From an uncultured virus (IMG/VR IMGVR_UViG_3300000558_000068) (taxonomy: Duplodnaviria; Heunggongvirae; Uroviricota; Caudoviricetes), in the IMG/VR virus record IMGVR_UViG_3300000558_000068, positions 1 through 64,000 of that record: 64,000 nucleotides of DNA. One strand, given 5' to 3'. Within the stretch, counting starts at the first letter, position 1; the number at the start of each line of letters is the position of its first letter. The notes beneath the pieces are model-generated. The model was not told the DNA's origin. It saw only the letters and a program-made list of their open reading frames with translations, and ran no database searches. This document shows positions 1-64,000 of this stretch, in pieces. The translations under genes were made by a program, and so were the position numbers.

Positions 1-51
1 TAGCAGAAACTTGATTTGAAACAATAAAGTAATAATTAAATATTTTGAGCG

Positions 52-462
52 ATGGGAAATTTAAAAAATGAAATGGCTGATAGATGGTTAAAGTTAGCGA
101 ATTATCTATCTGATGAAAAATTAGAAGGTAAAACCATATTCACCTTATCTTTTCAAAATGGATGTGATTTTATCGTACATCCAGAAGGTAAGGATGGGAA
201 AACTTTGGATTTATCTATATGTATTCAATTAGAATCGGATGATAGGGTAAATATCAAAATTGACGGAAACACCTATTTAGTAAAGCCAATAATATCATTT
301 TCGCAACTAAAAAAGATGATAGGTGCGGATAACGACTATTACAAAATAGAATGTATAAATAGACCTGAAAGATGGAAAGATAAAGAAGTTGCCGAAAATG
401 AAATGCTTGACCTTAATCAGCCAGATTGTAAAAATCTTGAATTTAAGTGCGTGAGGAAATAA
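52..462 (+). CDS. Hypothetical protein, cassette-like gene flanked by inverted repeats
   Basis: 136-aa ORF; no family recognised. Confidence 0.6.
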   Translation: MGNLKNEMADRWLKLANYLSDEKLEGKTIFTLSFQNGCDFIVHPEGKDGKTLDLSICIQLESDDRVNIKIDGNTYLVKPIISFSQLKKMIGADNDYYKIECINRPERWKDKEVAENEMLDLNQPDCKNLEFKCVRK

Positions 463-557
463 AATATTTAATTATGGTCAAATTACCACAAAATTTCAAT
501 CGAAGCACAAATGTAGTGCTTGCAGCTAACTAGTATATATAGAGACTATGACTTAAA

Positions 558-1376
558 TTGTTAAATATGAATGAGAAGTACAAGTCAACTTTAGGAAAGT
601 TCGAAAATTTTCTTAAAGTTCAAAATTATTCAACGAACACTATTAATTGTTATTTGTCTTATCTGAAATTATTTTTAGATAAGAATAATAATCTGTCGCC
701 CGGACATTTAACTCAAAAGAACCTAGAAGATTTTATTTACGGGTATAAATTTACGTCAATATCACAACAAAATCAAATTTATAATAGTTTAAAGTTGTTT
801 TATAAAAATATTTTGAAAAGCAACTTAACTAAAATAAATCTAGAAAGACCAAGAAAAGAGAAACATTTACCACAGATAATCGATAAGGAATTTTTAGTTG
901 ATCAAATAAACAAGATACAAAATTTAAAGCATAAAGCCATTATATCGTTGGGATATTCTGTGGGTCTTCGTGTGTCTGAAGTAATTAATCTTAAAATTAA
1001 TGATATTGATTCTAAACGAATGGTGATTTCTATTAAGAATGGGAAAGGAAGAAAGGATAGAATTGTTCCTCTATCCCAAAATGTATTAGAGCTGTTAAGG
1101 AAATATTGGTTGGAATATCGGCCTAAGGAATATTTGTTTAATGGGCAAAATTCGTTACAATATTCTTCAACGTCTTGTAATAGTATTGTAAAACATTATT
1201 TGGGGAAGGATTATCATTTTCATTTGCTAAGGCATTCATGTTTCACTCATTTAATCGAATCCGGAGTGGACAGTAGATTAATCCAGAAATTAGCGGGACA
1301 CTCAAATATTAAAACCACCGAAGGTTATATGCAAGTTTCTACAAACGTTTTAAACAACATTAAGTTACCTTTATGA
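558..1376 (+). CDS. Tyrosine recombinase/integrase (XerD-like, N-terminal SAM-like domain)
   Basis: Catalytic motifs GLRVSE, GKGRKDR, HLLRHS, LAGH, TEGY; start may be ATG 567. Confidence 0.92.
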   Translation: MLNMNEKYKSTLGKFENFLKVQNYSTNTINCYLSYLKLFLDKNNNLSPGHLTQKNLEDFIYGYKFTSISQQNQIYNSLKLFYKNILKSNLTKINLERPRKEKHLPQIIDKEFLVDQINKIQNLKHKAIISLGYSVGLRVSEVINLKINDIDSKRMVISIKNGKGRKDRIVPLSQNVLELLRKYWLEYRPKEYLFNGQNSLQYSSTSCNSIVKHYLGKDYHFHLLRHSCFTHLIESGVDSRLIQKLAGHSNIKTTEGYMQVSTNVLNNIKLPL

Positions 1377-2317
1377 ATGATTCTTCAGGACTAGTTTTTG
1401 ATATATTGACTCAGATATTGGGCGATCCACGTACTCATTATGAAAGTAAAGGACAGGCATCGTGGAATTGTCCGGTTTGTGATCAAGGAAGGAACAAAGC
1501 AAATTTTGAGGTTAACTATTTTAAAGAAGTATATCAATGTTGGTCTTGTGGGGAAACTGAAGAAACGCACGGATCAATATATAAACTGATTAAGACTTGG
1601 GGTAATAAACAACAATTATCTAATTATTTGTTATTGCGTCCGGATATCAATAAGAAATCTAAGGATGAAGAACACCCGAAAGTTTTTATGGGGATACCTC
1701 CGGGGTTTACATTGTTTAATTCTGACGCTACCAAATCAATATATTATAAACAGGCGTACAATTACATTACAAAGGACCGTGGTATTACTGATGAAATTCT
1801 TAATAAATATAATGTTGGTTATACAATAGAAAGTAAGTTCCACCATAGGATAATAATACCATCACATAATATTGAGAACGAAATTGATTATTTTTCTGCT
1901 CGTACATATATTGGGGCAAAAAAGAAATATGACAACCCGGAATACCCCAAAGAAAAGATAATTTTTAACGAGTATTATATTGATTGGAACCAAGACGTTT
2001 ATCTATTGGAAGGAGCGTTGGATCACCTTGTCGTTCCCAATTCAATTCCAATGTTAGGTAAAAAGATGAGCGAGCTTTTATGGGGTAGAATATATGATAA
2101 TGCTAAAGCTAATGTTATTATCGCTTATGATCCGGATGCTATGAGTAATGTTAAAAAACTATATCAAATGCTGGATGGTGGTAAGTTAAAGGGAAGAGTT
2201 AAGGCACTGTTTTATAAGTCGGATTTTGATTTGTGTGAATTACATAAACGATTGTCACCAACTGATTTCAATAAAGTATTACAATCAGCAAGACATATTA
2301 AAGAAAGTAAATTATGA
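1373..2317 (+). CDS. DNA primase (zinc finger + TOPRIM)
   Basis: CPVC...CWSC zinc finger; RIIIP, FSAR, KYDNP; TOPRIM EGALD and DPDA. Confidence 0.88.
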   Translation: MNDSSGLVFDILTQILGDPRTHYESKGQASWNCPVCDQGRNKANFEVNYFKEVYQCWSCGETEETHGSIYKLIKTWGNKQQLSNYLLLRPDINKKSKDEEHPKVFMGIPPGFTLFNSDATKSIYYKQAYNYITKDRGITDEILNKYNVGYTIESKFHHRIIIPSHNIENEIDYFSARTYIGAKKKYDNPEYPKEKIIFNEYYIDWNQDVYLLEGALDHLVVPNSIPMLGKKMSELLWGRIYDNAKANVIIAYDPDAMSNVKKLYQMLDGGKLKGRVKALFYKSDFDLCELHKRLSPTDFNKVLQSARHIKESKL

Positions 2318-3060
2318 TGGCGGATAGACAACACGGTTCGATATGTTATTATGATGATGGGCATCGGTATGTTGATGAAGATACCGGTGAAGAATTCCTA
2401 TCTGTAACTAGATTGCTTCACCATTATGAGCAACCATTTGATACCGAAAAACATTCAGCTCGTGTGGCCAAACGTAGGGATGTACCGCAGCAACAGGTTA
2501 AAAATGAATGGAAAGAAAAAGCTGAAGTTGCTTGTGATTATGGTACTGATATACATGATTTATTTGAACGGATGTTTTTATCCCCCGGAAGAATACTTAT
2601 TGCTCAAAATGATGAAGAACAAAAATTATTGTTTGCTTATTATAAAACAAAACAGCTGGAATTTTTAACTGGTGATGTTTATCCGGAGCAAATTGTGTAT
2701 AATAAAAAATATAAATTAGCTGGGCAATCTGATTTAATTCATTTAGCGCCATATGAACATTTTGATGTGGGCGATTGGAAAACGAATGAAACATTTAAGT
2801 ATTTTTCTCAATATAATCAATATCTGAAATACCCGTTAAATCATTTATCTCAATGTGATTATAATATATATTCTCTTCAGTTATCGACATATGCTTATTT
2901 TTATGAATTGATGACCGGATTAAAATGTCGTAGATTGTTTATATTATATTATTGGCGAAGTCATAATATATTTCAAGTTATCCCAATTAATTATATGAAG
3001 CTCGAAGTTATGATGATGATTAAACATTATGCCGAAACTGTTTTAAAAATGTCGGTGTAA
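2314..3060 (+). CDS. PD-(D/E)XK exonuclease
   Basis: SVT, GTDIH, E, AGQSD, DWKT, QLSTYA motifs. Confidence 0.8.
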   Translation: MMADRQHGSICYYDDGHRYVDEDTGEEFLSVTRLLHHYEQPFDTEKHSARVAKRRDVPQQQVKNEWKEKAEVACDYGTDIHDLFERMFLSPGRILIAQNDEEQKLLFAYYKTKQLEFLTGDVYPEQIVYNKKYKLAGQSDLIHLAPYEHFDVGDWKTNETFKYFSQYNQYLKYPLNHLSQCDYNIYSLQLSTYAYFYELMTGLKCRRLFILYYWRSHNIFQVIPINYMKLEVMMMIKHYAETVLKMSV

Positions 3061-3074
3061 AAGATGACTTAGAA

Positions 3075-3106
3075 TTTGACTTTAGGGTGATTTAAGTTTA
3101 TATTTG
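3075..3106 (+). promoter_or_regulatory. Bacteroidota-type housekeeping promoter (-33 TTTG / -7 TAnnTTTG)
   Basis: TTTG (3075-78), 20 nt, TATATTTG (3099-3106), 25 nt before the sbcD-like ATG. Confidence 0.7.
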
Positions 3107-3130
3107 AGTAATAATTAATAAACATAAAAT

Positions 3131-3922
3131 ATGATTAAAAAGATAGTTTGTATTTCTGATATTCACCTTCGTACATTTAAGCGTCACGATGAATATGTGG
3201 AACAATTTGATAAGTTTTATAAATTGATGGATACTGAAAAACCAGATCGTATAGTTATTTGTGGAGACCTTGTGCATCAAAAAATTCAGATGTCCCCGGA
3301 ACTAATTGATGTATTACGACAATTTTTACAGCGATGTTCTGAAATTGCTAAAACCATAATATTAATAGGTAATCATGATTTTTTAACCAACAATAAAGAA
3401 CGATTGGATGCTTTAACTCCGATAATTGAAGCAATGAATAATCCCAATCTTGTTTATTTTAAGAACAGTGGGTGTTATGAAGATGAAAATGTTGTGTGGG
3501 TCCCGATAACATTAATGGATGATAATAAGGTTCCGGAATGCTTTAATCCAAAGAAAAAAATTAAGGGAAAAACTTATATTGGTTTATTTCATAGTCCATT
3601 AACAGGTGTTGAAACTGATTTGGGATTCTCCTTTGGCGATGTTTATCCTTTGGAAAACTTTGCTGGGCTTGAAATTTGTATCTGCGGCGACATCCACCGT
3701 TATCAAATTATTCAAAAAAGTGATCCATTAATATTTTTCTGCGGAAGCTTTTTACAGCAAAATTATGGGGAAAGTTTATCACATCATGGATACGTTAGAT
3801 TAGATATTGAAACTAAAAAACATGAATTAATTGAAATACCCAATGATTATGGATATTATCAGTTTAAAATATCGGATGTGGATAACGATAAAGATATGGG
3901 GGAAGAATTATTAAATGGGTAA
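3131..3922 (+). CDS. SbcD/Mre11/gp47-like metallophosphoesterase nuclease
   Basis: SDIH, GDLVH, GNHD, GDIH, CGS motifs; upstream of an SMC-like ATPase. Confidence 0.9.
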   Translation: MIKKIVCISDIHLRTFKRHDEYVEQFDKFYKLMDTEKPDRIVICGDLVHQKIQMSPELIDVLRQFLQRCSEIAKTIILIGNHDFLTNNKERLDALTPIIEAMNNPNLVYFKNSGCYEDENVVWVPITLMDDNKVPECFNPKKKIKGKTYIGLFHSPLTGVETDLGFSFGDVYPLENFAGLEICICGDIHRYQIIQKSDPLIFFCGSFLQQNYGESLSHHGYVRLDIETKKHELIEIPNDYGYYQFKISDVDNDKDMGEELLNG

Positions 3923-4064
3923 AGGGACTACTACAGTAATAGTATACGATCCAATGACATTTGAAGTAATAAGTCTGAAGATATATGTATTTACCAAATT
4001 AGAGAGCTATCCTCGTGGTACATATATTCACTATCCAAAAAAATTTAAATTAACAGAAAAATAA
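3915..4064 (+). CDS. Small hypothetical protein (49 aa, not in ORF track)
   Basis: MGKGTTTVIVYDP...KLTEK fills the sbcD-sbcC gap. Confidence 0.35.
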   Translation: MGKGTTTVIVYDPMTFEVISLKIYVFTKLESYPRGTYIHYPKKFKLTEK

Positions 4065-4070
4065 TACAAT

Positions 4071-6788
4071 ATGGCAATTACCGATAAAAGTTACATAAAA
4101 GTAAAATGGGAAGGGGCTCCAGAAGAGTTCACCAAAGAGAAACAAGCACGCATTAAAGCTTATATCCAAAACAAATACGGATGTAAGAATGTCACAGTTC
4201 AATTTAATCCGATCAACGCAAGTGGAACTGAATATACACTTGACCAATCTGAAAATATCTATGATCTAGCCAATCAGAGAAAATTAATCGAACAATTTAT
4301 CACCGAGAACAAATTAGACGTGAATATAGACGATATAATGCGTTTAGATGGTAAGGTGAATGATAAGATGAAACAACAGAAGGACGTTGATTACACCTAT
4401 CGTAAACTCAAAATTAAACGTATCTGGTTCGATAACTTCCTTTCCTTCGGGGCCGATAATGAATTTCCTTTGGAAGATTTACCCGGACTAACTGTAATCA
4501 ATTCAAATCCAGCGAATTATGGCGGTAAGACAATATTAGCAAAAAATTTAATCACATATTTGTTCTTTAATAAAACAGATAGAACCAAAACGGATAGGGA
4601 AATTTTTAATCTATATCGTCCGGAAGAAAATCAGGTTAAGGTAAAAGGATTGATCGATATTAATGGGATTGAGTACATAATTGAACGTGTTATTACAAGA
4701 GCCGGTAAAACTAAAATAACAACCAATTCTCAGTTACATATTGCCAAGGTAGTAAATGGAATTGAGGAAAACTTATCTGAAGAGCAAAGACGTGAAAGTG
4801 AAAAGATTATTGTTGATTCTATCGGAACATATAGTGATTTTTTATTGACCATAATCGCCGATAGCAACACATTAGAAAACTTAATAGAACAGATGCCAAC
4901 CGAGAGAGGTAATCTTGTAACTCGATTCATTGGGCTGGATGTTATTAAGGAAAAAGAAGGTATTTGTAAGGACATTAAAACCGAATGGGAAAAGACAATA
5001 AAATCCAATCAGTACAACATTATCGATATTTTTCAACAAATTCAGACCGATAGAGCCGTTATTACAGAAACAGAGTTAATAGTAAAAGAATCCTTAACAA
5101 AGCTGGAAACAATAATAGCTAGTATAAAGGAAATGGATTTAACAAAAGAAGTCCTGATTGGTAAAAAGAAACCGATTGATGATACATTACTTGGCGTTGC
5201 TATTGAGGAAGAAAAACAAAAACTAGTAACTATAACTGAAAATGGTAAAACTAAAAAAGAAGAATATCAGAAACTAAAAGATGAATTCAAGACCAGAACC
5301 AAGCCTGAATATGATGAAGAAGGACATTTAGCTGTATTACAACAGGAAAAAGACTTAGTTACCGAAGTCCATGATCAAAAAACCATTATTAATAACAAAG
5401 AAAAAGAAATTGTAAATCTTGAACGGGCAAAGGATAAAACAATTCAGGATAAAGAAAAAGAAATTATTACCATTGAACGAACTAATGAACGGGCAATTCA
5501 GGAAAAAGAAAAATCCATCATTACAATTAAGATGGAGCATACCGCAACAATTAAAGCAAAAGATAAAGAAGTTACCGATTTAGAACTAGTAATTAAAAAT
5601 CTGAAAGAAGGTGAGATATGCCCAACATGTAAACGTAAATTTGATAACTGCGACAACTCTGCGACAATTACAGGGCATGAAGCAACCATCACCAAATTAA
5701 AAAAAGAAATTGATAAACTAAAGAAAGCCGATGACCCACGGATTAAGCCAATTCAGGACGAAATCGATGAAATGAAAAAGGCTGAAGACCCTGAAATATC
5801 CAAAATACAAAGTGAAATTAAAACCCTAAAAGAAACCGAAGATCCCAATGTTAAAAAAATTAAAGATGAAATTAAATCCATCAATGAAATCGTAATACCA
5901 AAAATCGAAACGAATAAGGTTAAAAATGCTGCTGATATCGAAAAATATAAGAAACAAAACGACGCTCTTAACCAATATGATAAAGATGAGATTAAAATTG
6001 AGCGTTTAGCTGTTGAAGTGAAAGGATTGGCTCAGGATTATAAGGATCAAGACGATTTAATTAAACGATATAACGATAATGTACTTGCTGTTGATATTAA
6101 TAAGGGAATCGAAAAAGAAATAATCGAAGTTAATTTCCGAATGGAGCAAAAAAATACTGAGAAAGATGATATAACTCGTAGTAAAGAAATAAACCGTGAA
6201 AAGATAAAAACTTTAACCAAAACTATTGATGATAACGAAAAGTTAATTAAAATTATAAATAAAGAACAGGAGATATTAAAGGTATTCGAATATTATTTAA
6301 CTATCTTTGGTAAAAAGGGTATAACAAGCTTAATTCTGAAAACATCAATCCCCGTAATTAATTCAGAGCTGGATCGACTATTAAATGATACCGCAACGTT
6401 TAGTATGGAACTGGATTTAAATTCTAAAAATGACGTTGAATATTGGATGGTGGACAGGGAAACAGGGTTGAAAAAAATGGTAACATCAGGTAGTGGATAC
6501 GAGAAGACAGCAGCTGCACTAGCATTAAGAGCTGTGTTAACAAAAATATCAGTTCTTCCTAAACCGGATATGATAATTTTGGACGAAGTTCTGGGAAAGG
6601 TTGCTGACGAAAATCTCGAAATGATGAAATTTTTGCTGGATAAGATTTCAGAAATGTTTGACAAAGTATTTATGATCACCCACAATAATCTCGTTAATGG
6701 ATGGGCCACTAATATTGTAACTATCGAAAAAATAAATAATATTAGTAGATTAACGTTCAATAAAAACGCAACTAAAGCACAAGCGTAA
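4071..6788 (+). CDS. SbcC/Rad50/gp46-like ATPase
   Basis: NFLSFG, Walker A NYGGKT, coiled coil with CPTC zinc hook, signature SGSGYE, Walker B IILDE, ITH. Confidence 0.92.
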   Translation: MAITDKSYIKVKWEGAPEEFTKEKQARIKAYIQNKYGCKNVTVQFNPINASGTEYTLDQSENIYDLANQRKLIEQFITENKLDVNIDDIMRLDGKVNDKMKQQKDVDYTYRKLKIKRIWFDNFLSFGADNEFPLEDLPGLTVINSNPANYGGKTILAKNLITYLFFNKTDRTKTDREIFNLYRPEENQVKVKGLIDINGIEYIIERVITRAGKTKITTNSQLHIAKVVNGIEENLSEEQRRESEKIIVDSIGTYSDFLLTIIADSNTLENLIEQMPTERGNLVTRFIGLDVIKEKEGICKDIKTEWEKTIKSNQYNIIDIFQQIQTDRAVITETELIVKESLTKLETIIASIKEMDLTKEVLIGKKKPIDDTLLGVAIEEEKQKLVTITENGKTKKEEYQKLKDEFKTRTKPEYDEEGHLAVLQQEKDLVTEVHDQKTIINNKEKEIVNLERAKDKTIQDKEKEIITIERTNERAIQEKEKSIITIKMEHTATIKAKDKEVTDLELVIKNLKEGEICPTCKRKFDNCDNSATITGHEATITKLKKEIDKLKKADDPRIKPIQDEIDEMKKAEDPEISKIQSEIKTLKETEDPNVKKIKDEIKSINEIVIPKIETNKVKNAADIEKYKKQNDALNQYDKDEIKIERLAVEVKGLAQDYKDQDDLIKRYNDNVLAVDINKGIEKEIIEVNFRMEQKNTEKDDITRSKEINREKIKTLTKTIDDNEKLIKIINKEQEILKVFEYYLTIFGKKGITSLILKTSIPVINSELDRLLNDTATFSMELDLNSKNDVEYWMVDRETGLKKMVTSGSGYEKTAAALALRAVLTKISVLPKPDMIILDEVLGKVADENLEMMKFLLDKISEMFDKVFMITHNNLVNGWATNIVTIEKINNISRLTFNKNATKAQA

Positions 6789-6812
6789 TAACATTAAATA
6801 AAATAATAAAAA

Positions 6813-7028
6813 ATGAAAAACAAAGATTTAAAACATGAAATTAGTGATTCAAGACTGGAAATTACATTTTGTAAACCCGGTAGCTGCTGCCCCTCAATTA
6901 TAATGGACAGAAATAATGATAAAATCGTTATTGGTGGTAATGACGAAGGGCATACCATATTTACTAAAGAACAATTCAAACTGTTTTTAGAAGAAGCTAA
7001 AGATGGTACATTTGATCGATATCTTTAA
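6813..7028 (+). CDS. Small Cys-containing hypothetical protein
   Basis: 71-aa ORF in operon, CKPGSCCP. Confidence 0.6.
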   Translation: MKNKDLKHEISDSRLEITFCKPGSCCPSIIMDRNNDKIVIGGNDEGHTIFTKEQFKLFLEEAKDGTFDRYL

Positions 7029-7081
7029 AAACTATAATTTTATATGATTGTGGGGCCATGAAAGATGATGATGAATAAATG

Positions 7082-7108
7082 ATGGGGGCGTTGCTCCCCA
7101 TTTTTTTT
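7082..7108 (+). terminator. Intrinsic terminator
   Basis: ATGGGGGC-GTT-GCTCCCCAT hairpin followed by a T-run. Confidence 0.75.
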
Positions 7109-7133
7109 CCGTGATATTTATAGATAAAATTAG

Positions 7134-8312
7134 ATGATGTCAAAAAAAAGTTGCATACTGGCTGATTATTTTGGTAGATTAATATTAAAAGAAATGATGG
7201 GTATATCGTTTGAAGTTCGTGCTTGGGTAAAAATTATTAAGGATGTTGCCGATGCTGAATATAAAAAATATTGGGATGACTACACAAAAAGACTTCCAAA
7301 ACAAGTAATGCACCCAATGCCCTATGGTAGTATGCATTTTGGTGGTGGATATAATATGGGAAATGTGTACAATTTTAACGATAATATCGACCCAAAGGGG
7401 TTCAGTAAACGTGAGCTAACAAAAAATGACTTAGATAATATGGATCAGGATGAAATTGATATTATTATTGATACTATTACAAATTACCATAAATTGTCAT
7501 ATGAAAAAGTAATGGATTTAACAACGCCCAAAATAGTTTCCTTATATAATAAAGCAATAAAAAACACCCTATTATTTGAGGATGTTGCTAATACCCCAAT
7601 TCAAAAACCTACGCAAGTGATAATTCATGGTAAAGACTATCCAGAAGCATATGCAAAATTTTCTGTTGATAAGTGGGTGATAACAGATAATAACAATTCC
7701 AAAACACCCACCGAATATGATCATGTAAATAGTGGCTATAAGGACAATGGGGAGTATACCGTTTATATTAATTGCTCATTGGATAATATAAGTTCATTTG
7801 TTTTAACTCACGAAATTAAACATGCTTATCAGGACTGGCAAAGAATTTCAAAAGGTAAACCATCAATTAATCAAAGCAAAGAAATCCGGCAATTATATAC
7901 CAAAGATTTTGAAAAATTTGTTATTGGTCATGCTCGTGCTGGTAATAACTTAAATACTTTGGACTCAGTAATTATCGCCTATTATATGTCAAGTAATGCA
8001 GAGATCGCCGCGTATCTTGAGGGTGTTTATGATGAAATAACGGGTGGACCGACAATACAACAATTTGCCGGAAAATTAAGGGAAGTTGCATCGAATATGG
8101 AAAATTTTAAAGCAGTTAAGGTGGAGCCTAATACGCCGCCAGTGACGTTACAAAAAAAATGGAAAAATATTACAAGCGAGTATGACATTCCGCTGTTCCG
8201 TAAATTTAAGAATGTTTTTGATTTTTTAAAATACACAGAACGAACTTTTAATAAAAAAGGGCGTCAAATGATTAAGAAAATCGATAAATTACATACATTA
8301 AAAAAACAATAA
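7134..8312 (+). CDS. HExxH zincin-like protein
   Basis: THEIKHAY plus downstream EIAA; related to 54107, 55807, 62475. Confidence 0.65.
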   Translation: MMSKKSCILADYFGRLILKEMMGISFEVRAWVKIIKDVADAEYKKYWDDYTKRLPKQVMHPMPYGSMHFGGGYNMGNVYNFNDNIDPKGFSKRELTKNDLDNMDQDEIDIIIDTITNYHKLSYEKVMDLTTPKIVSLYNKAIKNTLLFEDVANTPIQKPTQVIIHGKDYPEAYAKFSVDKWVITDNNNSKTPTEYDHVNSGYKDNGEYTVYINCSLDNISSFVLTHEIKHAYQDWQRISKGKPSINQSKEIRQLYTKDFEKFVIGHARAGNNLNTLDSVIIAYYMSSNAEIAAYLEGVYDEITGGPTIQQFAGKLREVASNMENFKAVKVEPNTPPVTLQKKWKNITSEYDIPLFRKFKNVFDFLKYTERTFNKKGRQMIKKIDKLHTLKKQ

Positions 8313-8316
8313 AGTT

Positions 8317-9192
8317 ATGAAAACAATATTTTTAATTATAATTTTTCTGATCGCATCTTTAATTGGTAATGCACAAAACATCGGAATAAGTGACAATACA
8401 GCATTTAGCCCATCTTTTATGCTGCATTTACAACCAAGCGCCAGTTATGCTTCTGATTTATTTTCAATACAAAATAACACTGGTACTTATTATTTTCATG
8501 TTAAACTGAATGGTCAAACATGTGCTAATACAAATACTCCAGTAATGTCTAATGATGTTTTGACAGGATACGCTAATAGTGCTTCATTAGCTTGGGGAAC
8601 TGCTGGATACCATGTCGGAACTAATGGTGGCGGTGGGTTCTTTCAAATTATTGGCCCCACAAATGGATATAATGCGGGCGAGTCGTGGACTAATGGAACT
8701 GGATGCGCTTTTTTGATTGCTAATAGTAATACGGGGGCAACAAATATTATTGGATTGTGGGCTCAAACTGGCGCTGGAGACAATCGTTATGGAATTTATA
8801 GCCCCGATAGAAATTTAGGATTAACATGGACACTAATATCTGATGGTAGACTCAAAAAAAACACACAACCCGTTAATAGCGTAATGTCTCTTATTAAATT
8901 ATTAGAACCAATCACATATGAATTCGACACAACATTATCAAAAAGTGGAAGGCTGGAATATGGTTTTACATCACAAAACTTAGAAGCTGTATTTCCTGCA
9001 TTGGTATATAAAAATGCTGTATACGACCCAACAATTAAAGTAACACCAAAATCGAAAATACTACAAGAAAATTTTAAATATGACGCAGTTAACTATATTG
9101 GATTAATCGCAATTTTAGTTAAAGGAATGCAAGAGCAACAAAGCGAAATTGATCGACTTAAAGTGGAAATCGAAATCTTAAAATGTGAATAA
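8317..9192 (+). CDS. Signal-peptide protein with C-terminal intramolecular chaperone (Peptidase S74-like) domain
   Basis: Hydrophobic N-terminus ending GNAQ; SDGRLKKN...GFTSQ...FPALV...VNYIGLIAILVKGMQE coiled coil. Confidence 0.8.
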   Translation: MKTIFLIIIFLIASLIGNAQNIGISDNTAFSPSFMLHLQPSASYASDLFSIQNNTGTYYFHVKLNGQTCANTNTPVMSNDVLTGYANSASLAWGTAGYHVGTNGGGGFFQIIGPTNGYNAGESWTNGTGCAFLIANSNTGATNIIGLWAQTGAGDNRYGIYSPDRNLGLTWTLISDGRLKKNTQPVNSVMSLIKLLEPITYEFDTTLSKSGRLEYGFTSQNLEAVFPALVYKNAVYDPTIKVTPKSKILQENFKYDAVNYIGLIAILVKGMQEQQSEIDRLKVEIEILKCE

Positions 9193-10363
9193 AATGAAGT
9201 TTGTTGTTGTAATATTATTTTTATTAATAAATCATCAATTGTTTTCCCAGACCGGTGCAATAAACATTAAAGACAATGGAAATATTATAATGTCCGGGAA
9301 TGTCAATTTGATAATACACCAAACCAGTAATCAAGGTATTGTTAAATCTGGAAATTTACAAGGTGGTATAATATGTGACAACGAACAAAGTCGGGTAATA
9401 TGGGGAGTTTCAACATTATCTGGAAATTATGTTATTCCTTTCAAAATATCTAACACCTCAATTCCACTTATAATGAATATAACATTAGCTGGTGTTGGAG
9501 CCGGGCAAATATTAACATCAACTTATAGAACGAATGTCGCTAATTTTTTATACCCCAATGGTTATGGTTATTTTAATCCTGTAACCAATATGAACTATAA
9601 TGGTGTTGATAATTCTAACAATGCGGTTGATAGGTTTTGGATAATTAACTACGATGGCTATGTAATCAAACCCATATCACAATTTACAATGACATACGAT
9701 CCAGTTAATGAGTTAAATGGGATTATTGAAGTGGATTTAAAGGCACAGTATTGGGACGGGGCTAAATGGGTTTTACCTCCGGATGGAATCGCCGACCCTC
9801 CAAACGATAATGTCAATTCAATACAATCCATTTCACTAAATACTCCATGGGTATTAATAAATAAACTAGTTCCGTTATATTTAACGTTATCTTATTATTA
9901 TGGTAATTGCAATGAAGACGGAACTGTTAGATTAGTATGGGAAACATTACAGGAAATGGGTGTACAATCATTCGAAATTCAGCGATCTTATGATGGTATT
10001 AATTTTGAAATAATTGGCGTAGTTCCCGCTGCAGGAAGTACAACTATGCCTGAAGGATACGATTATGTTGATCCTACGATATATTACGGAACTAGATACT
10101 ATAAACTAATAGAACTAGATTTTAATGGGTATACCGAAGAAATTGGAACGGTCAATGTTAATTGTGGGACACCATCGAATATATCAATACACCCCAATCC
10201 TCTACAATATGGTGAAGAATTAATTATCACTGGGATTGAGGAACAAGATAAAATAGAAGTCTTCGATGTTATTGGTCAAAAAATTCAAATAGAATGTTTA
10301 ATTCCCGGTATTTATATTGTGGTAATTAACAATATATTTATAACAAAGCTAGTTGTAAATTAA
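9185..10363 (+). CDS. Secreted protein resembling Bacteroidota T9SS type-A cargo
   Basis: Signal peptide; LVWET...FEIQRSYDG..F...Y.YVD...YYKL...DFNG module; IHPNP...GIYIV...KLVV tail. Confidence 0.72.
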   Translation: MNKMKFVVVILFLLINHQLFSQTGAINIKDNGNIIMSGNVNLIIHQTSNQGIVKSGNLQGGIICDNEQSRVIWGVSTLSGNYVIPFKISNTSIPLIMNITLAGVGAGQILTSTYRTNVANFLYPNGYGYFNPVTNMNYNGVDNSNNAVDRFWIINYDGYVIKPISQFTMTYDPVNELNGIIEVDLKAQYWDGAKWVLPPDGIADPPNDNVNSIQSISLNTPWVLINKLVPLYLTLSYYYGNCNEDGTVRLVWETLQEMGVQSFEIQRSYDGINFEIIGVVPAAGSTTMPEGYDYVDPTIYYGTRYYKLIELDFNGYTEEIGTVNVNCGTPSNISIHPNPLQYGEELIITGIEEQDKIEVFDVIGQKIQIECLIPGIYIVVINNIFITKLVVN

Positions 10364-10364
10364 A

Positions 10365-11415
10365 ATGAGAGAAATGATTCATCAGATATTGAAAGAAAGT
10401 ACCGAAGAAAAATCAAATCCATTATATAAAGATAAAAAAGTTACAGTTAAGCCGGCAGGTAATAAAGGTAATGGATTATTTGCTGCTGTCGATATTAAAA
10501 AAGGCGATACGATATTATTAGCCAAAGTAAAAATAATGTCAGATAAAGACTGGCAATCAATTAAAGATACCGAACCAGTTAAACTATATGGATTCAGATG
10601 GATGGACGAACATGGTATCCTTCTCGGTAAATGGAAATTCAACTTTAAGGATGTTCAGGAAAAATTGTTATGGAAAAAAACAGACTTCTATAAAGAACAT
10701 TGTGAAGATGCATTAAGATTATCCGGATTCCTATATGTAAACGATATTGATAAAGATACCGATGCTAATGTTGAGGAAATTATTAATGTTGATGATAAAA
10801 TTGTGGGGATAAAAGCAATCCGGGATATTAAAGCTGGTGAAGAACTAATCAAAGAATATAACTACGACTGGCGCGAAGAATTTAAATCGTGGCGTGAAGG
10901 TATAACAGAAGGACTAAATATACCAAAGGCACAATATCAATATGGAGATCCAATACAAATTGTTGGCGCCAGTCGAAATAAACCGTGGAAATTCGGACAT
11001 TATATTGATAGAGATTCAGCTGTTGTTTGGTATCGTGACGAGCTATCTGCAGGATCCCAGCCAATGAACCTAAAATATATTAAAAAAAGAATCATTAACG
11101 AAGGTTTAAATTTACCTAANCAAGNNCGATCNNNACACCCCGGAAGGCTGGTTTAAAGATATATTAAACAATTTAACTGAGTATAGATCCCCAAACAGGC
11201 CACTTAACATCTTTTATAAATTGGATAATGAAATTGTAATGGAAATGGAATTCGCTGACCAGGATCAAAATTCTGGCTATTTATGGGTCAGTTACACCAA
11301 AATATGGTCAGTTTTTGAAACTAGATTTAACATGGAATACCAACAAATACAAGGCTTGATCAAAGCTATGGTGGAGGAGACCTATAATTTAAGGGGAGTA
11401 ACACCCTATAAATAA
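10365..11415 (+). CDS. Modular SET-domain protein; probably one gene through 11415, apparent frameshift lies in N-containing bases 11120-11134
   Basis: SET motifs KGNGLFA..DIKKG and AIRDIKAGEEL..Y; two EGLN(I/L)PK linkers; frame after the Ns reads TPEGWFKDILNNL, matching DTPEDWFKNLLTDL that follows the same linker in ORF 56777. Confidence 0.7.
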
Positions 11416-11603
11416 ATCTGCGCTTCGTTGATACAGGTGGAGGAGACCTATAATTTAAGGGGAGTAACACCTCAGTTTCAAATACAGAACTGGGGCCCCA
11501 TGGTGGAGGAGACCTATAATTTAAGGGGAGTAACACCATTATTGTTACATCATCAATTTGCTCGTAAGGTGGAGGAGACCTACAATTTAAGGGGAGTGAC
11601 GAC
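11370..11603 (+). CRISPR. Orphan CRISPR-like mini-array, 4 repeats / 3 spacers, type VI-B-like geometry
   Basis: GGTGGAGGAGACCTATAATTTAAGGGGAGTAACACC at 11370, 11436, 11502 (identical) and 11568 (4 mismatches); unique 30-bp spacers 11406-35, 11472-501, 11538-67; GGTG/CACC terminal pairing; no cas gene recognised; strand is inferred. Confidence 0.85.
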
Positions 11604-12697
11604 TAAATAATCTTAATATCTTTCGTTAATGCAAATTTTGTTCCTTTATCGGGGATTGAAATGTGTCCGGTATCTGTAACGCTTAAATTAACCCCAAGCT
11701 CGTGATTTTTATATTCTGAAACTGTACCAGTGATACCATGTTTATGTTGTTTTAGCCATTTTTCCAAACTAGCCAAATATTGGAATAATAGTTCTCCATA
11801 TGGTATGCTGTAAGCAGTATCGCGATTATTGGGATATGTAAACAAATTGATTTTTTCCCCGACAACATCAACCCTTGTTTTTATATTGTTTATTTTAATT
11901 GGTGTTGTATCAGCATATGGGTCGTATTTGGATTTGTATATGTGTTTAATAAAGTTGGATCCATCATCTGGCTTATTATCAACAAAATATTCGACACCAA
12001 TTTTAGGATCCGGTTCTATTGTAACTTTAATAAATGATTCTTTTTCGTTATATGTTGGTACTTTATCATTTCGGTATTTAAGAAACATTCCTGATCTAAG
12101 AACGATATATTCATTAGGTTTTGTGTTATCTGTTTCTATTTTTTTGATTAATATTTGGCTTGATCCTCTTCCTTCTATTGATATGTCGTTTGTTGTCGGG
12201 TATAATTGTTTGACATCATTGCTTGTCCCTTGAAAGTCAATTATGGGGTCAATATCACTAAAATTGCCATAACTATCAAGATTACGTTTACCGACAGAAC
12301 CCATTGAATTGTTTGCGTTAATGAGCGATGGGATAATCGGCCCAATATAATCGTAACATAAATCATTTTGAGCAATGTCATAAGTAATAACTTTAACCAT
12401 ATCATTAACTGTGGGGAAGATATTATATAATCTCGGTAAAAATGGGTTAGCTATTTTTAGTGTGTCTTTTTCTGGTAATTTGAAAATAATACGCCCGGTT
12501 CCTTTATCTATTGTGCGTTTTGTTGTTAATCCGCTAACTGTATCATTTTTACCTTCAGTTTCGATTAGTTGCTTACGATAAACTTCCCATGACGGATCGC
12601 CTTCAATTGCTAATACCTGACAAACAAAAATAGAACGAGTACTTAGTGCGCTAGTTAAATCAGGATTGTATGATGTATTTTTTAAATTAAGTAACAT
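11603..12697 (-). CDS. Baseplate hub/spike-like (gp5/gpV-like) protein
   Basis: OB-fold-like PFLPR..IFPTVNDMVKV, IEGRGSSQI, C-terminal GELL...HKH metal-apex-like motif. Confidence 0.5.
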   Translation of the reverse strand: MLLNLKNTSYNPDLTSALSTRSIFVCQVLAIEGDPSWEVYRKQLIETEGKNDTVSGLTTKRTIDKGTGRIIFKLPEKDTLKIANPFLPRLYNIFPTVNDMVKVITYDIAQNDLCYDYIGPIIPSLINANNSMGSVGKRNLDSYGNFSDIDPIIDFQGTSNDVKQLYPTTNDISIEGRGSSQILIKKIETDNTKPNEYIVLRSGMFLKYRNDKVPTYNEKESFIKVTIEPDPKIGVEYFVDNKPDDGSNFIKHIYKSKYDPYADTTPIKINNIKTRVDVVGEKINLFTYPNNRDTAYSIPYGELLFQYLASLEKWLKQHKHGITGTVSEYKNHELGVNLSVTDTGHISIPDKGTKFALTKDIKII

Positions 12698-12866
12698 TTG
12701 GCTTATGCTGACTACGTAGGGTTATCTCGTTATCAATTTCTTTAATTTCATCTTCAATTTCTTTCATACGAGCAATTTTTTGAAGCAAATATGCTTTAAT
12801 GGTATTATATTCAGTTTCCAAATTAAAACGACTAACCATTATTTCTTCTATTTTTAAATTTTTCAT
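12687..12866 (-). CDS. Small coiled-coil protein (59 aa, not in ORF track)
   Basis: MKNLKIEEIM...RSQHKPNVT; start coupled to the upstream stop. Confidence 0.6.
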   Translation of the reverse strand: MKNLKIEEIMVSRFNLETEYNTIKAYLLQKIARMKEIEDEIKEIDNEITLRSQHKPNVT

Positions 12867-14713
12867 TATGTAATTGTTCCTCCGCCCTCACTATATCCAA
12901 CTCCGACAGCCGAAACTTGGATACGTGCATTATTTTGTATTTGTTCGATAACAGCGCTAGACATTGCGCTTGCTATAACAACATTAGGATTTGGGCTTCC
13001 ATCCGGCATTGCCTTAGTGTCCATACCCAAATCATTCATTTTTTGTACCGCACTTTGTGTCATTGAAGTTGAGCTTAAACCGGTTTTAGCCATTCCCATC
13101 ATTGCCATTCCCGGAGGTAACATAGTACCCGGAGGAATGTTAGGTATATCAAATAGTTTAACCAAATTATCCAATATTGATTTGCAACTATCAAAATTAA
13201 TCATTGGTAATCTTGGCGGAATTTTACCTTTTAGGGAATTATATAAGTCAAGTAAAGATTTTAGTTGAGTTATATATCCCATTACTTTTTCGCTCAAGAC
13301 TCTCGTAATTATTTTTTTTATTAATCGTATAATTTCTTTTTTAATCTTTTCAAACAATAATTTCAATAAAAATTTCATTATATCTTTAATTATTAACTCA
13401 ATTAATTTACCGAGAAATTGATAATATTCATCTTTTGTTTTCCACAGATCTCTTGGATTTGGATTATCATTAACATAATATCTTTTATAAATAATCCCGA
13501 AATACATTGATATCTTGGGTGAAAATAACGGAGCCGCCAATATTACAGGAAGCATTAATATCATTTTCAAGTTCATGTCACCTTCCAATCCCGGTTTAAG
13601 TGAAAATTTCGTGTTTAATGGAAGATTAATATTGGTTGTTTGATTATGTTTATCTTGCCCAACTTGATTAATTATAGTAGATATTTGTTGCTCGCGATTG
13701 TTACGATTTGCTTTAATGAATTCATCTTTACTTAGGATAGTAACAGTATTTAAATACGATTCATCTAAATTTGGCTGTTGTGGTATAATTGTTGCTGGGA
13801 TTGGCGCATCAACGGGACCAAACTTTAAATTTGTCATTAAAGTTGGGTCATTTTCGTTGTTAGTTTCTGGCTTAAAATCGTTATAGTCTAAGTCGAATGT
13901 GCTTTTTGACCTATCATCTTCAATTTTTTTACAGTTACATTGGTTAAATAGTAATTTCTTTAAAAAATCAAGATCAACATCAAATGGATCTCCTTCTTTT
14001 AAATCAAAAATTGAGTCTAAAAGTTCCTTTAATATTGATTCAGTTGGAAATAAATTAATACTATCAATATACAAATCAACAAAAGATTTCATTCCGATAC
14101 CATTTGGGCCCCAATCTACACCTGCTGGTGGTCCAACCATTATTCGTTCTTGTTGCTCATCGTATGTAAATCTAATAACATCAAGGTTATCCAAATTTTT
14201 CCATGTGAATGTGGTATTATTAGCATCAATATTTGTTTTAATAAATGTGTTTAGATTCCTATCGAAATTTAACTTTTGTATTGGGTCATTAATGTCTTTA
14301 TTAAACAAGCCATAAAAATCATACTGATCAATGTATGGGTATTGTTCCGGTACTTGTGGGGTTAACAAATCTACAACTCCAAAAGGTACATTTAATCTCG
14401 CGTCTGTTCCGCAAGAAATTAATTGTAGCGTATACTGTTTAATAAATTGTTTAAGCTTAGTTTCAATCGATGATAAATTATTCGTCATCAGATCAACCAA
14501 CATTTTTTTTAAGTTTTCTTGTGATCCAACCAACGAAATAAGAATATCGGACATTATTTTCAGTATGTTCTGATTGTCGCTATTTTTGGAATTAAGATAT
14601 CCGGACGTTTGCTTAGTGTCAAGGAATCCATTTAAAGTATTACTTGTACTTATATTTCCTTGAATTTGCCGTATTTTATCGGACAAATTATATGAGTTGG
14701 TTGAATCAGCCAT
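12866..14713 (-). CDS. Large hypothetical, probable virion/baseplate protein
   Basis: 615-aa ORF next to gp5-like gene; function inferred from context only. Confidence 0.5.
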   Translation of the reverse strand: MADSTNSYNLSDKIRQIQGNISTSNTLNGFLDTKQTSGYLNSKNSDNQNILKIMSDILISLVGSQENLKKMLVDLMTNNLSSIETKLKQFIKQYTLQLISCGTDARLNVPFGVVDLLTPQVPEQYPYIDQYDFYGLFNKDINDPIQKLNFDRNLNTFIKTNIDANNTTFTWKNLDNLDVIRFTYDEQQERIMVGPPAGVDWGPNGIGMKSFVDLYIDSINLFPTESILKELLDSIFDLKEGDPFDVDLDFLKKLLFNQCNCKKIEDDRSKSTFDLDYNDFKPETNNENDPTLMTNLKFGPVDAPIPATIIPQQPNLDESYLNTVTILSKDEFIKANRNNREQQISTIINQVGQDKHNQTTNINLPLNTKFSLKPGLEGDMNLKMILMLPVILAAPLFSPKISMYFGIIYKRYYVNDNPNPRDLWKTKDEYYQFLGKLIELIIKDIMKFLLKLLFEKIKKEIIRLIKKIITRVLSEKVMGYITQLKSLLDLYNSLKGKIPPRLPMINFDSCKSILDNLVKLFDIPNIPPGTMLPPGMAMMGMAKTGLSSTSMTQSAVQKMNDLGMDTKAMPDGSPNPNVVIASAMSSAVIEQIQNNARIQVSAVGVGYSEGGGTIT

Positions 14714-15092
14714 TGCTTTGTTCTAAATCAATATCAACGTTTTGGTTTTGTTTAATTTGTTTGAAGGTGTCTCGTAAAAATTTCATCTGATCTGTTGTCA
14801 AATTACTTTCATCTGTTGGTTTCATATTTCCACCTGCCGATATTAATCCTGCTTGTAACTTAGCTAATGCTAGTTTTTTATCAATAGCAAGATCGATGAT
14901 TTTTAATAGATCATTGGTTATTTTACCAACCATTTGAATATCTTCCAGTTCTTCAACTTGCTTTAAAATCTTAATACGTTGCAGCATTGCATCTTTACGG
15001 ATTTCAACACACTCGTTATAGATTTCCTGTAATAGATGATTCAAACTATCGGGTGTTGCTTGAATTTTTGGTTTTTTTGCTCTTGGGCACAT
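14706..15092 (-). CDS. Hypothetical helical protein
   Basis: 128-aa ORF with upstream TATTTAT motif. Confidence 0.6.
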   Translation of the reverse strand: MCPRAKKPKIQATPDSLNHLLQEIYNECVEIRKDAMLQRIKILKQVEELEDIQMVGKITNDLLKIIDLAIDKKLALAKLQAGLISAGGNMKPTDESNLTTDQMKFLRDTFKQIKQNQNVDIDLEQSNG

Positions 15093-15118
15093 AATACATA
15101 TATTTTACTATAAATAGC

Positions 15119-15829
15119 TTAAATATCAGTTTCTATTAAGCCCTTCTTTAGTTCGTAATAAATCTTTTTGTATTTTTTCATACTTTGCCTAACTTCTTTG
15201 GTTGTTAAGTGTGATCGTTCCCGAATAAGAAATAGTATTAAATTCTTATTAAATTTTTTATTTTTAGAGTGTTGAAATATTAGCTCCCAATTTTCAAAGA
15301 TATATAACAACGAATCACCCACTTTTTGTTCGTTCTCGGTTATATCACTAGATTCTAATTGTTCATTAATTTGGTCCTGAATGTTTGTAATTAACCCGTC
15401 ATAGTCAATTGATTCATAATAAGGATCGTAAATATATTTTGGATTGAGCTCTAAATTGGGTGAGTAATCTTCATATGATAAATGTTGATTGCGTTCTTTA
15501 GAGTGTTTAATTAATTGAGCTAAAAGATAGTTCTTGCAAATTGTACCAATGTATGAATACGCTTTTGTTCCCTTTGTTGGGTCAAAATTGTGAATCTTTG
15601 TAATTAAAAAACTAAAAGTGTCTTCTAATAATCGATTAAATGATATGTCCGGCCGGTATAATTTGTACGTTCGAATGATGCTCTCTATCATCTTGGTCAG
15701 AGGAGCTTGTAGTTCTTTTTTAAAGATTTCCTCTCTTTCTCTATCATCTGTCGATGCCATGTACCTTTTAACCGCTAATTCCTCTTTAGGACCAAAATAG
15801 TTTTTGTCCGTGGGCGGTTGTTTGGTCAT
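15119..15829 (-). CDS. Phage sigma factor, T4 gp55-like (late transcription)
   Basis: KNYF, region-2-like HNFDPTKGTKAYSYIGTICKN. Confidence 0.65.
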   Translation of the reverse strand: MTKQPPTDKNYFGPKEELAVKRYMASTDDREREEIFKKELQAPLTKMIESIIRTYKLYRPDISFNRLLEDTFSFLITKIHNFDPTKGTKAYSYIGTICKNYLLAQLIKHSKERNQHLSYEDYSPNLELNPKYIYDPYYESIDYDGLITNIQDQINEQLESSDITENEQKVGDSLLYIFENWELIFQHSKNKKFNKNLILFLIRERSHLTTKEVRQSMKKYKKIYYELKKGLIETDI

Positions 15830-15855
15830 TGTTTCACTTCATTACTTTCATATAA

Positions 15856-16656
15856 TTAGGTTTGATCAATACTTATTTCGCGTTCATAAGGATAGAAGTA
15901 TTCTTTTCTTGCTGTCTGAATCCAAAAATCCGCATCTTTAGGCGAAACGATCAATTCCTGATTAAATTTATAATTCCAAAAAATCGAATTTTCACGGAGA
16001 TTGGTGTGAATGTATCCGACCTTGGGAATTGTCATAGTCTTTACATCTTGGTGAACTAATCTTAATAAAAGTTCATAAACAAAGGTTAATTTTATATTTG
16101 ATTTAAGCCCTCCGAATGTCAAAAAAGAATCCGTTTCAATTACAGCTCCCGATGTCTGAAAGTTAGGGAAATTATTTAGTGATTGCTCGTCTAAAAATCC
16201 CAATTCATCACAAAAGTTCATTGCCCATACAGCTTCGTTGGTTAGGCCCAAAAAGTTTTTCTCTGGATTAATATCAACAACTATTGGTAGCCATATTTTT
16301 ACTTCAGGGTAATGTTTTTCATATTCCAAAACGTGAGTAAACCATTTTTTAGAATATTCATCGTCAAACTCTAGTATCGAAAAATATTTAGTTTTAACTT
16401 TAGACGCAGCAAAATTGATCTGCTTAGCAAAACTATTCGAATCGGGATTAATTAATTTTGTTACGTTTAATCCGTCATAATTATATTCTTCGATAAATTT
16501 GTTCATATCCGGGCAATTACACATAGTTATAATAATTTCATCCGGTTTGGTAATCATATTTTTAACACTATTTATTGCTCTGTCAAAATACGACACTTCA
16601 TGCTCTGCCAGCCCATTAAGGGGGATAATTACAGTTATATTACTTTTTTCTTCCAT
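15856..16656 (-). CDS. Glycosyltransferase, GT2-like
   Basis: ITVIIP, N.AA..VKTKYFSILEFDD (DxD-like), YELLLRL. Confidence 0.75.
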   Translation of the reverse strand: MEEKSNITVIIPLNGLAEHEVSYFDRAINSVKNMITKPDEIIITMCNCPDMNKFIEEYNYDGLNVTKLINPDSNSFAKQINFAASKVKTKYFSILEFDDEYSKKWFTHVLEYEKHYPEVKIWLPIVVDINPEKNFLGLTNEAVWAMNFCDELGFLDEQSLNNFPNFQTSGAVIETDSFLTFGGLKSNIKLTFVYELLLRLVHQDVKTMTIPKVGYIHTNLRENSIFWNYKFNQELIVSPKDADFWIQTARKEYFYPYEREISIDQT

Positions 16657-17756
16657 TACTCAAAAAGATTAATTACGTCAGGGTTATTAGGCGTTTGTGT
16701 TTGAATTTGCGACTCAATTTCTTTAATGGCAACTTCAAATTCACTTATGCGAGATTCAATTAATTTATCGAAATATTCAAGAAATGCTTCTTTTTCCTTT
16801 TCAGGTTTATACATTTCTTCATATTTTCCGGGTATATTTTGTAAATCTTCCGGTAATAAATCTTCTAGCCAAGCAGAAAATGTTTTACCAATAGCATCAG
16901 CAATATCAACGGTATCATTTACCCACACCGCAGCTTTTTCATCATACCAGTCAGGCATTATTGTTGGGCGCGACGCAATAAGAATTGATTTTGTTTTAAA
17001 TGCTTCTAACGGGAATGTACCAAATCCGGATTGTTTATCATCCCAAATCGCAATACAACATTCTTTTAACCCCTTAGCAAATTCTTCACGTCTTAGTCCA
17101 CGCAGATCACGGAAGGTGATCCAACGATATTGCGGAAAACGTAAAAAGAAAGTTTTCATAATTTTCATTGCGTTACGAGGGTCTCTTGTATGAATAGCAA
17201 ATACGGGCTTTTTGGGCTTATCTGAATTCTTAAAATATTCTGGGATTGAAATAGGAACAACATTTATTTTAATTTGAGGAAATAGATATTGTAGATATTT
17301 CTGTTGCGATTCACAGGTGGTAACACATTCAGTTATGTTATAGTTAAGCCACGATTCGCCCGGTTTAATGAATTCTAAAACATAATCATAGGACTGACAC
17401 AAAGCAATGCGTTTAACTGGCATTGATTTAGTTTGTTCCATTACATTAGAGAATATTTCCGGGATAAAGAGAAAATCGTGAGGAAACATATTAACATCTT
17501 TTGTCTCTGCTGATTTATGATCAAGTTCAACGTATTCAGTAGAACCCATCCACTTATCAGGTTTTGTATATTCTTTTTTTTCATGAAGAATTACTGGATT
17601 GTATCCGGATTCTTTTAGGTACTTACCCCATGTATAAATGGTGTTAAGTGATGCTACAGGATTACCACGAGAATCCATAGCAAAGAAATAGACATTAAAA
17701 TCCTTATTTCTTAATTTCTGAATCGCCGCGTTTATTTTTTCTACTTGTTGGCTCAT
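16656..17756 (-). CDS. Glycosyltransferase, GT-B/GT4-like
   Basis: DFLFIPE, SGFGTFPLEA motif. Confidence 0.65.
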   Translation of the reverse strand: MSQQVEKINAAIQKLRNKDFNVYFFAMDSRGNPVASLNTIYTWGKYLKESGYNPVILHEKKEYTKPDKWMGSTEYVELDHKSAETKDVNMFPHDFLFIPEIFSNVMEQTKSMPVKRIALCQSYDYVLEFIKPGESWLNYNITECVTTCESQQKYLQYLFPQIKINVVPISIPEYFKNSDKPKKPVFAIHTRDPRNAMKIMKTFFLRFPQYRWITFRDLRGLRREEFAKGLKECCIAIWDDKQSGFGTFPLEAFKTKSILIASRPTIMPDWYDEKAAVWVNDTVDIADAIGKTFSAWLEDLLPEDLQNIPGKYEEMYKPEKEKEAFLEYFDKLIESRISEFEVAIKEIESQIQTQTPNNPDVINLFE

Positions 17757-18105
17757 GATTTGTTATTATTTTATTTATTATTAATGTGTTAAAAGCGATT
17801 TTAAACGGTACTGGCATATCATCAAAAGAATCTTCATTAACACCTTTTATTAGTTTTTCTGTATCATCCATATCTGCGGTATCTTGCATTGAGAACCCCA
17901 TATTGAAGAAAACATCCATCATCTTATTTACAATTTCATACTTAGTTACATTGATCATAGTATCAGGATTCATATGATTATTATTGCCCTTTAATCCTTT
18001 TTTATATGATTCAACAACAACGGGATCCATTTTTATGTATTCAGAAATCGCATCAATATCCAAATAATAATGTTGTCCATTTATTAATAGTAGATGGTCT
18101 ATCAT
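17704..18105 (-). CDS. Hypothetical protein
   Basis: 133-aa ORF in operon. Confidence 0.6.
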   Translation of the reverse strand: MIDHLLLINGQHYYLDIDAISEYIKMDPVVVESYKKGLKGNNNHMNPDTMINVTKYEIVNKMMDVFFNMGFSMQDTADMDDTEKLIKGVNEDSFDDMPVPFKIAFNTLIINKIITNHEPTSRKNKRGDSEIKK

Positions 18106-18452
18106 AATGTTATAAGTTGGTTTTGAAGTACGACTCTTATTTGTCCCATGGTGTCTTTGATTTTTTGAGCATAATTTCTAGCTCTTCGTCCTGCTGTTTT
18201 ATTTGATTTTATAAAACATTTGTCTACATTTTTTTTCATTTCAGTCGATAGGTAATCAAAAAGACTAATTAGTTCTTCCTGATTATTAATTTTAGCCAAT
18301 TCCTGTTTCCATGTAGAATGACCGCGCTTAGTCACGTTTTTCCCTTTTTCGTTTGTTAACTTAATATCGGGTTCTCTTGATTCGATAATTTCTTCCCAAT
18401 TTTGCATAATCATTTTATTTTTAATTGTTGTTATTAGATTTATTTCTATCAA
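18102..18452 (-). CDS. Histone H1-like (Hc1-type) DNA-binding protein
   Basis: KSNKTAGRRARN resembles the KGNKAAGTRARK core; true start probably a later ATG. Confidence 0.6.
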   Translation of the reverse strand: MIEINLITTIKNKMIMQNWEEIIESREPDIKLTNEKGKNVTKRGHSTWKQELAKINNQEELISLFDYLSTEMKKNVDKCFIKSNKTAGRRARNYAQKIKDTMGQIRVVLQNQLITL

Positions 18453-18463
18453 TTTATCTATTT

Positions 18464-19138
18464 TTATTGATTTATTTCCACCAATTTATTTATATCCGAT
18501 TCCAATAGATCAAAAAGTGAAGGAAATTTCATATCTCCGGTTAAATTTTTATTATGTTCTCTTTCGATAATAATCATTTTTTTATTTTGTGGTTTTATAT
18601 ATTTTACCTCGCCACATGTTATCAATATATCACACATTTTCCAAATATCAATACTATCATCAATAAATTTAATATTATTTCCCTCGAAACCGGTCTTTGA
18701 TAAGAAATATAAAGTTGCCGATTTGGTCTTGGATATCTCGTTTGATATTAGTGTAACCTCAATATTTTCAGGTAATTTATAAAGCCAATCATTAAACATT
18801 ACCATAGAACCCGATTCCATTTCTTTAGCATATCCAAAAATTTCAACCGGGAACTCTGAAAAAATAAAATCATTCATTTCGTCAGCATCCTTAAATGGTA
18901 TATGCTCTAATAGGTTTGTTGATGTTATGGGTAAATTTAAAACTGGGGGTGTAAATCGTACTTGAACACTTTGTGTGTGACCGCTTTCATTAAGTTCGAA
19001 TTTTGTTAAAAACCCATCATTATCATCAGCCTCTGCTTGAGGTTGTTCAATATTATGTTTTCTATATAAAGTAACAATTCTTCCATATACGTTACGAAAA
19101 ACATGATCAATATTAATACCAATTGTGATTTTGCTCAT
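18464..19138 (-). CDS. HAD-family 5'(3')-nucleotidase-like protein, degenerate
   Basis: IGINIDHVFR in place of IGIDxDGV; WKMCDILI. Confidence 0.55.
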   Translation of the reverse strand: MSKITIGINIDHVFRNVYGRIVTLYRKHNIEQPQAEADDNDGFLTKFELNESGHTQSVQVRFTPPVLNLPITSTNLLEHIPFKDADEMNDFIFSEFPVEIFGYAKEMESGSMVMFNDWLYKLPENIEVTLISNEISKTKSATLYFLSKTGFEGNNIKFIDDSIDIWKMCDILITCGEVKYIKPQNKKMIIIEREHNKNLTGDMKFPSLFDLLESDINKLVEINQ

Positions 19139-19139
19139 A

Positions 19140-20144
19140 TTATTTTACATTTTTTAAATCATGTTCCATCATTATTTTTACCAGTTCCTTAAATTTCACT
19201 TTTGGTTCCCACCCTAAAATTGTTTTTGCTTTTGTATAATCACCAAGTAATAAATTAACCTCAGATGGTCTGAAATATTTTGGGTTTATTTCAACAACAA
19301 TTTTACCAGTATTAAGATCAATACCAACTTCATTAACTCCTTCACCGGTCCATTGTAGTTTAATGTTTGTGTGCGTGCAAGCCTCTTCAATAAATTCCCT
19401 GATGCTGTGGGTTTCATTGGTAGCTAACACGAAATCATCAGGTATATCTTGCTGTATCATTAACCACATACCATAAACGTAATCAGGAGCGTGGCCCCAA
19501 TCGCGTTTTGAATCTAAATTACCAAGCTTAATAGGGCGTTGTGTTTTAATCCAATTTGATAATCCAATTGTAATTTTTCTTGTTACAAATGTTTCGCCAC
19601 GCCGTTCCCCTTCGTGATTAAACAAAATTCCGTTGGATATAAACATATTATAAGCCTCGCGATAATTTTTAGCAATCCAATATGAGTACAATTTAGCAAC
19701 CCCATAAGGAGAACGTGGATAAAAGGGGGTTTTTTCGGTTTGAGGTGTTTCTTGAACCAAACCAAATAACTCAGATGTCGTAGCATTATAGATTTTAGAC
19801 TTGGGACAATGTTTTCTTACTGATTCAATAATTTTAAGAGTTCCTAAAGCATCAACATTGCCGGTATATTCTGGCAACTCAAACGATACCTGTACGTGCG
19901 ATTGAGCTGCAAGGTTATATATTTCATCTGGTTTAACCGAATTAATTATACTATCGATATTTAGTGAATCGGTTAAATCACCATAATGTAAATGTAGTTG
20001 ATCAAAAATATGATCGATTCTACCAGTATTAAAAGAACTACTTCGTCTAATAATGCCATGTACTTCGTATTTTTTAGCCAATAACAATTCAGCTAAATAA
20101 CTCCCATCCATTCCAGTAATCCCCGCAATCAAGGCTTTTTTCAT
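19140..20144 (-). CDS. gmd: GDP-mannose 4,6-dehydratase
   Basis: [45 protein letters not shown]. Confidence 0.96.
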
Positions 20145-20147
20145 AAA

Positions 20148-21083
20148 TTATAATCTTAATTTGTCTTGGTTATTTAAATAATATTCGATGGTATAATCTA
20201 ATCCTTTTTCAAGAGAAGTAAATTCAAAATCGGGAAATAATCCGGCAAATCGTGTGGCATCTGTTATTTTTTGATACTGACCATCTGGATACGATATGTC
20301 ATATTTAATAGATTCAACATTAAATTTATTTGCTATAATTTGTGCCACATCTTTAATTCTGTAATTTTCCTTCGGAGCAACAATTATTTTATCGAAAGGC
20401 GACTGAAAATTGTCAATAATCATTCTATATACTAATTTGGCAATATCTCCAGCGTATACAAATTCTCGTATTGGCTCGCCAGTTCCCCATACAATAAAAT
20501 TTTTATCTTGTGTTTTAGCGGTGTGGGCCTTTCTAATTAATGCCGGAATAAAATGTGATGTTTCTAAATTATAATTATCCTGTTTTCCGTATAAATTTGT
20601 TGGTATTAAACTGAACCAATTCGGAACGTTATATTGTTCTTTATATGCATTAATTCCAATATCAATCATTCGTTTGGCGTAAGCATAGGCATTGTTACTG
20701 AAATGGGGTTCGCCATCATGTATAATATTTTCCGATAACGGTGTTGTGCTTGCATATTTTTCCGGAAAGATACAAGTACTCATAAAAGCAATCAAATTGG
20801 GAACTTTAGCCAAATAACAAGCCTCAAGAATATTAATTTCCATCATTAAGTTTTGATGAAAGAATTCGGCTTTTTTTGTCATATTAGCTTTTAGCCCACC
20901 AACCAATCCAGCACAATGTATTACCCATTTTGGCTTAACATCACAAAAAAACTCGATTGCCGCCTTTCTATCAGTTAGATCAACATCATTTCTACTTAAT
21001 TGTTTTCCGAACGTCATTTCAGATCCAACTAAGCCACGGCCACCAGTTATAATAATTTCGTCAGATAAATGTGTAAATTTCAT
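20148..21083 (-). CDS. fcl: GDP-L-fucose synthase
   Basis: TGGRGLVG, AGLVGG, STCIFP, YAYAK, PTNLYG, WGTG..REF. Confidence 0.93.
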   Translation of the reverse strand: MKFTHLSDEIIITGGRGLVGSEMTFGKQLSRNDVDLTDRKAAIEFFCDVKPKWVIHCAGLVGGLKANMTKKAEFFHQNLMMEINILEACYLAKVPNLIAFMSTCIFPEKYASTTPLSENIIHDGEPHFSNNAYAYAKRMIDIGINAYKEQYNVPNWFSLIPTNLYGKQDNYNLETSHFIPALIRKAHTAKTQDKNFIVWGTGEPIREFVYAGDIAKLVYRMIIDNFQSPFDKIIVAPKENYRIKDVAQIIANKFNVESIKYDISYPDGQYQKITDATRFAGLFPDFEFTSLEKGLDYTIEYYLNNQDKLRL

Positions 21084-22315
21084 TATTTGTTATTTTTTTT
21101 TTCACAATAATACCATGTTCTTGGACTAGGATATGAATCAAATATTTTAAAAGAAAATCCAAGTGATGTTAAATGGTTTTCAAATTCATTAGTATTATAC
21201 CAATTATTAGGAATTGCTTTAATGTGTGCACAATTATGTGGAATAAATTCTATCAGCATCCACTCTCTGGCATATGAAGATATTATGTCCAATATTTTAG
21301 TTATTGAATTGTTTTGTTTATATAAATGATGAATTAATGCTGGAGCTATAACCCCATCACTTTGATATCGTTGGTAAACTGTTTCAAAAGCGTCATTAAT
21401 TCCATAAGCTTTTGGTGGGTTTAATATGTCATAATAAACAAAAGATGATGTGAAACCATTTTCTCGACTATATTTGTTGGCAAAATCAATTGAAGCTGTG
21501 CAATAATCAACACCAATTGTATTTGTGCCGTATATTCGATTTGCATAGAATGAAAATATTCCCCCGTTACACCCCAAATCCGTCATAGTCTTAGGTTTCT
21601 TATTGTCGATTATGTCACAAATAACTTTACTTTTTTCATTGAATAAATTTTTAACCGTTAATATATCATTTGGAATTTTTATACTATAATTTGACCAATT
21701 ATCGAATTTATTTGTTAGTTTACAATTTTTTAATTCATTTTTTGCTGCTTTAAACTTATCAATTAATGTCATTCCATTATTAAGTATCACATCAAACTTA
21801 TCTCCTATTTCATTAATATTACCAATTAAATTATCAAGAACATCAAGAGGTGTCGTAAACACACAACGAATTGATGATCTTATTTCGGCAGGATTGGGGT
21901 TTCTTTGACTAAAATCGCCGATATCTATTAATATCGGCTTACCGTTTTTTAACACAATATTCGACATATTCGTATTACACCACATTGAGTTTTCTAAACA
22001 ATAAATAAAAATGTCAAATAATAGATTTGTACTATCAATTATTTGCTGTGGAGTAAATTCAGTGGCTCTTGTTATGTGCTGAATATATTCGATTTCGTAA
22101 GCATAAATTTGTCGTGTTTTATTTAAAATTGGAGCGTCTTCTGGTAATTTATCCACTTTTGTCACCCCAATCCAATAATCATCGATTTTGTTTTGGAAAA
22201 ATTCTGTATTTAAAATTTTATCAAAAGAATCATTGGGGAAATATCGATATGCCTTATCATCTCCAGTTTCAACCCACCCAAAAGTAGTACATAAACAAGC
22301 AGGATGCCTTTTCAT
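21083..22315 (-). CDS. SAM-dependent methyltransferase
   Basis: DLGCNGG motif I, ALIHH, IEFIP. Confidence 0.75.
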   Translation of the reverse strand: MKRHPACLCTTFGWVETGDDKAYRYFPNDSFDKILNTEFFQNKIDDYWIGVTKVDKLPEDAPILNKTRQIYAYEIEYIQHITRATEFTPQQIIDSTNLLFDIFIYCLENSMWCNTNMSNIVLKNGKPILIDIGDFSQRNPNPAEIRSSIRCVFTTPLDVLDNLIGNINEIGDKFDVILNNGMTLIDKFKAAKNELKNCKLTNKFDNWSNYSIKIPNDILTVKNLFNEKSKVICDIIDNKKPKTMTDLGCNGGIFSFYANRIYGTNTIGVDYCTASIDFANKYSRENGFTSSFVYYDILNPPKAYGINDAFETVYQRYQSDGVIAPALIHHLYKQNNSITKILDIISSYAREWMLIEFIPHNCAHIKAIPNNWYNTNEFENHLTSLGFSFKIFDSYPSPRTWYYCEKKNNK

Positions 22316-22326
22316 TATTTAATCAA

Positions 22327-23049
22327 TTAAAATTTGTCTCTATCTTCATCGTAAATAGTAACATCCCACCAATCAAATCTTTGCTGACGATATTTTTTGG
22401 TAGCATCTTGATCTATTGGTAGTGATGGTTTTGAACAATATGCGTTGTTCGCGTGAAAAAAGTCAAAACGATACCCTAAATCTTTCAATAGCTCTTTTTT
22501 TGGACCCCATTCATATCCAACTTCAATACAAATAACATCTGGGATTACTTCGCAATTTTTCATATTTTCTAATACATATTTTTCGCACCCCTCAATATCA
22601 AGAATTAATACATCAATTTGTGTTAAGTTTTGGTTTGAAATTAATCGTTTCCAAGATATTGCTGGAATTTTTTCTTCGACAAAAGTTGAATGTCGCAATT
22701 GAATTAATTCTTGTTTATGTTTTTCTGAATGCTCGAGTGAACTGTTTCCGGGCTGAGATGTTACAATAAAGGTTAAATCGCAATCATCTTTATCACACAA
22801 CGCATAATGTAAATTAATTGCATTCGGACGATATTTAATTAATTCATTATAAAGACTAGTTTGAGCTTCAATATTAACTCCTTTCCATCCCATTTGTTCC
22901 AATCCTAAACTGTCACTTCCATTTAGTCCATTATTTGCTCCACATTCCACAAAGAATCCACTATTTTTCCCTGAAAAATATGTGTTTTTAATTACTTCAG
23001 ACGGTGATCCCATAATTTTTATTTTTTTAATTTTTGTAATAATGAACAA
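22327..23049 (-). CDS. FkbM-family methyltransferase
   Basis: FVECGANNG, WKGVNIEA, LDIEGCE; start probably ATG 23013. Confidence 0.85.
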   Translation of the reverse strand: MFIITKIKKIKIMGSPSEVIKNTYFSGKNSGFFVECGANNGLNGSDSLGLEQMGWKGVNIEAQTSLYNELIKYRPNAINLHYALCDKDDCDLTFIVTSQPGNSSLEHSEKHKQELIQLRHSTFVEEKIPAISWKRLISNQNLTQIDVLILDIEGCEKYVLENMKNCEVIPDVICIEVGYEWGPKKELLKDLGYRFDFFHANNAYCSKPSLPIDQDATKKYRQQRFDWWDVTIYDEDRDKF

Positions 23050-24113
23050 ATGTGTGTTATTTGTTCATCGGATAATACTGGTGATGACGGCAACGAAATC
23101 ACGCAATTACTTAAATGCTCGGCAACATTTAATTTATGTTCATCATAAAGTTTTAATAAACTAGATGCCACAAAGCCCGGGCGTGTTTCAATACCTTGAT
23201 ATTTTAATTCTTGTATTACTTGGTCTCTTCCCTGTGGATATGCACTATTATCCAATTGTATCGCTGTTGCCCAAACTACAGGATCCACATTTGAATTAAA
23301 ACTTTGAAGTTTTACTCCACTATTTTGAGCTAGATTTTGTTTATATTTGTTGTATAGATTTTTGCGAGCATCAATGATGTTGTCTTTTTTTTCAAACTGA
23401 GCGAAACCTAAGGCTGCCTGTAAATTAGTTAATCTGAAATTGTGGCCCGGCACTTCGTGCCAATATTTTCCTCTTTCAATTAATCCGTGACTACGATATA
23501 AAATCATTCTTTTGTAAGCGTCATCATCGTCCGTCATGACCATCCCCCCTTCTCCAGTTGTAATTGTTTTTGTTGCTTGAAAACTAAAACTATTTATTTT
23601 ACCAAATGTTCCGGAATATCTATTATTAATTTTTGAAAAAAGCGATTCGGCACAATCTTCAATTATTGGTATATTAAATTGTTCGCTAATATTAATTATT
23701 TTCTGCATTTCGCATACGTTACCATACGTATGTATTGGAACAATAGCTTTAGTGCGTTTAGTGATTTTTTTGTATATATCTTCATCAGTGACACACCACG
23801 TATCTGGATCAACATCAACAAAAACTGGTTTAATGTTCATTTGTGTTGCAATATTTGCCGCGGCTAAAAACGCAAATCCGGGAACGATGATTTCGTCCCC
23901 GGGTTTCAATCCGAGAGCCAAATAAATTAAATGTAGTGATGTCGTCCCGTTTGATGTGGTTAAAGCGTATTTTTTATTATATAATTCAGCAAAACTATTT
24001 TCTAGATTATTTATATATTCACCCCCGGAAATCCATAAGGAATCCAAAACATTATTAACATATTTTTTTTCATTTCCCCAAAATGATGGGGATGCCCACG
24101 ATATTTTATCCAT
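23019..24113 (-). CDS. DegT/DnrJ/perosamine-synthase-like sugar aminotransferase
   Basis: SNGTTSLH, IEDCAE, FSFQATKTITTGEGG, GHNFR. Confidence 0.92.
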   Translation of the reverse strand: MDKISWASPSFWGNEKKYVNNVLDSLWISGGEYINNLENSFAELYNKKYALTTSNGTTSLHLIYLALGLKPGDEIIVPGFAFLAAANIATQMNIKPVFVDVDPDTWCVTDEDIYKKITKRTKAIVPIHTYGNVCEMQKIINISEQFNIPIIEDCAESLFSKINNRYSGTFGKINSFSFQATKTITTGEGGMVMTDDDDAYKRMILYRSHGLIERGKYWHEVPGHNFRLTNLQAALGFAQFEKKDNIIDARKNLYNKYKQNLAQNSGVKLQSFNSNVDPVVWATAIQLDNSAYPQGRDQVIQELKYQGIETRPGFVASSLLKLYDEHKLNVAEHLSNCVISLPSSPVLSDEQITHICSLLQKLKK

Positions 24114-24114
24114 T

Positions 24115-24915
24115 TTATTTATAGTCTAAATTTTTAAATTTTATATCTGGATTCATTATGTGTACACATGCTGGTAAATTATTTTGCCCATGTAAAAGAT
24201 AATAACATTTAGACATTAGTAAAGTTTCTAATAAAACTTCTTTTCCATGTTTTGTTCTATCGTTAGCTATATAATGAGCGCCTCGATTATTATCCGACCT
24301 AATCGTTGCACAGCTAATAATGTTTGAGTATCGTTTATTAAACGCATCAAAAATAATATTACTATCTGTTGCCAAATATATATAATCATAATCTAATGTA
24401 TCGATTTCGTCAAAATATTCAATAACCGATGCCTTATTAAAACGCTCTGATATTTGTTTTAAACGAATAAACTCATCATATATATCAGTTGACCTGTAAT
24501 GAACTCCAAGAATCTTTTTATTATCAAAATATTGTTTATAAAACGTGTCCAAATCATTTATAATATCCGGTAAGAATCCAATTCTATCAATATAAAATTT
24601 ATGCCATAACTTTTTATTGTGGATATTATTAAATACATTTAGATTATATGTGTAATCGTTACATTGAACACCATAATCAATTTTATTTAAATTGTTAATG
24701 GGTAAAAAATAATTATCCCATAAATTATCTTCCGGCTTCTTAGTATATAAAGAATTTGTGATAGTAACGGACAAATCAAATTTGGCGTGATTAAATCCCA
24801 TTCCTATTACTTGCCACAATAATGATCCAAGACCTCGGCATCCAGCCGTAATTTTAATATCATATGTTTCATTCATTTTATAATGTCTTATGTTTTCGTT
24901 GAATAAATTTACCAT
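24115..24915 (-). CDS. NodZ/GT23-like fucosyltransferase
   Basis: LGVHYRSTD, IYLATD, ETLLMSKC. Confidence 0.72.
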   Translation of the reverse strand: MVNLFNENIRHYKMNETYDIKITAGCRGLGSLLWQVIGMGFNHAKFDLSVTITNSLYTKKPEDNLWDNYFLPINNLNKIDYGVQCNDYTYNLNVFNNIHNKKLWHKFYIDRIGFLPDIINDLDTFYKQYFDNKKILGVHYRSTDIYDEFIRLKQISERFNKASVIEYFDEIDTLDYDYIYLATDSNIIFDAFNKRYSNIISCATIRSDNNRGAHYIANDRTKHGKEVLLETLLMSKCYYLLHGQNNLPACVHIMNPDIKFKNLDYK

Positions 24916-25186
24916 TATCTAAATCTTCCCCGGACATCTTAGCGTTAATAATGTCAATTACCAATCCGTCAATTTCATCAATTAGTTGATTTCTTTGTAC
25001 ATTTAAATCACACGTTTTTTTTAATGAATCCCATAAGATATTAGCGCCATTATCGTCTATAAAATATTTTTCTTTAAAATCACTAAATGTCATTTTACGA
25101 ATTTGATATAAAAATTCTTGACTATTCCATAATTTCATATCGACTGTAAATAGTTTGTCAATTATGCTACCCACTGTATCTGCCAT
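24878..25186 (-). CDS. Small helical protein (DUF4254-like)
   Basis: TVGSIIDKL, LNVQRNQLIDEID. Confidence 0.55.
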   Translation of the reverse strand: MADTVGSIIDKLFTVDMKLWNSQEFLYQIRKMTFSDFKEKYFIDDNGANILWDSLKKTCDLNVQRNQLIDEIDGLVIDIINAKMSGEDLDNGKFIQRKHKTL

Positions 25187-25188
25187 AA

Positions 25189-25629
25189 TTATAAATTTTT
25201 AAATCCGATTAGTTGGGTGTTATCATGTTCGGTTAAATCATATCCCAATTTTTTATATGTGTTAATTGCTTTTATATTATTTTTATATACAACTAAACGT
25301 ATTTTTTTTACCCCTCTGATTTTACATTCGGATTCCAAATAAATCATAAACATTTTTGATATTCCAGTTCCTCTATATTCCGAATCTATCATAATACCTA
25401 AACTAGGAATTTCGAACCCCCCATCCCAACCACGTAATAATCCATATCCAATAACTTTATTATCGTGGATAATAATTTTATATTGATCATTATTTTTTCG
25501 TTGTATTATCGATTTTACCGCTTCATAATTAAATGCGTGGGGGTGGAAAAAAGATATGTCTGTTTTGTTTCGCTCAATAAACTCCAAAAACATTGGGATT
25601 CGCGGTATTGTTAGATTAAGAATTTCCAT
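25189..25629 (-). CDS. GNAT acetyltransferase
   Basis: YRGTGI, N.KAINTYKKLGY. Confidence 0.88.
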   Translation of the reverse strand: MEILNLTIPRIPMFLEFIERNKTDISFFHPHAFNYEAVKSIIQRKNNDQYKIIIHDNKVIGYGLLRGWDGGFEIPSLGIMIDSEYRGTGISKMFMIYLESECKIRGVKKIRLVVYKNNIKAINTYKKLGYDLTEHDNTQLIGFKNL

Positions 25630-26485
25630 AGCTTAAAACAATTATATTATTTATATCGTTAGTTAGTTCGTTAATATTATATTTGTTAATCCAATAGATT
25701 TTCTTGTTTGGATTTAAGAACTCTTCGATGCCAAAATTGGGATTAATATTACAGATACCAACCCAAATTTGTTTAGAATCAGAAATTAAATTATCTTTAG
25801 TTAAACCAAAACTGAAAGTACCAGAGCATCTACCAATAATTATATCGCAAAATGACATTAAATATGAGTTTTCACACAAATCATTATTATCTGATTTAAT
25901 AATATCAGAACTATAAATAACATTGTCACGAATAATTCCATATCCATTACTAATAATAAACAAATGCTGTGGGAAACGTGAGCTTAAATCATTAATTATT
26001 GGGTTAAAATCAAAATTAACACTTTGCCCGCTTTGTACTCCGCCATTGGAAATATAAATTTTTATTTGTTTGTTATTAAGTACAAATTGATCGATATTAC
26101 TAACATTAAATTTTGAAAAATCAAATGACGGTATATAGTAATTCATCGGCTCAATAGGAATTCCCAAATATTGATATACTATTTTAAAATTCTCATATAA
26201 TGTAATTAAAGTGCATCCGTATTTAAAATTTGGTAAATTTGGATTATACCATGTGTTGACATAAATGATATCATTTACCTCATAAATTATTTTAGTATTG
26301 TCGTAATTATATAAATTAAAATCTAAACGTTTATAGGCAACATCGATATCTAATGTTAACTTTGGTCCATTGTTGTGGTGGTACTCCAAATCATTATTAA
26401 CTTTATTTCGAATATCCTTAATAAATTCCCTAGAAACATGAATATCTCCATTATGAAATGTATTAAAAAACACTATTGATTTCAT
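25616..26485 (-). CDS. Hypothetical, glycosyltransferase-like
   Basis: HNGDIH, CDIIIGRCSG; lies within glycan cluster. Confidence 0.5.
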   Translation of the reverse strand: MKSIVFFNTFHNGDIHVSREFIKDIRNKVNNDLEYHHNNGPKLTLDIDVAYKRLDFNLYNYDNTKIIYEVNDIIYVNTWYNPNLPNFKYGCTLITLYENFKIVYQYLGIPIEPMNYYIPSFDFSKFNVSNIDQFVLNNKQIKIYISNGGVQSGQSVNFDFNPIINDLSSRFPQHLFIISNGYGIIRDNVIYSSDIIKSDNNDLCENSYLMSFCDIIIGRCSGTFSFGLTKDNLISDSKQIWVGICNINPNFGIEEFLNPNKKIYWINKYNINELTNDINNIIVLSYGNS

Positions 26486-26487
26486 TG

Positions 26488-27708
26488 TTATCCAATTATT
26501 TCAAATTTAGGACAAGGGATGATAAATTTTCCACCATTTTTAAGATAATCAGATTCACGTTCTTTAAATTCATTAACAAAATGCCACGGTAAAATTAAAA
26601 GATAATCGGGTTTTGCTTTTCTCATATCTTCTTCCGAACAAATTGGAATATTACTACCAATGGTTCGGTATCCATATTTGTATTCACTTCGTTCGGCAAT
26701 CGCATCAATATGTGTGTTGTTTAATCCATACCACTGAAGTAATGTGTTACCTTTCGTACTCGCGCCATACCCAAAAATGGTTTTTCCTTTAGCCTTTTCT
26801 TGAAGGATAAAATCGACAGTTTCTTTTTTTAACCAACATATTTTATCGTAAAAATTAATATATGTCTGTGGGTTGTTGAGTTGTAGTGATTCTTCATAAG
26901 CCAGTAACGATTCTATTCTAAAATTAGCAACATCTCTATATTGAGCAGTTTTGAAATTTTTAGGCTCAGCGTTTGTTTTACGAATATATGCTCTAAAACT
27001 TCCGCCATTAACATCATTTAATTCAACATCAACAACATTTAATTGTTTCTGATTCAACAATTTTTTCAATGATGTTAACGTATAATAATAAACATGCTCA
27101 TGGCATAAATTATCATAAGCCAATTGCTGTAACATAAGCGGGGTATAACTTAATTGTAAAACCAAAATACCCTCATCGTCCATAATTTCCTGAACTTCAT
27201 CTAGAAATTGTAATGGATTTTCGATATCATAAAACATTGCAATTATGGTTATGAATTTTGCCTTACGTTCATTTAAATACTTTTTATATACCGCAGCGCC
27301 GAAATAATCTTGAATGATTAAATCAGATACTTTTTCAGCTTCAATTTTAAACGAATCTTCCGCTGGGTCAATACCAACTCTATAAAATGTGTCAGGAACA
27401 TTACTTAATAGTTGACCATCATTCGAAGCTATATCTAGGAAGACATCGTTTTGCTGATATGGAATTGTTGTTAAAACCGAATCAACAATTCCTTTTAATT
27501 CATTTCTCATTGTTGTATTAATACCGGAACGATACCAATATTTACCCCACATCATATCTTTTGGGGGAATATTTTTAAGACGTAAAAGACCGGATTCTTT
27601 ATCTAACATTAAAGTTATATCATATTTTTTACGTTCATTAATGTCGTCTTTTGATAAAAAATCAGACACATATAAATCCCCAAGCGAAAAAAGTTCAATT
27701 AATTCCAT
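26488..27708 (-). CDS. NDP-sugar C-methyltransferase
   Basis: DIASNDG, HEHVYYY, GGSFR, YGASTKGN, PDYLLILPWHF. Confidence 0.88.
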   Translation of the reverse strand: MELIELFSLGDLYVSDFLSKDDINERKKYDITLMLDKESGLLRLKNIPPKDMMWGKYWYRSGINTTMRNELKGIVDSVLTTIPYQQNDVFLDIASNDGQLLSNVPDTFYRVGIDPAEDSFKIEAEKVSDLIIQDYFGAAVYKKYLNERKAKFITIIAMFYDIENPLQFLDEVQEIMDDEGILVLQLSYTPLMLQQLAYDNLCHEHVYYYTLTSLKKLLNQKQLNVVDVELNDVNGGSFRAYIRKTNAEPKNFKTAQYRDVANFRIESLLAYEESLQLNNPQTYINFYDKICWLKKETVDFILQEKAKGKTIFGYGASTKGNTLLQWYGLNNTHIDAIAERSEYKYGYRTIGSNIPICSEEDMRKAKPDYLLILPWHFVNEFKERESDYLKNGGKFIIPCPKFEIIG

Positions 27709-27752
27709 TTTTTATTATCATTTACTATATAATAATCAAATTACTTATATTG

Positions 27753-28484
27753 TCAAGGTTTGATTTTATTTTCATATTCGGTTATTTTATTTTTACCAAT
27801 TAATACTTCGCCTTCTAAAATATTAGCTTTATTATTGATTGAATATTTTGGATGCCCGCCCGCGTTCTTAATTTTCATATCGGAAAGTAATATAGATTTG
27901 TCTCCATAAACATTTTGAATCCAGTTATCTGAATGCCAGTTTGTAAATACCGATGGATAATAGTACCCAAAAATTTTCATATGATGTCTATTAACAAAAG
28001 ATTGTGTTATTAAATTTCCGGGTCGGCTTGGATTTATATCTAATCCGCCAGCCATTCCAATATTATTAGTTGGTAACGTTTCAATAAATTTTGTAATCCA
28101 GCCACTAGTTAAAAATTGTATGTCGTCACCTAATTGATAAAAATAATCAAAATTATCATTAAAAGCCATATCGTGTAATGTGTTCCATACTCTAACTGGA
28201 TTATGATTTGTTCCTATACATTTAATTTGTTGTAACGTTAAATTAGTATCTCCGGTATTGTATTTAAACTCATTCTGAATAGTTCCTAATTGATTAAGAT
28301 TATTATATACACCATCATTATCATCAAACCCCAAATAAAGAGTTATACTATGTTGTAATTTTTCTTCTGTTGTAATGGAAGATAACAATGTGGGAAGCAT
28401 CCATTTAAATATTGGTAAATCTTGAATCGAACCAAATGGTAGATTTCGTGATGTTGTTGGTATTAATAATGCAATTTTTGTCAT
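27753..28484 (-). CDS. Glycosyltransferase (GT-A)
   Basis: ALLIPT, YQLGDD, NWHSDNWI. Confidence 0.65.
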   Translation of the reverse strand: MTKIALLIPTTSRNLPFGSIQDLPIFKWMLPTLLSSITTEEKLQHSITLYLGFDDNDGVYNNLNQLGTIQNEFKYNTGDTNLTLQQIKCIGTNHNPVRVWNTLHDMAFNDNFDYFYQLGDDIQFLTSGWITKFIETLPTNNIGMAGGLDINPSRPGNLITQSFVNRHHMKIFGYYYPSVFTNWHSDNWIQNVYGDKSILLSDMKIKNAGGHPKYSINNKANILEGEVLIGKNKITEYENKIKP

Positions 28485-29371
28485 TTTAAAACATTCGATT
28501 TTAAAAAGTTTATTATGTTATTCATGTTAAGTGGTGACGTATCGTAATTAGGTACAAACATCTCCGATAAATATTGATTGTAAATAGTGTCATTATTATC
28601 AATTTCAATTATTTTTTCTACCATTTTATCAACATTGTTATAGTCGTGATAATTAACAATTGCCTTTGTGTTAAAATCTGTACCAATTGTAGGATTCCCC
28701 CAATAAATAGGAATACTATCAGCTATCATTGGCTCAAATATTTTTTCAGTGGTATACCCATAAATTCCTTGGCATGAGTTGCTATTTTCCATTGCAATTG
28801 TAAATTTATAGTCTTGCAGAAATGGTATTTTGCTTCCATAATATTTTCCTCCCATATTGTTTAAACAGCCTCCAGCGGCATCTACGTGTTTGTATTGGGA
28901 TAATCGGTGAAAAAACTCTTGTCTAAATTTTGTTCCTTCTCGATTTGGATCACAATTACTATAAAGAAAGTTACAAAATTTTGTTTTAGGTTTAATCTTG
29001 CTAAGATCTCTTGGTTTGGAAAATTGGTCATACGACAAAAAAAATAGTTTGGCTGATATGTAATTACGGGCATATTTGACATATAATGGTAATCGGTAAT
29101 GTCTTGAATCATTGATATAATACCCACTTAAAGCAAAATGACATTGGTTAAAATTGGGTAATGACCAGTTTTCCCCGCTAAACCATATTTTAATTGGCCT
29201 AGTATATCTTACATGATTGTTACTAAATACAGAATAAAATAAAATATCAGGATCATTATTATCGATTACTGGTGAATATCCACATTGTACAATCACATCA
29301 TAAAATATACTATGACGCAATTGAAACCCCGGCCAAAAATCACACGCCCCTATTTTTATTGTTTTGTTCAT
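28481..29371 (-). CDS. GT10 alpha-1,3-fucosyltransferase
   Basis: KTKFC.F.YSN, YKFTIAMENS...YTTEKI...IPIYWG. Confidence 0.92.
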   Translation of the reverse strand: MNKTIKIGACDFWPGFQLRHSIFYDVIVQCGYSPVIDNNDPDILFYSVFSNNHVRYTRPIKIWFSGENWSLPNFNQCHFALSGYYINDSRHYRLPLYVKYARNYISAKLFFLSYDQFSKPRDLSKIKPKTKFCNFLYSNCDPNREGTKFRQEFFHRLSQYKHVDAAGGCLNNMGGKYYGSKIPFLQDYKFTIAMENSNSCQGIYGYTTEKIFEPMIADSIPIYWGNPTIGTDFNTKAIVNYHDYNNVDKMVEKIIEIDNNDTIYNQYLSEMFVPNYDTSPLNMNNIINFLKSNVLK

Positions 29372-30141
29372 AATAAATAATCGGGGCGTTCTTTTATTTT
29401 TTCATTATTAATTTGTGGATGCCAAAGATGTATGGAATATGCTTTACCATTTGACACAACTGGAACATTAAATTTTTGAACGATTTTTTCACATAACACT
29501 TCTTCGCCGCCATATTTTTCAAATTCAGGAAAACCGTCAACTTCTTCGAAATGATCACGCATAATTGACATATTACAGCTCCAAGGATGCTTCGGTGAAA
29601 ATTGTTTATTATAATCATACACACTACCGTCTGGGTGTGGATCTGGATGTAACCATTCTTTATCTGATAACAAGCGCACTAAGTCTTTATAATTATTAAG
29701 TAAACGTGTTTTAATAACTTCATTTTTAATTTTAATGTTTAATGGCTCTAGGTGTGGAGCAATTTGTTCATCGCTTATCTCACATGGACCAAATATTATA
29801 TTACTTTCCCAAATGGGGTTACAATAAGAATCAATAAATGTACTAGCGAAAATAACATCGCCATTGGATAAAACCAGTCTATCCCCTTGTGCTATTTGAA
29901 CTGCTGTGTTTTTATTTGTACATGTTGTGAATTTACCGGGGATAGATTTTTTGTTTAGTGATATTCTTACCGATGGGAAATTTTGTTTAACCATTTCAAT
30001 TGTTCCATCAGTCGAATTATCATCAGCCAAAATAATTTCATAATCATTACCTTCAGATAGTTTTTGGGAAACCGCACTTTGTAACGAATAGAATAGTCGA
30101 TTTTTCTGATTGAATGATGTTATAATAAAGCTTATCTTCAT
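29368..30141 (-). CDS. GT2 glycosyltransferase
   Basis: ADDNSTDGT, WSCNMS, YGGEE, HLWH. Confidence 0.85.
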   Translation of the reverse strand: MKISFIITSFNQKNRLFYSLQSAVSQKLSEGNDYEIILADDNSTDGTIEMVKQNFPSVRISLNKKSIPGKFTTCTNKNTAVQIAQGDRLVLSNGDVIFASTFIDSYCNPIWESNIIFGPCEISDEQIAPHLEPLNIKIKNEVIKTRLLNNYKDLVRLLSDKEWLHPDPHPDGSVYDYNKQFSPKHPWSCNMSIMRDHFEEVDGFPEFEKYGGEEVLCEKIVQKFNVPVVSNGKAYSIHLWHPQINNEKIKERPDYLL

Positions 30142-31016
30142 GTTACATTTATATTAAAAATTTGTTTTGCTAGGGTATCTTCGGTATTATTTATTTTCCC
30201 AAACATAACATTATTGTGACTTTTTCGTTTTAATAAAATATCATTAAAATAACGCCCCCATCTATTTTGTAGTTCTGGATACGAGTCCCATAATTTGTTA
30301 ACATAACGATTTTCCATATCATCTTGATGTGACGCATAACCATGATAAATATGTACGATATGCCCCGGATAATAATTTAACACTTTACCATCTGAATATG
30401 TCATAAAAATAGACGTATAGTGATTGTCCCATCTAGGCTTACCTAACAAATATTTTGGGAATCTATGTTTATTATGTTGCCACCATGCCGGTTTAAATGC
30501 ATATGTGTCAAACCCCGCAATCTCAATTTTAAACGGAATAAGCGCATCTGTTAATGAATTAATACTTTGTATCTCTAGTCTACTAACGGAATATGATTCT
30601 TTTTTTGTTGTTAATATTTCATTAATTAGACGATTACTTATCATAATATCACTGTTGGTAAAAATAACATAATCATATTCAATTAAACACCCTAAAGAAT
30701 CGAACAATTCATTCATTAATGGTAATACTTTAGATGATAATGGTACAGACATATCAATATCATCACAATTTACACAATTCGGAGAATATCCGCTAGCTTG
30801 AATGATTTCATTACGAATTGTTATGTTATTATTTTTTAGTACATTTAAAGTGGTGAAGCCGTCAATATTTATTGTATTATTCTCAAATTGAATGTTAAAT
30901 AAATCAATATCAACATTTACATCTTTTACCTTTTCTTTTAATTTTTTTAAAGATTCGATAGCTAAGGTTTGCCTATTATAATGTCCGAAAATATTAGTTC
31001 CGATGGCGATTTTCAT
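30138..31016 (-). CDS. Glycosyltransferase-like protein
   Basis: FTNSDI, GFD.YAF, LGKPRWDN, H.YH. Confidence 0.6.
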   Translation of the reverse strand: MKIAIGTNIFGHYNRQTLAIESLKKLKEKVKDVNVDIDLFNIQFENNTINIDGFTTLNVLKNNNITIRNEIIQASGYSPNCVNCDDIDMSVPLSSKVLPLMNELFDSLGCLIEYDYVIFTNSDIMISNRLINEILTTKKESYSVSRLEIQSINSLTDALIPFKIEIAGFDTYAFKPAWWQHNKHRFPKYLLGKPRWDNHYTSIFMTYSDGKVLNYYPGHIVHIYHGYASHQDDMENRYVNKLWDSYPELQNRWGRYFNDILLKRKSHNNVMFGKINNTEDTLAKQIFNINVT

Positions 31017-32524
31017 ATTCTTATTGTATAAATAGTGTATTCGTTCAGATGCTGCTCGGTTTTCATTAATTCAAATTTAGTTTTACCGGCATCACCATCA
31101 CGATCAATTTCACCACGTTCATATTTTTGTGTTATATTATGTTTTTGATTGAATCGATTTTTACTAACCCAATTGGGATCTGTTAATACCGATTGGTGTG
31201 GTATTGATTTATATTTTCCATAATATAAATGTGATTCTCGAATGTCTGGCCAAGTTTTAGCTAGTCGAATATGAAAATCATCATCTTCTTTTCCCCAGCC
31301 CCAAAAATCGCTTGCATACCCGCCAGATTTATAATAATCATCTATTGATATTGAAAATACCCCTCCAAATAGTTCCGGATACTGCGGTTTATACTGAAAT
31401 TGCTCAACTAAATAAGATAAATGGGTTGGTTGTTGAGGATATCCATAATCAGAGCATACGGGAATTAGATCAACATCATGAAGAATTACATAGTCAAATC
31501 CCTTTTCTTTTGCTATTTGTACTCCAGCATTAAACAAAGCACCCTTATTAAAAGGTTCATCACCATCATGCCAAGTACCCTCGCCCGTTGTTCCTCCGGT
31601 TTGCTCAATTACAAAGATTTCATTATTAGGATTTTGTTTATTTATGACTTTTTTTAACTCAGGGACTAATGTTTCTAAGTGTTTATGCCGATTTCTGAAT
31701 GGAATTATAACCGCCAATTTCTTTTCTTGATTCAATTCATGTTTACGGGAGTAGTTGTTTTCAATAAAATTTAATCGTTCCTCAACATATTCCGGCTTAA
31801 CATCTTGAATTTGATTGGTAAAGTGTCCCCACTTCTTAATAAAGTATTTGGCCGATTTATCATAATTTTCGTTATATCCTTCTTTATCTGTGATTACTGA
31901 ATTAACAGCTCCGCCCGGGGTTATTATTACGTATTTGTAACTATCTTTAACATCAGGAAACCACCAAAATGCCGGCAACAATCCTGCTTTGATTAATTGA
32001 TATTCATGATCAATATGTTCAAATGCGTTTTTATAGTTTTCATCAAGAAATCCAATTTTTTTTATAACATTGGCATTATAATAACAAAAACTACCTTGGG
32101 GATTATGGTACATTTGAATTCCTGTACCGTCAATATATGTTCGTGTTCCTTTGATTTGTTTTTTCAATGATCCTCCGACATGGCCAAAGCTCAAATGGTG
32201 TAATCCGGAACGCTTGGCTGTTTTGATATATATGTCGAATACGTTTGGATCGATGATTTCCACGTCATCTTCAATTATAAACAAATGTGTACATCCTTGC
32301 TCAATTAGATGTTTTAGAGCTCGATTTTTTGATATTCCAACACCAAAATTTTGCTCATTAATAATTTCGTGGTATTGTTTATCCGAGCAATTACAAGGCT
32401 CAGCGGTTGGATCGTCATTAACAACCACCAAATGATCAATCCGATCAAATGGTATTGTTTCTTTTAACTTTCTGAAATATTGTGGGCGTTTATAAGTTAT
32501 AATTCCCACACCAATTTTTTCCAT
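31013..32524 (-). CDS. Two-domain glycosyltransferase: GT2 + GT7 (beta-1,4-galactosyltransferase-like)
   Basis: IIEDD; AVIIPFRNR, FNKG..FN.G, HDVDL.P, FGGV, FWGWGKEDDD. Confidence 0.88.
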   Translation of the reverse strand: MEKIGVGIITYKRPQYFRKLKETIPFDRIDHLVVVNDDPTAEPCNCSDKQYHEIINEQNFGVGISKNRALKHLIEQGCTHLFIIEDDVEIIDPNVFDIYIKTAKRSGLHHLSFGHVGGSLKKQIKGTRTYIDGTGIQMYHNPQGSFCYYNANVIKKIGFLDENYKNAFEHIDHEYQLIKAGLLPAFWWFPDVKDSYKYVIITPGGAVNSVITDKEGYNENYDKSAKYFIKKWGHFTNQIQDVKPEYVEERLNFIENNYSRKHELNQEKKLAVIIPFRNRHKHLETLVPELKKVINKQNPNNEIFVIEQTGGTTGEGTWHDGDEPFNKGALFNAGVQIAKEKGFDYVILHDVDLIPVCSDYGYPQQPTHLSYLVEQFQYKPQYPELFGGVFSISIDDYYKSGGYASDFWGWGKEDDDFHIRLAKTWPDIRESHLYYGKYKSIPHQSVLTDPNWVSKNRFNQKHNITQKYERGEIDRDGDAGKTKFELMKTEQHLNEYTIYTIRI

Positions 32525-33309
32525 TAAAACAAATTACTTTTCTTTAAGTTATCCGGGATTGTTTCAATAATATCAGAATTTTCCATACCCCAAAAATGAT
32601 TATGAAACTCTATGGGATTTGTTATGAAAACGTGATTACCTAAATCCATCCCCGGTGGGCGTTTAAATCGACTATTTATTATGTTTTTTATATAAGATAA
32701 GTCATAATCTATGCGATGTAAATGGATTAAATATAAAAATGGGTCCTGAACAAAATTATTGGATGTTATGTGAAGCCCCGGAGACCAATTTAGCGGTACT
32801 TTTGATAACACAACTTTAGAATACCATTGCGGAGATGGAAACCAATATGATCGCTGTTCTAAAATCGGCTTCGTTAAATCAATTTTAATCTCGTTTTTTT
32901 TGGGTAGATGAATGATTTCCCAGCCGTTTGTTTTAATTGCTTCAGCTTTATTGTGTTTAATGAAGTGGGTTATATATTCTTCCAAATTAATATAATCAGA
33001 ATCTGGTATAAAAGGAACAATTAACTCATCGGGGTCGGAGTATAAAACACATTTATATTGTCCCAGCAATGCCGCTTGTAACTTTTTAATTTCATTAACT
33101 TTAAATATATCATCAAATGGTTCATAAGTTAAATTGACAATATTAATTTTACTATATTGTTCTTTAACTAATTGTATTGAATCATCTGTACTTGAATGAT
33201 TAATAACATAGATGTCTTTTTCCTCAAAGAATTTAGAATAGTAATTTAACCATATAGGTAAAAACCATTTCTCATTTTTCACCATTGTAAAGACTGCGCA
33301 TTTTTTCAT
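32524..33309 (-). CDS. GT2-like glycosyltransferase
   Basis: TMVKNE..LPIW..YY, DPDE, WSPGLH. Confidence 0.75.
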   Translation of the reverse strand: MKKCAVFTMVKNEKWFLPIWLNYYSKFFEEKDIYVINHSSTDDSIQLVKEQYSKINIVNLTYEPFDDIFKVNEIKKLQAALLGQYKCVLYSDPDELIVPFIPDSDYINLEEYITHFIKHNKAEAIKTNGWEIIHLPKKNEIKIDLTKPILEQRSYWFPSPQWYSKVVLSKVPLNWSPGLHITSNNFVQDPFLYLIHLHRIDYDLSYIKNIINSRFKRPPGMDLGNHVFITNPIEFHNHFWGMENSDIIETIPDNLKKSNLF

Positions 33310-33322
33310 GTGTTGTTTAAAG

Positions 33323-33661
33323 TTATAATTGTTTTAGATTATTATTTATCATTGATTCGTATTTTTCTTCTTCACCTTTTTTAACGAATACCGGAATATT
33401 ATAATTATGGCTTGCCGGAAGTGCTAATACTGTGAATTGCGATAAATAATATGGAAATTCGCGCTCACATAAAGAAAACAAGGTTAATGTTAATTCTTCT
33501 TTATCAACCTCAATTTCAAATGTTACTTTAAATCCCCATAATGGAATATCACCAACTTGTTTTTCTTCTCCGGAGTCATAAGTTTTTTGTTGTATTTCAT
33601 TTAACAGCTCTTGGTCAATTGGATTTGCGTATTCGAATTGTTGTTTAAAAAGTTCTTTCAT
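33323..33661 (-). CDS. Hypothetical protein
   Basis: 112-aa ORF in operon. Confidence 0.55.
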   Translation of the reverse strand: MKELFKQQFEYANPIDQELLNEIQQKTYDSGEEKQVGDIPLWGFKVTFEIEVDKEELTLTLFSLCEREFPYYLSQFTVLALPASHNYNIPVFVKKGEEEKYESMINNNLKQL

Positions 33662-34464
33662 TCTACTTTACTATAATTTTTACGTAAGAATTCTAGTGAA
33701 TCTAACGCATTATTTAATCCAGCGTCAGGAGTTTGTGTTGGCTCGTGTCCCCATTTCTGTTTATAAATTCCCGATCCTAACGCCATATTATTCATCCAAT
33801 TTTTTTGGTTTGATCTTATTTTAGACCCTCCGAAATTTTGTTGAATGTCCGATATAAAATTTTCTGATTGATGAATATCCGCAAAATACCAAAATGGTGG
33901 GTGTAATCCTTTTTGTATGATTGCGTATGTATGATCAACATGTTCCCAAGCATTGTGATATCGTTCATCCATTAGTCCACAGTGTTTAATGATACCACGA
34001 TAATAATAACTCCAAGCTCCCAGTATGTTATGGTATAGTGAAACTTTAACCCCATTTATTTCTGCTACATGTTTTCTTATTGGTTTTCCTTCAGTATTTC
34101 TATTATAAGATCCGTGTAATCCATAATTTAGATGCCAAATTCCTGATGCTTTTGCTGTCCTTATATATTCATCACAGATATTTGGATTAATAATTTCAAT
34201 ATCATCTTCCATTAAAAATATATGTTCGCAGTCTTTATCCATTAAATGTTTGATAGCATCGTTTTTGGATACACCCACGGACATATTATATTCGTGTTGT
34301 ATAACCTCAGCATTTTTAGGGTATTCATCGTTATCGTAGGGTTTACCATCATTTACAACTACAATATGATCAACATCCGGAATGGACGCTGAAGCTTTCC
34401 TAAAGAAGCCAACTCTATCACAAGTTACAATACCGACACCTATTTTATTGTTGCTGTTGCTCAT
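33658..34464 (-). CDS. GT2 glycosyltransferase (paralog of the 31013 N-terminal domain)
   Basis: KIGVGIVT, VVVNDG, SKN.A, LMEDD, NAWEHVDH. Confidence 0.85.
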   Translation of the reverse strand: MSNSNNKIGVGIVTCDRVGFFRKASASIPDVDHIVVVNDGKPYDNDEYPKNAEVIQHEYNMSVGVSKNDAIKHLMDKDCEHIFLMEDDIEIINPNICDEYIRTAKASGIWHLNYGLHGSYNRNTEGKPIRKHVAEINGVKVSLYHNILGAWSYYYRGIIKHCGLMDERYHNAWEHVDHTYAIIQKGLHPPFWYFADIHQSENFISDIQQNFGGSKIRSNQKNWMNNMALGSGIYKQKWGHEPTQTPDAGLNNALDSLEFLRKNYSKVE

Positions 34465-34507
34465 CTTTCTTCTTTTTTAATCCGGCTAATATCATTGGTG
34501 TTAATTT

Positions 34508-34687
34508 TTACCAAGCTCGTTGAGTGTCTTCAGAAGTTGGAATGCCTTCATTATCATTAACTATTATCACATACTCGTTAATTCCATGTATGTTGTTTTT
34601 TAATATTTCTGTTTTACATTGACCAGAAAACTTATTACAAATTTCCTGTATTAATGTCTGGTATTCGTTACTGCTGTTGTTGTTCAT
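34508..34687 (-). CDS. Small hypothetical protein (59 aa, not in ORF track)
   Basis: MNNNSSNEYQ...TQRAW fills an operon gap. Confidence 0.35.
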   Translation of the reverse strand: MNNNSSNEYQTLIQEICNKFSGQCKTEILKNNIHGINEYVIIVNDNEGIPTSEDTQRAW

Positions 34688-36182
34688 TTTTCGCTGGTAC
34701 TATATAATTCTTTATGTATTTGTCGATCATACTTAGTCCTTGTGAATAAACATACGGTAAAAACACCTTATTAAGATCTTCATAATATTCAGGGTCGGGC
34801 TCAATTTTTTCTTTTAATCTAACAACACCAGTACCTAATACAATATTTGTTTTTTTATCGTTAATGGCTCGTAAGTTAAATTCTAAGTCCTGAAATGCTT
34901 TTTTGTAGCCATCATTAAAGCTGATTTTTTTACATAAACTAACACGACACATTAAAAAGTCTTTAGTTCCGCCAACCGTATCAAATACGAATTCATTTCT
35001 AAAAGAATAATAACTATCATTACCAACTAAATTAATTAATAAGCTTGATTGCGGTTGATCACCTTCTTTTGCCGGGGGATGAACAATATTCCAAATTTCA
35101 TATCCATTATTATATATTGTATTATCATTATTATAAACTCGGCACGTTATTGTTCCACAGTTTTTATTTTTTTCAATATTCTTAACTCCCATGGAAATTA
35201 CATCGTTCTCAATAAAACTGTTCTCTGTCATGAATACAACAATTTCATCATCATTAATATGTTCGTTAATTATATTGTTTGAGTTGATGCTAAAATTATC
35301 AATAGCGGTAGGAACTGTGGTATTAATTCTGTCATTATTAATAGTTACGTCATTGTAATCGCTATAACACACAATAATTCGGTAGTTAGTGTATGTTGTT
35401 TTATCACAAAGGTTATTTACACAATCAGATATCTTTTGAGCATCTTTACCATGAATAACAATTGCAACTTTTGGTGTTGAATTTAATTTTGTTTCCACGG
35501 TTTCAATTATTGGTTCGGGGACAAGATGAGCTGGTAAATGATCTTTAAACTTTTCGGTGAATTTAACTCTGTTTTCTTCCCATTGTTGATCAGTTTCACC
35601 AAGACCTCTATGTATAACACGAATATCTGTGGTTACTCCGACTTTAACACCTTGTATATGATTACCAAATGAGAAATCCAGGTCGTATAAATGGAAGCCC
35701 GGTATGGTAACATCAAACTCATATTTAATTCGTTTTTTATGCACGCCAATAAACAATCCATCAACATTGACCGTTTGTATAATTTGTTTTGGAAACGATC
35801 CGCTATATCTATTTTCCCATGTCTTTTTACCATTTGTGTGCTTAACAATCCCTACCATACGAGTTCTTTGTTCCCACCATTTACCAGTTTCGTCAAGATC
35901 AGTTGTTCCGGCCAATCCAATAATACCATAATCTGACGCTTCAAATAGTTTTATAAGCTTCTTACCCCAATTTGAACCCTCTGTAAAGTGAAGGTCGTCA
36001 TGGGTAAATACAACAATTTCATTTTTTGCTTCAGTTAATCCCTTTTGATAAGCTTGGGTTAATGACATAATTCCCGGATTCTCTATTTCGATAATTTCTG
36101 CATTAGATACACCACAGGTTCTTCTTAAATGGTCATATACTTGTTGATTATGTTTTTTAGTCGAATATACAATTGTTATCAT
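34668..36182 (-). CDS. Two-domain GT-A glycosyltransferase
   Basis: VFTHDD, GIIGLAG, VDGLF, GFHLYD; second GT2-like domain. Confidence 0.8.
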   Translation of the reverse strand: MITIVYSTKKHNQQVYDHLRRTCGVSNAEIIEIENPGIMSLTQAYQKGLTEAKNEIVVFTHDDLHFTEGSNWGKKLIKLFEASDYGIIGLAGTTDLDETGKWWEQRTRMVGIVKHTNGKKTWENRYSGSFPKQIIQTVNVDGLFIGVHKKRIKYEFDVTIPGFHLYDLDFSFGNHIQGVKVGVTTDIRVIHRGLGETDQQWEENRVKFTEKFKDHLPAHLVPEPIIETVETKLNSTPKVAIVIHGKDAQKISDCVNNLCDKTTYTNYRIIVCYSDYNDVTINNDRINTTVPTAIDNFSINSNNIINEHINDDEIVVFMTENSFIENDVISMGVKNIEKNKNCGTITCRVYNNDNTIYNNGYEIWNIVHPPAKEGDQPQSSLLINLVGNDSYYSFRNEFVFDTVGGTKDFLMCRVSLCKKISFNDGYKKAFQDLEFNLRAINDKKTNIVLGTGVVRLKEKIEPDPEYYEDLNKVFLPYVYSQGLSMIDKYIKNYIVPAKNEQQQQ

Positions 36183-36188
36183 TTTAAT

Positions 36189-36587
36189 TCATTTATTTTC
36201 ATTTGTAATTCCGGTCATTGATAAATTTGATACCGGTAATTTAATTGGATTATGTTCTTTTAATATTATGTCAAAATTAGCTGATAATAATTCCTTTTTA
36301 AAACTTTCTTCACCTATCACTCCGGTTTGATTATTTCCTGTTTTTTCATATGGACGGAATTGATCGGCTCTTTGAGAAACTAATTTTGCTTTATTTAAAT
36401 TCGATATTAGTTTTAGTTTAGCAATATCTACTGGTTCACTTCCAACATTTAATTCATCTACGCTTCTTGGATTATTTTCTTTAACAATATTTCCGTTAAT
36501 ATCAACAGGCTGAATAATGGGTGGTTCATAAAAATCGTCAACATCTTCTTCATTATCAATTTCAAAATGTGGATTATTGTCTTCCAT
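36189..36587 (-). CDS. Hypothetical protein
   Basis: 132-aa ORF with acidic N-terminus. Confidence 0.55.
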   Translation of the reverse strand: MEDNNPHFEIDNEEDVDDFYEPPIIQPVDINGNIVKENNPRSVDELNVGSEPVDIAKLKLISNLNKAKLVSQRADQFRPYEKTGNNQTGVIGEESFKKELLSANFDIILKEHNPIKLPVSNLSMTGITNENK

Positions 36588-37180
36588 TATTCCCTTGTTT
36601 CCAATATCGTTAATTTACCTGATCCAATAACAGGACAAACAACAGCTTGTGCTATTCGATCTCCGTGATTAATTTGGATGTCGTTTTTACCAAGATTAAA
36701 TAACATCACTTCTATTTCTCCACGGTGTCCACTATCAATGTTTCTGGATTGACCCATTATTAATATCTGATTCACTCTTGGGCGGAGTTGTATCTCATAA
36801 CCATTCGGAACTTCAAAATATAGTCCGGTTGGTATTGCTTTCATCGTCATTGGCCATAATACAACAGGCTCAGATAAATTAGCACACAAAGCAAATCCTG
36901 AATCACTAGCATTTTCAAATTTGGGTAATGGATTTTGGGATTTATTAATACAATGTAAAATAACAGTAGCAGGATTGTTTATCACTGGTCCTGCCGGTAA
37001 TGGCGTGGAAACTGGTATTTGTTGATTTACCAGTTCACCATATTGTTGCTGCATTAAAAGAAATGGATTAGTACCCCCTAGTTGTTGAGCTAATTGATTG
37101 GCCGATTGTATTATTTTGTTTAATTCATTTAGGTCGTTATCTAAGAATTCATCATTTTCCTGTTCATTACTTTCCTTCAT
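36587..37180 (-). CDS. dUTPase-like protein with degenerate motifs
   Basis: IPTGL..EVPNGYEIQLRPR, ID..HRGEI, GDRIAQ; motifs I/II altered, motif V absent. Confidence 0.75.
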   Translation of the reverse strand: MKESNEQENDEFLDNDLNELNKIIQSANQLAQQLGGTNPFLLMQQQYGELVNQQIPVSTPLPAGPVINNPATVILHCINKSQNPLPKFENASDSGFALCANLSEPVVLWPMTMKAIPTGLYFEVPNGYEIQLRPRVNQILIMGQSRNIDSGHRGEIEVMLFNLGKNDIQINHGDRIAQAVVCPVIGSGKLTILETRE

Positions 37181-37745
37181 TTACTACCGGCGTTTTCTCT
37201 TCCATTATCGCAAATTCAACTGCGGTTTTCAGAATTTTAGCCAATGGTTCTGAATGCCATCTTGCTTGATTGTCCTCGTCAGGTTTTTCGAAAGTTAAGA
37301 TCGCTTGGGCCTCGATTTCTGTGACCATAACATCATTGGAAAGAGCATAAAATAAACTGCGTTCACCAACTTTCAGTGACACATTATCTTCTTTGAATTC
37401 GTACATCTTACCCTGATTCTTACGATGCCATTCACTTGTACACGGTTTATACTGAAATACCTTACCAATTTCACATAAGAAAGCAACTTTTAAAATACTT
37501 TCTTTGGGGTATTTCATATTTTCCGGGAGTATCTCATTAAACATTGCAGCATATTTAGCTACACGAATAAGATGATCCATTAACCCACCTTCGAACGCGT
37601 TGTGTAATGATAACAATGTTGATGCTGGAGCTGTAAATAACGACTCGCCCAAAAATTCAACCAACTTAGGAGTATACACATGGTATTTCTCATTGGTCAT
37701 TTCGAAGATTTTTTTGTTTTTGCTAATAAGCTTTTGGTCTGACAT
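37167..37745 (-). CDS. YhaM-like HD-domain protein (HD replaced by CE)
   Basis: APAS...HNAFEGGLMDH, AFLCEIGK. Confidence 0.6.
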   Translation of the reverse strand: MSDQKLISKNKKIFEMTNEKYHVYTPKLVEFLGESLFTAPASTLLSLHNAFEGGLMDHLIRVAKYAAMFNEILPENMKYPKESILKVAFLCEIGKVFQYKPCTSEWHRKNQGKMYEFKEDNVSLKVGERSLFYALSNDVMVTEIEAQAILTFEKPDEDNQARWHSEPLAKILKTAVEFAIMEEKTPVVNEGK

Positions 37746-37759
37746 AAAATTTGGTTTTT

Positions 37760-40117
37760 TTAGTTAATAATTGATTTGTAGAATTCTGCACGATCTCTTG
37801 TTACTTTTTCGAGATTATATTTTGGTGTTATATCCTCATGTAATTTTTCAGCCATATCGGTCACAAATGAAGGATTGTCGATTAATAGTTTTAGGTATTT
37901 AAACCACAACTTATGATTTTTAATACTTGGGACTAATAAAGCATTTCCATCTTTAGTAAAATGCCCGTCTACGTAAGCGTTTTTAAGATCAATTGTATAG
38001 GGGCCGAAATCCTGTGCAATTAATGCTTTTTTATGAAACGCGGCCTCCACGCATTTTAGTTGGGAATTGTGATTAATAATACCGTTGGCATTATACATAT
38101 GTACACTATCAACTTCAATATCATATACTGTATTAATAGTGTTTTCGATTGTCTTTATACTATCAGTGAATGTTTGTGGGATAAAATGATTACTTCTTTT
38201 ACCGCTTATCATTTTGTATAAATGATCACATTTGTGTTGTGAAATAAAACCAATTTCATTGTAAAATATTTCGCAACCTTCTCTATGTAAATCAAGCCGA
38301 TAATAATATTTTCGATAGTGTTTATTGTATGAATATCTGATAAAACCTTGTATTCCAAAACCCAATAACAAAGTTTGTATTTGTTTAATCAATTTCAAAT
38401 CTTTACTGGTTAAACTAACTGGGCTATGCTCGCCAACAGTTCCATCCGATTCAAATAATCCGCGTAAAAACTCTCTAATTACACTTTTAGGAGACTCTAA
38501 TATTACTTTTGGGACCCTAAATGTTTTACCATGACTTCCACACCAGCCATATTTTTTAGCAATTGATAAAAAATTAATACAAGTTGAACAAATACTAACT
38601 CCAAATCCTTCTTTAGCTAAACTATTTGAACATCTCTTATCTGGTTTTTTGTCACGCACTAATGGATTTAATCCAATCGATTTGTAAAGGCTTACAATAT
38701 CTTCAACAACATTAGTATGTCGTTTATCACACGTAATTGATATGCTATTACCGTTATAATTTCCATCGCCTAACATATATCCTAACAATCTTCCCCAGTT
38801 TTCATTTATTCGAATTCTAGGTAACATATTTTCGTCCGAATTATTAATTTTTTCCTGAGTTATATTTTTAGTTAATAACATTGGATATGTAATTTCCTGA
38901 TATTCGGTTTGCGAAAATATTGGGCGGGTAAGTTTAATTTTATCCCCAATTTTTAAATCTTGTAATTGTACCCATTCATTGTTAATAAAAATTTGATGGT
39001 GAGGAGTCCCTTCAATTTCATATCCATCGTTCATTGTAATTTTAATTGTTGGAACGTTTTCATATTTAAAGTGGTTTACTATTTCATTAAATTTCCCATC
39101 TATTTCAGTTTGTAAAGATAATTTTTGGTCAACAATGTCGCTTATGTGTTTAAATCCCTTATTGGTTGATATTAATGAGTCACCAACAATACATTTTACT
39201 AGATTAAACGTATGCTCTTTTAACGGAGCTAATGAAATGTCAAATAAATTATAGTTCTTAGCATATGTTGTAACAGGTTTTGTCCAAATTCTACGATAAG
39301 GTTGTCCTTCGTCAGCGTAAGGTTCTTTTGAGTATTCCTGAAGATGTTTTATGTAATCCTGATCAGATATTATTTTATAGTTATCAGTAAAAATTCGTTC
39401 ATATTTAACCCATATTGTTTCGTGAGGTTGAATTTTACGTTTCTTTCTTTCTTTTGTCTTTGGATTAAATTCGGTTATTTCCCCACGAATGTCAAAACCA
39501 CAAACAACAAATTGAGTTTTTTTATCATAACCAACAGCGTGAAGTTGATTAATTGCTCCGCTAATTATTTCTAAATCAGCGAGATGAGAACTCCCACCGA
39601 GGAACCCCACACGAACTCTATCTGTTTGTTTTGGTAAGTTTTCAGGTATAAATTGTCTTTCAGTTGGATCAATAGCATTTGGAATAACAACAACATTTTT
39701 ATTAAACTTAGAAATTTCACCAGCAAATATTGGCGTGGTTGTCATTACATAATCCGGTAAAGATAAATTACCTGATATTTTTTTATCTAAACCCTCACCT
39801 ACGATTAATTGATATGCCGGATGATCCATTGTTGGTTTCCAGTAATCATCAATATCCATGATTGTTTTAACGCCCAATTTACGAAGTTGTCCCATGCGCC
39901 GTTCCATCTGTTCATAAGGACCAAATGTACGGTGAAAATGTATTATTTGGTATTTCTTTAAAAAATCTTCATTATCAATATTGGGTTTATAATCAATGTC
40001 AATATGGAAATCATCAGGAAACAATTGTTCTAGCTTAATATGCGGACCAACACTGCGAAAATTTGCTACTCCAGTTCTATCGCTGCAGATTACTAATACG
40101 TTAATTTTACCACTCAT
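37760..40117 (-). CDS. GT-B/GT4-like glycosyltransferase containing an intein
   Basis: MDIDDYW, VIPNAID, GGSSH..DL, DISLAPL...FN..K|S.LK..EA. Confidence 0.85.
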   Translation of the reverse strand: MSGKINVLVICSDRTGVANFRSVGPHIKLEQLFPDDFHIDIDYKPNIDNEDFLKKYQIIHFHRTFGPYEQMERRMGQLRKLGVKTIMDIDDYWKPTMDHPAYQLIVGEGLDKKISGNLSLPDYVMTTTPIFAGEISKFNKNVVVIPNAIDPTERQFIPENLPKQTDRVRVGFLGGSSHLADLEIISGAINQLHAVGYDKKTQFVVCGFDIRGEITEFNPKTKERKKRKIQPHETIWVKYERIFTDNYKIISDQDYIKHLQEYSKEPYADEGQPYRRIWTKPVTTYAKNYNLFDISLAPLKEHTFNLVKCIVGDSLISTNKGFKHISDIVDQKLSLQTEIDGKFNEIVNHFKYENVPTIKITMNDGYEIEGTPHHQIFINNEWVQLQDLKIGDKIKLTRPIFSQTEYQEITYPMLLTKNITQEKINNSDENMLPRIRINENWGRLLGYMLGDGNYNGNSISITCDKRHTNVVEDIVSLYKSIGLNPLVRDKKPDKRCSNSLAKEGFGVSICSTCINFLSIAKKYGWCGSHGKTFRVPKVILESPKSVIREFLRGLFESDGTVGEHSPVSLTSKDLKLIKQIQTLLLGFGIQGFIRYSYNKHYRKYYYRLDLHREGCEIFYNEIGFISQHKCDHLYKMISGKRSNHFIPQTFTDSIKTIENTINTVYDIEVDSVHMYNANGIINHNSQLKCVEAAFHKKALIAQDFGPYTIDLKNAYVDGHFTKDGNALLVPSIKNHKLWFKYLKLLIDNPSFVTDMAEKLHEDITPKYNLEKVTRDRAEFYKSIIN
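38066..39193 (-). mobile_element. Intein with LAGLIDADG homing endonuclease (376 aa)
   Basis: Starts CIVGDS; block B GTPHH; LLGYMLGDG and FLRGLFESDG; VYDIEV...HN followed by Ser+1. Confidence 0.93.
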
Positions 40118-40183
40118 TTATAATTTCTTTTAATCAAATATAATAGAATAATGTGAAAAAGAAAAGCTATTACAATAAAAAAT

Positions 40184-40214
40184 AAAAAAAGCCATCATAA
40201 TAGACAGCTTTTTT
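40184..40214. terminator. Possible bidirectional terminator
   Basis: AAAAAAAGC...GCTTTTTT inverted repeat in intergenic gap; short stem. Confidence 0.4.
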
Positions 40215-40301
40215 ACTTTGTTGTGTTTACTAATTACTTCTTTTCCGGACAGATAGCGGGTTTAACCGTTGTGTCAGGTGTTACCGGCTTTGCTTCTACT
40301 A

Positions 40302-41183
40302 TTACAACCCTTCTGATAAAATTTCTCTAATCAGTTCTTTTACGATTGGTTTTAGTTGGGCTTTAATTTTTTCTCGTTTGCTTGCTGCTGTGGGAACACT
40401 GGTTTCTTCGACAATTTTTTTCTTAGGAACAGCAATAACATTTTGGGATGCTGATGTTGGTACTGTTGAATTACTTTTTATTAATTTTTGTTTACGAAAT
40501 TGTTCAGTGATTGCGTCTAATTTACCCCCACTTAATGCTGAGCTAAGTTTTGGTGGTGTTAATGGGTTTTTCAGGAATGATTGTTTAATAACGTCCGGTA
40601 ATTTAGAACCTTTGATCATACGTTCATTTATTGCTGCTGTCATATCGGGCATTGAACTTGATTTACCTTCTGCCTGTGATGCTTTTAATAGTTCAGATGT
40701 TAATGATGGCGCTTTTCTTACATCATATTCGTCTTCTTCTTGAACACCATCTTTAGCGTAATATATATAATTTTCATCTTCGTATAACGGTTTTTTGTTT
40801 TTTGGTTTTGCAATAACTTGTTGCGTTTTTGGCGCTAATGCTGGTTTCTGTATTGATCTAGGAATTTGTTTAATTGATTGAGGTGCGGGAGTTTCGTCTT
40901 CGTCATTATCGTGAATGGCTTCGCGTAGAGATTTTAAAGATTTTGTGCCTATTTTTTCCACTTCTTCTGTTGCAGTTGTTAATTTTCCGGATCTTTTAAC
41001 TCCTGTTTTTGCGTATGGGTATAATTCTTCAGACGCCTCCATTACTTGTTTTGCGTAAGATAATTTTTCCATTAGGTTTCCAATTGGTCCGCCGAATCCA
41101 ACATCTAGACTATCGCCTTCTCTTGGCAGTGCTTCAACGATTGGTCTTCCAGCTGCGTCAACAAATTGCATTACTTTGCTCAT
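40302..41183 (-). CDS. Hypothetical protein
   Basis: 293-aa ORF; SKLPD.IK.S; ends LIREILSEGL. Confidence 0.65.
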   Translation of the reverse strand: MSKVMQFVDAAGRPIVEALPREGDSLDVGFGGPIGNLMEKLSYAKQVMEASEELYPYAKTGVKRSGKLTTATEEVEKIGTKSLKSLREAIHDNDEDETPAPQSIKQIPRSIQKPALAPKTQQVIAKPKNKKPLYEDENYIYYAKDGVQEEDEYDVRKAPSLTSELLKASQAEGKSSSMPDMTAAINERMIKGSKLPDVIKQSFLKNPLTPPKLSSALSGGKLDAITEQFRKQKLIKSNSTVPTSASQNVIAVPKKKIVEETSVPTAASKREKIKAQLKPIVKELIREILSEGL

Positions 41184-41722
41184 AAAATAATTCCTTCCAT
41201 ATCATATTCTTCTGAAAATATGTTTTTTATTTTTTTCTTTAATTTTGTCCAAATGTTATCTTTCCCTGTTCCAGTTCCCGGACGATCTTCTGTTCCGCCC
41301 TCAGGGGTAATTGCGTAATAAATTCTACCTTTTTCCCCTGTCATATGTTTATCGTTGGGGTTATATTTTTCGTGAGTGGATTTACCGGTTTCATCGTAGG
41401 GTTTAAATTTATCTTTTCTTTCTTGCCAATTATTCATTCTATCGACTCTAAATAGACGCCAGCCGGGTACAACAGATGTATCTTCTTCACCGGTCTTAGA
41501 TGTTCCACGTATTAACCAACCACGAAGTACATCATTTCCGGATTTGTAATGTCTGCCGTACACATATGGCTCGACTTCACGATAACCGGGCTTAACTTCT
41601 AATGGATCATCGGGGTCGTCATACCAAAAATTCACAATCTTTCTATTTTCGAGTGATTTTAGTATGAGATCTCGATTTACCGTTTCTAAGATAAGCTCTT
41701 GGGCCAAATTGTAAAGTTTCAT
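41180..41722 (-). CDS. WYL-domain-like protein
   Basis: REVEPYVYG, VLRGW, WRLFRVDRM. Confidence 0.75.
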   Translation of the reverse strand: MKLYNLAQELILETVNRDLILKSLENRKIVNFWYDDPDDPLEVKPGYREVEPYVYGRHYKSGNDVLRGWLIRGTSKTGEEDTSVVPGWRLFRVDRMNNWQERKDKFKPYDETGKSTHEKYNPNDKHMTGEKGRIYYAITPEGGTEDRPGTGTGKDNIWTKLKKKIKNIFSEEYDMEGIIL

Positions 41723-42051
41723 TATTCGAAATTTGGGTATTCTTTAGTTGTACCATAAGTATTTTTAACGATTTCTTTTTTACGTTCATTAATATCATCG
41801 CTACTACCTACGGCATCCATATTATCTTTTCCCATATCCGATCCAAGATATCCTTTACCCATCACATCACCATTAGAAACGGCATCTGGATTTTGTTCAC
41901 TATATTCACCACCAGCATAAGGTGTTCCCGGATTAAGTACAGTATTATATTCAGTTGGGGTACTTTCTGTTGGTTTATAGTTATTAATTGTGAACGACTC
42001 ACTTCTTTTTTGAGTTGCCACATCGTCTAATTGTTCTTTTGCTGTTGCCAT
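41722..42051 (-). CDS. Hypothetical protein
   Basis: 109-aa ORF, overlapping start/stop junction. Confidence 0.6.
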   Translation of the reverse strand: MATAKEQLDDVATQKRSESFTINNYKPTESTPTEYNTVLNPGTPYAGGEYSEQNPDAVSNGDVMGKGYLGSDMGKDNMDAVGSSDDINERKKEIVKNTYGTTKEYPNFE

Positions 42052-42059
42052 TTTACATT

Positions 42060-42518
42060 TTATTTTTTGTTTTTATATGTTATTAATTCTTTTGATCTTT
42101 TAATTTCTTCTTTTAAATCAGACCCTCCGGGTTTTGGTATGTCTATTAGGTTATGGAATTGTATTGGTTTGGTATCATCTCCCCATTTAAAGTGTGTTTT
42201 TTTATGTTTATTTTCAAGCCCGATATCTGATTGTGATTTTTTTGTCCTATAAATATGCTCGGCTTTTCCTCCGACTTCTTTTTGAATCCATTTAATTAAT
42301 TTATCTATAACTTTTAAATCTTCATCATTACCTAAATTATTACCTTTAAAATCATATAATAGTTTAGCGATCTCACGATCAGTAATGTGTCCATCGTTTA
42401 GATATCCAATAATACGTCTACGATTTTTTCCGCCTCTACCTTTATCAATATCGGACTGTAATCGTTGTTTGATATTATCCGGAATAAAATAATTTCCTTT
42501 TAATCCTTTATTTGCCAC
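42060..42518 (-). CDS. Hypothetical protein
   Basis: 152 aa; C-terminal LKEEIKRSKELI motif. Confidence 0.6.
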   Translation of the reverse strand: MANKGLKGNYFIPDNIKQRLQSDIDKGRGGKNRRRIIGYLNDGHITDREIAKLLYDFKGNNLGNDEDLKVIDKLIKWIQKEVGGKAEHIYRTKKSQSDIGLENKHKKTHFKWGDDTKPIQFHNLIDIPKPGGSDLKEEIKRSKELITYKNKK

Positions 42519-43416
42519 TTTGCATATAATTTATAATGTAACTTTTATCGTTGGGATTTAGATCATTAACACCAACGCCATTTAAAAACTGCCATATAAT
42601 TGCTGCTTTGTTTGTCTTGTCCACACTTTCACGGTTAATGATGTCAATTAAATAAATAAGCTTACGAGCAATTAATGGATTTTTTTCTTTTAATTGATCA
42701 TAATAAGGTATTGAGTATTCGTTACCCATTTGTTGATTNCGTGTTTTGGTTACGATATCATTTCTTTGTGTTTTATTTGCTAACACATCTTCAACAATAT
42801 CAACTTCTTCTAATGGAATTTTTGGGTTGTGTGTTTTTTGTTGATCTGTGGATGTCTTCCTAAAAAAACGTTCTTGTCTTGCTTTAATTTCTTCTTTATC
42901 GTATCCCGCCAATTTCGCTTTATTTTCGAAATCTATTGGATCTGTTGATTGGGCATAAATACTACCCAACGCCTCTGCGGTTTTATCTACTTCGGTAATT
43001 TCGCGACTTAAAAATTGTGAATCAACCCCTTTTAATGGAGATACCCTGGTTCTTGTTTTAACTTTAGGCGCCTCGTCAGTAGTACTCTCACCATAGAATT
43101 TACGATACATCATTGTTCTTGACATACCCTGACGGTTCATACTAATAGAGTCGTCTGTTGTAGATTTGGATGTGATTTCGCTACTGCTTGGAGCTCCGAT
43201 GGAAGAATGTTTATCTCCTTGAATTAAAGCAGTTCCTTCATCGTTAACAAGCTCATTTAATTCAGTATCTTCTAATTCGTTTTTTAATTTATTGGCCTTG
43301 TCTTCAGATTCTTTAAATAGTTTTTGATTTACACCTTTATTATCGGTATACTCAATGACCCATCTAATAATAACGTCCTTGTTCTTTTCTGGATAGATAT
43401 TTATTTGCTTGTTCAT
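42508..43416 (-). CDS. Hypothetical protein
   Basis: 302-aa ORF (one N base). Confidence 0.6.
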   Translation of the reverse strand: MNKQINIYPEKNKDVIIRWVIEYTDNKGVNQKLFKESEDKANKLKNELEDTELNELVNDEGTALIQGDKHSSIGAPSSSEITSKSTTDDSISMNRQGMSRTMMYRKFYGESTTDEAPKVKTRTRVSPLKGVDSQFLSREITEVDKTAEALGSIYAQSTDPIDFENKAKLAGYDKEEIKARQERFFRKTSTDQQKTHNPKIPLEEVDIVEDVLANKTQRNDIVTKTXNQQMGNEYSIPYYDQLKEKNPLIARKLIYLIDIINRESVDKTNKAAIIWQFLNGVGVNDLNPNDKSYIINYMQSGK

Positions 43417-43419
43417 TTA

Positions 43420-44007
43420 TTATAGTTGTGTTTTTATCATATTATAAAGAAAATCATTAATATCTTCAATGTTTTTTAAATTTTTTTGTCTGATAATTTG
43501 ACGTAATTGTTGAATATATTGCTTAATTATATTCACACTTTGAGGTGTGTTGTAATCGGGTGTTAGAAATTTTTCCGGAATATTATATTTTTTTGCTAGT
43601 TTTTTAGTTTGTAAAGACCCAAAACGATCTGCGGTTGATTCTATTGAAATTAGAGTTTTAATGATATCGTCCAATGGTTCGTTATTAACATATATTGACA
43701 GAGCAAAATCTTTACCGTGTTTTTTATATTGATATTGATGTGCGATTTCATGAAAGATAATGAATAAACATTGTAGAATTGGTTGATCTAAAGCCGTTGA
43801 ATTAATAATACACATATCAGTTTTGGAGATTCCGCCTACCGATGGATGTAATGTTTCGAATTTAATTGATGGGCTTCCTGATTGATCAATTATATTACCG
43901 ACATCATCCCATAACGAATCGTAATTTGGATATGTGTTGTTTAGGGCGTCAACAAAAGACTCAGCCCCCATTGTGTTTTCAAATATTAACGGTAATAACT
44001 TAATCAT
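43420..44007 (-). CDS. HExxH metallopeptidase-like protein
   Basis: IFHEIAHQYQ...IESTADRFG. Confidence 0.65.
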   Translation of the reverse strand: MIKLLPLIFENTMGAESFVDALNNTYPNYDSLWDDVGNIIDQSGSPSIKFETLHPSVGGISKTDMCIINSTALDQPILQCLFIIFHEIAHQYQYKKHGKDFALSIYVNNEPLDDIIKTLISIESTADRFGSLQTKKLAKKYNIPEKFLTPDYNTPQSVNIIKQYIQQLRQIIRQKNLKNIEDINDFLYNMIKTQL

Positions 44008-44109
44008 TCAGATATTTTACTTATAAATATCCCGTAAATGACAAATTAATCAATTCCACTCACTCAATTCAGAAATAGGTAAATTACATGAGTTTTCCAT
44101 AAGACCCGT

Positions 44110-46971
44110 TCATTCGTTTGCATTATTAATTACAGCCAGCACATCATCAAAATCCGGTAAACTAACGTCTTCGATGTCTTCCAACTGTTTTATAATATTA
44201 CCATCAAGTTTTCGATAATATTTGTTCCAAAATGTATATTCTTTTGCTTCGGGGTTTATTAAATCTTCTGTGTAATCATCCTGATCTCCCGGATTGAGGG
44301 GAAATCCATTAACGAGATCACATTCACTTAACGTAAATAATTTTCTTTCGCTTGGTTCTTTAATTATAATATCGGCACGAACTTCAGGTTTAAATATGAT
44401 TAAGAATAACTTAATTTTTTTGTTTAATGCTGCTATTGCTCTTGGTACATTATACGACCCTCTCAATTCTGGATTCTTTTTGAGATCCTCCGTGTCGATT
44501 AAATATGAATTGGGGCGATCGGGACCATTCTTTTCTTTTTTATGTGTACCACAGTCGCCATGAGAAGCTTTTGTTGCATCATTAACATAATATACAACAT
44601 CGCCCAAATTTGCTTGTCTATCTTCTTGTATGAGTAATTCCATGTGGGTTAATTGAGGAAGTTTACCACCATTAATGTTTGTAGTTTTCGAGCGCTTTTT
44701 ATAATCGGCAATCGTGTGTTTTACTTTCGATTTGTTAGCGATTTTAAGTAGTGGAATTTCTTTTTTATGAATTGTGTCGATATAGTCATAGTACAATTGT
44801 ATCCAACATTGACCTTTTTCGGATTTATTAATATCAGGGTCCAGTAATAGATTAAACGACATTGTGATGAATTCTTCGATATATGTTGGAGTTGTTTTGG
44901 ATTTAATTGAGTTGCCGATCATTTTTATTTTAAATTTTCCGTCCTTACCTTTGAATAATCCAGCATAGTTTTTTCGTGCTAAATTAATACTGGTTTCCCA
45001 TATTTCATCAATATCCAATGCCATAACACCACGCATATATAAATCATTAAATTCTGCAACGTGAGCCTCAATACCTTTATATATTTTATCTTTTTCTGTT
45101 TTCCAATTTAAGCCTTTACCTACATATTCATAGTTGGTATCAGCATTGGCAAATGAGAAATTAATTCCATCGGTGTCTAGTAAAATCGGAATAAATCTAC
45201 GTTCAGTAAAATAACTAGCCATTAATCTTAGATAATTTCTACCACGGCATGTTACTTCTTCACCCTTGTCCATTTCGCTCCATGGGAATACGTTGGGAGC
45301 ACATAAAGAGCCATATTGTGAGTTATTTAAGATTTTTATTGGTAATTGCTTTCTATCAAACATGGTGGCTAATTGAGTATTTCCTTCTTTTTCGGCTTTT
45401 TTACCTTCAGCTTTACATTCAGTTCTTGTTGTATGAAAGAAACGAAGCATTTTATCCATAGCTTGAGAAATATCACAATTTGGATATATACCATGAGTAA
45501 TTTGAATCGATGGATAAAGAGATGCGAAGTCGAGTTTAACAATTTTCTCGCTGTATCCAACTTTTAGTAATCTTGATAAGCCGCCAGTGTAATCTCGTCT
45601 TTCTTCAAATGACGGTATTGATAGTTTATTCTCATAACTCCAAGCCATCATTAACATTTTCCACAGTCCAGCAGTTCCCATCGTTGATACCCGGTGAAAT
45701 GTTGCCGGAAGAATGGTGGCCATAAGATATGATGCCTGATTATACTGAGCATCAACCTGAAGTGTTTCCCATAAATCATCCATCAAATATCGTTTAACAA
45801 TATATTGACCATTGACTTTTTTATAAACTTTAGGGAATTTTATATCCAAATCGGTTAGGTCCGGATTTTCTTCACATAAACGATATTGCCCATTTTTATT
45901 ATTAAACCAGAAATTTTTATTCTCGAAATGAAGTTTCCATATATTAGATCCATCAGGAATATATACACGATCAGGTTTTGTTATCTTTGAAAATTTACAG
46001 ATATATTTTAATCCCGCAGATTTTATTTCTGAGTTAATGGCTTGTGCTCTTCTTACAGCATGAATAATATCAACAACATTTAACCCCCATATTACAGTTT
46101 GCTCGTAATATTCAACCTCATTGGCCAACTTTAATGACGATTCTTTACGTTTAAATGGGTTTTTATTACTTAACGTTTTAACCACATCTTTAATATCAGA
46201 GCCAAGATGCTTTAGGCGCTCAATAATAAAGAAAAAGTCAAAATTTTCTGAATTATACCCAGCAATTATTGATGGTTTTAATTCATTTAAATCATTAGCC
46301 CAATCCAATATAAGCTTTAATTCAGCTGCGTCATCATTTTCTTTTTCAACAACATATAATTTTTCGAAACCTTGAGTTGTTTTAGCTCCAATCATAAAAA
46401 CACGATTTGTTGCTGGATTTAAGCCCGTTGTTTCAATATCAAATATGTATCTATGAACTTGATCATAATTGGCGAAACCTTTAAATAATCTTTTACCAGT
46501 GTGTACAAGATATTGCTCAACTGGTGGTAAATATTGAAAATGATCTTTATCTTTATGGGCGTCCAGACCACCATCTTTGAAAAAATTTAACAAATCATTC
46601 CATGTGTTTGAAGATGAAACTAAATATTTATATCCAGAGTCATTTCTAATTTCCCCCATGGTATTTAACGGCTCAACGGTAATGCCATATTTAACCATTT
46701 TTTTGTTAATCATTTTTTTGTCACCCTTATAGAATCCTGTTTCATGTAATGCTTTTGTCCATAAAAAGGGTTTTAACTGGGTTTGTTTCATTGATAATTT
46801 ACCAGTTTCTGGATCTTGAAATATTAATACGATCGTGTTTGTGGGATAATCGTATTCAATATTAATAATTCCTTGCGTTGGATCTCTTCCGTAAAGGAAA
46901 GCTTCCATTTCCGGGTCTTTGTACATTGTTGACATCATACAACGGTTTAATTTTAGTTTATATTTTGGCAT
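44110..46971 (-). CDS. Family B DNA polymerase
   Basis: Exo DIETTG, GYNSENFD; pol DFASLYPS, KILNNSQYG, DTDG, KNYA. Confidence 0.95.
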   Translation of the reverse strand: MPKYKLKLNRCMMSTMYKDPEMEAFLYGRDPTQGIINIEYDYPTNTIVLIFQDPETGKLSMKQTQLKPFLWTKALHETGFYKGDKKMINKKMVKYGITVEPLNTMGEIRNDSGYKYLVSSSNTWNDLLNFFKDGGLDAHKDKDHFQYLPPVEQYLVHTGKRLFKGFANYDQVHRYIFDIETTGLNPATNRVFMIGAKTTQGFEKLYVVEKENDDAAELKLILDWANDLNELKPSIIAGYNSENFDFFFIIERLKHLGSDIKDVVKTLSNKNPFKRKESSLKLANEVEYYEQTVIWGLNVVDIIHAVRRAQAINSEIKSAGLKYICKFSKITKPDRVYIPDGSNIWKLHFENKNFWFNNKNGQYRLCEENPDLTDLDIKFPKVYKKVNGQYIVKRYLMDDLWETLQVDAQYNQASYLMATILPATFHRVSTMGTAGLWKMLMMAWSYENKLSIPSFEERRDYTGGLSRLLKVGYSEKIVKLDFASLYPSIQITHGIYPNCDISQAMDKMLRFFHTTRTECKAEGKKAEKEGNTQLATMFDRKQLPIKILNNSQYGSLCAPNVFPWSEMDKGEEVTCRGRNYLRLMASYFTERRFIPILLDTDGINFSFANADTNYEYVGKGLNWKTEKDKIYKGIEAHVAEFNDLYMRGVMALDIDEIWETSINLARKNYAGLFKGKDGKFKIKMIGNSIKSKTTPTYIEEFITMSFNLLLDPDINKSEKGQCWIQLYYDYIDTIHKKEIPLLKIANKSKVKHTIADYKKRSKTTNINGGKLPQLTHMELLIQEDRQANLGDVVYYVNDATKASHGDCGTHKKEKNGPDRPNSYLIDTEDLKKNPELRGSYNVPRAIAALNKKIKLFLIIFKPEVRADIIIKEPSERKLFTLSECDLVNGFPLNPGDQDDYTEDLINPEAKEYTFWNKYYRKLDGNIIKQLEDIEDVSLPDFDDVLAVINNANE

Positions 46972-47030
46972 TTGGTAGCCATTACACCATGATTTCTCAG
47001 AATATAAGCTAAAAAAAACAAAAAATCAAC

Positions 47031-47417
47031 TTAGCAGGTGCGCATTTTTGTAATTGAAGGTAGAATATTAATATATAATTCTTCCCGAATAGGAACAATT
47101 AGTTCTTCATTGGTTCCATAGAATTTAATACGGAACTCACCACGGTAACGTCCCGGAGTGTCTGTATCTCCAACAACCCACCGATAAAAAATCATAAATT
47201 CTTCTGGTGAATCAGGATGGATTGTTTCTTTTTTTATATAACCAGCATTTTTGTGAGCAATTTTATAAACTCCACATTCCGTATTAATCATAGCGAAAGT
47301 TATACATGAATCGTCCAGCATTTCATGTAACTTATTAAAATCATTACGCCCGTCTTTGATAACTTTCATTACCAATATGGGAGATGTTGCGTCTTGTTTT
47401 ATAAAATAATCCATCAC
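47031..47417 (-). CDS. BppU-like Ig-fold virion protein
   Basis: FIKQDAT.P.L, YRW..GDTDTPGRYRGEF. Confidence 0.55.
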   Translation of the reverse strand: MMDYFIKQDATSPILVMKVIKDGRNDFNKLHEMLDDSCITFAMINTECGVYKIAHKNAGYIKKETIHPDSPEEFMIFYRWVVGDTDTPGRYRGEFRIKFYGTNEELIVPIREELYINILPSITKMRTC

Positions 47418-47791
47418 TCTTTTGCGTATTGTTGGTATTTTTCGTTATACTGATGAATTAATTCGATTATTTCTTCACCCATAGCATTTAATTCATCTGC
47501 TTGTTCTTGTGTCATATAAACAGAATCTTTTAATTTACCAGACATTGTGGCACTAACACGAATATCACCGGGGCCAGTTACGCCACCTAATTTATGCTCA
47601 ATTGGTTTGTTCAATGCGGTTAATACGTATCCATTTTTTTTAAATGATGACAATCCTTGTTTCTTATATAAATGATAATTTGCTGACCAATTGTTATTAG
47701 CTAAATCACCACTATTAACAATACCGATATCTTCCATCAGCTTCCGGGTTTTATTTAATTCTGTGTCTAATAATTTTTTATTTGGTTTCAT
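47414..47791 (-). CDS. Hypothetical protein (start probably ATG 47791)
   Basis: LDTELNKTRKLME leader; TATTTAT motif begins 19 nt upstream. Confidence 0.55.
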   Translation of the reverse strand: MKPNKKLLDTELNKTRKLMEDIGIVNSGDLANNNWSANYHLYKKQGLSSFKKNGYVLTALNKPIEHKLGGVTGPGDIRVSATMSGKLKDSVYMTQEQADELNAMGEEIIELIHQYNEKYQQYAKE

Positions 47792-48002
47792 GTCTTTTTT
47801 TAAATAAATATCTATAAACATAATAAAATATTTAAGCGGACTTTATTAATATTTCTTATATTTATTATATATAAAAGTAAATCTGGCGGGGACTTGTCTC
47901 CTACGGATGTAAGCGGTGTTATAAACCACCCAGCGAGGATCAATCCTACAAAGCCCATTAGTCTTTAACCAATGGATAGTTTATAAAATTACTTTATTAT
48001 AA

Positions 48003-48125
48003 ATAGCAAACCCCCAATAATAAATTGAGGGTTTACCTTTTTCACCGTCTTGGTTGAGGAACTTGTCCCAGATCATCACCACCAATCCTTGTAGGTTAAG
48101 TTTGACCGGTTTCTTAACATCCGTA
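48003..48125 (-). ncRNA. Candidate structured small RNA
   Basis: GC-richer non-coding segment between a Bacteroidota promoter and a terminator hairpin; GTTAAG/CTTAAC, TTGGT/ACCAA and GGGAC/GTTCC stems. Confidence 0.5.
48008..48034. terminator. Terminator-like hairpin
   Basis: AAACCCCCAAT...ATTGAGGGTTT. Confidence 0.6.
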
Positions 48126-48128
48126 ATA

Positions 48129-48160
48129 CAAATATATAAAGAATTATTTTAAATACCAAA
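48129..48160 (-). promoter_or_regulatory. Bacteroidota-type promoter
   Basis: Minus strand TTTG-N20-TATATTTG. Confidence 0.7.
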
Positions 48161-48171
48161 CACTTTTAGAA

Positions 48172-48732
48172 CTATTTTCTAACTAAAAACATTGAATTTC
48201 CTTCATCGTGCCATAGGGATTTGCCGTAAAACAAATCAAAATCATTAGCGAAGTTATTATAATACATGTTTTCATAGATATCTAATTTATTTCTTTTCGC
48301 CGGCCCAATAACAAATAATTTAACCTTTTTATATTTACTTAACATTCTTTTACAAATATACGTAATCCTACCCATAACTTCTTGGACTTCATTTAAATGG
48401 GTTTCTTTCTCATATTCATCAGGATTATCTTTATTCTTTATATCTGATAATGTGAAGCCGATATCAAAAGTATCAATATATGGCTTTTTATATCCCATGT
48501 AATCACCTAACATTTTTCCGTCATTTAATACTGTTAATGAACTTTCTTCGCGATAATGAAATTCAACGTCATAGGAATGTTTTGAATCACTTTCAAATCT
48601 GCAAACAACGAAATTATCAAAATCGATAATCCGAAAATCTGTTGGTATTATTTGTTCAAAACTTTCATTAATTGATTGAAAAACTTCGACTAACGATAGT
48701 TTCATTCTATTATCTTCTCTGGGTCTTGGCAT
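48172..48732 (-). CDS. Hypothetical protein
   Basis: 186 aa; FQSINESF leader-like segment. Confidence 0.6.
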   Translation of the reverse strand: MPRPREDNRMKLSLVEVFQSINESFEQIIPTDFRIIDFDNFVVCRFESDSKHSYDVEFHYREESSLTVLNDGKMLGDYMGYKKPYIDTFDIGFTLSDIKNKDNPDEYEKETHLNEVQEVMGRITYICKRMLSKYKKVKLFVIGPAKRNKLDIYENMYYNNFANDFDLFYGKSLWHDEGNSMFLVRK

Positions 48733-48736
48733 ATAA

Positions 48737-50386
48737 TTAATCTTGATATGGATTATTTGGTAAACATTGACAGCAAATTAATCTTTGTAGTCTAAAACGG
48801 CTCAATAAATCACAGAAATTGTCTATTATCTCATAGTTTTCCAATGGTTTATCGTAAATCTTTAAAATTGAATATCCACCACACCACGTTCCAGCAAAAT
48901 ATCTTTCCATTAATAGTTGATAATCTTGGCTGTCGTGTTCTCCAGCAAAATATCTTTCCATTAATAGTTGATAATCTTGGCTGTCGTGTTCAATTCCATA
49001 ATTCCACCCATTAAACGTAACGCTTTCCATTAATCCTTGTGTTCCACCACCCCAGCTAATATTAAATGGTACACCTTGTTGTTTTTCTCTATGGGTATCT
49101 AATTGTCTTGGTATTATTTCTTCAAAATCATCAACGACAAAATGTTTTTTTCCATTAACATAAAAAATTAATTTTCCTTTACGCCAATCAACTTCTTCTT
49201 GATATTTTAATAGTTTTAAATACGTTGTTGTATCGTTATAGTTTATATCATTAATTCCGCCTTTATTAACTAAATCACACCCTTCTAACGTCAAATCTCT
49301 AACAAATTTAACAACCACATGAGCCCAAGTTTGAGCTGAGCAAGTTCCGGTTATTGATATCGGATTATCTGACATTTGTTCTTCCATCATAGCAAAAGCC
49401 TCCATATGAGTCCCGCCTGAAGATGTTCCGTATATGTCATTAGTACAAATACCGGTAAACGCCATTTTTCGATATCCAATTTTATTTGTCGTACAATCCA
49501 ATCTAAAAGCCAATACATTATTAACAATATCAAAATTTGGGTCTTTTGTTGCTGCTAGGGATATTTCACTTGGGGTTGATGGATTACACTCATTTGGTAT
49601 AAATTCGTTCCAATACATAAAGCTATTGGTTGGTGGTAGAGTTGTCGCTGATTCGGGCTCTAATGGTATTTCGGATGATGTCGTAACCCCCGATTCACCA
49701 CTAAAGTAATTCCAATATTTATTCTCAGCTCTTGTCCCAATTAAAAAGAATATATCCTTATTTTGTGGATAAATTTCATTAAGAGTTTGTGTGTCAGGGG
49801 AAGAACAAGTATTACAATCACAACAACCAACCTTTAATAAGAACTCCATTGTCCATCCCTTTGTCATACGAGTTGGCATTAATTCAAACGGATAATCATA
49901 TAATTTCCAAAATCCTTGTAAAAATCCACCTTCACCTTTAAAATAATTTCCGCTATAATCAGACGCACACGAAATATCATACTTAATTGGCTTATATCCC
50001 GATCCATGATCAAATGCCCAATTACCATCAACCATTTTTAATATTAAGGTTTCATTACCAAAAAACGAAATGCTTATACCGCTTAATTGATCAACGTATT
50101 GAGTGTCCATTTCAGTTAAACCAATATCATTAATTGTGAACGCTGAAGCTGGTGCGTTTGCCCATCTAATAAGCGAATTAACTTCTAATCCAATATTTCC
50201 ATAATTAAGTGTGCTTCCGGTATTAATATCATACCACACAATTGGATCAGTACGATGTGATAATCTACGTAAAATGTAATCATCTTCACCCACTTGAAAA
50301 TCCCAATTGTGCGAATAGTCTAATGTCGAACGAAGCCCTAGTTTACCAGACCAAAATTTATTGATGTTTTGTCCCACGATAAACAT
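48737..50386 (-). CDS. Probable virion protein with LamG/concanavalin-like features
   Basis: WTMEF, WAHVVV, LIFYVNG, LKIYDKPL..EI..N. Confidence 0.55.
   Translation of the reverse strand: MFIVGQNINKFWSGKLGLRSTLDYSHNWDFQVGEDDYILRRLSHRTDPIVWYDINTGSTLNYGNIGLEVNSLIRWANAPASAFTINDIGLTEMDTQYVDQLSGISISFFGNETLILKMVDGNWAFDHGSGYKPIKYDISCASDYSGNYFKGEGGFLQGFWKLYDYPFELMPTRMTKGWTMEFLLKVGCCDCNTCSSPDTQTLNEIYPQNKDIFFLIGTRAENKYWNYFSGESGVTTSSEIPLEPESATTLPPTNSFMYWNEFIPNECNPSTPSEISLAATKDPNFDIVNNVLAFRLDCTTNKIGYRKMAFTGICTNDIYGTSSGGTHMEAFAMMEEQMSDNPISITGTCSAQTWAHVVVKFVRDLTLEGCDLVNKGGINDINYNDTTTYLKLLKYQEEVDWRKGKLIFYVNGKKHFVVDDFEEIIPRQLDTHREKQQGVPFNISWGGGTQGLMESVTFNGWNYGIEHDSQDYQLLMERYFAGEHDSQDYQLLMERYFAGTWCGGYSILKIYDKPLENYEIIDNFCDLLSRFRLQRLICCQCLPNNPYQD
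48890..48991. repeat. Perfect 51-bp tandem duplication (EHDSQDYQLLMERYFAG x2)
   Basis: 48890-48940 identical to 48941-48991. Confidence 0.9.
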
Positions 50387-50438
50387 AAATAGCTGAATAG
50401 TTATTAAAATACCAGACTATTTATTAAAAAATCGAATC

Positions 50439-52058
50439 ATGCGTCAGGAAATTATTAAAAACATATTAGACGAAAAAAAACGCAAAAAGAAAAAAAATAA
50501 GAAAATGAAACCAATCGGAAAGATATACTCGTTTATGCCAGTATTCTCCGACCCAACAATTGGAACGCCTGAAGGTATGGAAGAAGGTTTAAATTTACGC
50601 AAAAAACCACTAACCACACCAAAGTATTATTTTAAAATTTTTATCTGTAAAGAATGGGTTGAAGATGATTATAAAAGTGATTGTAACGATGGACATTTTC
50701 AGCTCGTAGAAATACCTAAAACCGAAATTAAATGGGAATCAGATTTAGATGCGGACGATGTTTATAATAGGGACGAGGCTATCCAAGTAATTTATTGGTG
50801 TTTAGACAATAAAATAATTCCTGATGATTGGTTTGATAAAGTTGATTATGTTGAAGAACTATCTGAGCTCGAATATATAAAAAATAAAGGTGATAAGGAA
50901 TCAGAGTTGGATGAAGAAGGTGGGGGATTAAGTGATACATTAGGACAAAATGATCTTCCACAAGTTCCAAAATGGGAATCCGGAATTACTCGTGGACATG
51001 CAAACCCTATTGATTTTAAAAAACCATGGGAATCCGGAATTACTCGTGGACACGCAAATAGTTTGTTCGAAGGATTAAATTTACCAAAAAAACCGCAACT
51101 AAAAACTTTTGATATTTACGATGTGGACACCGGAAATGTTATAATGAAAGTAACCAGAGCCGAATTGGACTATTTAATGGATGATAATTGGGTTTGGTAT
51201 GATGGGCGTAATTATGTAACGTTTAATGATAGTTTTCAATTAAATCAACAAATTGGCGTATATAAATCTAGTTTGTTCGAAGGGTTAAATTTAGTTAAGA
51301 AGCCAAAGAATCCAATATTTGATTATTTAGATCTCGCTATTGTTGATATTCGAAAAGACAACGCGCCAAATTTAGGAAAAAATATATTTCGTTTATATTC
51401 GGACAAGACCAATAAAAATATGGTTTTCAAAATAATTGTATATCCGTCTGGTAACGTAAAGATTCTTCAATACCGGTTTAGTTTTTTGGGGGATATAGCT
51501 ATTAGATTTAATGTTGATAGAGACAATTTTGATATTATATTTGATGAATGGTTTAAAAGTAGACATGGGGATAAAATTATTAATGAGGGAATAAATTTAC
51601 CAAAGAAAATAAGTGGAAAACAAACCAGATTTCCGGATAACTTACGTGATGCCATTGTTTCAGATGGTACTATGAATGATGACCATTTAATACCAAAATT
51701 TTTAGCTTATTTAAATAATTATGAATGGATCCCTAATTATCAAAAGCAAGTTGACGAAGCAAATGAAATATGGGAAAGAATACAATACAACGAAGAAAAT
51801 GATATTGCGATGGATTTAATTTACGAAGAAAAATCAGAGTTAACTAACGATTTATTTGAATTGATGATAGAATTGTCCCCAGTTGGAACATCATTTGGTT
51901 CATCTTTTGGCGATGGGGCTTGTTATGGATTTTGGGATTATTATAATAAAGAGTGCCCGGAATGTAATACTGAAATGGAGGACATTGATTATGAAAACGT
52001 AACTGGGTTTTGTCCGAATTGTAACGCCACTTTTGAAATGGGAACAATGGATTATTAA
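50439..52058 (+). CDS. Modular polyprotein-like protein with four EG(L/I)NL.K linkers
   Basis: Linkers at 50583, 51069, 51279, 51585; WESGITRGHAN x2; C-terminal CPEC...CPNC zinc ribbon. Confidence 0.7.
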   Translation: MRQEIIKNILDEKKRKKKKNKKMKPIGKIYSFMPVFSDPTIGTPEGMEEGLNLRKKPLTTPKYYFKIFICKEWVEDDYKSDCNDGHFQLVEIPKTEIKWESDLDADDVYNRDEAIQVIYWCLDNKIIPDDWFDKVDYVEELSELEYIKNKGDKESELDEEGGGLSDTLGQNDLPQVPKWESGITRGHANPIDFKKPWESGITRGHANSLFEGLNLPKKPQLKTFDIYDVDTGNVIMKVTRAELDYLMDDNWVWYDGRNYVTFNDSFQLNQQIGVYKSSLFEGLNLVKKPKNPIFDYLDLAIVDIRKDNAPNLGKNIFRLYSDKTNKNMVFKIIVYPSGNVKILQYRFSFLGDIAIRFNVDRDNFDIIFDEWFKSRHGDKIINEGINLPKKISGKQTRFPDNLRDAIVSDGTMNDDHLIPKFLAYLNNYEWIPNYQKQVDEANEIWERIQYNEENDIAMDLIYEEKSELTNDLFELMIELSPVGTSFGSSFGDGACYGFWDYYNKECPECNTEMEDIDYENVTGFCPNCNATFEMGTMDY

Positions 52059-52086
52059 TTGAGCATATTTATAGTAAAAGATTATT

Positions 52087-53187
52087 ATGATACAAATATT
52101 ACCGGCAGAAAGAGAACGGCTTTACAAAAAAGTACTCCATCGACTTGGTGCTCCTGTTAGAGCAATTGAACTTGAATCAGAACAAATGGATTCTTTGTTG
52201 GAGTTGTCTGTTGAAGATTATTCTGAAATTTTAAATAACTGGTTAACCGAATCACAATGGGGATCATTAGCTAATTTAGATTTGGATATGCAAGACTTTC
52301 AAACCAAATTAATGACAAGAGATCTAAATTTTGTCCGACAGTTCACATATGCATATTCTAAGCAGGTTGGATTAAATGCTAGTGGCACATATGAGCTGAA
52401 AAAAGATTATATTACATTGGTGAGAGGTCAACAAGCATATTCAATTCCAGCAAACCGCGAAATTAATGAAGTTTTATGGTTTACCCCTCCAACACTAGAT
52501 CAGTCAATTGTGGATCCATTTTTGGGTATGTGGGGATTTGAGTTTGGCGGTATGGGTACAGCGCAAGTGGGTATGGGGGCTTATTATGTTGCTCCGACAT
52601 TTGATATTCTATTAAGGATGCAGGATCGAAACATTAAAAATAGAATTCTTCGTTCCGAATTCATATATAAACTTACCGGTGGACCGAATGGAACAAAAAT
52701 ATTACACTTATTAAATGTTCCCGGAGGAAAATATGACTTTACAAGCTCGCATTTTTATCGCGGTAAAGTTTGGTACATGTATTATGACACGGCAGATAGA
52801 AACAGGGATGAGTGTCTAGCTGAAAATAAAGATATAATTAGATTGCCAAGCGATGTTCCTTTACATAATATAGATTACGCCGATTTAAATGACCAATCGA
52901 AAACATGGGTGCGTAGATATTTTACAGCATTAATGAAAGAAACACTAGGAAGAACCCGTGGTAAATTCTCCGGAAAGTTAAAAATACCTGATGATGAACT
53001 AACATTGGATTATGAAAGTTTATTAAGTGAAAGTAAATCCGAAATTGATGATCTAAAAGAAGAACTACTAAACCGATTAGAAAGGATGAGAAATGAAGTA
53101 ATGTTAAAACGAAAAGCCGAAGAAGGTGAAAGTCTAAACAAAGCTTTAAGTTATATTCCATTTAAAAACCCATATAACGTTATTTAA
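52087..53187 (+). CDS. Neck/adaptor protein, T4 gp13-like
   Basis: LHRLGAPVRAIELE.EQ; WVRRY..ALMKE.LG..RGKF. Confidence 0.8.
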   Translation: MIQILPAERERLYKKVLHRLGAPVRAIELESEQMDSLLELSVEDYSEILNNWLTESQWGSLANLDLDMQDFQTKLMTRDLNFVRQFTYAYSKQVGLNASGTYELKKDYITLVRGQQAYSIPANREINEVLWFTPPTLDQSIVDPFLGMWGFEFGGMGTAQVGMGAYYVAPTFDILLRMQDRNIKNRILRSEFIYKLTGGPNGTKILHLLNVPGGKYDFTSSHFYRGKVWYMYYDTADRNRDECLAENKDIIRLPSDVPLHNIDYADLNDQSKTWVRRYFTALMKETLGRTRGKFSGKLKIPDDELTLDYESLLSESKSEIDDLKEELLNRLERMRNEVMLKRKAEEGESLNKALSYIPFKNPYNVI

Positions 53188-53199
53188 TGTAAAATTCAT

Positions 53200-53466
53200 A
53201 TGAAAAATCTACAGGAAGAAATAAAAAGAAGCCAACAGTTAATGGGAATATCTGAGGGGCTCAATATACCTAAAGCTCGATTAGAAAAGGATTTAATTGA
53301 TCGTGTCATTGAAGAGATCCAATCTTGTTTAATGAATGGTGACTTGGACTCTATCGATCAACTTTTACAATCAGTGCCTAAAGAAAATCTGCTTTATTTT
53401 TTAAATGAAGATGAATGGGATGATTATAAGAATTGGGATGTTAACAATAGATTAGATCCGGTTTAA
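53200..53466 (+). CDS. Small protein with LQEEIKR leader and EGLNIPK linker
   Basis: MKNLQEEIKRSQQLMGISEGLNIPK. Confidence 0.65.
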   Translation: MKNLQEEIKRSQQLMGISEGLNIPKARLEKDLIDRVIEEIQSCLMNGDLDSIDQLLQSVPKENLLYFLNEDEWDDYKNWDVNNRLDPV

Positions 53467-53480
53467 CAAAATAATATTGT

Positions 53481-54110
53481 ATGTACGATCAAAGATTTTA
53501 CTATCCTCAACCTGAAGATATTAGATCCGATTTAAAATATAAGTCGGATGAAAAACCACAACCACAAATGTACGAATTTATTGACGGTGTTATTAAATTT
53601 AAACACACAATTGAAACAAATAAATTAATAGTGGGTGAAATATCCCCAATAGACGGAGTACTCAATATTAATGGGCTATTGCGCGTTGATGCTATTGAAA
53701 CAAAATCACATCTTCAAATTACCACAATAAAATTTCAGGAAAACAAAACAGTTCTTGGGGATTTTACAATAAAAGGCAATTTTAACATTGAAGGTGATAT
53801 TAATTGGAGCGGTAAAACAAATTATGTGGACACCGAAATTATTAGAGCTGAAGATAACACTATATATTTAAACCATAAAGGAAACCATCAAACATCAAAA
53901 AATGGTGGAATTATATTGGTTAAGGGTATAAGTGAGGATACTGATTGTGTTTTAAATGTTGATAAAGACGGTTATTGGAATGTGTATCCGGGATTAAATG
54001 TTCCGGTATTGAACGTTGAAACAATTAATTTTGAAGATGCTGAAAACAATATGCTAATCGGATATCTTAATGGAAAAAAAGTGGGAATACCATATAAAAA
54101 TTTAGAATGA
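53481..54110 (+). CDS. Beta-rich tail/fiber-like protein
   Basis: GDFTIKGNFNIEG, AEDNTIYLN, GGIIL. Confidence 0.5.
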   Translation: MYDQRFYYPQPEDIRSDLKYKSDEKPQPQMYEFIDGVIKFKHTIETNKLIVGEISPIDGVLNINGLLRVDAIETKSHLQITTIKFQENKTVLGDFTIKGNFNIEGDINWSGKTNYVDTEIIRAEDNTIYLNHKGNHQTSKNGGIILVKGISEDTDCVLNVDKDGYWNVYPGLNVPVLNVETINFEDAENNMLIGYLNGKKVGIPYKNLE

Positions 54111-55090
54111 ACTACCACAAAAAAATGATTAAACAACTTTTATTAGAATATCACGGAAGCCAAGCAGATGTTGACGATATTTCTGAATATGTAGCTAATG
54201 ATGTTTTTGACTTATTTCAACAATATCAAAATAACCCAGCAATTTTAAAACGGCTTGATAACATACCATTTACGATTAATTTACAAAAACAATACAGCTC
54301 CAAAATTCAAAACGTTATTATTATTTTAACCATTGCAAATAACGAACAAACAAACATCACCGGTGGTTTTAATCCCAAAAAAATAAAATTAAATGACGAT
54401 AACGAAACATATACAATAGAAATCGGTATTAAAATAAAAATAAATAAAAGTAACACAGAAAACATTCAAGACGATATTTTAGCCGTTGTATCACACGAAT
54501 TACATCACGCTTATCGGGAAATTAAAACGTTAGGAAAAAAATCAAAAGAAAGAATATATACACACGCCCGAAACGCAACAAATGCTGATATGCGGGCAGA
54601 CTACAATAAACATCCGGAATTGAAAACTTTTATGGATATGTTTTATTTAGGTATACAACCAGAAATTGATGCGAGGGTACAGGAAACTGCGTCTGTATTA
54701 AAAAAACAAAAATTAAACGATACAAATGATTATCTAATATATTTACAACGTTTTCAACCGATTAACGACGCTAGAAAAATGATGAAATATTCTGGAAACG
54801 ATTTAAAAACATTAGATTCGCCAGTATTAACGAATTTCATTCATCGATTTAACGCCAATCTCAAATATATCACATCAATTGAGTACGATACGGTCAAGAT
54901 TCATACAGATCCCGGAGCATTTATTAAATATTGGGTTGATCGAATTCAGGAAAGGGGTGATAATTTATTTAAAAAAATTATGAAACTTATTTTTGATAAA
55001 CTTAATACCACATTCCATGAAGCTTGGAGCAGTATCGATCTTAACCTTTTGGAAAATATAACCGATAACTATTATAGCTTTGGCATTTAA
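54107..55090 (+). CDS. HExxH zincin-like paralog A
   Basis: LLEYHG, SHELHHAY, MFYL...EIDARVQE. Confidence 0.7.
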   Translation: MNYHKKMIKQLLLEYHGSQADVDDISEYVANDVFDLFQQYQNNPAILKRLDNIPFTINLQKQYSSKIQNVIIILTIANNEQTNITGGFNPKKIKLNDDNETYTIEIGIKIKINKSNTENIQDDILAVVSHELHHAYREIKTLGKKSKERIYTHARNATNADMRADYNKHPELKTFMDMFYLGIQPEIDARVQETASVLKKQKLNDTNDYLIYLQRFQPINDARKMMKYSGNDLKTLDSPVLTNFIHRFNANLKYITSIEYDTVKIHTDPGAFIKYWVDRIQERGDNLFKKIMKLIFDKLNTTFHEAWSSIDLNLLENITDNYYSFGI

Positions 55091-55120
55091 ATTGTATTCT
55101 TTATTGTAAATTAACTCATT

Positions 55121-55798
55121 ATGAAAAAATTATTTACTATTTTCGCCCTCGTTTTACTTAGTTTTGTTGGTAAAGCACAATACGAAGAAAACACATATCC
55201 GGATTATGAATCTAGATTTAAACATTTCCACCACAACACCTATGAATCAAATTTTGGGTATTATAGTTATGTTTATGTTACTAATTGGTACTTGTTCTCA
55301 TTTGGACCGGTAGATTTTTATTATGCTAACTATTATTATCCGTATTACTGGGGATATTATACTTATTGCCAACGATATAATTATTGGAACTATTCCCCGT
55401 ATTACTGGAATTATCCTTCGTATCATTGGGGGTATTACTCAAATTATTATTCGAATACCGGTAATAATGATAATAACAACGTATATAATGGACACAGACC
55501 CTCTATAACGTCCAATACCAATCAACCAACCCTTAATTATAATAAACCCGTTAATCAATCTATAAACAATAAACCAACCCATCGTAATAACCAAAGCCCA
55601 TTTGATCAACCACAACAAAATAACCAATACAAACCGAAACCAGTTGTTAATAATAGACCGCCGATAAATTATTCAAAACCCAGTTCATCATATAATCGTC
55701 CCGCATTTAACAATTCAAAACCATCAAATATTTATAATACAAAGCCGCAGAGTTATAGTCGCCCTGCAAATAATGTATCACAACAAAAACGAAGATAA
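55121..55798 (+). CDS. Secreted Tyr-rich / low-complexity protein
   Basis: Signal peptide ending GKAQ; Y/W-rich middle; N/P/S-rich tail. Confidence 0.65.
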   Translation: MKKLFTIFALVLLSFVGKAQYEENTYPDYESRFKHFHHNTYESNFGYYSYVYVTNWYLFSFGPVDFYYANYYYPYYWGYYTYCQRYNYWNYSPYYWNYPSYHWGYYSNYYSNTGNNDNNNVYNGHRPSITSNTNQPTLNYNKPVNQSINNKPTHRNNQSPFDQPQQNNQYKPKPVVNNRPPINYSKPSSSYNRPAFNNSKPSNIYNTKPQSYSRPANNVSQQKRR

Positions 55799-55806
55799 CG
55801 AATAAC

Positions 55807-56790
55807 ATGGTCATTCTTGGATATAAAAATTTAATAAGAAAAGTATTGCTCGAGTATCACGGAAACCAAACAGATATTGATGAAATTGAAACTATAATAA
55901 CGAACGACATTGTTGATANCACAACNNANACGANNATATCGGTAATAGTTAATCAGGGAAGAAGTGTTATAATTAGTGAAATTGAAGTTGATGACATTCA
56001 GAGACAAAACAATACACAAATCCAAAAAATAAAAACTGAAGTCAGCATCACAATTACAGATCAAACACAAGCCACAGGTCAATTTAACCCAAAAACTATC
56101 ACATTAATTGACAATGATATGTATTCTATTGAGTTGTCCGTTGTTGTTAATCTAAACCCACAAGACATTGATAATTTAAAGAAGGAAATTGGTAAGGTGA
56201 TATCTCATGAGCTACATCACGCTTTTAGAGAAATAAAATTGATAGGTAAACAATCCAGATCAAAAATATATAATCTGGCCCAAAACTTATCGAAACTAGG
56301 ATTTAAGGATTTATATAATGATTACCCGGAACTAAAAGATTTTATGGTAATGTTCTATCTGGCACTACCACAAGAAATCACGGCAAGAGTACAAGAAACG
56401 ACATCAATATTAAAAAACATCGAATCAACAAACTATAATGACGTTACTAATCAATTATTGCGTTACCAGCCGCTTATTGACGCTAAAAAAATGATAAAAT
56501 ATGATATGAACGAAATAAAAAATGTCGACAACGATAAGCTCAATAATTTTATTACCGAATTTAATAAAAATATCAAATACTACGGTGATAAAGAAAATAT
56601 TGACATAAAAACTAAAAATACGGTCGATTCATTCGTTTATTATTGGGGTAGCAAAATTAGTAGGGGTGGAATGGAATTGTTTAGAAAAATATCAACGTTG
56701 GCATCTGATAAATGCTGGAATGATAAATCTCCTGAAAACCGAATTAAACATGATTTACTAGCACAATTGATGGGGGATGATTATGATTAA
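55807..56790 (+). CDS. HExxH zincin-like paralog B
   Basis: LLEYHG, SHELHHAF, EITARVQE; Ns near 55919-55935. Confidence 0.7.
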   Translation: MVILGYKNLIRKVLLEYHGNQTDIDEIETIITNDIVDXTXXTXISVIVNQGRSVIISEIEVDDIQRQNNTQIQKIKTEVSITITDQTQATGQFNPKTITLIDNDMYSIELSVVVNLNPQDIDNLKKEIGKVISHELHHAFREIKLIGKQSRSKIYNLAQNLSKLGFKDLYNDYPELKDFMVMFYLALPQEITARVQETTSILKNIESTNYNDVTNQLLRYQPLIDAKKMIKYDMNEIKNVDNDKLNNFITEFNKNIKYYGDKENIDIKTKNTVDSFVYYWGSKISRGGMELFRKISTLASDKCWNDKSPENRIKHDLLAQLMGDDYD

Positions 56791-57436
56791 GCTACTAAAT
56801 TTATTGATAGAAGAAATAACTGATTGGGAATTTGGTTATGAAAGACCGTTCAGGTTCGATTTAAACAGCACTGTCAATGAGGGACGTTTTCGCCTGTATC
56901 ATCCGGACGACCTAGATTCATATTTCAGAACAAAAACACATCCATGGACAAAAGAAGTCATTGAAGGGGTATCGTATGTAATGGGGAAACGAAAAGATAA
57001 TAGAAAACTAACAATTCAAGCAATACGTTTTAATAAAGGATACTGGAATGAAGATCAAGCAAAGAACTGGTTTAACGATAACAAAAAGAACTTCAGATTT
57101 AATATTGGACAAATTGATGAAGGGCTAAATCTACCAAAAAAGAAACTTGATACCCCAGAAGACTGGTTTAAAAACTTGTTAACTGATCTAGAAATAAATA
57201 AACAATTTGATGATATTTTTTTTTTCAATATTAGTGACCACGATAGGGAATATATGGCGTATTTTGTTAGTGAAAAAGAATTATTGGTTAGTAACATCAA
57301 AATTTGGTCAGTATTACGTAAAAAATATCAATTGAGCACAAAAGAAATTCGGCAATTAGTGAAAAACAAAATAGAAGGTGAGTTTGGTATTGATATTGAT
57401 AGTGTTTTTTGTGGCATTGGAAGTTATCGTCGATAG
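56777..57436 (+). CDS. Two-module protein with EGLNLPK linker
   Basis: C-terminal module resembles the module preceding the CRISPR-like array (TPE.WFK..L..L, L.VS..KIWSV). Confidence 0.7.
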   Translation: MIMIKLLNLLIEEITDWEFGYERPFRFDLNSTVNEGRFRLYHPDDLDSYFRTKTHPWTKEVIEGVSYVMGKRKDNRKLTIQAIRFNKGYWNEDQAKNWFNDNKKNFRFNIGQIDEGLNLPKKKLDTPEDWFKNLLTDLEINKQFDDIFFFNISDHDREYMAYFVSEKELLVSNIKIWSVLRKKYQLSTKEIRQLVKNKIEGEFGIDIDSVFCGIGSYRR

Positions 57437-57442
57437 CCGGAT

Positions 57443-57598
57443 ATGAAAAACAAAAAAGTAAATAAAGTTAAATTTCTAGATAAAAAGGAATTAGCCAAGG
57501 AACAAATTAATGATCCCGATTACAGACTTAAAGCCATTCAAAAATATTACGGCGATAAGTTTACTATATCTTGTAGTCGTTGTCACCATTGTAGATAA
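57443..57598 (+). CDS. Small protein with C-terminal CSRCHHCR (51 aa, not in ORF track)
   Basis: MKNKKVNK...ISCSRCHHCR. Confidence 0.45.
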   Translation: MKNKKVNKVKFLDKKELAKEQINDPDYRLKAIQKYYGDKFTISCSRCHHCR

Positions 57599-57872
57599 GC
57601 GATAAGTTACTATCAATCTTGTAACAAATATGATCAAAATTCGTTACATCTTCCTCGCTTAAAATAAACCATTCACTTACTGCTCTCTTATAATTCCACA
57701 ATCTATGTATAACTGCTTCGACCATATAAGGATTTTGGCATGGAACGGATTTAATAAGTTCCAATATGTTACCATTACCGGTTTGATTTTCTTTTAATCG
57801 TTTATTGACATGTTTAGATACGCCAATTTTATACAAATCCGAATCGTCCTGATGTATTAAGTAAACATTCAT
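57564..57872 (-). CDS. T5orf172/GIY-YIG-like nuclease domain protein
   Basis: VYLI, YKIGVS, RL...QTGN, E...H, EWF. Confidence 0.8.
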   Translation of the reverse strand: MNVYLIHQDDSDLYKIGVSKHVNKRLKENQTGNGNILELIKSVPCQNPYMVEAVIHRLWNYKRAVSEWFILSEEDVTNFDHICYKIDSNLSLIYNGDNDYKI

Positions 57873-58549
57873 TAGTTAAAAAGATATTTCCATTTATATA
57901 ATATCCGTTTTTGTTGCTCTTTAATTGTATCATTTCGAAGAATTCCTTTTTGATTTCTTTTTTTGGGGAACTTTCGCAAATTCCAAGCATCTTCAAAACT
58001 CATACATCCCTGTTCTGTTAGTTTTTCAATCGGACCCAGTTTAAATTTACTAGCATTTTTATTAATTAGGTAAATACGTTCAAATTCATTATCCAGCAAC
58101 ACATCGAATTTTTCACTGAACAATGTTTTTAATTTATCTAAGAATCCGCTATTTGAATATATTTTCCAATTGTCTGGTGTATGAAACGAAAATTTTATAA
58201 CTAGTGGATGCTTTGTCCTAATAAAGTCGTCAATTATTTTAAAAGCAGTTGCTGTCATTTTCATCCAATTTGCTGGAGTTTTTAATTCATTACTCATATC
58301 AGATTTAAATTGCCAAGATACATCATAATAAACATCAATTTTGTCGTTATAGAAGTAGTAATTGTTTAAATCGTTGTTGTTTGGTTTCCGGGTAAAATAA
58401 AAAACACCTTTAACTCCATTTTCATCAACATCATATTCCATATCACTCTTTTTAATAATATTGGAAAATGGTCTATCAAACGACTCATTTATTTGGTATT
58501 TAATAAACAATGTGTCTTTAATTACTTTTTTTATTAACTCTTCTCTCAT
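57872..58549 (-). CDS. Hypothetical protein
   Basis: 225 aa; MREELIKKVIK...INESF leader. Confidence 0.6.
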   Translation of the reverse strand: MREELIKKVIKDTLFIKYQINESFDRPFSNIIKKSDMEYDVDENGVKGVFYFTRKPNNNDLNNYYFYNDKIDVYYDVSWQFKSDMSNELKTPANWMKMTATAFKIIDDFIRTKHPLVIKFSFHTPDNWKIYSNSGFLDKLKTLFSEKFDVLLDNEFERIYLINKNASKFKLGPIEKLTEQGCMSFEDAWNLRKFPKKRNQKGILRNDTIKEQQKRILYKWKYLFN

Positions 58550-58553
58550 ATTT

Positions 58554-61454
58554 TTATTTTTTTAATTTCTGAATAACACTTTTAAATATATCATCGTCTA
58601 AATTTGAATCCCCCATTACTTGATCAATAACTTTAATTTTCTTCATAAGTGCGTGATATAGATGGAGATCCAGAGTTTCTGATACTATGTTATAATACAC
58701 GTTTACCACCTTTTTAGTTCCAATACGATAACACCTATCTTGTGCTTGAAGATGATCTGCCGGCAACCAAGATAAATCATTAAAGACAACCAATTCGGCC
58801 GCTGTTAATGTAATACCAACACCTGCAGATATAATATTACCAATAAATACCTTAACATTGGGATCGTTTTGGAATCGTTCGATAGATTCCTCACGATTAT
58901 TTTTTGACATTGGCCCGTGGTGTATAACTGACATTTTACCGAAATGATTGTGTAATTGTAATAGAGGCTCAGTGAAATTGGTAAAGATAACAACCTTTTT
59001 ACCTTCTTCTATTGCGTTTTCAACGATTTCAATGGTAAATTCAACTTTAGATAGAGCTAAAAATTGACGTAATTTAACTAATTGTGACAAATGAAGAGCG
59101 AGATTTACAGTTTTTTGATGATCAGCCCATGTTTGATATTCCCCAACAATTTTTTGGTATTCTTCCTTACATTGTAATGGGAGATAAATGGGCTGTACAA
59201 TCTTTTCTGGTAGATCTAATATATCTTCTTTTCTTCGTCTTAAAATAACATCTTGGGTACAATTATGCAATTCTTCTAAATTACTAGCACCTTTGGTATC
59301 CCATATTTTCCTCCCACCCCTACCATAAAATTGTTTACCAGCACAATACCGGATAACATAGCCCATCCAACTACGGGCCAGACGATGTTTACATAAGGCT
59401 AATAAATTATACAAATCAATTGGCCGATTAGTAACTGGCGTCCCAGTCAATAACCATACACGTTTAATGTTTTTGGATAAATCATTAAATATTTTAGCGC
59501 GCTGGCTTTGTTGGTTTTTTGTATAGTGGCAATTACTAACCAAAATGTTATTAGCAAAATAATTATGATTGTCGTTTATTTCGAGATTATAAACTGTTGT
59601 ATTTTTTGAGCCACCAGATTTGGGTCTTGATCTACTTCTTTGTTCCAAAACCTCAACACTTTCCACCCTAACGCATTTAACACTTCCGTTTTGCGATGAT
59701 CCAAAAATTTCCATTTTTTCATTTTGTGGGTATTTCCATCGATTTCGATTGATATTTTTAATTCGGGATGAGCAATATCTGGCGAATAATGGAAGGGTAA
59801 AGAAGGAAACTGGTCGAAGACTTCTTTTGTTTTTATTGGAAACTCTAACATCCATCGATGATCCATCTGAAATAGTATATCGTATATTATTTTTTGTTGT
59901 TTGGTTATCTGACCGTTTCCACCACGAGATAAAAATGTTCGGCCTTTCATTTTTTCCGTCATTTTTTCTTTCACGCCCGGTTTTGACATTAGCGGATCGT
60001 TTTTTAATCGGTCTGATAATTGTTGTATTAATTCTGGCCTTTTTTGAAAAGTCAATTTGTGTGTAATTGATGACTTTTGATAAACTGTTTCGTTGTGTAT
60101 CTTTGCAAATTTCTCTGGCTGTCTCATTGTCCCTTTTGCTGAACAAGATCGACAACAAAATCGTCTTTTGTCTGACGGTTTTTTTGTAAATTCGATTCCA
60201 CATTCTTGACAAATTTGTATAATTCGTGGCCTTTTTCTTTTTAATGTGTTTGATATTCGTATATTCACTTCCTGATCTCTGGATGAGCAAAGAATCGAAC
60301 AGTGTTTGCTTTTGTTGTATTTTTGCCGCTTGGTTAATTCCTTCTGACAAACCAAACAATGTGTCGTTTGGTTTAATTTTATTTGCTTTGACATATCCTT
60401 CATTTTTAATAAATATTTTATGGTTTGGTGTGCATTCGATAATTAATCCGTTATTTGTTTTTATTTTTAATAGTCTGTTGCTTGTTTCATTTTTTATCCA
60501 TCTAATGATTTTTTTATGCTCTAATTTATTTGTTTTTAAATTATAACTTAATATTTGTACATTCAAATTATTTTCAACAATGTCACCTATTTTCATTTGC
60601 CCGAATTCGGTTGTTACTAAAGTATTATATGTAAAACACTCATCCCCAATAATTATATCAAAATTTTCATCTACTATTGTCGTAATTAATAACTGATCTT
60701 TTTTTCTTTTATCCGGAACTGTATGGAAATTTTTAAGAATATCATAATTAACTATTGTCCATTTCCCGCCCGATATCCATTCACTTCCATTAATGATATT
60801 AATTTGCCGTGTAGATTCTAACATTTCGATTTCTTTTTTCCAGTTTAATTTTAACGATGCTGGGCACACAATTAATATCTTTTCTGATTTAGACTCTATC
60901 GATGCAACAATTGATTCATAGCTTTTTCCTAACCCGCAATCGTCAGCTAATATAAACCTATCATTCTCTAATAACTTAATAATACCTTCAATTTGATATT
61001 TATATGGTTTTCTTTCATAGTTATCCCAATGGTCTTCCGAGAATTCTATTTTATTTATTGCTTTGGGTTTAATTATTGAATGTTTTGGTATCCACAAGTC
61101 CACACATTTATCATCTTCCCAAATCTTTCCCCATATATGAATAGCCTTATCTGTATTTGATAATAGTTTTTGAATGTATATCTTGGTTGGTTTCTCTACA
61201 CATAAAAATTTCTTTTGTAATTCTTCTCCACAATAACCATCAATATTGTACCACTTATTAATTCCTATTACTTTCTTATCATAATTCTTAACAACGTATT
61301 CAGATATTTTTCGCCCAAATGTAGTTTCACCATTAAGAACCCGGTTTTTTAATATAAGCAAGAAATTGTTATTACCACTATAATCTTTTAAAATGGTAAT
61401 AGCACGTTTTTCAACTGGCTGGTATTTTAGCTCGTTAATTTGACTTTCATCCAT
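58554..61454 (-). CDS. SNF2/SWI2-like helicase containing an intein (start ATG 61454)
   Basis: Q motif YQ, ADDCGLGKS, VCPASL, DE|CH, LTGTP, GVGITLTAA, QAQDRCYRIG. Confidence 0.92.
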   Translation of the reverse strand: MDESQINELKYQPVEKRAITILKDYSGNNNFLLILKNRVLNGETTFGRKISEYVVKNYDKKVIGINKWYNIDGYCGEELQKKFLCVEKPTKIYIQKLLSNTDKAIHIWGKIWEDDKCVDLWIPKHSIIKPKAINKIEFSEDHWDNYERKPYKYQIEGIIKLLENDRFILADDCGLGKSYESIVASIESKSEKILIVCPASLKLNWKKEIEMLESTRQINIINGSEWISGGKWTIVNYDILKNFHTVPDKRKKDQLLITTIVDENFDIIIGDECFTYNTLVTTEFGQMKIGDIVENNLNVQILSYNLKTNKLEHKKIIRWIKNETSNRLLKIKTNNGLIIECTPNHKIFIKNEGYVKANKIKPNDTLFGLSEGINQAAKIQQKQTLFDSLLIQRSGSEYTNIKHIKKKKATNYTNLSRMWNRIYKKTVRQKTILLSILFSKRDNETAREICKDTQRNSLSKVINYTQIDFSKKARINTTIIRPIKKRSANVKTGRERKNDGKNERPNIFISWWKRSDNQTTKNNIRYTISDGSSMDVRVSNKNKRSLRPVSFFTLPLFARYCSSRIKNINRNRWKYPQNEKMEIFGSSQNGSVKCVRVESVEVLEQRSRSRPKSGGSKNTTVYNLEINDNHNYFANNILVSNCHYTKNQQSQRAKIFNDLSKNIKRVWLLTGTPVTNRPIDLYNLLALCKHRLARSWMGYVIRYCAGKQFYGRGGRKIWDTKGASNLEELHNCTQDVILRRRKEDILDLPEKIVQPIYLPLQCKEEYQKIVGEYQTWADHQKTVNLALHLSQLVKLRQFLALSKVEFTIEIVENAIEEGKKVVIFTNFTEPLLQLHNHFGKMSVIHHGPMSKNNREESIERFQNDPNVKVFIGNIISAGVGITLTAAELVVFNDLSWLPADHLQAQDRCYRIGTKKVVNVYYNIVSETLDLHLYHALMKKIKVIDQVMGDSNLDDDIFKSVIQKLKK
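59532..60638 (-). mobile_element. Intein (369 aa) in the helicase Walker B (DE^CH)
   Basis: CFTYNT start, block B CTPNH, VYNLEI..NHNYFAN.ILVSN end, Cys+1. Confidence 0.92.
59576..60403 (-). CDS. Zinc-finger + DUF559/Vsr-like endonuclease nested in the +1 frame of the intein
   Basis: CLVC..CSILC, CQEC..CCRSC; PDIA...IEIDG..H...D..K...L..LGWKVLRFWN. Confidence 0.85.
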   Translation of the reverse strand: MKDMSKQIKLNQTTHCLVCQKELTKRQKYNKSKHCSILCSSRDQEVNIRISNTLKRKRPRIIQICQECGIEFTKKPSDKRRFCCRSCSAKGTMRQPEKFAKIHNETVYQKSSITHKLTFQKRPELIQQLSDRLKNDPLMSKPGVKEKMTEKMKGRTFLSRGGNGQITKQQKIIYDILFQMDHRWMLEFPIKTKEVFDQFPSLPFHYSPDIAHPELKISIEIDGNTHKMKKWKFLDHRKTEVLNALGWKVLRFWNKEVDQDPNLVAQKIQQFIISK

Positions 61455-61498
61455 ACAAAATAAATATAATTGACGGATATTTATTGTAAAGATTAAAA

Positions 61499-62017
61499 AT
61501 GAGTCAAAACATTGTGCCAATAAACAGAAATTCGAAATTCTACGGACTAAATGACATGCAAACAGAGATAAACATGGGTAGGGAATATATCGAGGGTGAC
61601 ATAGATTTTCGTGTTGTCTTATACCGGGTTGATCATGAAAAAACAAACACGGACGATTTATATGGTGAAGTTGAAGCCTATCAAATAAAATATAAATCAC
61701 CAATAGAATTAAGTTGCTCAGTATCGTTAAAACCAAAACAAAATAAACAATATGGGACTAACGCATCACTAATTAGAGAAGAATGGGGTAATCTTGAATT
61801 TAACGTGTATGAAGAACAATTAAAAGAACTTGATATTGAGATTAATAAAGGAGACTACGTTGGATATCCTGTCCGCGAGAATTTTTTTAAGTATTTTAGC
61901 GTGGTTGATAATGATAAGGTTAATGATGACACAACCAGATTATTGGGATTGAAAAAAGGGTTCTATCGTCATATCGTGTGTACACCAACAGATAACAGCG
62001 AATTTATGGTTAATTAA
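61499..62017 (+). CDS. Head closure/neck protein, T4 gp14-like
   Basis: VVLYRVD...DDLYGE; LKELDIEINKGDYV; structural context. Confidence 0.6.
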   Translation: MSQNIVPINRNSKFYGLNDMQTEINMGREYIEGDIDFRVVLYRVDHEKTNTDDLYGEVEAYQIKYKSPIELSCSVSLKPKQNKQYGTNASLIREEWGNLEFNVYEEQLKELDIEINKGDYVGYPVRENFFKYFSVVDNDKVNDDTTRLLGLKKGFYRHIVCTPTDNSEFMVN

Positions 62018-62020
62018 AAT

Positions 62021-62251
62021 ATGATAAATTTACAGGAAGAAATAAAAAAATCAAAAAAATTGATGGGAATTAATGCGACAAATTTACATGAATTATTATC
62101 ACGAACTGTTGTTATGAAATATCGTGGAATAAAAGTAACATTATTATCAACCGAACAATCATCCCTTGCCCAAGAAAAAGCTAAAAAAATGCTAGATGAT
62201 ATTCTACAAAATCATAATAACATTGTTGAGATAACACTTCAAATTCAATAA
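62021..62251 (+). CDS. Small protein with LQEEIKK leader
   Basis: MINLQEEIKKSKKLMGI. Confidence 0.55.
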   Translation: MINLQEEIKKSKKLMGINATNLHELLSRTVVMKYRGIKVTLLSTEQSSLAQEKAKKMLDDILQNHNNIVEITLQIQ

Positions 62252-62254
62252 TAT

Positions 62255-62470
62255 ATGGGATTTAAGAAAACAATGACGGATATATTAAACTCACTTCCTG
62301 TAATTAAAAACAAGATTTATAAAAGTGCTGGTGTTTATGCTAGCGAAACAGATAACACGGGTACAGGAAGAACAAATAAAACTGACGGATTTACCATGTC
62401 AACGGATCCTTTAGGTGGAGATGATACTATGACATTAACCGATAGAAAAATAGTAATTAATAGGAAATAA
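62255..62470 (+). CDS. Small hypothetical protein
   Basis: 71-aa ORF in operon. Confidence 0.5.
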   Translation: MGFKKTMTDILNSLPVIKNKIYKSAGVYASETDNTGTGRTNKTDGFTMSTDPLGGDDTMTLTDRKIVINRK

Positions 62471-62474
62471 TAAC

Positions 62475-63497
62475 GTGGAAAACTTACAAGAAGAAATTAA
62501 TAGAACAAAGATTATTAGAAATATTTTATTAGAATATCATGGAGTTCAGTTAGATATCAATAAATTAACAAATGAAGTAACTGATGGCGTTGTTAATAAA
62601 TTATCTAATGCATTCGCCGGGTTTCAATTTGACGAAACTTATAATGTTGGTCAAATATTTAAAACAGATGAAATAGTTGAACAAAACACTAAAATTGATA
62701 ATGTTGTGGTTAAAGTTGATATAACAAAAACTAATAAATTTTTGGTGGATGGTGGATTGGCGGCGGAGCAAACAGAAAAAAAGGATAACGGATTGTGTAA
62801 TGTACTTTTAAATCTGGAAATCTGTGTTAATGATGACAATTTTTCTTTACTTAGAACTAAAATATTATCTGTTATTTCACACGAACTAAATCATGCTTTT
62901 AAAGTTGTTGAAGTTATAAATAAAAAATCAAAATCATTAACTTACAACTCGGCAGTGAAATTAACCGGGTTTGGACTTATAACAAAATTAAAAGATTATC
63001 CCCTGTTGCAAGAATTTTTACATATGTTTTATTTGTCTTTATCTGATGAAATTAATGCTAGGGTTCAACAAACATATTCAGAACTACAAACAATAACATC
63101 AAATGATTATAACGACACAATACGGCAGTTACTACAATTCAATCCACTAAATGATGCTAAAAAAATGATGCATTATAATGTTAAAGATATTTATTTGCTT
63201 GATCCAAACTTTTTAAACTATTTCATTCACGAGTTCAACAATAACTTAGAGTATTGTGCAGAGAAAGATGGTATAGAATTAAGAACAAAATTAGGAATTA
63301 ATAGTTTTTTTAATTATTGGGAATATGTTATTAAAGGTAGGGGAATAATACTGTATCATAAAATATTAAGATTAGTTGCGGATAAACATGAAGTATCCGA
63401 TAATGCTCTAATGAAAAAAATAAATAAAAAAACGTTAAATGAAATCACCGGAGATGCATATAACATTTTTAATAGATATGATGAAGATTACCATTAA
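62475..63497 (+). CDS. HExxH zincin-like paralog C
   Basis: GTG start; NLQEEINR, LLEYHG, SHELNHAF, EINARVQQ. Confidence 0.7.
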   Translation: MENLQEEINRTKIIRNILLEYHGVQLDINKLTNEVTDGVVNKLSNAFAGFQFDETYNVGQIFKTDEIVEQNTKIDNVVVKVDITKTNKFLVDGGLAAEQTEKKDNGLCNVLLNLEICVNDDNFSLLRTKILSVISHELNHAFKVVEVINKKSKSLTYNSAVKLTGFGLITKLKDYPLLQEFLHMFYLSLSDEINARVQQTYSELQTITSNDYNDTIRQLLQFNPLNDAKKMMHYNVKDIYLLDPNFLNYFIHEFNNNLEYCAEKDGIELRTKLGINSFFNYWEYVIKGRGIILYHKILRLVADKHEVSDNALMKKINKKTLNEITGDAYNIFNRYDEDYH

Positions 63498-63508
63498 AAA
63501 ACAATAAT

Positions 63509-64000
63509 ATGTCACTACCCAAAAGAAAGAAAGATTTTCACTTATCACCGGTTCGAGAAGGAATTCATGGGCTAGATGCTCGGTCAACCTATGAATATGC
63601 TGATAATTGGCAAGATAATGAAAGGATTGAACAAATTTTCGAAGAAGTACAAAAGGGACGAGGTTATTTTCCACAATCAGTACTCCATGAAGATCACGAT
63701 AAAGCTTTCATTGAATTTATTAAAAACGATTGTAAATTAATAACATCGGTAGTGGACCAAAAAAGAAAAGTAATACAGAAAAAAGACGTTCCGGTATTCT
63801 TTCTTAATATTCAACGATGGAAGGAATTCACGCAAACATGGCAATTAATGGACAACAAACAAGTTATTTCCATGCCATTTATTACAATCGTCAGAAAGCT
63901 AGAAGTAACCAAAGATGAAAACACTCCCAACACAATTCCGGTAAGAAGATTATTTCCTTATCAATATGTACCTACGTGGGATGGTAATAAAAAAGGCGTG
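63509..64000 (+). CDS. Tail terminator (gp15-like), runs off the window
   Basis: Open frame MSLPKRKK...D.AFIEFI...VPVFF..QRW...MPFITIVR; follows neck genes. Confidence 0.55.
   Translation, partial: MSLPKRKKDFHLSPVREGIHGLDARSTYEYADNWQDNERIEQIFEEVQKGRGYFPQSVLHEDHDKAFIEFIKNDCKLITSVVDQKRKVIQKKDVPVFFLNIQRWKEFTQTWQLMDNKQVISMPFITIVRKLEVTKDENTPNTIPVRRLFPYQYVPTWDGNKKGV

Follow-up and report, generated by a model that had tools for sequence, protein, structure and literature searches.

A phage gene family whose coding 3' end forms the first repeat of a CRISPR-like array with type VI-B-like geometry

A short repeat-spacer array in a tailed phage genome

The window (the whole stretch of 64,000 nucleotides analysed here) belongs to an IMG/VR virus record of 75,017 bases with a GC content of 31.7% and an estimated completeness of 23%. 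The record is a fragment of a large tailed phage, and the window encodes a tail sheath, a tail tube, a baseplate protein, a family-B DNA polymerase, two intein-bearing genes, and a large sugar-modification cluster; a Por_Secre_tail match is also present, weak and below cut-off (E 0.017). At 11370-11603 we find an array of three identical 36-bp repeats and one degenerate copy, with three mutually unrelated spacers of 30, 30, and 30 bp between them (Table 1). A preliminary description had proposed this layout from the letters of the sequence, and it was borne out by a repeat finder (4 copies at 11368/11434/11500/11566, spacing 66, 66, 66), by TRF (11370-11597, period 66, 3.5 copies), and by dinucleotide shuffling: the window contains 3 exact copies of the 36-mer, and 0/100 shuffles contained any match to it. 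The fourth copy differs from the repeat at 4/36 positions. No further copy lies elsewhere in the 75,017-base record at ≤3 mismatches, and the exact repeat core is absent from IMG/VR.

The same holds for cas genes, which the preliminary description had not recognized in the window: a Pfam scan of 79 ORFs and a PADLOC run on 37 ORFs returned no Cas family, and a six-frame search with model NF038190 found no Cas13b in the 75 kb, or 23% of the genome, that the record covers. In this the locus agrees with virus-borne Cas-less mini-CRISPR arrays, being a short series of repeats and spacers in viral DNA that lacks cas genes. No Rfam family reaches its gathering threshold in the window, and no CRISPR-DR family is found at E≤10 on 11300-11700. 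The pairings earlier proposed for the repeat, GGTG with CACC at its ends and CCT with AGG internally, are both present in its minimum-energy fold, which at -7.2 kcal/mol (z -1.0) is not better than that of shuffled sequences.

Table 1. Coordinates of the array, its carrier gene, and neighboring or related features in the window
Feature	Position	Strand	Remarks
Carrier gene	10365..11415	+	SET domain, middle module, EGLNLPK linker, conserved ~92-aa domain (most likely one fused gene)
Conserved phage domain	11137..11415	+	Last 12 codons are repeat 1; stop codon inside spacer 1
Repeat 1	11370..11405	+	Coding, encodes VEETYNLRGVTP
Spacer 1	11406..11435	+	Reverse complement encodes YQRSADLFI, a thymidylate synthase motif
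Repeat 2	11436..11471	+	Repeat finder and exact 36-mer count
Spacer 2	11472..11501	+	No source found
Repeat 3	11502..11537	+	Repeat finder and exact 36-mer count
Spacer 3	11538..11567	+	No source found
Terminal degenerate repeat	11568..11603	+	4 changes: 3 synonymous in the gene frame, 1 P>T
Convergent 364-aa gene	11603..12697	-	Weak PHROG match only; stop codon abuts last repeat
Array-less paralogue of domain	56777..57436	+	Family HMM E 8.2e-13; divergent C-terminus, no repeat at 3' end

The first repeat is the end of a protein-coding gene

All four repeats share the reading frame of the upstream gene, and each encodes VEETYNLRGVTP, with a single P>T in the terminal copy. The gene frame translates to a product ending in QGLIKAMVEETYNLRGVTPYK and then meets a TAA at 11413-11415, which is the only stop in that frame between 11110 and 11610 and falls 2 codons into spacer 1. 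The array is thus no free-standing intergenic element; the coding 3' end of a gene from a conserved family supplies its first repeat, a point not noticed in the preliminary description.

Upstream, ORF 10365-11156 encodes a SET domain (E 1.9e-9), and in the window the frame of the carrier gene is broken by six N at 11120-11134. In a contig from source runs X1/X2, 13 letters take the place of the 15 letters of the window that include the 6 N, and this shorter reading places the SET part and the conserved domain in one frame. A homologous fusion of SET and conserved domain is found in protein P0013 (53% identity over 188 aa). The SET-domain ORF and the conserved domain are thus most likely parts of one fused gene.

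An AF2 model of the 92-residue domain (pLDDT 95.6) predicts a helix at residues 68-83 and a strand at residues 88-91, so that the repeat-encoded residues would form the end of the helix and the last strand of the domain. The domain has no Pfam, PHROG, NCBIfam, or PADLOC family and no PDB sequence match; Foldseek finds no PDB match for its fold at E≤0.001, the best VIA-align Z is 4.5, and the ESM Atlas returns viral hypothetical proteins only, below 0.9. The same phage carries two array-less paralogues of the domain, whose C termini are divergent. Synonymous constraint within the repeat is not raised overall (330/452 vs 844/1145), and single codons stand out in it (AAG 6/6, TTC 8/8, ACA 11/11). 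We found no conserved hairpin predicted between leader and repeat.

Arrays at the gene end are a trait of the family

A HMMER search with the domain identified 504 representative homologues at E≤0.001, 39 of them at E≤1e-10, with alignments extending to query residues 89-92, the end of the domain. In many homologues, the protein's own C-terminal 12-mer recurs beyond a stretch of about 10 variable residues. At the protein level, a second repeat was detected in 58 of the 150 best homologues (45 in frame at 21-23 residues and 15 frame-shifted), a lower bound because predicted proteins are cut short wherever the first spacer contains a stop.

We fetched 31 metagenome loci and examined 30 after dropping an exact duplicate (L008, of L007). 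In 24/30, the final 36 nt of the gene double as the first repeat of an array, a count that includes the same array twice in three cases (L005 and L011, L018 and L019, L020 and L021). One further locus (L006) retains a decayed second copy only, two (L015 and L030) have no array, and three (L026, L034, and L035) stop at the gene end, where the presence of an array cannot be judged. An array at the gene end is thus a trait of the family, and contig L023 carries two family genes with different repeats and one array each. The genomic contexts of the related loci vary and are phage-like, with a T4-type portal, an RNA ligase, a ClpB-like ATPase, and SegE among the neighboring genes, and locus L030 also contains a CHU_C type IX secretion domain. 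No cas gene was found in the flanks of 17 related loci. Relatives of the domain are absent from GenBank phages (tblastn), from IMG/VR (peptide patterns), and from the genomes of 185,579 species, and no homologue of the domain lies beside bacterial Cas13b or Cas9 loci.

New units enter on the side of the gene

Comparison of related loci reveals how the arrays change. The array of L013 equals that of L009 plus one gene-proximal spacer, and L032 and L033 share one common spacer behind 4 and 1 private gene-proximal spacers, respectively. Repeat-spacer units therefore enter at the gene-proximal end, a polarity that is shown in the relatives. Loci with the same repeat (L005/L012 and L017/L022/L024/L025) have wholly different spacers; invariant spacers, which had been named beforehand as an argument against a guide array, are thus not what the family displays, and together with the two spacer sources described below this check comes out in favor of a CRISPR array. 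Decay of the terminal repeats affects the 3' part and spares the 5' part, as in a Capnocytophaga Cas13b array. In run X1 of the source sample, at least 2 further spacers occur beside the window's repeat, in loose ends, and a near-identical repeat with other flanks is present in a freshwater run of another study. Summed contig depth in the source metagenome is 130-550 at the gene region vs 22 at a unique flank.

Addition on the gene side with a fixed 36/30 ruler is the behavior of Cas1-Cas2 integration, with the gene in the place of the leader. Neo-CRISPR arrays were reportedly described by Nivala et al. in 2018 as products of off-target Cas1-Cas2 integration. The arrays studied here resemble them in that a non-CRISPR sequence, the last 36 coding nucleotides of the gene, is duplicated around inserted spacers, and differ from them in being recurrent, polar, family-wide, and located in phage genomes. 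The units could accordingly be neutral or harmful scars, left as functionless insertions where a host Cas1-Cas2 (from hosts with II-C or VI-B systems) accepts the gene end. The geometry and the polarity apply equally to such scars, the arrays are short, and the same phage has paralogues with other C termini and no arrays; against this stand the presence of arrays in most family members and with many repeat subtypes, and the two separate arrays in contig L023. We judge scars to be unlikely. The persistence of the arrays, together with a likeness of the coding sequence to VI-B repeats that exceeds chance (see below), suggests instead a mimicry kept by selection.

Spacers are not under coding constraint

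The repeats of the window are in frame with the gene at a period of 22 codons, as they would be in a coding cassette array, in which a constant 12-residue motif alternates with captured 10-residue peptides and the whole is translated. Some database proteins do read through several units (e.g., P0004). The in-frame appearance of the window array follows from 30 being divisible by three, and in the window translation stops within spacer 1. We collected 47 distinct spacers from arrays with a clean 36-nt register (L010, L014, and L031 were excluded), and their lengths are 30 nt in 38 cases, 29 nt in 6, and 32 nt in 3, so that 9/47 are not divisible by three and shift the frame. Stops in the 30-nt spacers are not depleted in the gene frame (15/38, vs 15/38 and 19/38 in the other frames), and the number of units read through in the protein set decays geometrically (106, 32, 11, 1). 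Frame-shifting lengths, undepleted stops, and the decay of read-through together indicate that the spacers are not under coding constraint; neither the kept open frame nor the unit divisible by three that would mark a coding tandem repeat or cassette is found.

The terminal repeat differs from the others mostly by synonymous changes (3/4 in the window; 4 synonymous changes plus L>M and I>V in L023), which would also suit translated cassettes. This pattern is accounted for if protein selection acts on repeat 1 alone, which is then copied into new units, the terminal copy being older. Taken with the stops and the frame shifts, it leaves translated cassettes very improbable. A test of open frames by strand gave no bias, with no open frame in 1/47 spacers on the plus strand and 3/47 on the minus strand, and such spacers, with neither a strand nor a frame signal, are what functionless scars would also contain.

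Geometry and repeat sequence resemble type VI-B arrays

We ran a degenerate pattern derived from the repeat of the relative L017 on the genomes of 185,579 species. Arrays were retrieved only from Bergeyella zoohelcum, Capnocytophaga cynodegmi, and C. stomatis, plus one isolated match elsewhere, and those of the three species consist of 36-nt repeats and 30-nt spacers. In 2/3 species, Cas13b (NF038190, E about 1e-250) lies beside the array, which begins 59 nt after the gene, and Csx27 accompanies Cas13b in one of the two; the C. cynodegmi assembly yielded no Cas13b. Further repeats came from three additional Cas13b loci. Cas13b is rare in the genomes sampled, exceeding the cut-off in 2/401 of the class and 3/301 of the family. 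The preliminary description had called the 36/30 geometry typical of VI-B systems, in agreement with these Cas13b arrays of Bergeyella and Capnocytophaga.

It had also suggested that the repeat resembles Cas13b repeats, a likeness that holds to a moderate degree. The window repeat matches a repeat of the G423 Cas13b locus at 24/36 positions, ungapped and in gene orientation, a value reached by 0 of about 20,000 random window 36-mers (maximum 22; empirical p<1e-4). The L017 repeat matches that of Bergeyella at 29/36 positions (gapped), a likeness that is partly circular because the search pattern fixed 20 positions. A small VI-B covariance model was built on 7 repeats drawn from 5 loci, of which one adjoins a weak Cas13b-like gene only. 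Over 174 kb it returned 76 matches at E≤10, and almost every one of these is a repeat of the phage family. Scores are 11.2 bits (E 7.4), a marginal match, for the window repeats and 19.8 bits (E 0.02) for the best relatives. The window repeat folds in the VI-B register but weakly, pairing 4 bp at its ends and 3 bp in its interior; the test for covariation in the VI-B structure gave no significant result, and the repeat subtypes of L020, L027, and L028 do not fold at all. No similarity to true VI-B leaders was seen by eye.

VI-B systems are described as having a 36-nt repeat with GUUG/CAAC ends, spacers of about 30 nt, and self-processing to a 66-nt crRNA (10.1101/092577). The repeat and spacer lengths agree with this, and no cas13b, with or without csx27/28, adjoins the array in the 75 kb of the record. 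The window repeat ends in GGUG/CACC, not GUUG/CAAC, and its pairing is kept by a change on both sides; the relatives L017, L022, and L025 have exact GUUG/CAAC ends. By covariance model and identities, the window and L017 repeats match in the gene strand and most other subtypes in the opposite one (23-25/36 in reverse). Family repeats are nearly palindromic, and either strand may be the functional one.

The preference of the repeat model for the minus strand would fit II-C-like transcription toward the leader, and the effector could be another than Cas13b: a phage nuclease encoded in the unsequenced 77% of the genome (the sequence covers 23%), or a host II-C Cas9 that uses 36-bp repeats. Flavobacterium columnare II-C arrays are described as an exception of this kind, with 36-bp repeats that share end motifs common in VI-B (PMC8092290). 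II-C arrays in the sampled Cas13b hosts (G001 and G423) have instead 47-nt repeats and a period of 77; since these are the same hosts, the geometry points to VI-B. Arrays of the L017 pattern, moreover, occur only in the three Flavobacteriales species, known here for Cas13b. We regard another effector as improbable.

The phage arrays share with Flavobacteriales VI-B arrays the 36/30 geometry, the stem register, the 3' decay of the terminal repeat, and the lack of cas1/cas2 beside the array. They differ in lacking a neighboring cas13b or csx27/28, in starting with a repeat that codes for protein, in having a gene in the place of the leader, and in being borne by a phage.

Sources of the spacers

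Spacer 1 is identical at 24/26 nt to thyA of Bacteroides phage BF695P2, and at this match the plus strand of the window is antisense to thyA. No exact source was found for spacer 1, which has a match with ≤3 mismatches in 0/401 genomes of one class. Spacer 2 has no match in GenBank phages, and the only phage match of spacer 3, to a tail protein gene of a Bacillus phage (E=6), was taken as chance. The arrays of L027 and L023 likewise have no match in GenBank phages. Searching for the origin of the spacers, as proposed in the preliminary description, thus gave a near match to a phage gene for the window and no exact match of 24-mers of spacers 1, 2, and 3 in IMG/VR.

In the family, matches to related viruses were found for 1/47 spacers, and in the window for 0/3. 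The one case is a spacer of L012 that matches contigs of sister phages, L009 at 30/30 and L007 at 28-29/30 positions. The element it targets is present in multiple copies and has TTTG at its end, with TATATTTG about 20 nt further on. We take this arrangement to be the -33/-7 promoter form of Bacteroidota. One copy of the element lies directly upstream of the family gene in L009. This promoter form in L007/L009, the CHU_C domain in L030, the weak Por_Secre_tail match, and the Flavobacteriales repeats hint indirectly at a Bacteroidota host.

In both source cases, RNA of the gene strand would be complementary to sense transcripts, and two cases prove nothing. A promoter-element protospacer lies upstream of the transcription start and would make a poor RNA target; it suits DNA targeting better, in favor of an effector other than Cas13b, and a source that may be the phage's own kind of promoter could also be expected of scars.

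A phage-borne array probably filled and read by the host

We consider it somewhat better than an even chance that the locus is a phage-borne CRISPR-type array filled and read by host machinery of the VI-B type. The last 36 coding nucleotides of the gene would act as first repeat, with the gene itself in the leader position, and new 36+30 bp units would be inserted at this gene-proximal repeat by host Cas1-Cas2 in trans. Adaptation in trans is described for a VI-B locus lacking cas1/2, by the Cas1 of a II-C system (PMC8092290). The terminal repeat would preserve the gene end as it formerly was, while the repeat now active has evolved further under protein constraint.

The array may be transcribed as the 3' tail of the gene's mRNA. 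No terminator can stand ahead of repeat 1, which is itself part of the mRNA; this makes such transcription the simplest route, and the plus strand is probably the transcribed one. The Bacteroidota-type promoter pattern occurs in the window as often as expected (3 found vs 3.8), no terminator was detected 3' of the array, and the sequencing runs listed as containing the locus include no RNA run. The stop of the convergent gene abuts the last repeat, so transcription of that gene might run across the array on the minus strand. From the tail of the carrier-gene transcript, a Cas13b-type host effector would excise 66-nt RNAs of spacer and repeat, which might direct Cas13b against the transcripts of rival phages or keep it busy with harmless guides.

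More tentatively, and with less than even confidence, we propose a widespread phage gene family with a dual-use 3' end, in which twelve codons serve both as part of a protein fold and as a Cas13b-type repeat, and through which large phages of Bacteroidota build and renew guide libraries of their own with the integrase and the effector of the host. If true, this would amount to a protein-coding CRISPR repeat and to a family of adaptive arrays owned by phages.

Relation to known viral arrays and RNA anti-CRISPRs

Racrs are RNA anti-CRISPRs of phage origin; repeat mimics that phages express can be taken up by Cas proteins and weaken the defense. The mRNA with repeat 1 would by analogy have the layout of a leader and first repeat, as in RNA anti-CRISPRs and ecrRNA; in contrast to RNA anti-CRISPRs, full repeat-spacer units accumulate here, and inhibition is putative. 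RNA of the leader and first repeat (ecrRNA) is reported to deplete true crRNAs and to weaken Cas13b defense (PMC13187072), and phage repeat mimics or crRNA-like RNAs are described for other CRISPR types (Cracr; 10.1101/2024.10.29.618823). Our literature search found no description of a phage-borne mimic of a Cas13b repeat, and mention of one protein anti-CRISPR against Cas13b.

Virus-borne Cas-less mini-CRISPR arrays are described for Sulfolobales viruses, where they are proposed to act against rivals (PMC6858448), and Cas-less arrays for huge phages, with viral arrays proposed as guides against rival phages (PMC7162821). The present arrays are like them in being short, viral, without cas genes, and presumably served by host Cas proteins, with at least one spacer that matches sister viruses. 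Those arrays are intergenic and copy a host repeat, whereas in the present case a conserved viral gene provides the repeat with its own end, and the unit of gene and array forms a family in many phages, sometimes present twice in a genome. In the full texts searched, no family of phage arrays with a coding repeat is described. Cas-less viral arrays are known; what sets the present ones apart is a repeat within the coding sequence of a folded protein, with the unit of gene and array conserved and active across many uncultured phages.

The family may offer a natural example of a single sequence that has to satisfy the demands of a protein as well as those of a CRISPR repeat, and a candidate phage strategy against or through Cas13b. 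As a record of spacer integration into phage DNA, it could provide a route to the poorly understood adaptation of Cas13b systems in trans. For annotators, it carries a warning, as such arrays are called as ORFs in protein databases.

The carrier gene and its paralogues

In the record, six scattered N (window 11120-11134) fall exactly in the stretch that separates the conserved domain (approximately 92 aa) from the SET-domain ORF. In contigs from the source runs, which derive from the phage's own metagenome sample, this junction is 2 letters shorter, so that the SET and conserved-domain frames are fused. Variant contigs are numerous over the carrier-gene region, with a summed depth of 130-550 vs. 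22 for the flank. We find two further copies of the domain in the same phage record, neither of them with an array and both divergent at the C terminus, and all copies in the phage, together with many homologues, carry the linker motif EGLN(L/I)PK on the N-terminal side of the domain.

Features of the phage record and of related or compared loci
Feature	Location	Strand	Details
Tyrosine integrase	window 558-1376	+	Phage_integrase, E 1e-35
Sugar-nucleotide and glycosyltransferase genes, long run	window 15856-36182	-
LAGLIDADG endonuclease intein in 785-aa ORF	window 37760-40117	-
180-aa protein, weak WYL-domain match	window 41180-41722	-	PADLOC E 4e-5; Pfam E 9.5e-4 (below cut-off)
Perfect 51-bp tandem duplication	window 48890-48991		2.0 copies, 100%; inside 549-aa ORF 48737-50386 (-)
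Domain paralogue	window 56777-57436	+	HMM E 8e-13
Intein within SNF2-type helicase gene	window 58554-61736	-
Domain paralogue	G000:C1:64681-65088 (outside window)	-	HMM E 4e-20
Element of ~30 nt	L007 2379-3351; L009 1563-3701		4-5 copies per contig
IS605 OrfB/TnpB-type gene	L009 5097-5795		Pfam E 3e-18
Two family genes	L023 897-1216 and 4001-4515
20-repeat 36/30 array adjoining 1126-aa ORF	L047 (G279:C3:592798-596088)

Arrays and repeated elements in related loci

The two family genes of L023, a single phage contig, have different repeat subtypes (GTTGGAAC...CAAC and GGTGGGAG...CACC), and one of their arrays holds a single spacer, the other four. In the related contigs L007 and L009, every copy of the short repeated element is followed by a promoter-like pair, TTTG...TATATTTG, and a spacer of the sister locus L012 targets this element. 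The TnpB-type gene of L009 lies ~0.8 kb downstream of the family array. L007 and L008 proved to be one contig of 17.5 kb with an identical 5.6 kb, including gene and array, at its two ends in opposite orientations; either the assembly is at fault here or this is a terminal inverted repeat.

Cas-related candidates and other phage genes

The large ORF of locus L047 matches the Cas13b model weakly (E 1.4e-6) in its C-terminal part, and may be a divergent Cas13b-like effector. Some Cas13 systems are accompanied by WYL proteins; the WYL match in the window is too weak to rely on. Apart from its integrase, the window looks like a fragment of a large lytic-type myovirus. The long sugar-related run includes GDP-mannose dehydratase, epimerase, DegT aminotransferase, and fucosyltransferases, as well as several methyl- and acetyltransferases.

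Follow-up and report, generated by a model that had tools for sequence, protein, structure and literature searches.

A regular array of 36-nt repeats and unique spacers begins inside the 3' end of a protein-coding phage gene, the last 12 conserved codons of which are at the same time the first repeat. The array lies in a window of 64,000 nt, the whole stretch of DNA analysed here (positions 1 to 64,000 of the IMG/VR record IMGVR_UViG_3300000558_000068), and the same arrangement recurs in most assessable relatives of the gene. Our preferred reading, to which we assign a probability of about 0.6, is that this is a genuine phage-borne CRISPR mini-array in which the conserved gene end serves as both leader and first repeat and which a host-type integrase extends. 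In literature searches, we found no published description of arrays starting inside a gene, or of guide arrays growing directly out of protein-coding sequence.

Array anatomy in the window

The array spans positions 11370-11603 and is made up of four 36-nt repeats and three unique 30-nt spacers, with a start-to-start period of 66 nt (Table 1). Its unit, GGTGGAGGAGACCTATAATTTAAGGGGAGTAACACC, is present in three exact copies and a fourth with four mismatches; the number of repeat matches expected by chance was 0 in 100 shuffles. Repeat 1 begins in frame within the final 12 codons of a small module, and all four repeats lie in the reading frame of the module gene: frame 1 reads ...IKAMVEETYNLRGVTPYK (stop) ICASLIQ VEETYNLRGVTP QFQIQNWGPM VEETYNLRGVTP LLLHHQFARK VEETYNLRGVTT K (stop). 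This translation bears out the preliminary description of the DNA, made from the letters and their open reading frames, which had held that the final residues of the module are encoded by repeat 1, that every repeat is in frame, that the stop comes from spacer 1 and spacers 2 and 3 contain none, and that three of the four mismatches in repeat 4 are synonymous and followed by a lysine codon and a stop.

Table 1. Positions of the array, the module gene and associated features in the window
Feature	Positions	Strand	Remark
Upstream ORF with SET domain, frame 0	10365..11156	+	ends 20 nt into the module, in the other frame
Junction of SET ORF (frame 0) and module (frame 1)	11118..11136	+	six N's: 11120, 11125-6, 11132-4
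Module coding sequence, P0001, 92 aa + stop	11137..11415	+	predicted alpha-beta fold
Repeat 1 (leader-proximal)	11370..11405	+	final 36 nt of the conserved module coding sequence
Spacer 1, 30 nt	11406..11435	+	finishes Pro codon, then Tyr-Lys-stop
Repeat 2, exact	11436..11471	+	
Spacer 2, 30 nt	11472..11501	+	without in-frame stop
Repeat 3, exact	11502..11537	+	
Spacer 3, 30 nt	11538..11567	+	without in-frame stop
Repeat 4, terminal degenerate copy and AAA TAA	11568..11610	+	4 mismatches, 3 synonymous
Convergent gene, 364 aa	11603..12697	-	its stop codon touches or overlaps the final base of repeat 4
Paralogue, 219-aa ORF with module at C-terminus (57140-57436)	56777..57436	+	EGLNLPKK linker before module

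The synonymous changes in repeat 4 are TAT>TAC, GTA>GTG and ACA>ACG, and the remaining one, CC>AC, replaces Pro with Thr before the closing AAA TAA; counting codon position alone, at least three of four changes at third positions has p ~0.11 (hand calculation). This copy is probably a fossil of the original gene end. The same idea had been put forward in the preliminary description and gains support from relatives of the locus, where terminal copies lead into a stop codon followed by a trailer, the latter conserved from one paralogous unit to the next.

Also as first described, the array has no non-coding 5' leader: in place of an AT-rich leader, conserved coding sequence leads straight into repeat 1. 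At the other end, the stop codon of the convergent gene, which matched no Pfam family, meets repeat 4, so that the array occupies the entire gap between two convergent genes. Promoter-like sites in the region were at shuffle level (14, against a shuffle mean of 11.0), and a terminator scan gave the same picture. The window as a whole is part of an IMG/VR virus record and bears phage genes in a Pfam scan; the carrier phage has a genome of about 330 kb.

The module protein and its genomic setting

The AlphaFold2 model of the module (pLDDT 96) places a helix at residues 68-83 and a strand at residues 88-91, and the repeat-1-encoded residues 80-91 (VEETYNLRGVTP) are predicted to lie within the fold. 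No Pfam or PHROGs family was matched by the module, Foldseek returned no PDB match at E<=1e-3, and a search of the ESM Atlas recovered viral hypothetical clusters only (scores <=0.86). The best VIA-align match, the N-terminal region of MCM8/9 (Z 4.6), was rejected as lying within the noise range of the tool. Across 39 sequences, W57 is the sole position to reach 90% conservation, and there are no conserved catalytic residues. The module is often the C-terminal piece of larger, unrelated proteins, including SET-domain proteins (3/18) and a PcfJ-like protein (1/18).

A SET-domain ORF (PF00856, E 1.9e-9) also precedes the module in the window. It comprises the SET domain, a middle piece of ~55 aa and two EGLN(I/L)P linkers (about 10902-10928 and 11097-11117), and shares 53% identity with P0014, in which SET domain, EGLNLPK and module are fused in a single ORF. 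In the window sequence as it stands, no start codon of the module's own precedes 11221, and a fusion of the two ORFs would need a +1 shift; the junction, with its six N's, may reflect an ambiguous assembly, a genuine frameshift or a fusion that has broken. In the close relatives P0152, P0002, P0154 and P0155, the module stands alone and begins MDIKKPKLLCLSKPDPNTPEGWFK.

Two paralogues lack arrays. The one within the window is 28% identical to the module (E 6e-8) in an alignment that reaches the repeat-coded residues; it ends in KIEGEFGIDID..., without the NTG...ACACC ends of the repeat, and the earlier statement that it carries no array holds, there being no further copy downstream. The other, also array-less, lies beyond the window, on the minus strand at 64750-65013 of the 75-kb record G000.

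Coupling of module and array across the family

Module relatives comprised 504 cluster representatives at E<=1e-3 (HMMER), all of them metagenomic or viral. Searches of GenBank phages with P0001 and P0240 (tblastn) gave no matches, and pattern search and tblastn did not detect the module in prokaryote genome contigs, which is weak evidence of absence given how narrow the patterns were. The preliminary description had noted that the overlap would be incidental if homologues ended before the repeat. They do not: HMMER matches extend to query residue 90-91, and the AlphaFold2 fold is predicted to include residues 80-91.

Among related loci from IMG/VR and metagenomes, 13 were distinct and assessable; 12 of them have arrays of 2 to 10 copies with a spacing of 65-68 nt, and in each of these 12 the first copy is the gene end. 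Whole-record scans of four phage fragments recovered 11 module copies, 8 with arrays (G000 1/3, G001 0/1, G002 2/2, G003 5/5). Pooled at the DNA level, 18/21 distinct module copies with usable DNA carry an array of 65-68-nt period in which the first repeat is the gene end. Proteins tell the same story: in 46 of the 77 tails of sufficient length for assessment, the C-terminal motif recurs in frame, always exactly 10 aa later, and a further 12 show a copy of the motif in a shifted frame. The co-occurrence count proposed at the outset thus comes to 18/21 DNA copies and at least 58/77 assessable protein tails. The preliminary suggestion of de novo array birth in this phage, on the other hand, does not stand—the arrangement is common to modules down to 25% identity and is thus inherited.

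Module and array also multiply together. In G003 they have been duplicated as a unit (5/5 units, two in tandem), up to 5 units fall within one 108-kb fragment, and tandem module-array-module ORFs occur (for example, P0003 and P0005). A BLAST search of the G002 array against the four phage records returned repeat matches only. Most arrays have 1-3 spacers, with a maximum of 9, and at L019 the first stop of the ORF comes only after 4 spacers have been read through. Degenerate terminal copies, like copy 4 of the window, were found at L006/L007, L012, L015, L017 and L019, and at L024, L025, L027 and L031; in every case seen, the degenerate copy is the one farthest from the gene.

Spacer content

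Spacers turn over between relatives. Five loci (L009, L010, L012, L014, and L015) have a common repeat and different spacers, as do L006 and L007, and at least 6 other sequences adjoin the window's repeat in contigs from the same samples; across the array, these contigs showed no joints that would mark the end gaining spacers. Spacer length is nearly constant: the 33 spacers measured, from the window and from 12 related loci, range from 29 to 32 nt, and 25 of them have exactly 30 nt.

For the coupled scheme first proposed, in which each acquisition also rewrites the protein's C-terminus, selection on what spacers encode finds no support. In-frame stops make up 13/271 spacer codons, compared with 15-23 in the other five frames, a difference that is not significant, and 9/30 spacers contain in-frame stops, no fewer than in other frames.

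Spacer 2 of L014 has three matching sites in the related contig L010, from which it differs at 2, 2 and 3 of 30 positions; this spacer was the only one of the 33 to match anything in a small comparison set, and an exact scan with the L014 protospacer as query gave no match. The window's own three spacers have no other copy in the window, and their 24-mers are absent from IMG/VR.

Constraint on the repeat sequence

The repeat ends carry nucleotide-level constraint beyond that imposed by the protein, and repeat types are decoupled from module divergence. The first repeat codon is NTG in 13/13 loci (8 repeat types), against a gene-body background of GTG in 7/51 Val codons and of TTG plus CTG in 10/86 Leu codons, and the repeat Thr codon is ACA in 12/13 loci versus 10/26 in gene bodies—a bias that, measured on array-bearing loci only, may partly reflect which gene ends attract integration. 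In reverse complement, the leader-distal end reads G-N-T-G-T in all 9 distinct repeats (GGTGT in 7, GCTGT in 1, and GTTGT in 1). Modules whose bodies are only 17-21% identical can have identical 11-aa repeat-coded tails, and among the 18,750 pairs with body identity below 30%, 282 agree at 10 or more of the 11 tail residues; identical tails on modules this divergent point to an outside constraint on repeat type.

Whether repeat variation preserves amino acids, a hairpin or both had been posed as a test in the preliminary description, and the answer is divided. Later copies differ from the gene-embedded copy by an excess of synonymous changes (19/40 differences, versus 23% expected; p=7e-4), in keeping with the first possibility. 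The hairpin finds no such backing: RNAalifold gave no consensus structure for nine distinct repeats, in which a 4-bp terminal stem alone is kept (86% of cells, one compensatory change) and the inner stem of the window's repeat fold is unconserved (59% of cells paired). Taken singly, repeats are no more stably folded than shuffled sequences (z about -1). Upstream of the repeat, nucleotide conservation among seven paralogues shows no excess (0.83-0.94, with the repeat itself at 0.93). A leader-repeat hairpin, reported for type VI arrays in the available part of one paper (PMC13187072), was not predicted at the window array (z = 0.11).

Searches for cas genes and for relatives of the repeat

Pfam searches detected no cas genes in 59 window ORFs or in 54 ORFs around 11 related loci, and neither Cas1 (PF01867) nor Cas9 (TIGR01865) was found in the four phage fragments, each only 9-33% complete. 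No tracrRNA-like anti-repeat was found in G000. The 24-nt repeat core had no exact match in one genome each of 185,579 prokaryote species or in IMG/VR, and a second repeat type was likewise unmatched in the exact scan. Rfam searches of the region (E<=10) and of six related loci (E<=1) matched no CRISPR-DR family, yielding chance snoRNA-like and sRNA rows only, and blastn of the array against GenBank phages returned chance matches only (E>=0.2).

A model for array growth and its alternatives

From these data, we infer which integrase and effector might serve the arrays, and how the arrays might grow, be transcribed, be processed and be used. The body of the module gene would stand in for a leader, and its last 36 nt for the leader-proximal repeat. 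An integrase of the Cas1-Cas2 type, most likely the host's, with a 36-bp repeat ruler and 29-32-bp spacers, would insert at the junction of gene body and repeat. Each insertion would duplicate the 36 nt, so that the ORF retains its structurally required last 12 codons and gains a random tail and a stop, and the original end of the gene, stop and trailer included, would be pushed downstream to decay as the terminal repeat. The array is presumably co-transcribed with the gene, and its crRNAs may be used by a Cas effector of the host or one encoded elsewhere in the phage; the likeliest use would be against competing related phages, with the occupation of host Cas proteins as an alternative. To our knowledge, neither a coding leader nor the presence of several units in one genome is a known feature of CRISPR arrays.

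Several other explanations deserve consideration. The arrays might be tolerated, functionless by-products of an accidental hot spot, in which the 3' end of the module resembles a leader-repeat junction and attracts off-target integration by host Cas1-Cas2. We think this improbable while giving it real weight. The repeat is indeed a local gene end duplicated at ruler length, as is said of off-target integration, and no cas genes were found nearby; the spacers are unprotected from stops, almost no protospacer matches were found, and the arrays are short. A by-product should nevertheless be sporadic, and the arrays are instead present at the great majority of DNA copies and protein tails, including all 7 units of G002 and G003. 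Nor would an accident readily account for the rare NTG and ACA codons maintained at repeat ends across 8 repeat types, or for the same repeat-coded tail on modules that are otherwise so divergent, and the fixation of rare integrations in lytic phages would be expected to need selection or very high rates.

A bolder view holds that module and array form one co-evolving, self-duplicating unit, a new phage-borne guide system whose protein acts on its own repeat; we give this only a small chance. Were it true, the module might show a borrowed integrase where to insert, or might bind the repeat-spacer RNAs and pass them on; a giant phage would possess at least a dozen guide cassettes, each growing independently and with no classical cas neighbour; and the units would be living examples of the origin of a CRISPR array from a protein-coding gene end. 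The corresponding mechanism, in which the module binds or processes repeat RNA or directs integration at the end of its own gene and needs no cas neighbour, seems to us a slightly longer shot still. Against it, the module has 92 aa and no conserved catalytic residues, W57 alone reaching 90%; array-less paralogues exist in the same genome, the module is often merely the C-terminal piece of unrelated larger proteins, and no leader-repeat RNA structure is predicted. These points have to be set against the strict physical coupling of the two elements, which duplicate together in G003 and in the tandem ORFs P0003 and P0005, the predicted membership of the repeat-coded residues in the fold, the lack of a Pfam or PHROG family or a clear fold match, and the finding of no cas genes near any unit.

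Alternatively, the arrays might act as RNA decoys, an anti-CRISPR strategy in which repeats mimic those of the host and many units swamp the host's Cas proteins with harmless guides, in which case the spacers would be irrelevant. There is precedent, as far as the available text of the sources goes, in phage repeats that inhibit Cas complexes (Racrs, PMC10651486) and in viral crRNA-like RNAs that compete for Cas (bioRxiv 10.1101/2024.10.29.618823), and the several units per genome and scarcity of spacers with targets would fit. We nonetheless hold decoys to be rather unlikely: Racrs are solitary, whereas the spacers here are regular and turn over, one spacer matches a related phage contig, and the 185,579-species scan supplied no host repeat for comparison. 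Finally, a repeat at the level of protein—the 22-codon period as a tandem peptide repeat or a device for varying the C-terminal tail—is scarcely credible despite the four in-frame copies in the window, the 46 homologues that read through at least one further copy and the 4 spacers read through at L019, because spacers of 29, 31, and 32 nt shift the next copy out of frame (as seen in at least 12 homologues), meaning that DNA was copied and not peptide, and since 9/30 spacers contain stops and the repeated 12 residues, modelled as the end of a helix and an edge strand, would not be able to fold alone.

If the mini-array reading is right, a phage-only gene family has a coding gene for a leader and, in that gene's last 12 codons, the first repeat; this offers a concrete route for arrays to start and persist at a gene end. 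A 36-nt stretch under both protein and repeat constraint lends itself naturally to working out which repeat positions the integrase or effector requires. Several units per giant-phage genome would suggest heavy phage investment in borrowed CRISPR machinery, the aim of which could be inter-phage warfare or counter-defence, and this is testable in Bacteroidota hosts with II-C/VI-B systems. Pipelines that mask ORFs miss such arrays, so phage-borne arrays may be undercounted.

Comparison with known systems

CRISPR arrays are taught as non-coding, a leader being followed by repeats and spacers. The module arrays have much in common with this plan: repeats of constant length with unique spacers of near-constant length, spacer turnover between close relatives, and a degenerate leader-distal terminal repeat. 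They differ at the leader, which in the generic array is non-coding, AT-rich and promoter-bearing and which is here replaced by coding sequence. Closer still are the virus-borne mini-CRISPR arrays reportedly described by Medvedeva and colleagues in 2019, which are likewise short, cas-less, regular in geometry and located in viral genomes, with spacers that vary between related viruses. According to the available portion of a review, mini-array spacers match related viruses, a pattern that the match between L014 spacer 2 and L010 fits, and mini-array repeats are described as identical to those of the host; it says nothing on gene overlap, the terms 'overlap' and 'protein-coding' having 0 occurrences in the review (PMC11656645). 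In the module arrays, by contrast, the 3' end of genes of one conserved family forms the first repeat, with no non-coding leader, up to 5 units occur in one 108-kb fragment, and no host repeat was found in the prokaryote genomes scanned.

Two other systems place a guide element within a gene. Off-target Cas1-Cas2 integration, which Nivala and colleagues are said to have reported in 2018 under the name 'neo-CRISPR', reportedly duplicates a repeat-length genomic stretch, possibly in a gene, so that the 'repeat' is whatever sequence lay at the site, as it is with the module gene end. Neo-CRISPR events are said to be sporadic, however, whereas the module arrays sit at the same site in most members of the family and have conserved repeat-end codons. 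In TnpB and Cas12n, the guide scaffold (omega-RNA and tracrRNA, respectively) is encoded within the 3' end of the nuclease gene, such that, as in the module, a single piece of DNA codes for the C-terminus of a protein and also for a functional part of a guide RNA. There, the protein is an RNA-guided nuclease and the overlap is with the scaffold; here, it is a 92-aa domain and the overlap is with the first repeat.

Racrs, as presented in the available part of their description (Camara-Wilpert et al. 2023, PMC10651486), are phage-encoded CRISPR repeats without cas genes, like the module arrays, and differ from them in being solitary and without regular spacers, where 18/21 module units have 2-10 regularly spaced copies. 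The Racr finder, according to the same text, masks confident ORFs before its search, so gene-embedded repeats would be missed. Among bacterial systems, the available text on the II-C and VI-B loci of F. columnare (Hoikkala et al. 2021, PMC8092290) describes 36-bp repeats with a common leader-distal 5'-GTTGT-3' and base 36 leader-proximal, and VI-B arrays that have no cas1/cas2 of their own and borrow the II-C integrase. Those Flavobacteriia arrays, as far as that text goes, have AT-rich non-coding leaders and lie beside cas9/cas13b on bacterial chromosomes, whereas no cas was found for the module arrays. Compared on length and motif alone, the two are alike in a 36-nt repeat and a GTTGT-like end, and both, by the same partial account, finish in a degenerate terminal repeat.

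The gene end and the array are coupled across the family

A repeat search and translation bore out all descriptive statements that the preliminary description had made of the window's array, including the three synonymous third-position changes in repeat 4 and the lack of a non-coding leader on the 5' side. Copies 1-3 are identical and copy 4 has four mismatches, the three spacers (30 nt each) are mutually unrelated, and chance alone yields no such repeat set (0 in 100 shuffles). Translated in frame from the preceding ORF, the stretch reads ...IKAMVEETYNLRGVTPYK and a stop, then VEETYNLRGVTP twice more, and lastly VEETYNLRGVTTK and a stop, with the terminal copy continuing into AAA TAA.

This coupling of a gene end to an array is family-wide. 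Of 150 homologous proteins, 145 contain domain copies that extend to the C-terminal end of the module model, 157 copies in all, of which 113 end in Thr-Pro. After ...VEEHYKLxGxTP, many homologues (e.g., P0009, P0125, P0128, P0145) continue for about 10 residues and then show the identical 12 residues again; others read the repeat DNA frame-shifted, RWKNITNW being VEEHYKLG shifted by one base. Among 77 assessable tails (at least 17 aa), 46 contain an in-frame second copy, each exactly 10 residues later, 12 more bear the shifted-frame signature, and partial copies can be seen in several of the other 19.

At the DNA level, we gathered 17 related loci (3 from IMG/VR and 14 from metagenomes) and dropped three duplicates (L011, L013, and L016, the same as L010, L009, and L015) and L008, which has only 31 nt downstream. 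In 12 of the 13 loci left, 2-10 copies are spaced 65-68 nt apart and the first coincides with the final 36 nt of the module ORF, the second copy being weak in L012 and L017 (mismatches, 8 of 34); L005 has no array. A profile scan of four phage records recovered 11 module copies, 8 with arrays—1/3 in G000, which holds the window, 0/1 in G001, 2/2 in G002, and 5/5 in G003, where two of the five are adjacent. The association of homologues with arrays that the preliminary description had put up for checking thus holds in 18 of 21 distinct DNA copies (pooled), as it does in the in-frame and shifted tails, and the three array-less copies have diverged C-termini without the Thr-Pro end.

Coordinates of features in the window and its record
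Feature	Position	Strand	Remarks
Two ORFs with signal-peptide-like N-termini	8317-10363		directly upstream of SET gene
SET-domain ORF	10365-11156		Pfam SET E 1.9e-9; upstream of module
EGLN(L/I)PK(K) peptide motif	10902-10928, 11097-11117, 57120-57143		joint between unrelated modules
Module	11137-11415		frame +1 relative to upstream SET-domain ORF
36-nt unit, four copies	11370-11603		start-to-start 66 nt
Sugar-modifying gene run, ~20 kb	15856-36182	-	within phage window
Intein-containing gene	37760-40117 or 58554-61736	-	LAGLIDADG homing endonuclease + intein splicing domain
Intein-containing gene	37760-40117 or 58554-61736	-	SNF2-family helicase, intein-interrupted
Third module paralogue	G000 64750-65013, outside window	-	E 1.3e-22 to profile; 26% identity to P0001 (the window's module)

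The repeat encodes part of a widespread protein domain

Homology and structure prediction indicate that the module represents a genuine protein domain of wide occurrence, with the repeat encoding part of its predicted fold. A phmmer search of 1.84 billion representatives returned 504 proteins at E<=1e-3, 39 of them at E<=1e-10; most alignments take in the repeat-encoded residues as well, reaching query residue 90-91. An AlphaFold2 model built with 39 homologues (pLDDT 96, pTM 0.86) places the repeat-coded residues inside the fold; its last helix spans residues 68-83 and its last strand 88-91, which would make VEETYNLRGVTP structurally integral. The family has no match in Pfam or PHROG, and structural neighbours were absent from Foldseek at E<=1e-3 and unconvincing in VIA-align (best Z 4.6). 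A profile search yielded 166 proteins at E<=1e-5; the 120 listed among them all come from metagenome, IMG, or ENA sources and include no informative name. GenBank phages yielded no copy of the module, nor, with narrow search patterns, did representative prokaryote genomes. The third paralogue has a diverged C-terminus and no array.

Family arrays behave like CRISPR arrays

Across the family, the arrays have the behaviour of CRISPR arrays. Spacer length is 29-32 nt (30 nt in 25/33), and the same repeat occurs with entirely different spacers in L009, L010, L012, L014, and L015, and likewise in L006 vs L007; contigs from the window's samples terminate at repeat boundaries in at least six other 25-30-nt sequences, as loose ends with no joints to indicate polarity. 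In every array having a degenerate copy, it is the one farthest from the gene. In three paralogous G002/G003 units, the terminal copy leads into ...ACC TGA, after which come a trailer common to the three and the next gene's ATG. From their sequence, these terminal copies, like that of the window, look as an original gene end would after spacer insertion upstream, in agreement with the earlier suggestion that repeat 4 may be the ancestral gene end. In L010, whose contig bears a near-identical repeat, an intergenic element present in three copies is matched at each of them by the second spacer of L014 (2, 2, and 3 mismatches in 30).

Read as reverse complement, the leader-distal end is G-N-T-G-T in 9/9 distinct repeats. 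For the II-C and VI-B repeats of F. columnare, the repeat descriptions in Hoikkala et al. 2021 (PMC8092290) give 36 bp and a common leader-distal 5'-GTTGT-3', with base 36 adjoining the leader and the VI-B array borrowing the II-C integrase; our arrays share with these the 36-nt length and the leader-distal motif, the two features compared. No cas gene was found near any unit (window ORFs and surroundings of related loci), and neither Cas1 nor Cas9 in the four phage fragments, which at 9-33% completeness provide weak evidence. Comparing the repeat core with representative prokaryote genomes revealed no host repeat, the array and related loci had no match to an Rfam CRISPR-DR family, and the 75-kb record contains no anti-repeat. 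For the window's own three spacers, no targets were found in the window or, as 24-mers, in IMG/VR.

The repeat is constrained as protein and as nucleic acid

The repeat is constrained in both capacities. On the protein side, distinct single-base differences between later and gene-embedded copies are synonymous in the gene's frame in 19/40 cases vs 23% expected (binomial p=7e-4), and 23/40 fall at third codon positions, counting changes within one codon separately and including some paralogous arrays that are not independent. On the nucleic-acid side, repeat positions 1-4 can form a 4-bp terminal stem with positions 33-36; 86% of cells are paired there, and one change, G-C to C-G, is compensatory. 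No consensus RNA fold was predicted for the repeats and shuffle controls were not exceeded. The first repeat codon is NTG (GTG, CTG, TTG, or ATG) in 13/13 loci and 8 repeat types, vs 7/51 Val codons (GTG) and 10/86 Leu codons (TTG+CTG) in gene bodies, and the Thr codon near the repeat 3' end is ACA in 12/13 loci vs 10/26 in gene bodies; because only array-bearing loci were scored, this bias may partly be a precondition for integration and not its consequence.

Tail comparisons show the repeat-coded tail to be decoupled from the remainder of the module. The tail EETYNLRGVTP occurs unchanged on modules with 17-21% body identity, and at least 10 of 11 tail residues are common in 282 of 18,750 pairs below 30% body identity (mean 4.8). 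In the homologue P0241, the shifted-frame next copy (GWRRPII and a stop) fixes 21 nucleotides identical to the window's repeat; together, these observations fit a repeat held by an outside partner, e.g., a Cas system. In spacers, stops make up 13/271 codons in the gene's frame vs 15-23 in the other five frames (composition predicts 7.3%), and 9/30 spacers contain an in-frame stop vs 11-18 in other frames. The tail is indeed rewritten with each acquisition, as had been proposed, but these counts give no sign of selected tail content.

A probable phage-borne mini-array with a gene as leader

The best-supported reading, to which we assign a probability of about 0.6, sees in the element a CRISPR mini-array that is carried by a phage and has a new architecture. 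In it, a conserved gene would take the leader role, its last 36 nt serving as first repeat; the array would be extended by an integrase whose ruler measures 36 bp, most probably a II-C-type Cas1-Cas2 of the host; and the old gene end would stay behind as terminal repeat. Off-target spacer integration is a known phenomenon, and the arrays might instead mark an accidental hot spot of it, which we consider unlikely given how hard this is to reconcile with the family-wide array frequency, the codon bias at repeat ends, and the repeat types common to divergent modules. The joint duplication of module and array makes a functional protein-guide unit attractive, but a 92-aa domain without conserved catalytic residues and the existence of array-less paralogues leave it quite improbable. 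We give little credence to an RNA decoy, and a purely protein-level repeat, contradicted by the frame-shifted copies, is scarcely credible.

Viral mini-arrays and solitary phage repeats are already known, according to a review (PMC11656645) and to PMC10651486, respectively; at least one published repeat finder, that of the latter paper, masks ORFs beforehand. In the literature searched, we found no published description of arrays whose first repeat is a conserved gene's end.

Surroundings of the module and the host phage

Six N's lie exactly at the out-of-frame SET/module junction (11120-11134) and may reflect strain heterogeneity or assembly ambiguity; the window has 13 N's, scattered, with further clusters at 42739 and 55919-55935. 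Since relatives include both an in-frame SET-linker-module fusion (P0014) and stand-alone genes of 109-124 aa (P0152, P0002, P0154, P0155), the window's module could be expressed either fused or separately. Copies of EGLN(L/I)PK(K) differ in their codons, so the conservation is at the protein level; the motif could serve polyprotein-like phage proteins as a linker or as a protease site. Its arrangements in the window are SET / ~55-aa piece / module and 120-aa N-domain / module, and it occurs up to three times in the homologues P0003, P0004, P0013, and P0040.

The window makes up the first 64 kb of an IMG/VR virus record of 75 kb, for which the CheckV completeness of 23% implies a phage of roughly 330 kb. 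Besides genes for phage replication, the window carries two inteins, an integrase, and a large cluster for glycosylation; a Cas family is absent from its 59 ORFs. The sugar-modifying run encodes GDP-mannose dehydratase, epimerase, DegT aminotransferase, several methyltransferases, fucosyl-, galactosyl-, and family-2 glycosyltransferases, and GNAT. An ORF at 55807-56790, directly upstream of the window's array-less paralogue, has a weak match to DUF5700, a putative zinc-peptidase.

Spacer 1 of the related locus L018 aligns with window positions 39021-39050, within an intein-bearing ORF (22/30 bases, 21-nt core with 1 mismatch, E 1.4e-4 in a small local database); too weak for a protospacer, this match might reflect targeting of a relative of the window's phage. 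L010 and L011 are two ends of one 17.5-kb metagenome contig with 2.4-kb inverted duplicates (locus positions 3183-5617), each containing module and array; the inner boundary (3183) coincides with one of the three L014-spacer match sites, and the duplicates represent a genuine terminal inverted repeat or else an artefact of the assembly. In sequencing runs X1-X4 of samples holding the window, summed contig depth over 11140-11610 (module and repeat) is 100-800 vs 22 on the flanking phage contig; this depth and the many variant bases there indicate that the same hydrocarbon-metagenome samples contain several related variants of the module side by side. Of the two ORFs upstream of the SET gene, one encodes a tail-spike chaperone domain (Peptidase_S74), and the other ends in a hydrophobic, beta-rich C-terminus of a kind typical of Bacteroidota secretion-sorting domains, a hint to host phylum only.

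Follow-up and report, generated by a model that had tools for sequence, protein, structure and literature searches.

How an intein can have a reading frame that is open from end to end, a middle without any recognisable domain, and still a homing endonuclease of its own is the question raised by a helicase gene of an uncultured member of the Caudoviricetes. The gene lies in the window analysed here, that is, the whole stretch of 64,000 nucleotides corresponding to positions 1 to 64,000 of IMG/VR record IMGVR_UViG_3300000558_000068. The original prediction was that the endonuclease is encoded in an overlapping frame and translated separately, in what would be a distinct intein architecture. From the evidence below we consider it highly probable that the locus is a composite selfish element, in which a class 1 mini-intein contains a complete EDxHD/Vsr-like (DUF559) endonuclease gene, overprinted in the +1 frame and made as a separate protein. 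The mini-intein sits between D-E and x-H of the Walker B/motif II box of a phage SNF2-type helicase.

Two open frames in one stretch of DNA

The helicase open reading frame (ORF) occupies 58554..61736 on the minus strand, on which the parts of the gene described below also lie. When started at M-D-E-S-Q, it yields a 966-aa precursor (CDS 58554..61454) that corresponds to database protein P0104 and contains the Pfam domains SNF2-rel_dom, Helicase_C and Intein_splicing. Translation and alignment with intein-less homologues showed that helicase motif II (Walker B) is divided, with its D-E at the end of the N-extein (60639..61454) and its C-H at the start of the C-extein (58554..59531). Between them lies the intein (59532..60638), 369 aa without a single stop from C-F-T-Y-N to V-S-N, open throughout as predicted. 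The Pfam match to Intein_splicing (PF14890, 1e-13, 51.8 bits, cut-off 35.8) is split between residues 14 to ~110 and the C-terminus, and an AlphaFold model of this frame exceeded a pLDDT of 90 for residues 1-100 and 320-369 alone. The first segment is the N-terminal splicing lobe (60339..60638, pLDDT 90-97), similar to mini-inteins in Foldseek searches, and the second is the C-terminal lobe with blocks F and G (59532..59681), in which the strands 320-332 and 348-369 have a pLDDT of ~95. The lobes matched the splicing domain of Mtu RecA (2in0, E 1.5e-7) as well as 65 further structures at E <= 0.001 which, among the matches listed, were mostly inteins; the model predicts that both lobes together form a HINT fold. 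The linker that joins them (intein residues ~101-319, 59682..60338) is rich in K, R, S and E, has no domain and reached a pLDDT of only 36-60, which predicts disorder for the central ~215 aa.

The intein has the residues of class 1, namely C1, T-P-N-H in block B (residues 70-73), N369 and a following C+1. Among 45 aligned inteins C1, H73 and N369 were invariant, and T70 was kept in at least 90%. The penultimate His of block G is absent from this intein, which ends in V-S-N like many close relatives, and a V-H-N ending was found in other members and many relatives. Active inteins without the penultimate His are known, so we take this residue as usual and not as defining. The intein probably splices, since its splicing residues are conserved and helicase motif II would otherwise be disrupted.

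The original prediction also placed a 275-aa protein with its own ATG in the +1 frame of the intein, with two Cys4 motifs and a DUF559/Vsr-like nuclease, and this description held in full. The nested ORF (59576..60403) begins 235 nt inside the intein, in the +1 frame, and encodes 275 aa from its first ATG; the ORF, its DUF559 match, its homologues and its predicted fold identify it as a homing-endonuclease gene. Two Cys4 zinc-finger-like modules, presumably DNA-binding, are found at residues 16-39 and 65-87 (60143..60358), followed by an EDxHD-type nuclease domain at residues 206-272 (59588..59788). In Pfam searches of both frames, Intein_splicing was thus matched by the intein frame and DUF559 by the +1 frame (PF04480, residues 206-272, 5.8e-14, 52.3 bits, cut-off 20.6); PHROG 1271 was matched at nuclease residues 11-95. 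We gathered 100 homologues of the nuclease and judged invariance in 37 of them, in which C65, C68, C83 and C87 and also D209, E220, D222, H226, D235 and K238 were invariant. Reading of the alignment, as opposed to a structural superposition, suggests that E220, D222, H226 and D235 are the predicted equivalents of the published E, D, H and D catalytic residues. The nuclease model had a mean pLDDT of 91.6. The DUF559 protein 3hrl was matched by sequence (E 1.5e-6) and by Foldseek (TM-score 0.81), and the closest solved structure was the homing endonuclease I-Bth0305I (3r3p; TM-score 0.77-0.78 over the target, probability 1.00, E 1.2e-3), with weaker matches to Vsr (1cw0, 1vsr). The enzyme would be expected to cleave the intein-less helicase allele in a site-specific manner.

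At its ends the nuclease gene runs into the splicing lobes, by ~65 nt at its start and by ~106 nt at its end, and its stop at 59576 lies 44 nt ahead of the end of the intein. In the latter overlap, intein residues 323-332, V-R-V-E-S-V-E-V-L-E (59643..59672), and nuclease residues 245-254, L-G-W-K-V-L-R-F-W-N (59642..59671), are encoded by the same DNA shifted by one base, a case of dual coding already pointed out in the original prediction. This stretch (59642..59672) forms strands in both models, a beta-strand of the intein and the G-W-x-V-L-R-F-W-N motif of the nuclease, and is conserved in both frames.

That two frames on the same strand would rarely stay open by chance had been argued beforehand, and a test of synonymous re-coding gave this argument a number. 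The nuclease protein was kept fixed, synonymous codons were drawn at random in 20,000 trials, and stops in the helicase frame were counted. The mean was 25.4 stops with the codon usage of the window and 12.9 with a permutation of the codons present in the ORF, and 0 of 20,000 re-codings were free of stops. In the actual sequence the helicase frame has zero stops and the third frame has 25. Because no re-coding was stop-free, chance cannot explain the open helicase frame over the nuclease.

The window contains another intein, in an ORF at 37760..40117 (-) with Intein_splicing and LAGLIDADG_3 domains, whose endonuclease is in frame, as had been noted.

Conservation of the layout and selection on the two frames

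The window is a metagenome-derived virus record, and a change of frame within the overlap is seen in two single-contig database proteins (P0102 and P0098), so it could be argued that the endonuclease truly belongs to the intein frame and was displaced by two compensating indel errors in sequencing or assembly. Under that explanation the helicase frame would be unread over the nuclease and would not have stayed open, as the re-coding test indicates. Moreover, Logan contigs (contigs, not raw reads) of four independent runs, from three samples of one study and one of them possibly the source, showed 0 differences and 0 gaps against 59300..60900. The list of public runs included none of RNA. The nuclease was in the +1 frame of the spanning ORF at 79 of 80 related viral loci, 10 of which are near-duplicates of others, at 35 of the 43 full-length relatives that genomes of bacteria and archaea contain, and in the three GenBank records of Vibrio phages inspected, which are isolate genomes; these counts are not independent events, because related loci share ancestry. 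No +2 nuclease was found among the 80 viral loci, and no in-frame version among the 80 viral and 43 genome loci. With this, the explanation by artefact is effectively refuted, and the scan for nested DUF559 genes and the search for indels both came out in favor of the overlapping arrangement.

One viral locus (L021) is a true exception, in which a deletion breaks both frames; like P0102 and P0098, it belongs to a set of alleles that are damaged or mis-assembled. Two other seeming exceptions were dismissed, since in L029 the stop that seemed to break the nuclease frame lies upstream of the real start and in L012 the end of the contig cuts the locus. A further locus, L004, found with a single protein as query in viral contigs, was rejected as a DUF559 relative, its match being limited to the zinc-finger region (residues 44-114) in a 1341-aa ORF. 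As a control, 37 bacterial-genome matches to the DUF559 domain alone (L129-L165) were examined, and these were not nested, save L130. At the nucleotide level (blastn), the helicase gene had no match among GenBank phages. A neighbour-joining tree, without support values, serves as a hint only.

Stop depletion, which the original prediction had also proposed to look for, was evident in 73 non-redundant sequences: the helicase frame had 0 stops within the overlap, and the third frame had at least 5 and on average 21.8. Over the same DNA the nuclease frame had a mean amino-acid identity of 38%, compared with 21% for the helicase frame, where the linker was consistently rich in K, R, S and E. Substitutions were then counted by codon position of the helicase frame in 11 pairs, which overlap in membership. 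At positions 1/2/3 they numbered 828/635/1388 in the N-extein, 72/62/190 in the N part of the intein and 725/476/1548 in the C-extein, as compared to 842/430/436 in the overlap, so that the peak moves there to the third codon position of the nuclease. These data support that purifying selection within the overlap acts on the nuclease frame.

The basic, disordered linker could still have a role of its own, for instance in DNA tethering or in conditional control of splicing, which would make both frames functional from one end to the other. The K/R/S/E-richness is consistent with such a role, and the parts of the nuclease gene inside the splicing lobes (~65 and ~106 nt) are clearly functional in both frames. 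Set against this are the lower identity in the helicase frame, the poor pLDDT of the region (below 50) and the peak of substitutions at the first codon position of the helicase frame, and the composition may simply follow from the codons of the nuclease. We regard a separate role of the linker as unlikely, although it would be compatible with the main explanation.

The intein and its host gene have diverged to different extents. Between the loci L009 and L012, for example, 271 of 807 sites are different in the N-extein but just 47 of 789 in the overlap, and inteins are in fact far more alike than their host genes. The intein was absent from 7 of the 14 closest helicase homologues, and the intein-less homologues aligned read D-E-A-H, D-E-I-H or D-E-C-H at the insertion site. 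Such intein-less alleles are identified candidate substrates for the nuclease.

These observations bear on whether the endonuclease is a relic, which once drove homing and is now unexpressed or inactive in the phage, leaving the read-through of the helicase as all that matters. Decay after fixation is what the homing cycle predicts, broken alleles such as L021 do exist, and the ATG of the nuclease is not preceded by a Shine-Dalgarno sequence (see below). However, the nested ORF is intact, it keeps all the family-invariant residues, including the six acidic, His and Lys positions of the nuclease domain, and its fold is predicted with confidence; in the family, substitutions avoid the first and second codon positions of the nuclease, the inteins are much more alike than the exteins, and intein-less alleles circulate. 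A relic is therefore decidedly improbable, and a nuclease gene maintained by selection fits the data better.

Proposed production of the nuclease and homing cycle

The start of the nuclease is most likely the second ATG, at 60394, which is conserved and gives a protein of 272 aa; this choice relies on the stops found in relatives and on a motif at the start. The motif, TATTTATWRWAAA followed by 8 nt and the ATG (60392..60415), is a candidate expression signal. Four exact matches to TATTTATWRWAAA-8 nt-ATG are present in the window, compared with 0.03 expected, for a pattern that was picked after the sequences had been seen and tested afterwards; the three other matches are located, with identical spacing, at the starts of ORFs 50439, 52087 and 61499. 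The match at the nuclease could be a by-product of coding, because the same DNA must encode the block-B region of the intein. No usable Shine-Dalgarno sequence was found before the nuclease ATG, as the only A-A-G-G-A lies one base before the second ATG and was not counted, being too close to it. A Shine-Dalgarno core precedes just 2 of the 49 long ORFs of the window, so an A/T-rich leader is normal for this phage. A scan for sigma-70-type promoters was dropped, as it gave 9 matches compared with a mean of 13.4 in shuffled sequence.

An alternative route would be programmed +1 ribosomal frameshifting, leading to a fusion of the N-extein, the N lobe of the intein and the endonuclease, without a start codon of its own. 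The frame relation is invariably +1, and in the window the 13 codons that precede the first ATG contain no stop in the nuclease frame, which extends open much further in several relatives. On the other hand, among the 27 loci listed, a stop closes this frame 4 codons before the conserved ATG in seven close relatives (L005, L009, L010, L012, L031, L033 and L036) and in several others lies 0-3 codons ahead of the first ATG, and the homologous nuclease region begins with a conserved ATG. Frameshifting thus appears very unlikely, and internal initiation is favoured as the route to the nuclease because of the stops in the seven relatives and the shared start motif. The nuclease is probably translated separately, and its dose may be uncoupled from splicing of the host protein, as the original prediction had suggested.

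The following cycle can be proposed for the composite element. Ribosomes in the helicase frame would pass straight through the nuclease gene, producing the ~215-aa disordered basic linker between the lobes, which would fold into a HINT domain and splice out the whole insert, restoring the D-E-C-H box. The nuclease would be made separately from its own ATG, most likely that at 60394, with ribosomes initiating internally on the helicase message or using a transcript that starts within the gene. In a mixed infection it would then cut intein-less helicase alleles near the motif II codons, and repair of the cut allele would copy in the intein together with the nuclease gene. In this scheme splicing, the start site and mode of expression of the nuclease, and its cleavage target are deduced from sequence and models. 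More tentatively, the overprint might have a function of its own, if ribosomes in the helicase frame throttle initiation at the nuclease, whose dose would then fall as translation of the host gene rises.

Relation to known elements and meaning for the family

The general layout, an intein with an out-of-frame endonuclease, is already described in the literature, and the architecture as such is not new. Inteins with an endonuclease in another frame or strand go back to Gorbalenya 1998, as cited in two 2025-26 preprints. According to the available text of Gosselin, Arsenault and Gogarten (bioRxiv 10.1101/2025.01.02.630785), non-canonical inteins of actinobacteriophages, with evidence of continued movement, are contiguous like the helicase intein, and their endonuclease is encoded between the splicing blocks by an ORF of its own in a different frame or on the other strand; these authors proposed that such elements arise by invasion of a mini-intein by a free-standing endonuclease gene. 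Among the endonuclease types described there is a VSR-like one, linked to 3R3P by HHpred, but it is on the antisense strand instead of in the same-strand +1 frame, and the sole same-strand out-of-frame case in that text is an endonuclease VII-like gene in frame 3, unlike the Vsr-like +1 gene found here. Their hosts are actinophage genes for DNA polymerase, minor capsid protein, terminase and thymidylate synthase, whereas the present family occupies Walker B sites of helicases and clamp loaders in other phages and prophages. The cyanobacterial dnaX intein reported by Phillips, DeSimone and Gogarten (bioRxiv 10.64898/2026.09.14.751524) resembles ours, in the portion of the preprint at hand, in that a contiguous intein contains a same-strand overprinted endonuclease, with purifying selection on the endonuclease frame and a relaxed intein frame in the overlap, and a secondary invasion of a mini-intein was proposed there too. 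It differs in having a LAGLIDADG endonuclease in a +2 ORF of cellular genes, as opposed to an EDxHD/Vsr-like one in the +1 frame of a phage helicase.

Similar components occur in three other systems, described here from the accessible parts of the respective articles. In the fractured phage DNA-metabolism genes of Dassa, London, Stoddard, Schueler-Furman and Pietrokovski 2009 (PMC2677866), a same-strand Vsr-like gene is also located between intein halves and its 3' end overlaps the C-terminal intein coding sequence, but the intein is split: a stop codon is followed by 27-51 nt of non-coding DNA, after which the C-terminal half has its own start, and the overlap is 6-69 bp. In the helicase intein the whole nuclease gene is overlapped and the host frame has zero stops, in the window as well as in the 73 relatives, and hence one precursor is made. 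I-Bth0305I, an EDxHD homing endonuclease from a group I intron in recA of phage 0305phi8-36 (Taylor et al. 2011, PMC3239194; 3r3p), shares with the nested nuclease an N-terminal DNA-binding region followed by a C-terminal nuclease with conserved acidic and His residues. It is intron-encoded and its N-terminal region is of the NUMOD/helix-turn-helix type in place of two Cys4 fingers, with 22% identity over the aligned domain. Finally, the ShiLan-type hidden HNH inserts in phage methylase genes (Arsenault, Gosselin and Gogarten 2025, PMC11855218) likewise have an out-of-frame endonuclease gene in an insertion open in the host frame, but they encode an HNH nuclease, lack a splicing domain and stay in the host protein. 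For inteins with an endonuclease in another frame or strand, the published forms in the text consulted are antisense LAGLIDADG, antisense VSR-like, frame-3 endonuclease VII-like and +2 LAGLIDADG, and within that text and our literature search we found no description of a same-strand +1 Vsr-like intein endonuclease.

A broader reading, which we put forward tentatively, is that the locus represents a large, old and almost wholly unannotated lineage of Walker B inteins in SF2 helicases and clamp-loader ATPases, with the EDxHD gene always in the +1 frame. It is suggested by the invariant +1 relation in more than 110 loci, by the function of both overlap ends in both frames, and by free-standing relatives of the nuclease directly upstream of intein-less helicase genes (L107, L116 and L118). 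If true, the lineage would be a natural series of free-standing homing-endonuclease genes fusing with, and escaping from, mini-inteins.

The three Vibrio phage records carry the annotations 'putative helicase', 'DNA helicase' and 'hypothetical protein', and the other matches listed have similar labels. As intein surveys and annotation read the host frame only, such elements are filed as inteins with a degenerate middle or as 'helicase'. The family may provide tools, in the form of compact mini-inteins that accommodate ~215 aa of disordered insert and of several EDxHD nucleases, whose targets in helicase motif II are presumably defined. It is also a clean and well-replicated case of long-term same-strand dual coding (~830 nt) in phages, and could serve as a benchmark for methods that detect overlapping genes. 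It also supplies many natural examples for the model of mini-intein invasion by an endonuclease gene, and an endonuclease that is hidden, conserved and apparently mobile alters how the distribution of inteins, their decay and the homing cycle are to be read.

An intein and a nuclease encoded by the same DNA

The helicase frame forms an ORF of 966 aa (58554..61454, minus strand), an SNF2-type helicase with the Pfam domains SNF2-rel_dom, Helicase_C and Intein_splicing. Translation and Pfam place an intein of 369 aa (59532..60638, minus strand) between the D-E and the C-H of motif II. The first residue of the intein is Cys, T-P-N-H occupies residues 70-73, and the terminal V-S-N is followed by Cys, with the matches of the Pfam intein model confined to the two ends of the insert. 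According to the original prediction, a homing endonuclease is hidden in the overlapping +1 frame of this intein and translated separately. An ORF of 275 aa was indeed found in this frame (59576..60403, minus strand), opening 235 nt inside the intein. Its product has the two expected Cys4 motifs and, at the C-terminus, a DUF559 domain (Pfam 5.8e-14, over the curated threshold), and matches the DUF559 structure 3hrl by sequence. Pfam searches of both frames thus recovered Intein_splicing in the helicase frame and DUF559 in the +1 frame, confirming the arrangement at the predicted positions, and the dual-coding example offered with the prediction was exact, its two motifs lying at 59643..59672 and 59642..59671. 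The other intein of the window, in a 785-aa ORF (37760..40117, minus strand), carries Intein_splicing (5.8e-13) and, as had been claimed, an in-frame endonuclease domain (LAGLIDADG_3, 3.5e-18); its host protein received no Pfam name at the threshold used. Pfam-based annotation of the window ORFs also includes a family B DNA polymerase (44110..46971), and the IMG/VR record is a virus fragment of 75,017 nt, rated as 23% complete.

That two open frames exceed chance was assessed by recoding, in which the nuclease protein was kept fixed, synonymous codons were redrawn and stops were counted in the helicase frame over 20,000 trials per scheme. The mean number of stops was 25.4 with codons drawn by the usage of the window and 12.9 with a permutation of the ORF's own codons, and 0 of 20,000 recodings in either scheme were free of stops, compared to zero stops in the real sequence. 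The third frame of the same DNA contains 25 stops. Regarding the possibility of indels introduced by assembly, Logan contigs from four public runs covered 59300..60900, both overlap ends included, with 0 differences and 0 gaps; this is evidence at the level of contigs rather than raw reads, from three samples of one study, one of the runs being possibly the source of the record.

The model of the +1 product, built on an alignment of 37 homologues, reached a mean pLDDT of 91.6. The nearest fold to its nuclease domain was the catalytic domain of the homing endonuclease I-Bth0305I (3r3p; target TM-score 0.77; E 1.2e-3), followed by 3hrl and, more weakly, Vsr, and residues D209, E220, D222, H226, D235 and K238 do not vary within the family. 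The intein in the helicase frame (45 aligned sequences) was modeled confidently at residues 1-100 and 320-369 only, with pLDDT dropping to 36-60 in the middle. The confident lobes match mini-inteins (2in0 at E 1.5e-7; 66 matches at E <= 0.001). As only the ends fold confidently and have these matches, the helicase frame is predicted to encode a mini-intein carrying a disordered linker of ~215 aa.

Selection on the nested frame and its probable expression

Across 73 non-redundant sequences, the overlap contained 0 stops in the helicase frame, compared to at least 5 in the third frame of every sequence (mean 21.8). Over the same DNA, the nuclease frame had a mean pairwise identity of 38%, the helicase frame one of 21%. 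Substitutions were then counted by codon position (1/2/3 of the helicase frame) in 11 pairs of related loci, some with common members. The counts were 828/635/1388 in the N-extein, 725/476/1548 in the C-extein, 72/62/190 in the N part of the intein and 17/6/44 in its C part. The overlap gave 842/430/436, with a peak at helicase-frame position 1, which is the third codon position of the nuclease. This shifted peak, together with the difference in identity, argues that purifying selection within the overlap acts on the nuclease protein. By the same sequence comparisons, the main constraint on the helicase frame there is to stay open, except at both ends, where it also codes for segments of the splicing lobes.

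Seven close relatives have a stop in the nuclease frame just four codons upstream of a conserved ATG, which corresponds to the second nuclease ATG of the window (60394). With a stop so close, frameshifting is an unlikely route into the frame, and the nuclease probably has an initiation of its own. A Shine-Dalgarno core was present within 20 nt of the start in just 2 of the 49 long ORFs of the window; ORF starts lie in A/T-rich leaders, and the nuclease start does likewise. The window has four copies of the sequence TATTTATWRWAAA followed by 8 nt and ATG, where 0.03 would be expected; the statistic is generous because the pattern was picked after seeing the sequences. Three of the matches (50418..50441, 52066..52089 and 61478..61501, plus strand) coincide with the starts of ORFs 50439, 52087 and 61499; the fourth (60392..60415, minus strand) ends on the second ATG of the nuclease, in DNA that must encode the intein too. 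Since every match ends on a start codon, the motif may serve this phage as a promoter or as a translation signal, two roles that its sequence does not distinguish. Looser copies cluster in the intergenic region at 47.8-48.0 kb.

Conservation, host genes and probable mobility

A tblastn search against GenBank phages returned 40 records at 25-28% identity, of which 37 are Vibrio phages. In the three inspected, CP-T1, K391 and 104E43.1 (isolate records NC_019457.1, OZ196571.1 and MW824411.1; loci L001-L003), the match lay in the +1 frame of a long, stop-free CDS, labeled as a whole just 'putative helicase', 'DNA helicase' or 'hypothetical protein', with the intein and the nested nuclease unannotated. 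Viral contigs yielded 312 relatives in a profile search, of which the best 80 (10 of them near-duplicates of others) were analyzed. In 79 of these 80, a same-strand ORF spans the nuclease, which lies in its +1 frame, and in none was the nuclease in the +2 frame or in frame; the remaining locus, L012, is truncated by the contig end. L021 (L021:3001-3734), one of the 79, is identical to L007 apart from a deletion that disrupts both frames near the nuclease end. The database proteins P0102 and P0098 switch between the two frames within the overlap; these two and L021 are damaged or mis-assembled alleles. The same layout was present in 35 of 43 full-length relatives from bacterial and archaeal genomes (2 of the 35 on contigs already in the viral set) and absent in 8, and the junctions of the 35 were D-E|C-F and H/S-N|C/S. 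As a control, 37 genome loci matching through the DUF559 domain only were unnested, with the exception of L130.

Pfam assigned SF2 helicase domains to 64 of 83 spanning ORFs, clamp-loader domains (DNA_pol3_delta2, AAA) to 10 and, at the thresholds used, no extein family to 9; Intein_splicing was found in 63. A pattern search recognized the junction motifs in 67 of 74 non-redundant sequences and the other seven were checked by eye, the insertion point being the Walker B D-E in every host class. The clamp-loader-like AAA+ hosts (L048-L050, L055, L062, L067, L069, L076, L078 and L083) harbor the same +1 nested nuclease as the helicases, which indicates, from sequence data, that the element has crossed between two host gene families with a common D-E-x-H box.

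As a sign of mobility, the inteins are much more alike than the genes that carry them. L009 and L012 differ at 271 of 807 sites in the N-extein and 47 of 789 in the overlap; the values for L033 and L036 are 122 of 831 and 21 of 807. The 14 closest non-self homologues of the window helicase (67-82% identity over the C-extein) include 7 without an intein domain (592-606 aa), 5 with a LAGLIDADG-type intein and 2 with Intein_splicing only. In an alignment of eight of these homologues, the site is D-E-A-H, D-E-I-H or D-E-C-H in the intein-less alleles, and the LAGLIDADG intein of P0105 and P0109 occupies another site, after the G-K of Walker A. Five loci (L007, L010, L014, L017 and L029) have an in-frame LAGLIDADG domain upstream of the nested-nuclease intein, and therefore carry both inteins.

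Free-standing relatives of the nuclease were detected directly upstream of ResIII helicase genes (L107:1558-2205, L116:2818-3462 and L118:2983-3597). In L116 and L118, a complete intein-less ResIII/Helicase_C helicase overlaps the nuclease 3' end by about 40 nt; the L107 contig stops after 222 aa of helicase. These loci may show the same element in a free-standing stage. Clamp-loader-hosted nucleases mostly group with one another in a neighbour-joining tree without support values, and the free-standing ones are scattered over at least four positions among the nested ones. The tree and the free-standing loci give weaker hints, fitting repeated moves between the two states and few host-gene switches. 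Four more full-length free-standing relatives with no spanning ORF (L094-L097) were observed on Pontibacter, Massilia and Polaromonas genome contigs, L094 with a ParA-like ATPase gene downstream.

Relation to known inteins

Inteins with the endonuclease in another frame or strand are already in print. Gosselin et al. (bioRxiv 2025) describe actinophage inteins whose endonucleases are antisense LAGLIDADG, antisense VSR-like or frame-3 endonuclease VII-like, and credit Gorbalenya 1998 with the first inteins of this kind. Phillips et al. (bioRxiv 2026) report cyanobacterial dnaX inteins that harbor a LAGLIDADG gene in the +2 frame and show the same frame-specific selection as here. Dassa et al. 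2009 found Vsr-like endonuclease genes between split-intein halves, at loci where a stop is followed by a non-coding gap and the 3' overlap is short, whereas the host frame of the window has no stop. The published out-of-frame inteins differ from that of the window in endonuclease type, orientation and host gene. Full-text searches found no paper on a same-strand +1 Vsr-like endonuclease in a contiguous intein, although preprint supplements might list some.

The original interpretation is supported by the conserved +1 layout, the selection in the nuclease frame, both predicted folds and contigs free of indels; splicing, the start of the nuclease and its target are inferred. The intein, with its overprinted endonuclease gene, is real, under selection and probably mobile. 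Its kind is already known; the variant, a same-strand +1 EDxHD nuclease in Walker B inteins that is widespread and unannotated, appears to be undescribed.
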